Below, in pieces: positions 1 through 36,164 of a stretch of DNA of 36,164 nt. A program made the position numbers and the translations under genes. Below the pieces are notes generated by a model. It was not told where the DNA came from and ran no database searches. It was given only the letters and a program-made list of their open reading frames with translations. Origin of the DNA: Macrostomum lignano (Eukaryota); assembly GCA_002269645.1 (NCBI GenBank), contig NIVC01004750.1, positions 1-36,164 on the forward strand. Direction: 5' to 3'. Positions within the stretch are counted from its first letter, which is position 1; each line of letters starts with the position of its first letter.

Positions 1-2320
1 TCGCTCCTGTACCACAATCGAAGCTCCGATACCCGACTGAGCAACGTTCGTTGTCAAGTTTCCTGTTGACGATCGGCCTCGGTGTACCGACTGGTTGCCG
101 AGTTGAACGATCGCACCATCGAGTGCGAGTGCCGCGAGAAGACCGAGTCCAAGGCCGCCTACAGAGCGGCTTCTGTCGATCGCGGCTACTCGGCCGCGCT
201 CGCCTCCGAGGTGGACGGCTCGGCCGACCTCATGGAGTGCTACCTCGGCAATGTGGCTGCCAAGGCCAAGGTGAAAATCGAAATGAGCAGCGTGGTCGAG
301 CTGGAGACGCCGAGCATAGATAAAGTGAGCCTCACAATCCAAGGGTTCTCGTGCCGCGATACGAGCCTGAGGAGAGTCGGCTTGACAAGTTCGCGAGTTC
401 GGGACCTTCGCAGACCGCTGCTCAACCATGGCTGTCGGGACTCAAACTTCGGGGGAAGGTGAACGGCCTTCCAAACTTGCGCAATGTCAAGTGCAACCAA
501 GGACAGCTGAAGTGGCTGTCAGAGCGATCTGAATTCGAGGTGGAGCAGCTGGGCAGCGACTGTGATATTGAGCTCGTGCCGAGTTTGAGCCGCCGTCTCA
601 GGCGCGGTGATGACAAGGGAGACTGCTCCGCCGGTCCGAATCCGCCTTTCTTCGGCAGGAGATCGCGCAGTTCCGGCATTCGCTAGACGAGTCCCAGGCA
701 GGGAGCGCGCAGAAGGAGTTCATCATCGTTGTCGACAGGAGCGGCTCGATGAGGGGCCGGAACATTCGTTCAGCACAGGAGGCGCTCCTGTTGTTCTCAA
801 ATCACTTCCTTCCGGCTGCAAGTTCAATGTCGTCAGCTTCGGCTCAAGCTTCACCCAGCTGTTCAGCAGCAGCCAGAATTACTCTCAACAGTCCCTGGCT
901 GAGGCTGTTCGACTGCAGGAGCCATGCGAGCGGACATGGGTGGCACAGAGATTTTGCCTGCGCTGAGATGGTCGTTTGACAATCGGACCGACTTGTCAGC
1001 TGATGCTCTTCTTACTGATGATGGTGAGGTTCAAACACCGATCAAGTGAAGGACCTCGTTCTGAGCAAGTGCGGGGCTGTTGGCTCCGATTGCCGACTGT
1101 CGGCCATCGGGATCGGACACGGAGCTTCTACGGCGCTGGTGAAAGGCGTTGCTCGAGTCGGCGGAGGTCGCGCGGACTTTGTCCGTGACGGAGTCACCGA
1201 GCAGCTGAGGAGCGCCGTGGTCGCTCAGCTGAAAACTGCTCAGTCGGCAGCTGTAGAGAACCTGAGAGTTGACGCAACCACACTTGACGGCAAGTCAGTG
1301 CTTCTTGGCACCGTGCCAACCGATCCGCAACTAGCTGGTGGAGCTGTTCGATAACAGCTCGGCTGAGTCGATTTCTGCTGTTGTCTCCAGACGCGAATTC
1401 AATGACGATTCGGGCTGTAGCGAAGTTCTCCGTTGCCGGTAGAGACTTTGAGATCGAGTGCGTCCACGATGGAGAATCTGCTAAGGAGTCGCAGCTGCTG
1501 CGCAGAGCGGCCGCTCGGCTGCAGTTAAAGGAGTGGAGCGACTCGAACAGTGGCGGAGAGCACACAAGGAGCATCATCGAACTGAGCCTGGCCACCAACT
1601 TGGCCTCCGCGTACACCGCCTTTGTTGGCATCGACAGGACGACAAAGAGGCCAGTTTCTGTGGCCAATGAAGAGCTGAAGCGGGAGGAGCGAAGGCTGAA
1701 GCGGCAGGGGGAAAGGCCACTAGCCGCATCGCCGAATTGCTACGATCCGTCTATTGAAGACTGCTGGACGATGAGGGTGCGGTTGGGTCCATGATGCCCG
1801 ACCAGGACCACCAGTTCTACTCGCATGCGCGGAGTAAGCCGAAAAAGAAGGGCATGTCGTTCGGACTTCCATCGCTTTCCTCTCTGTTAGTAGAAGTGCA
1901 GGTAGCAAGAAGGAAAAGGCAGGTGCTGGTAAGAAAAAGGAAGCTTCGACGTTCTCTAGACGACTTCGATGCGAGGAAGAGCAGCCCAGGCTTGCACTGA
2001 GTTCTTGCAGGATGGATATGGCAGCTGTGGATGGCTATTACGCAACCGCTATAAATGAATCGGATGAAAATTGTTACGATTTGGAAACGGAATATCTTGC
2101 ATTTTCATCACTGCCGGATGACAGCCGCGCTGCCAAGAATAAGCGTGAACTGAAAGCGATTTTTTCTTGCGCTTCAACAGCTCGCGATGTCAGCAGCGAT
2201 CCAGTCATGCTGATCGCAGGAACCCAGCAATTCGATGGTCGCTGGGACGCGAGCGACAGCATTGCCGACCTTCTGGGCATCAGCCTGGTTGAGATCGCAA
2301 AGTCCGCACCGAAGGGAGTT
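1..2320 (+). CDS. VWA5A: VWA5A-like (VIT + von Willebrand A domain) protein, large 5'-incomplete exon with many 1-nt frameshifts
   Basis: Successive frames give a VIT domain ([20 protein letters not shown]...[23 protein letters not shown]), PRYEP, a VWA MIDAS motif ([14 protein letters not shown]), [71 protein letters not shown] and QQFDGRWD. Donor GTT|GTAAGC at 2320/2321. Confidence 0.75.
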
Positions 2321-2593
2321 GTAAGCAGTATCCTGATTGGCTACTCAAATGAAATTTAAAATTGTGCCATAACCGAAACTGTTATGATAAAGCCAAGTCA
2401 TGTGTTGAAACCTACGAAAACTCGTACACCCAGAGTCTGGGTAATCAAGCCAATATATATTATCGAAACACCAATGTACATACCCGGTAGAGTGCCGGCA
2501 GTGTACACTGCATCAAGTACACGAAACTACGGAGTCGATAGAAAGCGATACTATAAGTACACACAAGCCACACAAACAGAAACTATCCCAGCG

Positions 2594-3449
2594 AGAGATC
2601 ACACCATAGAGATCACACCATAGAGATCACACCATAGAGATCACACCATAGAGATCACACCATAGAGATCACATCATAGAGATCACACCATAGAGATCAC
2701 ACCATAGAGATCACACCATAGAGATCACACTGATTACACCATAGAGATCACACTGATTACACCATAGAGATCACACCATAGAGATCACACCATAGAGACC
2801 ACACCACAGAGATCACACCATTGAGATCACACCATAGAGATCGCACCATAGAGATTACACCATAGCGATCACATCATGGACATCACACCATATGGATCAC
2901 ACCGTAGAGATCACACTGATTACACCATATGGATCACACCGTAGAGATCACACTGATTACACCATATGGATCACACCGTAGAGATCACACTGATTACACC
3001 ATAGAGATCACACCATAGAGATCACACCATAGAGATCACACTGATTACACCATAGAGATCACACCATAGAGATCACACCATAGAGATCACACCATAGAGA
3101 TCACACCATAGAGATCACACCATAGAGATCACACCACAGAGATCACACCATAGAGATCACACCATAGAGATCACACCACAGAGATCACACCATAGAGATC
3201 ACACCACAGAGATCACACCATAGAGATCACACCACAGAGATCACACCATAGAGATCACACCACAGAGATCACACCATAGAGATCACACCACAGAGATCAC
3301 ACCATAGAGATCACACCACAGAGATCACACCATAGAGATCACACCACAGAGATCACACCATAGAGATCACACCACAGAGATCACACCATAGAGATCACAC
3401 CACAGAGATCACACCATAGAGATCACACCACAGAGATCACACCATAGAG
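2594..3449. repeat. 14-bp intronic minisatellite (CATAGAGATCACAC)n
   Basis: Directly visible tandem repeat with CAC/CAT variants and occasional TGATTACAC insertions. Confidence 0.97.
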
Positions 3450-3508
3450 AAAACGCCGTGAAGATTCCATCGCAGAACTCCAACCAGTATCCCATGATCG
3501 CATTGCAG

Positions 3509-3697
3509 TCCCAGTCGGTTTGGGTCACAGCTCTGGTTTGCGCCCATCTCAGCCACAGTCTCAAAGCTCAGCAGAGTCAGTGGGAGCTGATGGTCCAGAA
3601 GGCCATGGACTTCGTGAAGGCGGCCTGTCCAGACGCTGACGCGGTGCTGGCCGCTGCTAACTCAATGCTGCAGGCGAGGGTTGCCAGCAGCATGTAG
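3509..3697 (+). CDS. VWA5A: Terminal exon of the VWA5A-like gene
   Basis: Acceptor ttgcag|tcc at 3508/3509 is phase 0 like the 2320 donor. Encodes SQSVWVTALVCAHL...QWELMVQKAMDFV, resembling the VWA5A C-terminal WAT..A...WEL...KA motif. TAG at 3695-3697. Confidence 0.7.
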   Translation, partial: SQSVWVTALVCAHLSHSLKAQQSQWELMVQKAMDFVKAACPDADAVLAAANSMLQARVASSM

Positions 3698-3923
3698 TTT
3701 GCTTTTTGGTCTGTGACTGCAGTGTGTGAACGCAGAACTGAGTGAGGCTCAACATTTTTTCTGGGAACTTTCACTATAAAATACTTCTTATTTAGTGTAC
3801 GTGCATACTCTAGAAATCCTTATATAGAAATTCTATATAAACTTCGTTAATTATTATAATAATTGAATTTTATGCACTATAAAAGAAAACAACTTTTATA
3901 ATTTATTTGTGTATTAAACTCAT

Positions 3924-3929
3924 AATAAA
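3924..3929 (+). terminator. Candidate polyadenylation signal of the VWA5A-like gene
   Basis: AATAAA in an AT-rich region about 230 nt after the stop codon; motif only. Confidence 0.3.
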
Positions 3930-4364
3930 ATTTTTATTATTATTCAAGTCTAATTTTGCACTGATAAACCAGCTGTTTAGATGTCGAACAAACTTTGATT
4001 GTAAATTTAAACATGTACATCTTATCGAACGATATTGACTCATGGATCCTAACAAATCATAGCAATGATGCGCGTTCACACTACTGAAAAGTTTTTTATG
4101 TCGCGGATTTTTTTCACTGCTGTGTTGGACTGCATGGCTGTTTGGCCTGTTTGGCTTTGGCTTTGGCTTTGGCTTAGCCTGTTTGGCTTTGTTCTATATT
4201 TTTACTCAGACTCTGGTGTACGCCATAGGCACGCACATTGCCCAACCTAGGCCTAGAGCGCTTTGGACCCAAACAGTTTTTATATCCAGGTACGCTGTAA
4301 TTTTACATTATAGCTGCACCATGTTTGGCTCTCAATTTTGTGCTTGCTATTTTTTAAACAATAC

Positions 4365-5197
4365 TGTGATGATGGGGCTCAAGGGCTCGGTCCTTTCGTG
4401 CCCCTTTCCCAGACCCGGGTTCGTGTACTGACCCTGGCTGCGGTCCTCCACTGACACGCGTACGACGCGGTGTCCGTCGGGACTAGGCTGCTCGAGCGTA
4501 CGACGCACGACAGCCTACAGACTCGCGTACGACGCAGAGCTGCTTGGGGTGGGACCGGCGTACGACGCACTTAATCCCTCTAAGGTGCCTAGTACAGATG
4601 CAGACCCAAATGACGTACAAATTGGAAGGCTTACCAGCCGCGATTTCAGTCGTACAAGAAACAGAGCCGTCAGAGCAGTGGTGATCTCGATATTCTTTAC
4701 TTATATATTTGTCTAGCAATTCTGCGAGGAATAGCAATTCAGCAACCAACGCTGGCACAATCGCCGAGGAGCCACGAAGACGACGAGAATGGGGTCTCAA
4801 GGGGCCGAATAAATAGGCAGCAAACTGGGGGTCGAGGGCGCGGGATAAAGGCAGAAAAGGGGGCTTAGACATCAGCCAAGGCAACGCATGAGCTGTACCA
4901 GCCAATCGCCGGGGCGCAGCACGGCAGACTGGGACTGGCAGCCAATCACAAACAGGGGCGGGGCAGCAAAGCTAACAAAATAATGGGGCGGGGTCGCACA
5001 GGGGGGGGGGGGTCGCACGCAGAGCATGGGGGGGTTGACTCAACAGAAAAGGTCTAGGCAGGGAGGGGAGGGGTACGCACGCGCAGAAGTGCAGGTGGGT
5101 GAGTCAGAAAATATCTAAGGAGGGGGAGAGGACGGCCGACTGGCCCGGCGTAGCAAAGTAGCAAAGTACACACAGTCATAATAACACATTCATGACA
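4365..5197 (-). repeat. 3' LTR (833 bp)
   Basis: On the minus strand it starts TGTCATGA and ends TCATCACA (7/8 imperfect terminal inverted repeat, TG...CA). It is immediately preceded by a purine-rich tract and matches 12224-13057. Confidence 0.9.
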
Positions 5198-5209
5198 CTC
5201 CCGTCCCCT
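5198..5209 (-). other. Polypurine tract (AGGGGACGGGAG)
   Basis: Purine-rich 12-mer directly abutting the TG start of the 3' LTR on the minus strand. Confidence 0.85.
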
Positions 5210-5771
5210 AGACAAAAGTTCGAGTTCGAAAAGTCGAATATTGAAATGATGCTACTATAACAAAAAAATTGAACAGAGGAACAAACCGCATTTGAAAAAT
5301 ATTTTGGACTCGCATGGCAACTAGTTCGAACAAAAAACAAAACCGCAGTGATTATACCGTTTAAAAATGACGAAGAAACCTTCAAACATAGGATAGTGAG
5401 TACGCATCATTGGGAAGCAAAACGCAAATTTTGGGAAAAACTCACTTTAACAAAAACGCTGAAGTTCGAAAAAAACGCTAAATGTTCACAAAAAACAAAA
5501 AAATGAAACCGTCAAACATTTACCCTCACAAGTAATACTAGCACTGCTTCCCTGCATCCCGCCGAGTACGGCCGTCGCTCTGGTGCCTCGTCTCCCTGTC
5601 GCTACTGTCGCCGGTTGCTCTGGTCGCTCTGCGCTGGTCGTCGAGTCCTGCGGTTGCTGCACAGCCGCATCGCTCCGTCAGCACCCGTTAAGGCCGGTCC
5701 ACCTCCGCTCCGCTGTCCCTGGGTCTGCACTGCAAAGTCCCTAGCCCCAAAGTCCCTAGGAAGACATAGCC

Positions 5772-6758
5772 TCAGTCAGAGCACGAATCCCACAGCCTAC
5801 GGAGGGCACCCAGGACCAAACCCTGGCGTCGCAGGTCGAACAGCGGGAACACCACCATCACCGACATGTAGACAGCTTGACACGCTTGGCGACTCCACCG
5901 ACGAACTCCGTGCCCCGGATACTTGCGACCGTCTCGCTCCAAGTAGCCCAGGATTTGCAGCATCAACTCCGGACCGAATTCCTTGAAATCCACCAAGGCA
6001 GTGGCGCACTTCCCCTTCAGGGCTAGCAGCACCTCAAAGATGCCCCACGGGTCGCCCTTCCGCATTGCCTGGTGCAGTTTCTTCCGACTGGGTCCTACGT
6101 TCTCCAGTTCCGCGACGGTCACTGGTCGGCACGGTCTTGTCTGAAGCCGGTACGCTCTCTGCAGATATTCTTCAATCAGGTTTCTACATCCGGCACAATC
6201 TTCCTCCGCTTCCCATGACGTCTCAAGCTCCTCTACACCGGCCCACTGCAGCAGATACTCCGCTCCTCGCTCCGTGACTCGTACTCCTAAGACCTTCTCG
6301 ACCTCGTACTCCTCCGGCAGTGTCTCACTCGCCTCGTTCATCTCTTCGTCCTGCTCATCGTCTGAGGCCTCCTCACTTGCCTCCATCTTGACGTGCTCCT
6401 CATCCCTCCTCGCCTGTTCTCTCTCGTACGCCTCCTCAGCTAATCGGTCGCTCTCTTGTAGTCTTTCTATCTCTTCTCGGAGATCGTCGGGCATGTCTTC
6501 ATCCTCTAACATCCCTTCTGCGAGCCGAAGCATCTCATCCCGGTCACGAACAGCATTTCCAAAGATATCGTACAGCTTTCTAAGGAACGGACACGACAGT
6601 ATTCGGTACGCCTCTTCGCACTCCTGGAATCTCTTCCGCGTCTCCTCTGTTGCGCTCTTGTCAGGGTGCAGTTCGCGTGCTCGACCGTAGAACGCTTTCC
6701 GAATCTGTGCCGCAGACGCCCACAGCTGCACTCCAAGACACTCGTAGAGGTCCGCCAT
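5772..6758 (-). CDS. Retrotransposon accessory ORF3: J-domain (DnaJ/Hsp40) + acidic linker + chromodomain + unknown C-terminal region, 328 aa
   Basis: aa 3-67 DLYECLGV...IRKAF...LHPDK...FQECEEAYRILS...RKLYDIFG is a canonical J-domain (HPD at 6668-6660). aa 150-198 EYEVEKVLGVR...EYLLQWAG...TSWEAEEDCAGCRNLIEEY is a chromodomain. Own ATG, with an in-frame stop a few codons upstream. Confidence 0.92.
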   Translation of the reverse strand: MADLYECLGVQLWASAAQIRKAFYGRARELHPDKSATEETRKRFQECEEAYRILSCPFLRKLYDIFGNAVRDRDEMLRLAEGMLEDEDMPDDLREEIERLQESDRLAEEAYEREQARRDEEHVKMEASEEASDDEQDEEMNEASETLPEEYEVEKVLGVRVTERGAEYLLQWAGVEELETSWEAEEDCAGCRNLIEEYLQRAYRLQTRPCRPVTVAELENVGPSRKKLHQAMRKGDPWGIFEVLLALKGKCATALVDFKEFGPELMLQILGYLERDGRKYPGHGVRRWSRQACQAVYMSVMVVFPLFDLRRQGLVLGALRRLWDSCSD

Positions 6759-6759
6759 C

Positions 6760-7260
6760 TGTAACAGTCCGGCCTAACTCCGATGAGCAATGAGACACGC
6801 ACGACATGTACCTCCCTTCCCCCTTGGCTATCCAAGCGCCGTACACCGGACCCTTCTTCAGTAGTGTACACCGGGACCCCAAACCGATCTGGCGGTCGCC
6901 GCAGACGTCTTGGTCGCCCTGCTTCCTCCTGTGCCGTCCTCACTTCCTGCTCGGGTACGTTGGCGTCGTTCGGCTCTGCCTCATCCTCTTCGTCCTGCTC
7001 CTCGTCGTACCGCGCCTCATCGTCGTGCTCTTCTTCGTCATCGTCTGCTTCTCGACGCTCAGGTCCGGGCTCACAGTCTTCGGCCAGATTTCGGGTGTCC
7101 GGTGGAGCGTGATCTCTTGGATCTTGAAACCGCAGCTGAAGATCTTCAAACTCTTCATCTTCCTGCTCGGATTCCTGGTCCTGCGGCCCTCGCGCTGCGG
7201 TCCACCTCTGGGTCTCGCCCCGTTGCACTCTCTGCCTTCGGCTTCGTCCAGCAGCGGAAT
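6760..7260 (-). CDS. pol: Probable acidic, low-complexity C-terminal tail of Pol/integrase (frame broken)
   Basis: The frame of ORF 6506-7423 gives QESEQEDEEFED...DDDEEEHDDEARYDEEQDEEDE and RPRRLRRPPDRFG, a motif typical of Gypsy integrase tails. The connection to integrase needs indel correction. Confidence 0.5.
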
Positions 7261-7568
7261 TACACGTCGCGGCCTGGTTTTTCCCGAACTGGCCCTCCCA
7301 ATTTCCTCTCTGTCTCTTGACCGTCTGCCGCCTCCGTCTGAACCTGAACCGGCCGGAGATTGTTGAAGTGCACCACCTTGGTCTTCTGCGGCTGTGTCGG
7401 ATCCTGCACTCGATACAACGCATCTGACAGCTTCTCCAGGACCTTCACTGGGCCGCGCCAGTTGATATGGAACTTGCTTTTCTCTCCCATCTCCAAGCAC
7501 GGATAGTACAGCAAGACAGAGTCGCCCTTCTGAATCGCTTTGCCCTTCACTTTCCGATCGTAATTCAT
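7260..7568 (-). CDS. pol: Integrase C-terminal part with GPY/F-like motif
   Basis: YDRKVK...GDSVLLY...KFHINWRGPVKVLEKLSDALYRV...VVHFNNLRP. Confidence 0.85.
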   Translation of the reverse strand: MNYDRKVKGKAIQKGDSVLLYYPCLEMGEKSKFHINWRGPVKVLEKLSDALYRVQDPTQPQKTKVVHFNNLRPVQVQTEAADGQETERKLGGPVREKPGRDV

Positions 7569-7999
7569 TTTCTGCCGTCGCTGAACCGTCTCGCGTCCTT
7601 CTCGAATGCGTTCATGGGCATGAAGCAGGTTCTGCTGATCTCTTGCACAAACAAGGGATAGCTGTCCGTCTTTCGCCTAAGGTCCTCTGGTTCGAATCCC
7701 AGTGGCATCTCCTGACCATGCAGCATGTAGTAGGGCGTGTAACCGGTGGACGCCTGGACCGTCGATCGATAAGCCATCAATGCACTTGGCAGGTACTCCT
7801 CCCAGGCGTTCTGACCCTTCTGTACCAGATACGTGCGCAAACTGTTCTTCAGGAACCCATTAAATCGTTCCACCTGTCCGTTGCCACTCGGGTGGTAGGC
7901 GCTCGTCCTGGTCTTCTTCACACCCAACAGCTCGCACAGCTTCCTGACGATCCCCGACTCAAAGTTCCTTCCTTGGTCTGAGTGAAGTACCCGGGGCAC
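7565..7999 (-). CDS. pol: Integrase catalytic core (second D and E of DDE)
   Basis: PRVLHSDQGRNFES...TSAYHPSGNGQVERFN...WEEYLPSALMAYRSTVQASTGYTPY. Confidence 0.93.
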   Translation of the reverse strand: MPRVLHSDQGRNFESGIVRKLCELLGVKKTRTSAYHPSGNGQVERFNGFLKNSLRTYLVQKGQNAWEEYLPSALMAYRSTVQASTGYTPYYMLHGQEMPLGFEPEDLRRKTDSYPLFVQEISRTCFMPMNAFEKDARRFSDGRK

Positions 8000-10041
8000 C
8001 CGTGATTGGCAATCCAGCGTTCGAATAGCACCCTTGCGATCGTTGCCGCCTTCTGGTTCCGGATGGCATAAGCGTCAGGCCACTTTGAGAACGCATCTTG
8101 CACCGTGAGGATGTAGAAGTTTCCTTTCTTGCTCCGTGGCAGCGGCCCGATGACGTCCGTCATCACGATATCGAATGGGCTTGAACTCGGAATCGGCTCC
8201 ATCGGTGCAATTGGTTTCTTGCCAGCTTTGGCCTTGGTGCAGTCCAAACAGGCTTTTACGTGCTCTTCGACCTCGCGGCCAAGTCCCGGCCTCCAAAACG
8301 ATTGCCGCACCTTCTCCTTGGTCTTGAAAATCCCAACGTGCCCTCCACTCCGTCCACCATGAGCTTCTTCCAGCACCGCTCTCAGCATATTCCGTGGCAA
8401 CACCACTTGCGGCTGACGTCTACTGGCCGTATGACACAGCAACACCTCACTGTCCGACACCTCAAGGTCACGACGTCTTTCGACAATCCTCCTTGCCGTC
8501 GGTGATATGCGCCGCAAATGCTCTTCGGTTATCTCTCCGTCGCTGTGAGCCAGCAGCTCCATCGCCTGACGAATGTCGCTGTCCATCTTCTGGCTCTCTC
8601 TGATCTCCTCCGAGGTCCACTTCTGCAATCCCAACGCGTTCACGCCGATCTGCTCTTGTGCACATCCAGGACAACTCTCGCTTCCTTGATGGCGCCGACG
8701 TGGCTTCCTGGAGAGAGCGTCCGCGTGTTGATGTTTCACTCCCGGACGATGTTCGATGCGATACCTGTACGGAGCCAAGAGTTCCAGCCATCTGGCCAGT
8801 TGTCCTTCTACGTCCCGCAGCGAATGCAGCCACTTCAAGCTGCTGTGATCGGTGCGCACTAGAAACTCTCGCCCCATCAGGTAATAACGAAACTTCTGTA
8901 CGAAAAACACCACGGCCAGCAACTCGACTCGTGTCGTGCAGTAATTCCGTTCTTCTCGCGACAACGTCCTGCTTCCGTAAGCTATTACCTTCTCACTCCC
9001 ATCTTTCTGCACCTGCGAAAGCACAGCGCCAATTCCTTCTTTTGTGCTACCGTCTGTGTCTAAAACGAATTCTCCAGCGTCCTCCGCAAAGTTTGGAAAC
9101 GCCATGACCTCAGATCCCTGCAACCTTTCCTTCAGGGCCTCGAATGCGGCTTGACACTCCTCATCCCAGCTCCACGGGCAATCATGTCGGGTCCGTCGCA
9201 GCATCGGCTCAGCAATGCGGGAAAAATCTGCGATGAATTGCCGGTAATACCCGCACAGTCCCAGGAATGACCTTACTTCCTTCACATTCCTCGGAGTTGG
9301 CCAGTCACGAATTTCGGCAATCTTTTCTGGACTCGTGGCGATCCCATCAGCTGACACTACGTGTCCCAGGAAGGTCACTGACTTCAGCAGGAATGCGCAC
9401 TTCTTCGGCTTCAGTTTGATGTTCGCTGCTCGCAACCGTCGAAAAACCGTTTGCAACCGTTCCAGGTGCTCTTCTACCGTTCGTGACCACACTAGCAGGT
9501 CGTCCAGATACACCAAACACGTCTTCCAGCACAACTTCCCCAACACCACATTCATTAGCCGGCTGAATGAAGCCGGTGCATTTGTCAATCCAAATGGCAT
9601 AACGTTCCAGGCGTACTGCTGTACCCGGTGTGAAACGCCAAAGGCCGTCTTCAGTCTGTCGCTGGGTTCCACCGCCATCTGCCAGTATCCCGACTGCATG
9701 TCCATGGTCGAAAAAATCTTGGCACCGCCTAGGCTCTCCAACAGGTCATCTGTCCTGGGCAACGGCACTGCATCCTTCTTGGTCACTTCATTCAGTTTCC
9801 GGTAGTCACAACAGAACCTCAGGGAACCGTCCTTCTTTTTCACGCACACCACCGGAGAGCACCATGGGGACTGAACCTCGCTGATTCTCCCAGCTTCCAG
9901 CAAGTCATCCAACTCCTTGTCCACTTCCTGCCGCAGGTAAGGGGAATCCGCCTCGCCGCCTCTTTCACAGGCCTGGCATCTCCAGTGTCGATCTCGTGCT
10001 TCATCACCGTCGTACGCCGAGATCCTTGGAGTCCTTAGCAA
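7918..10041 (-). CDS. pol: Reverse transcriptase, RNase H and integrase N-terminus (HHCC and first D)
   Basis: SPWCSPVVCVKKKDGSLRFCCDYRKLN, MPFGLTNAP, YLDD, RNase H FVLDTDGS...IGAVLSQ...YCTTRVELLAVV, zinc finger H(GGRSGG)H...CLDC, DIVMTDVIGP. Confidence 0.97.
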   Translation of the reverse strand: MLRTPRISAYDGDEARDRHWRCQACERGGEADSPYLRQEVDKELDDLLEAGRISEVQSPWCSPVVCVKKKDGSLRFCCDYRKLNEVTKKDAVPLPRTDDLLESLGGAKIFSTMDMQSGYWQMAVEPSDRLKTAFGVSHRVQQYAWNVMPFGLTNAPASFSRLMNVVLGKLCWKTCLVYLDDLLVWSRTVEEHLERLQTVFRRLRAANIKLKPKKCAFLLKSVTFLGHVVSADGIATSPEKIAEIRDWPTPRNVKEVRSFLGLCGYYRQFIADFSRIAEPMLRRTRHDCPWSWDEECQAAFEALKERLQGSEVMAFPNFAEDAGEFVLDTDGSTKEGIGAVLSQVQKDGSEKVIAYGSRTLSREERNYCTTRVELLAVVFFVQKFRYYLMGREFLVRTDHSSLKWLHSLRDVEGQLARWLELLAPYRYRIEHRPGVKHQHADALSRKPRRRHQGSESCPGCAQEQIGVNALGLQKWTSEEIRESQKMDSDIRQAMELLAHSDGEITEEHLRRISPTARRIVERRRDLEVSDSEVLLCHTASRRQPQVVLPRNMLRAVLEEAHGGRSGGHVGIFKTKEKVRQSFWRPGLGREVEEHVKACLDCTKAKAGKKPIAPMEPIPSSSPFDIVMTDVIGPLPRSKKGNFYILTVQDAFSKWPDAYAIRNQKAATIARVLFERWIANHGCPGYFTQTKEGTLSRGSSGSCASCWV

Positions 10042-10900
10042 AGACAGCCCGATGTTGGGAAATCAGCTCCCTGAAGTCGGCTTCCTCCTCCTCCGACAGG
10101 CCACACGAACCCCACTCGCGGAATTCTTCGATCGGGTCCCATGCCTCCGCTTCATTCTTGGCCTCTACGTCGTCGTCCAAGCGCACCACGTTGATACCTC
10201 CGTTCGGTTCCAAAGGAATAAACCAGCCAATCGTCTCTCCTTTCTTGACCCTCTTCCTACAACTGGACGTATTCAGCAATCTCATCGGCAGCCGTCCATC
10301 CACGCCGGGCGCTACCAGAGCTCGAGCCAGCGCCAAATCCTTCTCAGCGGCCTTCACCGGCTTTTCTTCCGTTATGCCGACCGATCCGCAGTTTCTTGCG
10401 CCCTTTTTCTCTACCCTGGCTGGCATGATCACTTCTTGCGCCGGTTCCAGAAATACCGTTGTCTCGGCTTTGATTCGACACACCACGGGCAGCTCGCCTT
10501 TCTGCCGTATCGGAACTCTAACATCGCCCACTCGAAAGACAAACTCTGAATAGTTGATGACGCAACGATGCTGTTTGAAAAATTCGGACCCGAGAATGAC
10601 ATCATAACGTAATCCGTCCACTACGAAGAAATTCGCTGACCACCGCTCGCCGCCAATCTCCACGTCCAGCACAATGCAGCCTCTCATCCTCATCGCACCT
10701 CCATTGGCCGTTGAAAGGGAACCGTCCATTGCAGTCAGTCTCTCCCTCACCTCTTGCGGCAGCCTCAGGAAAACATCACAGCTCAGCACTGACACACTCG
10801 CACCACTGTCTAACAGCAGAGCCACTGGCTTGCCGGAAACCGCACCGGAAATAAAAACTGTCAGAGGCTCCGTTGATACCGACGAACACGCCTCATGAAC
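10004..10900 (-). CDS. pol: Retroviral-type aspartic protease and linker to RT
   Basis: VFISGAVSGKPVALLLDSGASVSV active site (DSG) and YDVILGSEFF flap motif. Confidence 0.92.
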   Translation of the reverse strand, partial: VHEACSSVSTEPLTVFISGAVSGKPVALLLDSGASVSVLSCDVFLRLPQEVRERLTAMDGSLSTANGGAMRMRGCIVLDVEIGGERWSANFFVVDGLRYDVILGSEFFKQHRCVINYSEFVFRVGDVRVPIRQKGELPVVCRIKAETTVFLEPAQEVIMPARVEKKGARNCGSVGITEEKPVKAAEKDLALARALVAPGVDGRLPMRLLNTSSCRKRVKKGETIGWFIPLEPNGGINVVRLDDDVEAKNEAEAWDPIEEFREWGSCGLSEEEEADFRELISQHRAVFAKDSKDLGVRR

Positions 10901-10990
10901 CAGGTTGCTCTTTGAATTCCATCACCAGAGACGCACTTGGATTTATTTACAGGTTAGTGAGCAACCCCGGTTCCTCGCTCCTGGGAGACT

Positions 10991-12115
10991 TCACTTCCTG
11001 GCAGGGTCCCGACTCTCCCCGGTCGGTCCCCTCGGCCCGTTTCCCGACTTCGGACACTTGAAGGATAGGTGGCCTTCACCGTTGCACTTGTGACATCGTA
11101 CTGGCGATTTCCCGTTTTCACTCTTCTGACTGGTCTTCTTCGGACACTTTGATGAGATATGGCCCCACTCTCGACACGAAAAACACTGCACAGCCTTCCG
11201 ACTCGCCGGGGTCGGCTCTGCCGCTTCTTCAGACCTCCGCTCCTCCATCTCTTTCATTCGCATCTCCATGGCCGCCAGCTGTTTTCGAAGCATCTCGACC
11301 TCACTGCTTTCGGAAGCCTCCTTTCTGGTCTCGGTCGTAACAGCACAAACGGTTCTTTTCGATACCTGACCTGGTGGACCATGACTTGCCCTAACCGCCG
11401 CTTCCAGCTGATGCACCAGACGCATTGCGTCCGCTAACGTCTCCGGCTGGCTCATGTACAGTCGCTCCCGCACAGCCACCCCCGCACGGACGCCTCGCAT
11501 AAATCGCTCTTTCGCAAGATCATCGCGCACATCGGCAGGCGCATCAGGAAAGGCGTTTGCGACCAACTCAATCACAGCTTCAGAGAAATCTTCTACCGAC
11601 TCCTTCTCACTCTGCTCTCTATTGCTCAGTTCTGTGCGGTAGTCGACGACGGTACGGTGCATAGTGAACCTATCCCTCAAGGCCTGGGTAAATTCTTCGA
11701 ACTGCAAGTCGTCCCCAAGGTTCATGTTGTCAACAACTTGGAAGGTGCTGAAGTCTAGGTTGCTGAGCAACTGAGCGCGCCGATTCTGCATCGGAATCTG
11801 CATGGCATCGCAATAAGCTACGAAGAGCCTCAACCACTTCACGAAATTCATTCCTGGAGCATACTTCACCGGCCTCTGAATCCTGAGGGCACCCGCTTGC
11901 TGCATGTTCTGCTGAATCTGGGCAGTCAAGGCGGCGACCAGATCATTAACACCAAAGGCTCCAGCAGCACCTCCAGCAGCACCTCCAGCCGCACCTCCAG
12001 CCGCACCTCCAGCCGCACCTCCAGCCGCACCTCCAGCCGCACCTCCAGCCGCACCTCCAGCCGCACCTCCAGCCGCACCTCCAGCAGCACCTCCAGCAGC
12101 ACCTCCAGCATCCAT
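10991..12115 (-). CDS. gag: Gag, 374 aa, with N-terminal (GGAA)12 repeat and two CCHC zinc knuckles
   Basis: First ORF after the PBS. Contains a capsid-like helical region (REQSEKESVEDF...ELVANAFP...KERFMRG), CFSCREWGHISSKC and CHKCNGEGHLSFKC. Confidence 0.93.
   Translation of the reverse strand: MDAGGAAGGAAGGAAGGAAGGAAGGAAGGAAGGAAGGAAGGAAGGAAGGAAGAFGVNDLVAALTAQIQQNMQQAGALRIQRPVKYAPGMNFVKWLRLFVAYCDAMQIPMQNRRAQLLSNLDFSTFQVVDNMNLGDDLQFEEFTQALRDRFTMHRTVVDYRTELSNREQSEKESVEDFSEAVIELVANAFPDAPADVRDDLAKERFMRGVRAGVAVRERLYMSQPETLADAMRLVHQLEAAVRASHGPPGQVSKRTVCAVTTETRKEASESSEVEMLRKQLAAMEMRMKEMEERRSEEAAEPTPASRKAVQCFSCREWGHISSKCPKKTSQKSENGKSPVRCHKCNGEGHLSFKCPKSGNGPRGPTGESRDPARK
11039..11045 (-). promoter_or_regulatory. 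Candidate -1 ribosomal frameshift heptamer G-GGA-AAC
   Basis: X-XXY-YYZ in the correct gag phase (tcG GGA AAC), 16 codons before the gag stop, followed by GC-rich sequence able to pair (CCGAC/GTCGG). Confidence 0.65.
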
Positions 12116-12202
12116 ACCACGGCGTCACAGTTTCTAACCTTAATTTCTCACAATATTCCGCGCCTCGAGCTTTCTTCCTTGCTTAGTCTTCCACAGCGCA
12201 GG

Positions 12203-12220
12203 GTCCCACCAAGGATGCCA
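12203..12220 (-). other. Primer-binding site TGGCATCCTTGGTGGGAC
   Basis: Starts with TGG 3 nt after the 5' LTR end and is complementary to a tRNA-like 3' end GUCCCACCAAGGAUG-CCA. Confidence 0.85.
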
Positions 12221-12223
12221 ATT

Positions 12224-13057
12224 TGTGATGATGGGGCTCAAGGGCTCGGTCCTTTCGTGCCCCTTTCCCAGACCCGGGTTCGTGTACTGACCCTGGCTGC
12301 GGTCCTCCACTGACACGCGTACGACGCGGTGTCCGTCGGGACTAGGCTGCTCGAGCGTACGACGCACGACAGCCTACAGACTCGCGTACGACGCAGAGCT
12401 GCTTGGGGTGGGACCGGCGTACGACGCACTTAATCCCTCTAAGGTGCCTAGTACAGATGCAGACCCAAATGACGTACAAATTGGAAGGCTTACCAGCCGC
12501 GATTTCAGTCGTACAAGAAACAGCGCCGTCAGAGCAGTGGTGATCTCGATATTCTTTACTTATATATTTGTCTAGCAATTCTGCGAGGAATAGCAATTCA
12601 GCAACCAACGCTGGCACAATCGCCGAGGAGCCACGAAGACGACGAGAATGGGGTCTCACGGGGCTCTGAATAAATAGGCAGCAAACTGGGGGTTGAGGGC
12701 GCGGGATAAAGGCAGAAAAGGGGGCTTAGACATCAGCCAAGGCAACGCATGAGCTGTACCAGCCAATCGCCGGGGCGCAGCACGGCAGACTGGGACTGGC
12801 AGCCAATCACAAACAGGGGCGGGGCAGCAAAGCTAACAAAATAATGGGGCGGGGTCGCACAGGGGGGGGGTCGCACGCAGAGCATGGGGGGGGTTTGACT
12901 CAACAGAAAAGGTCTAGGCAGGGAGGGGAGGGGTACGCACGCGCAGAAGTGCAGGTGGGTGAGTCAGAAAATATCTAAGGAGGGGGAGAGGACGGCCGAC
13001 TGGCCCGGCGTAGCAAAGTAGCAAAGTACACACAGTCATAATAACACATTCATGACA
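12224..13057 (-). repeat. 5' LTR (834 bp)
   Basis: Near-identical to 4365-5197, with the same TG...CA termini, and followed by the PBS. Confidence 0.9.
12559..12854 (-). promoter_or_regulatory. Candidate LTR U3 promoter: TATA, two CCAAT boxes, two GC boxes
   Basis: TATATAAG on the minus strand at 12566-12559, CCAAT at 12763 and 12803, GGGGCGGGG at 12816 and 12846. Motif evidence only. Confidence 0.5.
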
Positions 13058-13563
13058 CTCCCGTCCCCTAGACAAAAGTTCGAGTTCGAAAAGTCGAATA
13101 TTGAAATGATGCTACTATAACAAAAAAATTGAACAGAGGAACAAACCGCATTTGAAAAATATTTTGGACTCGCATGGCAACTAGTTCGAACAAAAAACAA
13201 AACCGCAGTGATTATACCGTTTAAAAATGACGAAGAAACCTTCAAACATAGGATAGTGAGTACGCATCATTGGGAAGCAAAACGCAAATTTTGGGAAAAA
13301 CTCACTTTAACAAAAACGCTGAAGTTCGAAAAAAACGCTAAATGTTCACAAAAAACAAAAAAATGAAACCGTCAAACATTTACCCTCACAAGTAATACTA
13401 GCACTGCTTCCCTGCATCCCGCCGAGTACGGCCGTCGCTCTGGTGCCTCGTCTCCCTGTCGCTACTGTCGCCGGTTGCTCTGGTCGCTCTGCGCTGGTCG
13501 TCGAGTCCTGCGGTTGCTGCACAGCCGCATCGCTCCGTCAGCACCCGTTAAGGCCGGTCCACC
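13058..13563 (-). mobile_element. Second PPT and 3' untranslated internal segment of a truncated tandem copy of the same element
   Basis: Sequence matches 5198-5703 (PPT plus AT-rich and GC-rich 3' UTR) and stops abruptly at 13563. Confidence 0.85.
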
Positions 13564-13967
13564 ATATCTAAGGAGGGGGAGGGGGAGAGGACGGCCCACG
13601 AGGACGGGGAGTGGGCGACGCGCAACTTTTGAATCTGTGATTAACCAATTAGATAACACCGCCACGTTGGTGGGCTTTAGGGACAGAGACGATTTTCTTA
13701 TCAATATTCGCCTCCAATGTTTGCTTCTCGCCTCAATTCACACGGGACCGAACACTGTTTCACAGCCACCTTAATTATCTGGCTTACATATGCTAACATA
13801 TGAGATCTTGGCGTCCGTTCTGATGGCATGATGTACAGTGCGCATGCTAATCTATACAGCTAGACTGTGGTGCGAGAAAACTTCGCTCAATTTTGGGATA
13901 GACATTTTTAATAGCCTAAATCCATACGGGCCAAGACTTTAATCGAGAAAGTGATCTAGTAGTTGCA

Positions 13968-14185
13968 TCTGGGAGGGTGGCCGAGGCCCCGCCTGGAGAT
14001 CTGGGAGGGTGACGGTAGAGCTTGGGGATCTGGGAGGGTGACGGTAGAGCTTGGGGATCTGGGAGGGTGACGGTAGAGCTTGGGATCTGGGAGGGTGACG
14101 GTAGAGCTTGGGATCTGGGAGGATGACGGTAGAGCTTGGGGATCTGGGAGGGTGACGGTAGAGCCTGGGGATCTGGGAGGGTGGT
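13968..14185. repeat. 28-29-bp minisatellite (GATCTGGGAGGGTGACGGTAGAGCTTGGG)
   Basis: About 6-7 visible tandem copies. Confidence 0.92.
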
Positions 14186-15729
14186 GGCGGTCAAGCAACA
14201 AACGATCTGGAAGGTGTCTGGTAGGTAAAAGGTATCACAGACACCTTTAACTTGCGTTAACGCTACAAGAAGTGGGCTCTAGTCGCACAGAGCAGGAAAT
14301 TTAATTTAGCTTCTGTTTGCCATTTTTGCAAGCATCAGTAGCAGCCCTCAAACCCAGCCAGGTAGAAAAACGCAACTGAGAAATCATCTTGTTGAGCAGG
14401 TGAGTTTGATGAGCGACCAAACACTCTGGGGGGGGGGGGAGGCAGTGATGCAGGGGAAGAGACAGACAGACTACAACTGAAGCCAATCCCGGTAGTGATT
14501 ATTGGCAGTCATTAAATGGGATTTAGCAATAGGGATGATTTTTTTGGGGGGGGAGGCTGGTGGAGCTGTCAGCAGCAGGCAGGGCTTCCTACCAAGGCCA
14601 ACCTGTTTGAATAATTGAGTCTCACAAGGGCAGCTGCGGGGCAAATCGCAATTAGAGTTCTGTTATTATCATGATTATGATTATTATTGTTGATGGAGGA
14701 GGCGACCACTTGACGTCCGCGGCCTACCTGTCACGCGCTTGTCATTCAAGGCCGGAGCTGAGAGAGAGAGAAAAAAACTACCTTTAGGGTAGTGGGCTGG
14801 TGCAGGGGTTGCTCTGAGAGAGCCTCACCTGTAGGATTTTGGACTGATGATGCTGCTGCAGCTCATCCCAGCTGACTCAATTGGAAAGTTGGCTATTTTT
14901 TTCATAATCAGCAGCACTTATCACAGTCAAAGAATGATAGCTGTAGGGGCATGGGCACACTGCCCTCCCCCATGGCTTTAAGAGCCAGAAAAGCTTTGCA
15001 AAAAAGCAATTGCAAGCAAAACTCCCTCCAGAAACGTCAATGGCAAGGAGGGTGGGCTGCAGTGGCGATTGCAGCTGTCCTCTATCAGGACTAGAAACCA
15101 GCTTAATAGATATCATTTTTGTAGCGAGCCTGTTCAATGCATTCATTGATTAAATTGTCCACCACACGGCTGTCATTAAATGAGTAACTACTGAGCAATG
15201 CCTTCCTTACTCAGTCTGGCCAACTTTTTTACAACTCTTCATACAACAACCCCCCTCCCCCGACTTCATGCAGCTATAATCCTTCCACCCCAAAGAAATG
15301 TCTGTTGAGCAATAATCAAAATTTTCTAAATTTTGCCCAATTTATTCCTTCCGTCGAGCACCTTCGGTCCAATAACCTCTTGACTCCGGAGAGGTTGGAA
15401 CTCTGTCTCAGAGGTCTGGCTTTTTCTGAAATATTGTCAAGTGAAATCTTGCCCAATAATGATTGAGTTATATTGTTGAGCCTGGCGATCAGTGAAGGTT
15501 GTCGAGCACTATTTATTCTCCAGACAGATGACACTGATGAGGCCTGATGTAATCATCACGAAACCTTTCTAGGAAACCGCTATCTACTAATTTGCTTATC
15601 TACTTCTCTCTCCACCCTGTCTACCTGTGTCTACCTCTAAAAATTTGCTTTTGTCTACCTTGTCTGATTACTGACTACTTCTTTGCTTACCTATCAAAAC
15701 TTCCTGTTTAGCAAACTCAAACCTCTCTA

Positions 15730-16095
15730 CCCTGACTACTTTTATGTCTACCCTAGCTACTTCTATATCTACCCTAACTACTTCCATGCCTACTCTAACT
15801 ACTTCTATGTCTACCCTAGCTAGTTCATTATCTACCCTAACTTCTATGTCTATCCTAGGTGCTCCCATGTCTACTCTAACTACTTCTATGTCTACCCTAG
15901 CTACTTCAATATCTACCCTAACTTCTATGTCTACCCTAGCTACTTCAATATCTACCCTAACTTCTATGTCTACCCTAGCTACTTCAATATCTACCCTAAC
16001 TTCTATGTCTATCCTAGGTGCTCCCATGTCTACTCTAACTACTTCTATGTCTACCCTAGCTACTTCGATGCCTACCCCAAATAATTTTCTACCTA
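15730..16095. repeat. 18/21-bp minisatellite (TGTCTACCCTAGCTACTTCTA-like)
   Basis: Visible degenerate tandem repeat. Confidence 0.9.
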
Positions 16096-16559
16096 TCCGA
16101 GACTGTTTTCTATGTCCACTCCTCAACTCTAAATTTCCTTTATTTACTATTCTGTCTGTCCTGCTTGTTGCATCCATATACTAAAAATGGTCTGCCGGTA
16201 GGTGTCTATCTATCTATTATCTTTAAACCTCTTTTCTCCCTCTTTTTCTTCTGTCGGTTGCCATTCACTTTAAGCATCGACAATTTCACATTTCAAGCGC
16301 GTCATCATTCTCCATTACGATTCCATTGTTGTAATGAAAATCAAATTAGAAAGCTGCATGCAATATCAGATATAATAATGAACAGCATTCAAGTTTGCAA
16401 ATGACAAATAAACAATTTTTTTTTGTTTATTGAATTCGAAGGCAAGCATCACTTTACAAAAAATGTTTAATGCAGATAAGTAAAAGTTTGCTTTTGGCAA
16501 TGCGGACAAACATTTAGGAAAATGCCCTTGAGTAAGAAATGGATGCATGTTAGGCGGAG

Positions 16560-17460
16560 ATAGAGAAGTAGATAGTTGGGGAAGAGAAGTAGACAGTGGG
16601 AGGGAGAGTAGACAGAGTGGGAAGAAAAGTAGACTGAGGGGAGAGAGAAGTAGACTGAGGGGAGAGAGAAGTAGACAGTAGGGAGAGAGAAGTAGACAGA
16701 AGGGAGAGAGAAATAGACAGTGGGGAGAGAGAAGTAGACAGTGGGGTAGAGAAGTAGACAGTGGGGAGAGAGAAGTAGACAGTGGGGTAGAGAAGTAGAC
16801 AGTGGGGAGAGAGAAGTAGACAGTGGAGGAGACAGAGAAGTAGACAGTGGGGAGAGAGAAGTAGACAGTGAGGAGAGAGAAATAGACAGTGGAGGAGAAA
16901 GAGAAGTAGACAGTGGGGAGAGAGAAGTAGACAGTGAGGAGAGAGAAATAGACAGTGGAGGAGAAAGAGAAGTAGACAGTGGGGAGAGAGAAGTAGACAG
17001 TGGGGGAGAGAAGTAGACAGTGGGGAGAGAAATAGACAGTGGAGGAGACAGAGAAGTAGACAGTGGGGAGAGAGAAGTAGACAGTGAGGAGAGAGAAATA
17101 GACAGTGGAGGAGAAAGAGAAGTAGACAGTGGGAGAGAGAAGTAGACAGTGGGGGAGAGAAGTAGACAGTGGGGGAGAGAGTAGACAGTGTGGAGAGAGA
17201 GAAGTAGACAGTGGAGGAGAAAAAGAAGTAGACAGTGGGGAGAGAGTAGACAGTGGGAGAGAGAGAAGTAGACAGTGGAGGAGAAAGAGAATTAGACAGT
17301 GAGGAGAGAGAAGTAGACAGTGGAGGAGAAAGAGAATTAGACAGTGGGGAGAGAGAAGTAGACAGTGGGGGAGAGAGTAGACAGTGTGGAGAGAGAGAAG
17401 TAGACAGTGGAGGAGAAAAAGAAGTAGACAGTGGGGAGAGAGAAGTAGACAGTGGAGGAG
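16560..17460. repeat. About 21-bp purine-rich minisatellite (GTAGACAGTGGGGAGAGAGAA)
   Basis: Visible tandem repeat. Confidence 0.95.
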
Positions 17461-18809
17461 TCGATATCGATAAAGTCAGAGTCAGTACTCAACACGCTCA
17501 AGAATCTGCGCCATCAAGCAGCAGCCGGTCAGTCTCGTCCAACAGTCTGGCCAATGAGCTGCCGCGTCGGTCAAGGCAGGCCCGAGCCTGAGCTGCCAGG
17601 CCTTCAGCGTCCACCGCCGATCGAAGTTCCTTCCTCCGCCTGAGCAGTCTGCAACAATAAAAGCAACAAAAACTGCAGAGAGCGAAAAAGAGAGGCACCA
17701 GAAAGTGCAAAAAAGAAGCACTAGACAGTCAGTTTAACTCCCGGGGCTTCTCTCAATTAATTCGTTCGGCGGGATTCCGGTCGGTGCGGTGACAAGTTAA
17801 TACTCGATGGTGGTTTCGGATTATTATAGATTGGTTAAGCGCTGCCGAGCGCAACACAGTGGGGAGAGGGCAGATGAGCTCAAATGATTGAGAAATCGAA
17901 GCTGAGCCAGCAGCATCAGCAGCTGCAGTTTGCCACATAATTGCCACCCTCTCTGTCCCCTCCCAACCCCAAATTGAACCCCAGCAGCCACCGAGCGCCT
18001 GTGTCCCGTCCTGTCTGCCCCGCATGTGTAAATATATGAACCCCCCGCCGGAATTAAATCATTTCCTGCACTCGTCATTACCTCATTAAACAGCAGCCGC
18101 AGCAGCAGCAGCGCAATCGGTCTGGGGGGGGCTTCGGCTGTAGGGGGGGGGGGGGGAAAGTCACTGGAGATCCCGGCCAGTGTCAGATTTCTCTCTCCCC
18201 TACTCGGCCAGGCGAGCTGGCGGCCGGCGACGGGACCTCGCGATGTCGGAGTCCCGCCATCTAATTCAATCAGTGAAAACCTGACAGAGGGACTGCCCGA
18301 CCGGCAAATCCCAGAGGATCGGCGGTGGGGGGGGGAGGAGAGTCCGGGGAGTGTCAGATGCTGCTGGGGCTCAAATCTCTCTGCCCCAGCCTCTTCGTCA
18401 GAAGCTTCTCGCGGACCCGCCGCTCTGCTGCTGTTGCCAGATTTTCAGCTCCTGCCTTTCCCGCCAATTTCTGGAGACTCTTCTCGGGAAAGCAGAAAAA
18501 ACACACAGACACACAGAGATACAGGAAGAGACAGCATTTAATTAAACTGGATCGAGGGAGCGGAGATGTGCCAAAAGGAATGCGAAAACAGATTAAAGCG
18601 GCCGCCGGCTAGGATGGATGTAGCCAAGGGAAATCACTGGGACAGCTGGACTCTGGCCAGCTGAGGGTGGGCTGCATGGTCAGCTGCTGTTGAGAATTCG
18701 AGCTGAGGAAGATACCAAAACATGGCCGCAAAGGAATGGCTTGGATGGGGAGACAGGGAAATAACTGAAACTGCTGACAACTGGGCGCTGCCGACTGGAA
18801 AGGTGCGAC

Positions 18810-18903
18810 ATGCAGACAGGCAGACAAAAAAACAGACAGACAGACAGAGAGACAGACAGAGACAGACAGGCAGACAGACACGCAGACAGACAGATAGACA
18901 GAA

Positions 18904-18964
<61 letters not shown>

Positions 18965-19410
18965 GGCAGACAAAAAAAACAGACAGACAGACACACAGAC
19001 AGACGGACACTAACAGACAGGCAGACACTAACAGACAGGCAGACACTAACAGACAGGCAGACACTAACAGACAGGCAGACACTAACAGACAGGCAGACAC
19101 TAACAGACAGACAGACAGACACTAACAGACAGGCAGACACTAACAGACAGACAGACAGACACTAACAGACAGACAGACAGACACTAACAGACAGGCAGAC
19201 ACTAACAGACAGGCAGACACTAACAGACAGGCAGACACTAACAGACAGGCAGACACTAACAGACAGACAGACACTAAGACACAGGCAGACACTAACAGAC
19301 AGGCAGACACTAACAGACAGGCAGACACTAACAGACAGGCAGACACTAACAGACAGGCAGACACTAACAGACAGGCAGACACTAACAGACAGGCAGACAC
19401 TAAGACACAG
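18810..19410. repeat. (CAGA)n microsatellite grading into an 18-bp repeat (CAGACACTAACAGACAGG)
   Basis: Visible tandem repeat. Confidence 0.95.
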
Positions 19411-20279
19411 GCCAATAGAGACAGCTCAAAGCTTTGTTGTCAGCTGGCAATGAACAAGCGATTCCCCTCATTGAACGTTCAGCGCACAAAGAATTGGGAA
19501 CAATTTCCAAGCAGCAAGTTGACGTTATAAATCTATGGCTATAATCGTATACACAAGCAACCCCGAATTGATATATTAATGCGCCTTAATAAGACATAAA
19601 AACTCAGCACGGCCAGACAGAAGCGCTGGTGGCGGTGGTAGGCGGTGGTTGGGTCGGGTGATCAGCTTTAATTTAGCACCGGCGCCAACAATCCACCCAT
19701 GGGAGTTCGACAAGCTCCCAAGCAAAACCCGATGCCAATTATCAGATAAAGACTAAAGGGTTGGCGACCCCTTGCTTCCTTCTGTCAACTGGCCACCCCA
19801 ACCCCTTGGCCAGTCCCCCCCGAAGGCTCGAATAGAAATCGACATTGGGGCGAGTCACCAAGGCCAGTGGACTTGAAGAGCTAGATCATGCATAATATCA
19901 TTATTGTATACGATTTAGATCTTGCTGTAAGATCACTTGTTGAGACTACTGCTATTTAGAGCTTGCCAATAATAATAAAAACCATATAGGGTTGCTCATA
20001 AATTTGGGGGAAATTTTTTTAGAGAATTCCCTGGGGCTAATCGGAGCCGAAGAAATTCGATGGCCGATGGCCTAAATTGTTTTTATCTCGTAAATAGCCA
20101 TTGAAACACTCGTTTCCAATCTTCTGCTTCTAGAAGGAGGACCCTCCAGGAGGCGCAAAATAGATCCGCGTCACGCAGGCTAACTACGCGGGCGCGGTTT
20201 GGGCCGTTTTATTCTTGTCACCGCAGCCATGCTTTTGTAGGCGATTTTGGGCTCTGTAGCTGACCGCCTGCCCGCGTCT

Positions 20280-22822
20280 CTTCCCTCTCCTTCCTCCCTG
20301 TCAGCCTCTCCCTCTTAGCCTCTCCCTTTCCCTCTCAGCCTCTCCCTTTCCCTCTCAGTCTCTCCCTTTCCCTCTCAGCCTCTCCCTCTCTCTCTCAGCC
20401 TCTCCCTTTCCCTTTCCCTCTCAGCCTCTCCCATTCCCTCTCTCTCTCTCAGCTTCTCCCTTTCCCTCAGCCTCTCCCTTTCCTTTTCCCTCTCGCCTCT
20501 CCCTTTCCCTCTCAGCCTCTCCCTCTCTCTCTCTCTCAGCTTCTCCCTTTCCCTCTCAGCCTCTCCCTTTCCCTCTCAGCCTCTCCCTCTTAACCTCTCC
20601 ATTTCCTTTTCCCTCTCGCCTCTCCCTTTCCCTCTTAGCCTCTCCATTTCCTTTTCCCTCTCGCCTCTCCCTTTCCCTCTTAGCCTCTCCCTTTCCTTTT
20701 CCATCTCGCCTCTCCCTTTCCCTCTCAGCCTCTCCCTCTCCCTCTTAACCTCTCCATTTCCTTTTCCCTCTCGCCTCTCCCTTTCCCTCTCAGCCTCTAC
20801 CTCTCCCTCTTAACCTCTCCATTTCCCTTTCCCTCTCGCCTCTCCCTTTCCCTCTCAGCCTCTCCCTCTCCCTCTTAACCTCTCCATTTCCTTTTCCCTC
20901 TCAGCCTCTCCCTTTCCTTTTCCCTCTCGCCTCTCCCTTTCCATCTCAGCCTCTCCCTTTCCATCTCAGCCTCTCCCTTTCCATCTCAGCCTCTCCCTTT
21001 CCCTTTCCCTCTCAGCCTCTCCCTTTCCCTCTCAGCCTCTCCCTTTCCATCTCAGCCTCTCCCTTTCCATCTCAGCCTCTCTCTTTCCCTTTCCCTCTCA
21101 GCCTCTCCCTTTCCCTTTCCCTCTCCCTCTCAGCCTCTCCCTTTCCCTTTCCCTCTCAGCGTCTCCCTCTCAGAATCTCCCTTTCCCTCAGCGCCTCTCC
21201 CTCTCAGCCTCTCCCTTTCCCTTTCCCTCTCAGCGTCTCCCTCTCGGAATCTCCCTTTCCCTCAGCGCCTCTCCCTCTCCCTCTCAGCCTCTCCCTTTCC
21301 CTTTCCCTCTCAGCGTCTCCCTTTCCCTTTCCCTCTCAGCGTCTCCCTTTCCCTTTCCCTCTCAGCATCTCCCTCTCAGAATCTCCCTTTCCCTCAGCGC
21401 CTCTCCTTTTCCCTCTCAGCCTCTCCTTTACCCTCTCAGCCTCTCCTTTTCCCTCTCAGCCTCTCCTTTTCCCTCTCAGCCTCTCCTTTTCCCTCTCAGC
21501 CTCTCCTTTACCCTCTCAGCCTCTCCTTTACCCTCTCAGCCTCTCCTTTTCCCTCTCAGCCTCTCCTTTACCCTCTCAGCCTCTCCTTTTCCCTCTCAGC
21601 CTCTCCTTTACCCTCTCAGCCTCTCCTTTTCCCTCTCAGCCTCTCCTTTTCCCTCTCAGCCTCTCCTTTTCCCTCTCAGCCTCTCCTTTTCCCTCTCAGC
21701 CTCTCCTTTACCCTCTCAGCCTCTCCTTTTCCCTCTCAGCCTCTCCTTTTCCCTCTCAGCCTCTCCCTTTTCATCTCAGAATCTTTCTTTCCCTTAGCCT
21801 CTCCCTCTTAGCCTCTCCCTCTCAGCCTCTCCTTTCCATCTCAGAATCTTTTTTCCCTCTTAGTCTCTCCCTTTCCCTCAGCCTCTCCCTCTTAGCCTCT
21901 CCCTTTCCCTCAGCCTCTCCCTCTTAGTCTCTCCCTTTCCCTCTCAGAATCTCCCTTTCCCTCAGCGCCTCTCCCTCTCCCTCTCAGCCTCTCCCTTTCC
22001 CTCTCAGCGTCTCCCTCTCAGAATCTCCCTTTCCCTCAGCGCCTCTCCCTCTCCCTCTCAGCCTCTCCCTTTCCCTTTCCCTCTCAGCGTCTCCCTTTCC
22101 CTTTCCCTCTCAGCGTCTCCCTCTCAGAATCTCCCTTTCCCTCAGCGCCTCTCCTTTTCCCTCTCAGCCTCTCCTTTACCCTCTCAGCCTCTCCTTTTCC
22201 CTCTCAGCCTCTCCTTTTCCCTCTCAGCCTCTCCTTTTCCCTCTCAGCCTCTCCTTTTCCCTCTCAGCCTCTCCTTTTCCCTCTCAGCCTCTCCTTTTCC
22301 CTCTCAGCCTCTCCTTTTCCCTCTCAGCCTCTCCTTTACCCTCTCAGCCTCTCCCTTTCCCTCTCAGCCTCTCCTTTTCCCTCTCAGCCTCTCCTTTTCC
22401 CTCTCAGCCTCTCCCTTTCCCTCTCAGCCTCTCCTTTTCCCTCTCAGCCTCTCCTTTTCCCTCTCAGCCTCTCCCTTTCCCTCTCAGCCTCTCCCTTTTC
22501 ATCTCAGAATCTTTCTTTCCCTTAGCCTCTCCCTCTTAGCCTCTCCCTCTCAGCCTCTCCTTTCCATCTCAGAATCTTTTTTTCCCTCTTAGTCTCTCCC
22601 TTTCCCTCAGCCTCTCCCTCTTAGCCTCTCCCTTTCCCTCAGCCTCTCCCTCTTAGTCTCTCCCTTTCCCTCTCAGCATCTCCCTCTCAGAATCTCCCTT
22701 TCCCTCAGCGCCTCTCCCTCTCAGCCGCTCCTTTTCCCTCTCAGCCGCTCCTTTTCCCTCTCAGCCTCTCCTTTACCCTCTCAGCCTCTCCTTTTCCCTC
22801 TCAGCCTCTCCCTCTCCCCCTC
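20280..22822. repeat. About 20-bp polypyrimidine minisatellite (CTCTCAGCCTCTCCCTTTCC)
   Basis: About 2.5 kb visible tandem array. Confidence 0.96.
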
Positions 22823-23714
22823 AGCTGTCCATTCTCATTTGCAGCCGCAAACGTCTCAGCAAATTTTTCATGGTTCTACAGGCAGACACAGCGCCTTAAA
22901 CACAGGTGCCGAAAGTGTCGTTCTATTGTATGTATAGTTACGAGTATATATACGAGTAGGCCTCGACAACATAACGAGAAGACTTCTAAGACTTCTACTA
23001 TCAATATTCAAGCAGGCATTTAGGCTATTTTAATGGATACAGTAGCTATCGAATCACATAACAGGCGTCCCATCTGGGATGTCAAGGTGTGGGTTTTATT
23101 AGGTTAGGTGAAAAATCAGAAATAAGCGCAGACACACACACAGCTAGACAGCAGACGCTGCAGCAAGATACCCTGAAGAGCTCTAAGAGACGCCGGTCCA
23201 AGCCATCTGGTTGATGAGACGCCGGCAGTCAGTCCCGGAAGGCCTTAGCGACACTTTCAAGCGATAACACTTCAACACGATCACCCGAGAAGGAGGCGAT
23301 AGAACAATAATAAAAAATACTTCAACACGGCAGCCAGGAGACCCTCTTGTTCTCTTTTCTATAAGTTTTCGAGCGGAGAATTACAGAATTGAAGTGGCGT
23401 TTCAGTTATCCGCAACCACCAAACTAACCCACTTGAAGGCCGACTTGTAACCCCGGCTAATATATACAGTGGCGCATATATTACACAGACTGCTCTTGGC
23501 TTCTGTAGCAACTGAGCATAAGGCCAATTCAACTCATAGAGTGAGCATGCAGCCATTGTGTTTGTCTGCCTGCTGCCATTGATTCCTATTGATACAAATT
23601 ATATGAAATTATCATTCTGCTTCGTATTGCGACTTGAAAAATAACTTAACTAATTATGACCAGAATATATTGACAGTTCCCATGATTGACAGGGCAGCGA
23701 GATTGGCTTCTCAG

Positions 23715-24555
23715 CCTCTACCTCTCCCTGCCTCTCTCCCTGCATCTCTTCCTCTCTCCCTGCATCTCTTCCTCTCCCGCTGCATCTCTTCCTCTCCCTG
23801 CATCTCTGCCTCTCTCCCTGCATCTTCCTCTCTCCATGCATCTCTTCCACTCTGCCTGCATCTCTTCCTCTCTCCCTGCATCTCTTCCTCTCTCCCTGCA
23901 TCTCTTCCTCTCTCCCTGCATCTCTTCCTCTCTCCCTGCATCTCTTCCTCTCTCCCTGCATCTCTTCCTCTCTCCTTGCATCTCTTCTCTCTCCCTGCAT
24001 CTTTTCCCCTCTCCCTGCATCTCCGCCTCTCTACCTGCATCTCTGCCTCTCTCCCTGCATCTCCGTCTCTCTCCTTGCATCTCTTCCACTCTGCCTGCAT
24101 CTCTCCCTCTCTCCCTGCATCTCTGCTTCTCTCCCTGCATCTCTTCCTCTCTCCCTGCATATCTCCTCTCTCCCTTCATCTCTGCTTCTCTCCCTGCATC
24201 TTCCTCTCTCCCTGCATCTCTGCCTCTCTCCCTGCATCTCTGCCTCTCTCCCTGCATCTCTTCCTCTCTCCCTGTATCTCTTCCACTCTGCCTGCATCTC
24301 TGCCTCTCTCCTTGCATCTCTTCCACTCTGCCTGCATCTCTTCCTCTCTCCCTGCATCTCTGCCTCTCTCCTTGCATCTCTGCCTCTCCCTGCATCTCTG
24401 CCTCTCTCCCTGCATCTCTGCCTCTCTCCCTGCATCTCTGCCTCTCTTCTTGCATCTCTTCCACTCTGCCTGCATCTCTGCCTCTCTCCCTGCATCTCTG
24501 CCTCTCTCCTTGCATCTCTTCCACTCTGCCTGCATCTCTGCCTCTCTCCCTTTCT
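23715..24555. repeat. About 20-bp pyrimidine-rich minisatellite (CTGCATCTCTTCCTCTCTCC)
   Basis: Visible tandem array. Confidence 0.95.
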
Positions 24556-26194
24556 CTCTACATGCCTCCATTTCTCCTTGTCGCCCTGCATCTCACCATC
24601 TCCCCTTCATTTCCCCCTGATCAATAAATTTCTCTCCCTGCATCGCCCTCCCATTCCCACACCCAAGTTATAAAATCGCAAACCAAAGGACAGCAAAGCC
24701 GCATTAGAACCTCGGCAGATGAAACATTTCTGAAGAAAATAAGGATTATCACCCGAGAATTATCTGACTCAATTTCCCAAACCTCCCACACTCCCAAAAT
24801 TTGAGTCGCGGGCCAGTCGTATCCCAGACGTTTCCACAGTTTTAAACCGAACTGGAATTCATATTTGCCTGCAAAAGATTGAGAAAGACACAGACTTACA
24901 CTCGCATACATACACATACAAATTTATATAGAGACAACACAGGAAGCCTGGACCTTCCACAACGAATTTTAGGGGAAAGCGGGGGTGATACAGGCAGTAG
25001 CTTATATTTGATTGAGAAAGGTATTAGGAATCTAAGCGGCAAAAATGAGACAGGAAATGGAGATGGGAATCGGGAGCTAAAAAGCATCTGCAGGCGGGGT
25101 TTGATGGTCCGTATTTGTTCAAAATTGGTCTAGCAAAACACACACACACACATACACAGAGACACGCGCAAACCGCCCCTATTTCTCCTAACAATGCATA
25201 ATCTGTGTGCGCGGCTTAGGTTGGTTTTTAACCCCTCTTCTCACTTCCGTCAAGGAGACGCTGCTGCTGCTGCTGCTGCTTCTAGAAGGAATAGCAACAA
25301 GGATTAGAAATCAGAGAATCAACTGCTGGGAATCTAGAAGCAGAAAGAAAGCAAGGACAAGAGAGGAAATCGGGGCAGGGGGACGCAGCACCTGATTCTG
25401 TCGGGAGGTTCCGCGATCGATTTTGTTTTTGTTTCACAAAACACACGCAGCAACAGCAAAAGCAGAAACGATTCCCACTCTATCCGGCTTGAAGAGATGC
25501 GAAAGCAGCAACAGACGCAGCAAAAATCTGCAGAAGCATTGCCTGAAGTGGACACGCACAATGCACAAGGGCGATGCTCCCCCGTCCCGCAATGACCTCT
25601 TAAGATTCCGATTCGCGCTGCACTGCTTAGCTGATTGTCTGCAAAAAATCAAGGTTAACAATCAAGATAATGGCAACCCCCCTCCCTCCAGAAGGGCAGA
25701 AGCGCAAAAGCAAACACCTTGCTAATCGCTCAGGCTTGCAGGAATATAAAAAACTGCTTTAAAAATGTGTCAACAGCAAGCATATGGGGACACTTCAGGA
25801 TTGTCTGTCGGGCCTGAAGCAGAAGGACCCTTTTTTGCAAACTTGAGCGCTCTTACAGATTGGTCTTAGTAGTGATATATCCTTCCCAATTTATGGGAAT
25901 TGCATGCAGCTAAATATTACACTATTATAAAGAAGACTTTGAGGCCCTCCCGTCCGTCTCTGTCCCCAATGCAAACAGGCTGCTCATTCAGCGAAAAAAC
26001 TAGCGAACATATGCGCTGCTTCAGCCTGTCGTCTGCTGCTACAAGAAGAAGCGAAATCAAGTAGAGCAGAGAAAAGGGATTTATCCTAAACGAAAAAAGT
26101 TGGCAAACAGAGGCCTCTGTCCGAAATGGTCTTGCATGTTCTTAATCTGCAAAGTGAGATTAACAGGCTGGGAGGCAGATTGAAAGAATGTCAG

Positions 26195-27290
26195 ACTGGA
26201 CTGGGGACTGGGGACTGGGGACTGAAGGACTGGGGACTGGGGACTGAAGGACTGGGGACTGGGGACTGAAGGACTGGGGACTGGGGACTGAAGGACTGGG
26301 GACTGGGGACTGAAGGACTGGGGACTGAAGGACTGAAGGACTGGGGACTGAAGGAATGGGGACTGGGGACTGAAGGAATGGGGACTGGGGACTGAAGGAC
26401 TGAAGGACTGGGGACTGAAGGACTGGGGACTGGGGACTGAAGGACTGAAGGACTGGGGACTGAAGGACTGAAGGACTGGGGACTGAAGGAATGGGGACTG
26501 GGGACTGAAGGACTGAAGGACTGGGGAGTGAAGGACTGAAGGACTGGGGACTGAAGGACTGGGGACTGGGGACTGAAGGAATGGGGACTGGAGACTGAAG
26601 GACTGGGGACTGGGGACTGAAGGAATGGGGACTGGAGACTGAAGGAATGGGGACTGGGGACTGAAGGAATGGTCCCTTAGTCCCTTAGTCCCTTAGAATG
26701 GGGACTGGGGATTGAAGGACTGGGGACTGAAGGAATGGGGACTGGGGACTGGGGACTGAATGAATGGGGACTGGAGACTGAAGGAATGGGGACTGGAGAC
26801 TGAAGGACTGAAGGACTGGGGACTGAAGTAATGGGGAATGGGGATTGAAGGACTGGGGACTGAAAGACTTGGGTCTGAGGACTGAAGGACTGAGGACTGA
26901 AGGACTGGGGACTGGGGACTGAAGGAATGGGGACTGGAGACTGAAGGAATGGGGACTGGGGATTGAAGGACTGGGGACTGAAGGACTGGGGACTGGGGAG
27001 TGAAGGAATGGGGACTGGAGACTGAAAGAATGGGGACTGGGGACTGAAGGAATGGGGACTGGGGGCTGAAGGAATGGGGAATGGGGATTGAAGGACTGGG
27101 GACTGAAAGACTGGGGTCTGAAGGACTGATGACTGAAGGACTGGGGTCTGAAGGACAGAGGACTGAATGACTGAAGGACTGAGGACTGAAGGACTGGGGT
27201 CTGAATGACAGAGGACTAAATGACTGAAGGACTGAGGTCTGAAGGACTGAGAACTGAAGGACTGAAGGACTGGGGTCTGAGGACTAAGGG
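26195..27290. repeat. G-rich modular repeat built from GACTGGG(G) and GACTGAAG units
   Basis: Visible tandem array. Confidence 0.94.
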
Positions 27291-28433
27291 ACATAATAAA
27301 ATGTTTCGAATAAAACAATTTGTACTTATCAGTAAAAAGAAAAGTAACGAAAAGTATAATGCAAAAGATAAAGAAGCAAGAATCCACGCGCCATCAGGCC
27401 TATCAAATGTCCAGTATTGAGACTGAACGCAAACTCCTTCAGCGGAACAGAACAAGATATTACAGCATGGGAGTATATAGATAGGCCCAGGTGCCAGCTC
27501 AAACACATCTTGAACACGCGCACAGCGTCATAGCAGGGACACGCGCTCAAGGTACACTATTATTGCGTGTGCCAGACAGCCCAGCCCCTCTTCTAATCAA
27601 ACATACAGTAGAGGGGCAAAGCTGCCAGACTGAAAGCGAAAGCAGGTGCGATTGCGCCAATAGAAGATCTCACTTTCTTCCCACTTGACACAATCGGGCC
27701 CTTCTAGCTTTTGGGAAGAATGAGAAATTAAGGGAAAACGTTCTCACTCGATTTTGGAACAGGAAAGCACATATCCAAGCAATTCTTTCAGATCTGCCGC
27801 TTAGACTAAAGAATATACACATATGAATTGAGCAACACAAACACACGCACAATACTATTATAGGTTTAAGTGAACTGTTGGGATAAGTTAACAAGACAGC
27901 ATTGACACCTTTAACTGCACACCCAACCAACCCCCCACTCCCCGCGTCGAAGGCCTGCCAGGGTAAACAGCAGGCCGACACGAATGAGAAGTTAGAAGAA
28001 TAACTCATGTTGACCCAGGGGGGCTGTGACTGCGGTATTGAGCTTGAGAATAGATTGAAAAAAAGAGAGGAAAACGGTAGAGCCTGAGCCTCCCTACTTC
28101 GGGCGGGTGTTTGTCTTCATAAACAGACTCTTCTAATTTCAGGTTTTTAACAGAGCTTTTCTCACACTTTCCCTGTGCTCAGCTAGTTGAGCACGAGCAT
28201 TTGTATTTACCCCGAATGTTAACAGTTTTTTTTGACACTGGGCCAGCGCTTCGAGTAGATCTTGCACCTGGTTGATATAGAGGAAGCCGCAGGGATACGA
28301 TATTATAGCTGGATTCTTAATTCGGAGAATAGCATAACAGTTTCATAGATGAGCTGAGAATTCAATTGTTGAATGGTTGGCTTGGTTTGGCTCCGACTAA
28401 GTGCATGGTATGGACCAGGATGAAGATTTGAGA

Positions 28434-29664
28434 GGCTGGCCCAGCAACTGAGGATCTGGGAGTCTGGCCCAGCAACTGAGGATCTGGGAGGCTGGCCCAG
28501 CAACTGAGGATCTGAGAGGCTGGCCCAGCAACTGAGGATCTGGGATGGTGGTCCTGCAACTGAGGATCTGGGAGGCTGGCCCAGCAACTGAGGATCTGGG
28601 AGGCTGGCCCAGTAACTGAGGATCTGGGATGCTGGCCCAGTAACTGAGGATCTGGGAGTCTGGCCCAGCAACTGAGGATCTGGGAGGCTGGTCCTGCAAC
28701 TGAGGATCTGGGAGGCTGGCCCAGCAACTGAAGATCTGGGAGGCTAGCCCAGCAACTGAGGATCTTGGAGGCTGGCCCAGCAACTGAGGATCTTGGAGGC
28801 TGGCCCAGCAACTGAGGATCTGGGAGGCTGGTCCAGCAACTGATGATCTGGGAGGCTGGTCCAGCAACTGAGGATCTGGGAAGGTGATCCTGCAACTGAG
28901 GATCTGGGAGGCTGGTCCTGCAACTGAGGATCTGGGAGGCTGGATCAGCAACTGAGGATCTTGGAGGCTGGCCCAGCAACTGAGGATCTGGGAGGCTGGC
29001 CCAGCAACTGAGGATCTTGGAGGCTGGCCCAGCAACTGAGGATCTGGGAGGCTGGCCCAGCAACTGAGGATCTGGGAGGCTGGTCCAGCAACTGAGGATC
29101 TGGGAGGCTGATCCAGCAACTGACACTCTGGGAAGCTGGCCCAGCAACTGAGGATCTGGGAGGCTGGTCCTGCAACTGAGGATCTGGGAGGCTGGATCAG
29201 CAACTGAGGATCTTGGAGGCTGGCCCAGCAACTGAGGATCTTGGAGGCTGGTCCTGCAACTGAGGATCTGGGAGGCTGGCCCAGCAACTGAGGATCTGGG
29301 AGGCTGGTCCAGCAACTGAGGATCTGGGAGGCTGGATCAGCAACTGAGGATCTTGGAGGCTGGCCCAGCAACTGAGGATCTTGGAGGCTGGCCCAGCAAC
29401 TGAGGATCTTGGAGGCTGGCCCAGCAACTGAGGATCTGGGAGGCTGGTCCAGTAACTGAGGATCTGGGAGGCTGGTCCTGCAACTGAGGATCTGGGAGGC
29501 TGGTCCTGCAACTGAGGATCTGGGAGGCTGGATCAGCAACTGAGGATCTTGGAGGCTGGCCCAGCAACTGAGGATCTTGGAGGCTGGCCCAGCAACTGAG
29601 GATCTTGGAGGCTGGTCCAGCAACTGAGGATCTGTGAGGCTGGCCCAGCAACTGAGGATCTGGG
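28434..29664. repeat. 28-bp minisatellite (GCTGGCCCAGCAACTGAGGATCTGGGAG)
   Basis: About 44 head-to-tail copies with no spacers. Confidence 0.97.
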
Positions 29665-29758
29665 GCAACAGCAAGCAAAACAAAACACAGATTAAGAAAG
29701 ATTTAGGACTCTAAAAAGCAGCAACAGCAAGCCGTGATCAGATTGCGCAATGCAATTC

Positions 29759-29876
29759 TCAATAGCTGAAGAATCCCTCCGATCCCAGCAGTGCCGCCAG
29801 CTCAAGTATGAAATTAAGCGAGCAACAAGTGGCCGCAAAGAGAGCACAGGTGCCTTCCGAGCTATTCGGTTTGAGG
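29759..29876 (-). CDS. RPAP2: RPAP2 probable terminal exon 6
   Basis: Acceptor ctctcttag|c is phase-compatible with the exon 5 donor; open for 38 codons to TGA at 29761-29759. Weak similarity support. Confidence 0.55.
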
Positions 29877-29992
29877 CTAAGAGAGCTTGAAGAAGTTCAG
29901 AGAAGTGAGATATTTATTAAAAACAGATGGATAGAGAGGCCAGGTGCTCTCTCGCTAGGCCACTTGTATATCGAGCTATTTAAGCTACTCAC

Positions 29993-30061
29993 AGCATGAG
30001 TACGAGCCAGCCAAGGATCTCCCACACAGGCGTGGCCAAAGCAATGTTGCCGCTTGTCAGC
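29993..30061 (-). CDS. RPAP2: RPAP2 exon 5
   Basis: ttcacag|g ... ct|GTGAGT. Encodes LTSGNIALATPVWEILGWLVLM, comparable to the RPAP2 FRLTNRNI...W..I..VLL motif. Confidence 0.75.
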
Positions 30062-30163
30062 CTGTGAAGGAATTGTTCAAACAGATCGGACTAAGCTTAT
30101 ACACTTATTAAAACAGCGCTGGAGTTAAACACACTCAGCGAGGACACAATTAAAAGCACGCAC

Positions 30164-30344
30164 TTGAACGTGTCAACAAGCTGCCTGAGATCGTCCGCGA
30201 TGCAATTTAAGCCGTCGAGTTTAACAGCGGCGGCGCCGACAAAAGCGGCCAATTTTTCTTGGACGACGCGACGACGCAGGGTCGCCTGGCTGGCCGAGTC
30301 CACCGGCGGCATGCGGCGCTGCTCCCTGGCGGCCGTTTCTTTTT
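30164..30344 (-). CDS. RPAP2: RPAP2 exon 4 (acceptor position uncertain)
   Basis: MPPVDSASQATLRRRVVQEKL...LRQLVDTF matches the RPAP2 C-terminal LP.VDS..Q..IR.RIV.EKL...L..LV.TF pattern. Donor aa|GTGCGT. Confidence 0.78.
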
Positions 30345-30477
30345 CTAAAATAGAATAGAACACAGCTGCTAATCATGCTACTGTCAGTTTGATGTTAGTA
30401 GGCAAGCTGCGAATTTTAACGTATTTTATGCTAAAACGAACTAAGTAACTAACTGACGAATAAACTACGAGCGTATT

Positions 30478-30479
30478 GA

Positions 30480-30516
<37 letters not shown>

Positions 30517-30517
30517 G

Positions 30518-30556
<39 letters not shown>

Positions 30557-30581
30557 GACTAACTAACTAACTAACTAACTG

Positions 30582-30648
<67 letters not shown>

Positions 30649-30687
30649 GACTAATTAACTAAATAACTAACTAACTGACTGACTAAT

Positions 30688-30732
<45 letters not shown>

Positions 30733-30753
30733 GACTAACTAACTAACTAACTG

Positions 30754-30804
<51 letters not shown>

Positions 30805-30837
30805 GACTAATTAACTAACTAACTAACTAACTAACTG

Positions 30838-30868
<31 letters not shown>

Positions 30869-30907
30869 CACTAATTAACTAAAAAACTAACTAACTAACT
30901 AACTAAG

Positions 30908-30956
<49 letters not shown>

Positions 30957-30995
30957 GACTAATTAACTAACTAACTAACTGACTAATTAACTAAA

Positions 30996-31076
<81 letters not shown>

Positions 31077-31398
31077 GACTAATTAACTAAATAACTAACT
31101 AACTAACTAACTCACTAATTAACTAAAAAACTAACTAACTAACTAACTAACTAACTCACTAATTAACTAAAAAACTAACTAACTAACTAACTAACTAACT
31201 CACTAATTAACTAAATAACTAACAAACTAACTAACTAACTCACTAATTAACTAAATAACTAACTAACTAACTAACTCACTAATTAACTAAATAACTAACT
31301 AACTAGCTAACTAACTAGCTAACTAACAAACAAACAAACTAACTAACTGACAACTAACTGAATAAAACTAACTAGCTAACTAACTGACTAACTAACTG

Positions 31399-31441
<43 letters not shown>

Positions 31442-31442
31442 G

Positions 31443-31482
<40 letters not shown>

Positions 31483-31559
31483 GCTAACTAACAAACAAAC
31501 TAACTAACTGACAACTAACTGAATAAAACTAACTAGCTAACTAACTGACTAACTAACTG

Positions 31560-31598
<39 letters not shown>

Positions 31599-31667
31599 GA
31601 CTGACTAACTAACCAACTAACTAACTAACTAACTAACTAACTAATTAACTAACTAACTAACTAACTG

Positions 31668-31700
<33 letters not shown>

Positions 31701-31701
31701 T

Positions 31702-31764
<63 letters not shown>

Positions 31765-31765
31765 T

Positions 31766-31828
<63 letters not shown>

Positions 31829-31829
31829 T

Positions 31830-31875
<46 letters not shown>

Positions 31876-31987
31876 GCTAACTAACTAACTAACTAACTAA
31901 CTAATTAACTAACTAACTAACTAACTGACTAACTAACTAACTAACTAACTGACTAACTAACTCACTAACTAACTGACTAACTAACTC

Positions 31988-32022
<35 letters not shown>

Positions 32023-32240
32023 GACTAACTAACTAACTAACTAACTAACTGACTAACTAACTCACTAACTAACTGACTAACTAACTCACTAAGTAACTAA
32101 CTAACTAACTAACTAACTAGCTAACTAACTGACTAACTAGCAAACAAACAAACAAACTAATTAACTAACTAAGTAACTAACTAATTAATTAAATACCTAA
32201 CTACCTACTTACCTATGAATCTACCTAACTAACTCACTAA
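30478..32240. repeat. (TAAC)n microsatellite, about 1.75 kb, in RPAP2 intron 3
   Basis: Directly visible. Confidence 0.98.
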
Positions 32241-32273
32241 GGCTGATAGCCAAAAAGGCTCGAACACAGTTAC

Positions 32274-32926
32274 TTGCCAGCAGAGGACGAGGGAAATCGT
32301 TCAACAATTTTCACGGAGTTCGAATTGGACGAGCTTTTAACAGCGGAAGGAACATTTCTTTTGGTTGCCAACGGGGTCGCTACTTCGTTGCTTAGCAACC
32401 GAACGGTAGCCTTAGCGACGCTGTCAGCAGCGGTGCCAGCTGACGCCATGGGTCTGCTCCGATTAGTCAGAAAGTCCCTGGTGGCCCGGGTAAACCAATC
32501 GGACGCGATGGCGAACGCTGCAGTCTCCGGATCGGCCCGCATACTCGCTGTGGACGTCGCAAACGGCGCCGAGTCGGTAGCCGTCGATGTCGACTGGACG
32601 AGCCGGTCCAGCCAGGCCAGACTCGGCCGCTGGGCCGGCGTCTCCGTCGATAACTTTGGCGCCTCCTTGACTTCCGACGCCTGCGGCTTGTCGCTGATTT
32701 TGAGCAGCCGGTCCAAATCTTCGGCCACGGCGTCCAGGACCACCGGGTCGCCAGGCCGCGGCTCCACTGCGGCGAGTGTCTCCGTCAGGGCGTCGGCGGT
32801 GAGCGGCGGCGGATCGACGCAGGAGGCGGAAGCATCGGCGCCGACGCGAAGCCACAGCGGAGTCTCCGGGATGAGTTTATCGTGTACGTAGGCCGATTGG
32901 GCGAAGCAGGCATCGGAGCAGTAGCA
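32274..32926 (-). CDS. RPAP2: RPAP2 exon 3
   Basis: ctcag|TGC: CYCSDACFAQSAYVHDKLIPETPLWLR completes the Rtr1/RPAP2 zinc finger (FCS..C...S...) and is followed by a low-complexity region. Probable donor aa|GTAACT. Confidence 0.82.
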
Positions 32927-32965
32927 CTGAGCGATGGCATTGAGAAGTTCACCTCGCGATAGCTG

Positions 32966-33225
32966 ACACCTGACATTTGACTACCTGACATTTGACTACC
33001 TGACAATTGGCTACCTGATATTTGACTACCTGACATTTGACTACCTGACATTTGACTACCTGACATTTGACTACCTGACATTTGACTACCTGACATTTGA
33101 CTACCTGACATTTGACTACCTGACATTTGACTACCTGACATTTGGCTAACTGACATTTGACTACCTGATATTTGGCTACCTGACATTTGGCTACCTGACA
33201 CCTGACATCTGGCTACCTGACATCC
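32966..33225. repeat. 15-bp minisatellite (GACATTTGACTACCT) in RPAP2 intron 2
   Basis: Directly visible. Confidence 0.95.
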
Positions 33226-33272
33226 GATACCCGGCAATAAGACACCCGAGTTTAGCCAGATCCATCTGTCAC

Positions 33273-33448
33273 CTTTCGCCGAGTGACATCGTACACCCGC
33301 CTAGTAGACGCAATGATCCGGTAGCGCTGCTGTTGCGCTCTGTCGCTAGTGGGCTCAGCGGCTCAGGGCACAGCGGGAAGCCGCAAGAGTTGGTCAAGTT
33401 GCGCTCAGTAACTGCGTCCAGGTAGTGCTGCCGGCTGAGGTAGATCAG
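33273..33448 (-). CDS. RPAP2: RPAP2 exon 2 (Rtr1/RPAP2 zinc finger; contains a 1-nt frameshift)
   Basis: ccgcag|LIYLSRQHYLDAVTERNLTNSCGFPLC, then in a shifted frame QQRYRIIASTRRVYDVTRRK|GT. Matches the RPAP2 HY.DVV.ER...CGYPLC...QKYKI....KVYDITERK pattern. Confidence 0.88.
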
Positions 33449-33499
33449 CTGCGGATGGGGAGAGACGGGGAAAACCGCTATGCTGAGCTTTGAATCCAC

Positions 33500-33885
33500 C
33501 CTACCATTCTACCATCGTTCTATCCCTAATCTATTTCGTCTTCTATTCCGCCCTAATTTATATGCTCCTATATATCTACTAAAACATATTTTATTTTATC
33601 TTTAATTTTCACTACTGAATCTACTAAAAATATGATTTTCTACCCTTTATTTCTACTTCTGAATACATTGAAAAAATACTCTACTCCTCATTTCTACCCC
33701 TGAATCTACTAAAATAGACTATATTCTGCCCCTATATTCTACTCCCGAATCTACTATAAATCTAGTCTATTCTACCCTAAATTTCTACCCCTGAAATCTA
33801 ATAAAAGTATACTCTGCTCTACCCTTATATTCTACTTCCGAATCTACTGACAATGTACTCTATTCTACCCTTAAATTCTACCACA
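33500..33885. repeat. Degenerate AT-rich tandem repeat (TTCTACCCCTGAATCTACTAAAA-like) in RPAP2 intron 1
   Basis: Recurrent ATTCTACCC and GAATCTACTA motifs at roughly 60-bp spacing. Confidence 0.6.
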
Positions 33886-33922
33886 TTTAACTCAGCAACA
33901 AAACTGAGCACCCCGAACTCAC

Positions 33923-34150
33923 AACTCTCGAAAAGTACACCATGCCGACGCTGCCCTGGCCGGCCAGCTGTTCAACAATGCCAACAGCCCTAGAGGTGCA
34001 CATTCGCTGACGCCTGGCGGTGGCTTGAAACGCCCGACTGTTCGGGCCGCTGCCTGCTGCATTGGCAGCCGCGGCAGCCGCTGCGGCAACTTTCGGCGGT
34101 ATGACGTCATCTTTATCCGCTGCTAATTGTTGGCGCAACTTTGACGACAT
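33923..34150 (-). CDS. RPAP2: RPAP2 exon 1 (RNA polymerase II CTD phosphatase homolog)
   Basis: ATG at 34150; 76 codons including an Ala8 run and RAVGIVEQL (compare RPAP2 KALHIVEQL). Donor GTT|GTGAGT is phase 0 and matches exon 2. Confidence 0.8.
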
Positions 34151-34385
34151 TAAGAATAAAATAAAATAATATCTATATGATTTTTTAGTGCTCTGTATGA
34201 CAGCTTCTTCAAGCAGTAGACTCAACTTTGTCTTGTTGCTGCAAAGATTAATTAAGAAAAATGCTAATTGAGTTATTAATTTTCACTCAAGCGACGACAC
34301 CCATTGATAAAAAACTTCTGAGTCTTATAGAGCTAAAAAATCGGAATCAATTCAATAGAAAATCGAATTCCAAGCCGCGAATTTT

Positions 34386-34801
34386 CCCGTATAAAGAAGG
34401 GACGGTCGCAAATTTTTTTGGTGACAGTAAAAAATGTGACACTGCTTATCATACTTGTGACCGTGATGTGACCGTCAGTTAATGTGACCTCGCAATTCGA
34501 CTGTCTTATTTGACACGTCCTTCACGTGAACATCAATATGACCCGTCAATGTGACCGTCATTGTGATCGCCAATGTGACCGCCAATGTGATCCACAAATG
34601 TGACTGTCAGAAGATGAAAAGACCGTCTTTGTGAGCCTCGTGTGTTGGGTTAATTCAAGAAAAATATAAACGTCAAAAAAGCGAACATGCAACTTGGCAT
34701 GACTGGCCGTTTTACCTATTTGTTGGTCACATTCGAGGTTCACATTGACGGTCACAAAATGGTCACATAGTTAAAATGTGACCGCCTCAATTTTATAGGG
34801 G
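34386..34801. mobile_element. Candidate non-autonomous DNA transposon (MITE-like)
   Basis: Imperfect terminal inverted repeats (CCCGTATAAA..GGACGGTCGCAAATTTT versus CCCTATAAAA..GGCGGTCACATTTT) and many internal GTGACCG / CGGTCAC motifs. No clean TSD. Confidence 0.35.
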
Positions 34802-35292
34802 TTTAAATCCCAATTTTTATTTCGAATGAAATGAGGAATAGATAATAGAAAACTAATTATAGGCTTATTAGCAAGCACTTCTAAACTCAGTTAAAACAAT
34901 CTAAATAATAGTACATTGCCAATATAAACTTGGCCCGGCGAAGTCGGTTGTACTTTGTACTTTTCAATAATTAGAAAAAGCAATTTACCACTAATTAAAA
35001 GCTGAATGCATGCATTGTGTACTTTAAAAGTACAAGGCAATAAAAGTACATCACATCAAAATGTGGAGACAGGACGGAACGGAAAAGTACACAATATAGA
35101 TAAATCAGCGCCAGATTTAAATAAAGCCAGCAAAACACAGGCATAAGATGATGGAAGAAATTGAGATTAATTATACAACCACAAAAACTGTGCGTCCAAA
35201 AGACGAAACTTGATTTTTGCAAAAAGCAGAGTGGGTTGGCAACACTTCTAAGTACTAAATCTATTAAAATATAATAAATGGGGGCAGAAAAA

Positions 35293-36004
35293 CAAACTTC
35301 CAGTCCTTAATAGTGGCGGATACTCAAACTTCCGGTCATTAATAAGGGCGGATACTCAATCTTTCTGTTCTTAATAGGGCGGATACTCAAACTTCCGGTT
35401 CTTAATAGGGGCGGATACTCAAACTTTCTGTTCTTAATATGGGCGGATACTCAAACTTCCGGTCATTAATAGGGGCGGACACTCAACTTCCGGTTCTTAA
35501 TAGTGGCGGATACTCAAACTTCCGGTCATTAATAGTGGCGGACACTCAAACTTCCGGTCATTAATAGGGGCGGATACTCAAACTTCCGGTCATTAATAGG
35601 GGCGGATACTCAAACTTCCGGTCATTAATAGTGGCGGATACTCAAACTTCCGGCCCTTAATTGTGGCGGATACTCAAACTTCCGGTCCTTAATGGTGATG
35701 GATACTCAAACTTCCGGTCATTAATAGTGGCGGATACTCAAACTTCCGGTCATTAATAGTGGCGGATACTCAAACTTCCGGTCATTAATAGTGGCGGATA
35801 CTCAAACTTCCGGTCATTAATAGTGGCGGATACTCAAACTTCCGTCATTAATAGTGGCGGATACTCAAACTTCCGGTCATTAATAGTGGCGGATACTCAA
35901 ACTTCCGGTCATTAATAGTGGCGGATACTCAAACTTCCGGTCATTAATAGTGGCGGATACTCAAACTTCCGGCCCTTAATGGTGGCGGATACTCAAACTT
36001 CTGG
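35293..36004. repeat. 32-bp minisatellite (GGCGGATACTCAAACTTCCGGTCATTAATAGT)
   Basis: About 22 head-to-tail copies with no spacers. Confidence 0.97.
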
Positions 36005-36164
36005 TTTTGTTTGACTAAAGTTTCACACTGACTTCTGATCATTATAGAAAATAGTAGCCAAAATTCACATTCAACTTCTATACAGTCTACTACAAGTAGT
36101 CAGTTACAAAGTACTCTACAGAAGGCTTGCATCAGCAGCTGATACGGCTTGATTTTCACAGTTT

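Follow-up and report, generated by a model that had tools for sequence, protein, structure and literature searches.

A J-domain-encoding third open reading frame in a clade of Ty3/Gypsy retrotransposons of the flatworm Macrostomum lignano

Hsp70 is activated by J-domains with an HPD motif, and the clients on which it then acts are presented by domains next to the J-domain. Polyomavirus T antigens possess such an N-terminal, HPD-containing J-domain, through which Hsp70 drives the disassembly of a host nuclear complex. Proteins that act on host silencing are known from few animal transposons.

Non-env ORF3 genes were described in LTR retrotransposons of bdelloid rotifers, where they encode a DEDDy exonuclease or a GDSL esterase and are typically expressed from spliced messages (available portion of PMC5408684). 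In C. elegans, the accessory protein CERV of the LTR element Cer1 is produced from a spliced RNA, is nuclear and serves the export of genomic RNA (PMC10309623, in the sections available). The Arabidopsis J-protein SILENZIO links the chromatin readers MBD5 and MBD6 to HSP70 in transposon silencing, and VANC21 of VANDAL21 is an element-encoded suppressor of silencing (both from the accessible part of PMC8616336).

Here we describe a Ty3/Gypsy element of Macrostomum lignano that carries a third open reading frame, ORF3, after pol. The element was analyzed in the window, the whole 36,164-nucleotide stretch of contig NIVC01004750.1. ORF3 encodes a J-domain, a helical extension, an acidic linker, a chromodomain and a C-terminal five-helix domain. 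The flatworm elements resemble those of rotifers in being of the Ty3/Gypsy type and in having a family-specific third frame after pol that is gained and lost across branches (PMC5408684, available portion). Unlike the rotifer ORF3 enzymes, the flatworm ORF3 product is a co-chaperone by its domain content, and the terms 'DnaJ', 'chaperone' and 'Hsp' are absent from the main text of PMC5408684. As in chromoviruses, a chromodomain is encoded just downstream of the integrase core; however, it lies in a separate frame with its own start, 150 residues into the protein, between the J-domain and another domain, and in one lineage only. Chromovirus identity was rejected by the integrase-fusion test, the chromodomain not being on the integrase C-terminus.

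CERV is likewise an accessory protein of an LTR element, with a nuclear location that is shown for CERV and would be expected for ORF3; the available sections of PMC10309623 name no J-domain, SIM or chromodomain in CERV, and the likeness is one of description. SILENZIO shares with ORF3 the scheme of a J-domain protein at chromatin through readers of marks, HSP70 binding being shown for SILENZIO (accessible part of PMC8616336) and predicted for ORF3. However, SILENZIO is a repressor that belongs to the host and whose readers are separate proteins, whereas ORF3 would combine reader and J-domain in one element-encoded chain with the opposite sign of action. VANC21 belongs to a DNA transposon and acts on DNA methylation, unlike ORF3 (PMC8616336, accessible part).

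The T antigens are similar in that a mobile element encodes, at the N-terminus, a J-domain with HPD and behind it an acidic docking region. They differ in that ORF3 lacks a helicase and lacks an LxCxE motif after the J-domain (0 of 5 ORF3 proteins), and common descent is not indicated beyond the generic J fold. The T-antigen analogy drawn in the initial annotation thus fails on LxCxE; T-antigen identity is excluded by this motif, although ORF3 may work alike. ORF3 occupies the env position, and env identity was also rejected, as the model has a J-domain at the N-terminus and a compact helical bundle at the C-terminus rather than the layout of a membrane glycoprotein with a signal peptide and an anchor.

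For the Ty3/Mdg4 families of M. lignano, the available part of Ustyantsev et al. 2025 gives domain strings of PR, RT, RH and IN (and GAG) only (PMC12801592). A term search of its main text returned no 'DnaJ', 'chromo' or 'ORF', and the available content of its five supplements includes no description of ORF3, the 'DnaJ' matches seen there belonging to a gene-expression table. A prior catalogue entry, which the initial annotation had allowed for, was not found: the literature searched, with Repbase, Dfam and GyDB outside the search, contains no earlier J-domain ORF in a retrotransposon. A Chlamydomonas paper with the term 'DnaJ domain' was dismissed as a precedent because it concerns host gene names.

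Organization of the element and its ORF3

The window element is a recently mobile Ty3/Gypsy LTR retrotransposon of M. lignano (Table 1). It displays the hallmarks of this group, namely TG...CA LTRs, a primer-binding site (PBS), a polypurine tract (PPT) and the order gag, then PR-RT-RH-IN, which recurs in the open pol frame of the related element L031; TSDs are found in other copies, not in the window copy. The two LTRs are identical at 827 of 830 aligned bases. Among eight other copies tested, five have a 4-bp TSD at the LTR ends, one has none and two are unreadable; the five readable TSDs share no common motif. The window copy is located ~0.7 kb from the end of a host gene. Its direct repeat, at 1.34 kb, is longer than the LTR alone, and the extra piece outside the 5' LTR is missing in all six other copies with a readable 5' end; it is either what is left of a neighbour in tandem or the product of a recombination. 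A 15-base part of the PBS occurs at 31 places in the genome (G000), and the primer may be tRNA-Arg.

Table 1. Coordinates of the element and of its encoded features in the window, in element order
Feature	Position	Strand	Remarks
Extra copy of 3' UTR and PPT, outside 5' LTR	13058..13563	-	part of 1.34-kb direct repeat
5' LTR	12224..13057	-	834 bp, TG...CA; ends backed by 4-bp TSDs in other copies
Primer-binding site	12203..12220	-	18-mer starting with TGG, three bases inside 5' LTR
gag	10991..12115	-	374 aa; two CCHC knuckles; N-terminal Gly/Ala repeat
pol (PR-RT-RH-IN and acidic tail)	6870..10921	-	lower end approximate; from frames and Pfam
Candidate splice acceptor CAG	6759..6761	-	directly before ORF3 ATG
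ORF3 (P0001)	5772..6758	-	328 aa, ATG start, stop-free; same strand as gag and pol
J-domain	6567..6752	-	residues 3-64; Pfam DnaJ PF00226
HPD motif	6660-6668	-	residues 31-33, loop between helices II and III
Clade-specific helical extension of J-domain	6450..6566	-	residues 65-103; pLDDT 77-91
Acidic linker	6309..6449	-	residues 104-150
HP1/Swi6-like chromodomain	6156..6308	-	residues 151-201; Pfam Chromo PF00385
C-terminal domain	5775..6098	-	residues 221-328, 108 aa; five helices and basic loop
3' untranslated region	5210..5771	-	ORF3 stop to PPT
Polypurine tract	5198..5209	-	purine run abutting TG of 3' LTR; similar runs precede LTR in related families
3' LTR	4365..5197	-	833 bp

The gag product matches the Pfam family zf-CCHC, with weak matches to Retrotrans_gag and PNMA, and pol matches RVT_1, RT_RNaseH, Integrase_H2C2 and rve, with a weak match to Asp_protease. 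The pol gene of the window copy is interrupted by several frame changes. The stretch is present in 20 runs of 7 studies, the kind of data being guessed or unspecified, and the contigs from all four runs compared show one-base indel differences from the window within the pol span; thus, the breaks are probably assembly errors.

ORF3 is located after the integrase and before the PPT. The initial annotation had reported an intact ORF at this place and in the sense of gag-pol, containing a J-domain with HPD and a chromodomain. The ATG-started, stop-free frame was confirmed, and Pfam recognized both DnaJ (E 4.7e-16, 59 bits, cut-off 27.8) and Chromo (E 1.4e-12, 47.7 bits, cut-off 25.1). The contrast that had been drawn with the integrase-fused chromodomains of chromoviruses also holds, the pol pieces scanned having no Chromo match. 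The modelled J-domain (pLDDT about 90) superposes on that of Ydj1 with an rmsd of 1.0 A over 64 columns. By its profile match, modelled helical J fold and HPD motif, ORF3 is assigned to the J-domain proteins and is predicted to activate Hsp70. Helix II carries the basic residues R20, K21, R26 and R28, as well as Y24, G25 and E29 at positions where some sister lineages have R or K, and is less basic than in those lineages. In the helical extension, G67, A80 and P90 are nearly invariant among 11 sequences.

Within the acidic linker, VKME (residues 123-126) fits psi-K-x-E, the consensus of SUMO acceptors, and VKQE is found at the same place in the related protein P0002. The solved structures closest to the chromodomain are Swi6, CBX5, CBX1 and HP1. 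Its aromatic cage has two of the three aromatics (Y151, W172 and V175 versus Y, W and Y in Swi6); the third position is L in P0002 and F in a sister family, in which the cage reads F, W, F. Because the third cage aromatic is missing, methyl-lysine binding by the window chromodomain may be weak or absent. Residues 132-222 of the full-length ORF3 model are below pLDDT 50, which was not counted against the domain, the chromodomain being represented in just two of the five input rows.

The C-terminal domain, conserved but missed by the initial annotation, is common to all ORF3 lineages as a region of about 110 aa (alignment A3) and is the most constant partner of the J-domain. Its model is confident (pLDDT 88, pTM 0.79). 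The domain was assigned to no family, RNA-binding families included; one of 12 members gave a weak match below the cut-off. Foldseek searches of PDB and BFVD returned no match at E<=0.001, the best VIA Z of 8.6 (rmsd 3.0 A over 100 residues) is within chance for helical bundles, and the PDB sequence matches are designed helical proteins. A profile of the domain, scored on 8,000 sequences, matched three of them, P0001, P0002 and P0270 (labelled Macrostomum lignano by NCBI and the sole named relative over the full domain), which we treat as weak evidence. Judging from these profiles and models, the domain appears to have no assignable relative outside these elements and P0002; novelty of the fold is not claimed.

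The start of ORF3 was surveyed for splice acceptors in 16 loci. In L031, L033, L040, L041 and the window, the ATG immediately follows a YAG trinucleotide, whereas L034, L037, L045 and L046 have an AG no more than two bases away from the start. A CAG is found about 16 bases upstream in L032, L042 and L043 (15 in L042 and L043). The four loci L035, L036, L047 and L048 have no ATG and instead an acceptor followed by TG, so that a splice could create the start. Such acceptor-like AGs at or near the start across lineages suggest an env-like spliced message, and ORF3 is probably expressed from a spliced subgenomic RNA of this kind. Contigs of four runs cover ORF3 with no splice joint, such contigs dropping rare forms; neither this nor the presence of the stretch in the 20 runs has a bearing on expression.

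Distribution and evolution of ORF3

The genome contains 138 matches to ORF3; 17 of them are free of stops, cover the full length and reach an identity of at least 98%. Element DNA surrounds ORF3 in 29 of 29 own-family loci fetched, and 15 distinct insertion flanks were identified among the 18 own-family loci with a readable LTR end. ORF3 is located downstream on the same strand in 24 of the 29 RT matches with at least 88% identity (window family and sister family), in agreement with the earlier view that a Gypsy family has a genuine third ORF where env would lie. ORF3 is a fixed part of this mobile family. M. lignano is a hidden allotetraploid with a redundant assembly (PMC12801592, available part), and the match counts therefore overstate the number of insertions. 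In line with this species, a pattern taken from a published M. lignano element is found 33 times in G000, versus 0 for its control.

The initial annotation had also considered a single copy or recent transduction from the host, as well as neutral evolution, and neither was observed. Besides the 17 full-length matches, the best host (non-element) chromodomains are only 31-38% identical to that of ORF3, and other J-domain matches have 50% identity or less, over the J-domain only. By these comparisons ORF3 has no close host parent and is not a recent host capture. Between families, dN/dS is 0.07-0.31 in 11 ORF3 comparisons of partly overlapping and hence not all independent segments, versus 0.15-0.23 in three pol controls; three further comparisons, outside the 0.07-0.31 range, are saturated at silent sites (pN 0.27-0.30, pS 0.75-0.87). 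In the chromodomain, pN is 0.30 versus pS 0.70 over 57 codons. Within the family, the variant codons of 15 of the 17 full-length, mutually related copies comprise 23 synonymous and 9 non-synonymous ones, with 23% synonymous expected, and open ORF3 frames are kept in four multi-copy families. These substitution patterns indicate that ORF3 is under purifying selection at the level of pol.

ORF3 and pol are mosaic in two of three pairs compared, with a looser bond between the two than linkage would predict. The sister elements L031 and L041 share 92% of their integrase DNA but 69% of ORF3, with a dS of 0.16 on the pol side and 1.1-1.4 in ORF3. The window element and L034 have an RT dS of 0.21 and a saturated J part. 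L033 and L039 have no such gap (0.08 vs 0.14). Template switching alone could be enough to produce this mosaicism.

As an accessory gene, ORF3 is old and belongs to a single clade of Ty3/Gypsy elements in flatworms. Three related families (L031, L032 and L033) each possess gag, pol and, at the same place and in the same sense, a J-domain ORF of 293-327 aa that is 26-36% identical to P0001; full-length matches of at least 99% number 21 for L031 and 14 for L032. The ORF3 profile matched all 15 further short loci, with pol present within the fetched stretch in nine and absent from it in six. At least five other lineages, none with a chromodomain, encode the J-domain and the C-terminal domain in this position. 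HPD is retained in 10 of 11 aligned J-domains. The family without HPD has 10 near-full-length matches and an open 558-aa frame, and therefore Hsp70 activation is not needed in every branch.

This family belongs to one RT branch (L065, L066 and L051) in which ORF3 runs on into a TatD-like domain. The TatD profile, with a cut-off of 27, scores 32.5 bits in L051 and 32.1 bits in L066, both above it, and 23.1 bits in L065, below it. Compared with the solved TatD structure 2gzx at the catalytic residues of TatD, L065 keeps the GE motif and has lost both later histidines and the ETD motif, and L066 looks likewise by eye; thus, the later metal-binding motifs are apparently missing from this TatD-like domain.

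Among eight RT neighbours chosen for having no listed ORF3, one had ORF3, three a TatD-like domain only, one was truncated and three had none. Multi-copy relatives without ORF3 exist, and several old ORF3 copies are decayed. In an RT-RH tree of 20 single segments, from which two Mag loci were left out for want of an RT match, 17 rows fall into one group (81/87) made up of two branches (99/97 and 83/94), with long branches meeting at the base. RT-RH identity is 52% to a Mlig-id38 copy (Gmr1/Osvaldo) and 39% to two CsRN1 copies; of these two alignable references, the Gmr1/Osvaldo copy is the nearer. The ORF3 clade is probably among the 40 Gmr1/Osvaldo families reported in the available part of Ustyantsev et al. 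2025 (PMC12801592).

Searches outside the genome returned few relatives. A 90%-clustered protein set (6,067 candidates) yielded just P0001 and P0002 (76% identical over 287 aa), the best 120 of 574 matches in an alignment search were dominated by ordinary DnaJ proteins, and of the best 150 matches listed by phmmer, run against 1.84 billion representatives, a single one is a full-length relative. No relative was found in 63 pattern matches from metagenome contigs or in five from viral contigs, both sensitive to close relatives only, and the ESM Atlas gave no usable match.

An exchangeable slot between the constant domains

The chromodomain is restricted to the window family, P0002 and the sister family (L034, L045 and L046, defective copies only), that is, to one of at least six ORF3 lineages. 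The remaining linkers tend to carry a motif of the SIM consensus type, a hydrophobic run followed by an acidic one (e.g. IVVISDDE). This SIM-like motif was found in 9 of 10 chromodomain-less linkers from five lineages (7 of 10 by a stricter rule), versus none of three chromodomain linkers and one of eight acidic pol tails, by rules that were composed after the motifs had been seen and on rows that are related; its chance per shuffled linker is 0.05-0.21. The sole chromodomain-less row without it is the family that lacks HPD. The linker of the window family has no SIM-like core, and there and in P0002 the psi-K-x-E site stands in its place.

The chromodomain is a swappable part rather than the defining feature of ORF3, since the other lineages keep the J-domain and the C-terminal domain, mostly with a SIM-like motif in that slot. 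The J-domain-chromodomain architecture of the initial annotation therefore stands for the window family, though not as a definition of ORF3, given its presence in one of at least six lineages and a cage with two of three aromatics.

In Drosophila piRNA silencing, docking between SUMO and a SIM brings SetDB1/Wde to lay H3K9me3 (bioRxiv 10.1101/533091, available portion). SIM and chromodomain as addresses would thus point to one pathway, and their alternation would favour nuclear readings over chaperoning of capsids. SIMs also have roles in integration, in nuclear import and in the export of RNA, and are thus not specific to silencing. A role of SUMO in M. lignano transposon silencing would be an analogy borrowed from other animals.

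Possible roles of ORF3

Taking the reading frame, its domains, their fixed place, selection and module alternation as directly established, we infer that ORF3 could recruit Hsp70 in the nucleus, acting in trans and targeting SUMO/H3K9me silencing complexes, a tentative reading to which we give somewhat less than an even chance. Its constant core would be the J-domain with its helical extension and the five-helix C-terminal domain, and the exchangeable address between them would be a SUMO-interacting-like motif in most lineages and the HP1-like chromodomain in the window lineage. Made from a putative spliced message, the protein would enter the nucleus and, at element loci, dock on silencing chromatin that bears SUMO or H3K9 methylation, where HPD would make the host Hsp70 loosen or evict the silencing complex, and element RNA would be more readily made. 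Given that one slot is filled by either the SIM or the chromodomain, both aimed at silent chromatin, ORF3 would bring Hsp70 there to the benefit of the element. As ORF3 would act in trans on host proteins, related elements without it could ride along. It is also possible, though less likely than not, that this clade of animal retrotransposons evolved the protein as a modular Hsp70 co-chaperone for counter-defence. Its constant J-domain and helical domain would then be redirected by exchange of a SUMO-binding motif, the HP1-like chromodomain or an inactive TatD fold, and the host chaperone would strip piRNA/SUMO/H3K9me silencing complexes from element loci.

Several observations count against relief of silencing as the role of ORF3: the incomplete cage, the absence of a SIM in the window family, the multi-copy family without HPD, a C-terminal domain with no assigned function and the less basic helix II. 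If ORF3 does bring Hsp70 to SUMO- or H3K9me-marked chromatin, an element would have a direct way to undo heterochromatin. If the counter-defence reading is true, it would mean that a transposon of an animal encodes a protein that suppresses silencing at the level of chromatin, in the style of T antigen and Hsc70.

The chromodomain would also fit a helper of integration, either an adaptor, encoded apart from integrase, that directs the pre-integration complex towards heterochromatin or SUMO-rich sites in the manner of the chromodomains fused to chromovirus integrases, or a means for Hsp70 to dismantle the intasome after strand transfer. Chromodomains are known as accessory domains of LTR-element polyproteins (PMC6338049, available part), and the SIM and the basic loop agree with a nuclear role. 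However, divergence or exchange of ORF3 between sister elements does not follow that of integrase, relatives without it exist, the TSDs have no motif in common and the window copy is close to a host gene end, so that we regard such a helper as unlikely. A role in RNA export or RNP remodelling, where a CERV-like product of a spliced RNA binds nascent genomic RNA at the loci of the element and Hsp70 frees it from retention or decay complexes, is suggested by the acceptor-like AG across lineages, the basic loop of the C-terminal domain, the TatD-like fold that could bind nucleic acid without its catalytic motifs in one branch, and the precedent of CERV itself (PMC10309623, in the sections available). 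If ORF3 served export, one would expect it to be indispensable, yet there are multi-copy relatives that do without it, and no RNA-binding family was assigned to the C-terminal domain; we rate this role as somewhat less probable still. It overlaps with relief of silencing if retention is part of silencing. Dependence of many viruses on Hsp70 and the intact HPD of most lineages would suit a particle chaperone that recruits Hsp70 to Gag/Pol for folding, assembly or uncoating in the cytoplasm. Such a chaperone leaves unexplained both the alternation of SIM-like motif and chromodomain in one slot and the loss of ORF3 from relatives with the same gag-pol plan, and we consider it improbable.

Coupling to stress, with ORF3 tying the element to the heat-shock response, e.g. 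by binding up Hsp70, deserves mention because other M. lignano LTR families are heat-induced via HSEs (PMC12801592, available part). However, the window contains no canonical HSE by the pattern of that study, the 5' LTR region has none at one mismatch, the heat-induced Gmr1/Osvaldo family Mlig-id38 has a different LTR of about 340 bp, and the table of heat-changed genes in PMC12801592 includes no PF00385 gene. Heat-shock coupling was thus rejected for the window family and is very improbable as the role of ORF3. Passive carriage of a recently captured host gene without function could account for relatives that lost ORF3 and for the decayed old copies, but it is at odds with purifying selection at the level of pol, with the open frames in four multi-copy families and with the lack of a close host parent. 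The selection data largely refute it, and we give it hardly any weight. Even under these alternatives, the ORF3 proteins form a new family of accessory proteins, one of whose domains is unassigned.

With ORF3 read as an Hsp70 recruiter at silencing complexes, a standing question becomes testable, namely whether it is directly at chromatin that chaperones act on the silencing of transposons. Transgenesis is possible in M. lignano (PMC12801592, available part), and the natural variants of the elements (SIM or chromodomain, HPD or none, TatD-like domain or none, ORF3 absent) offer controls.

The TatD-like branch of the ORF3 clade and its neighbourhood

In one branch of the ORF3 clade, ORF3 either runs on into a TatD-like domain or has shrunk to that domain alone, in which the catalytic motifs are absent. 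The HPD motif is absent too from the family represented by locus L065, for which 10 near-full-length matches with an open frame were found. No description of TatD in an LTR retrotransposon or Gypsy context was found in the literature searched. Close RT relatives of this branch (L053 and L055) lack the J-domain ORF, and an open frame of 207-247 codons occupies the ORF3 position; a Pfam scan of the L053 frame, the one scanned, gave no match. Nearly all pol tails are closed, immediately before ORF3, by an acidic stretch followed by a motif of the R-x-x-P-x-R-(F/Y) type.

Coordinates of TatD-like ORF3s, open frames at the ORF3 position and acidic pol ends
Feature	Location	Strand
TatD-like ORF3	L065:1293-3005	(-)
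TatD-like ORF3	L066:775-1401	(-)
TatD-like ORF3	L067:2-466	(+)
TatD-like ORF3	L051:1124-1666	(-)
Open frame at ORF3 position	L053:906-1646	(-)
Open frame at ORF3 position	L055:3022-3642	(+)
Acidic pol end with R-x-x-P-x-R-(F/Y) type motif	window ~6870-6910; pol ends of L031-L034, L051-L057 (nearly all)	

Rearranged, split and fused ORF3 copies

On contig C3819 of the searched genome G000 (~29200-31200; loci L018 and L023), ORF3 is present twice in inverted orientation, ~1.3 kb at 99.7%; this duplicate could give rise to a hairpin RNA against ORF3, or could be an assembly artefact. Locus L037 is a tandem or recombined copy, in which the ORF3 start is found twice (4218-4580 and 365-1240 (-)), 3.3 kb apart and flanking one pol. 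In the sister chromodomain family (L034, ~5620-6260), the J and chromodomain parts of ORF3 are separated by ~650 AT-rich bases, which are an intron or an insertion; the spacing is similar on G000:C1935, and the L034 copy is missing most of RH and integrase. At L049:364-2499 (-), a deletion fuses RT-RH in frame with a J-domain without its first helix; the product is the NCBI entry P0270, a single 993-aa hypothetical protein that could be misread as a natural RT-DnaJ fusion.

Repeats and neighbouring genes

The 3' UTR of the element contains four HSE-like dyads of the TTCGAA type (window 13079-13330, with a copy at ~5219-5470), which do not match the canonical HSE pattern. Long simple and tandem repeats (window 2595-3450, 13990-14170 and 15600-33200) account for many spurious long ORFs in the window; tandem repeats also occur in L031, at the gag-pol junction and in the 3' UTR. 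A truncated element at L050 adjoins a 151-aa frame (997-1449 (-)) that has no Pfam match and whose product appears similar to the minor capsid protein of Polintons or adintoviruses. Window positions 1-2321 and ~3520-3696 (+) contain fragments, with frame changes, of a host gene for a von Willebrand A-domain protein, presumably VWA5A-like; the Pfam match, to VWA_3, is weak (E 1.6e-4). The element lies ~0.7 kb past the apparent last exon of this gene.
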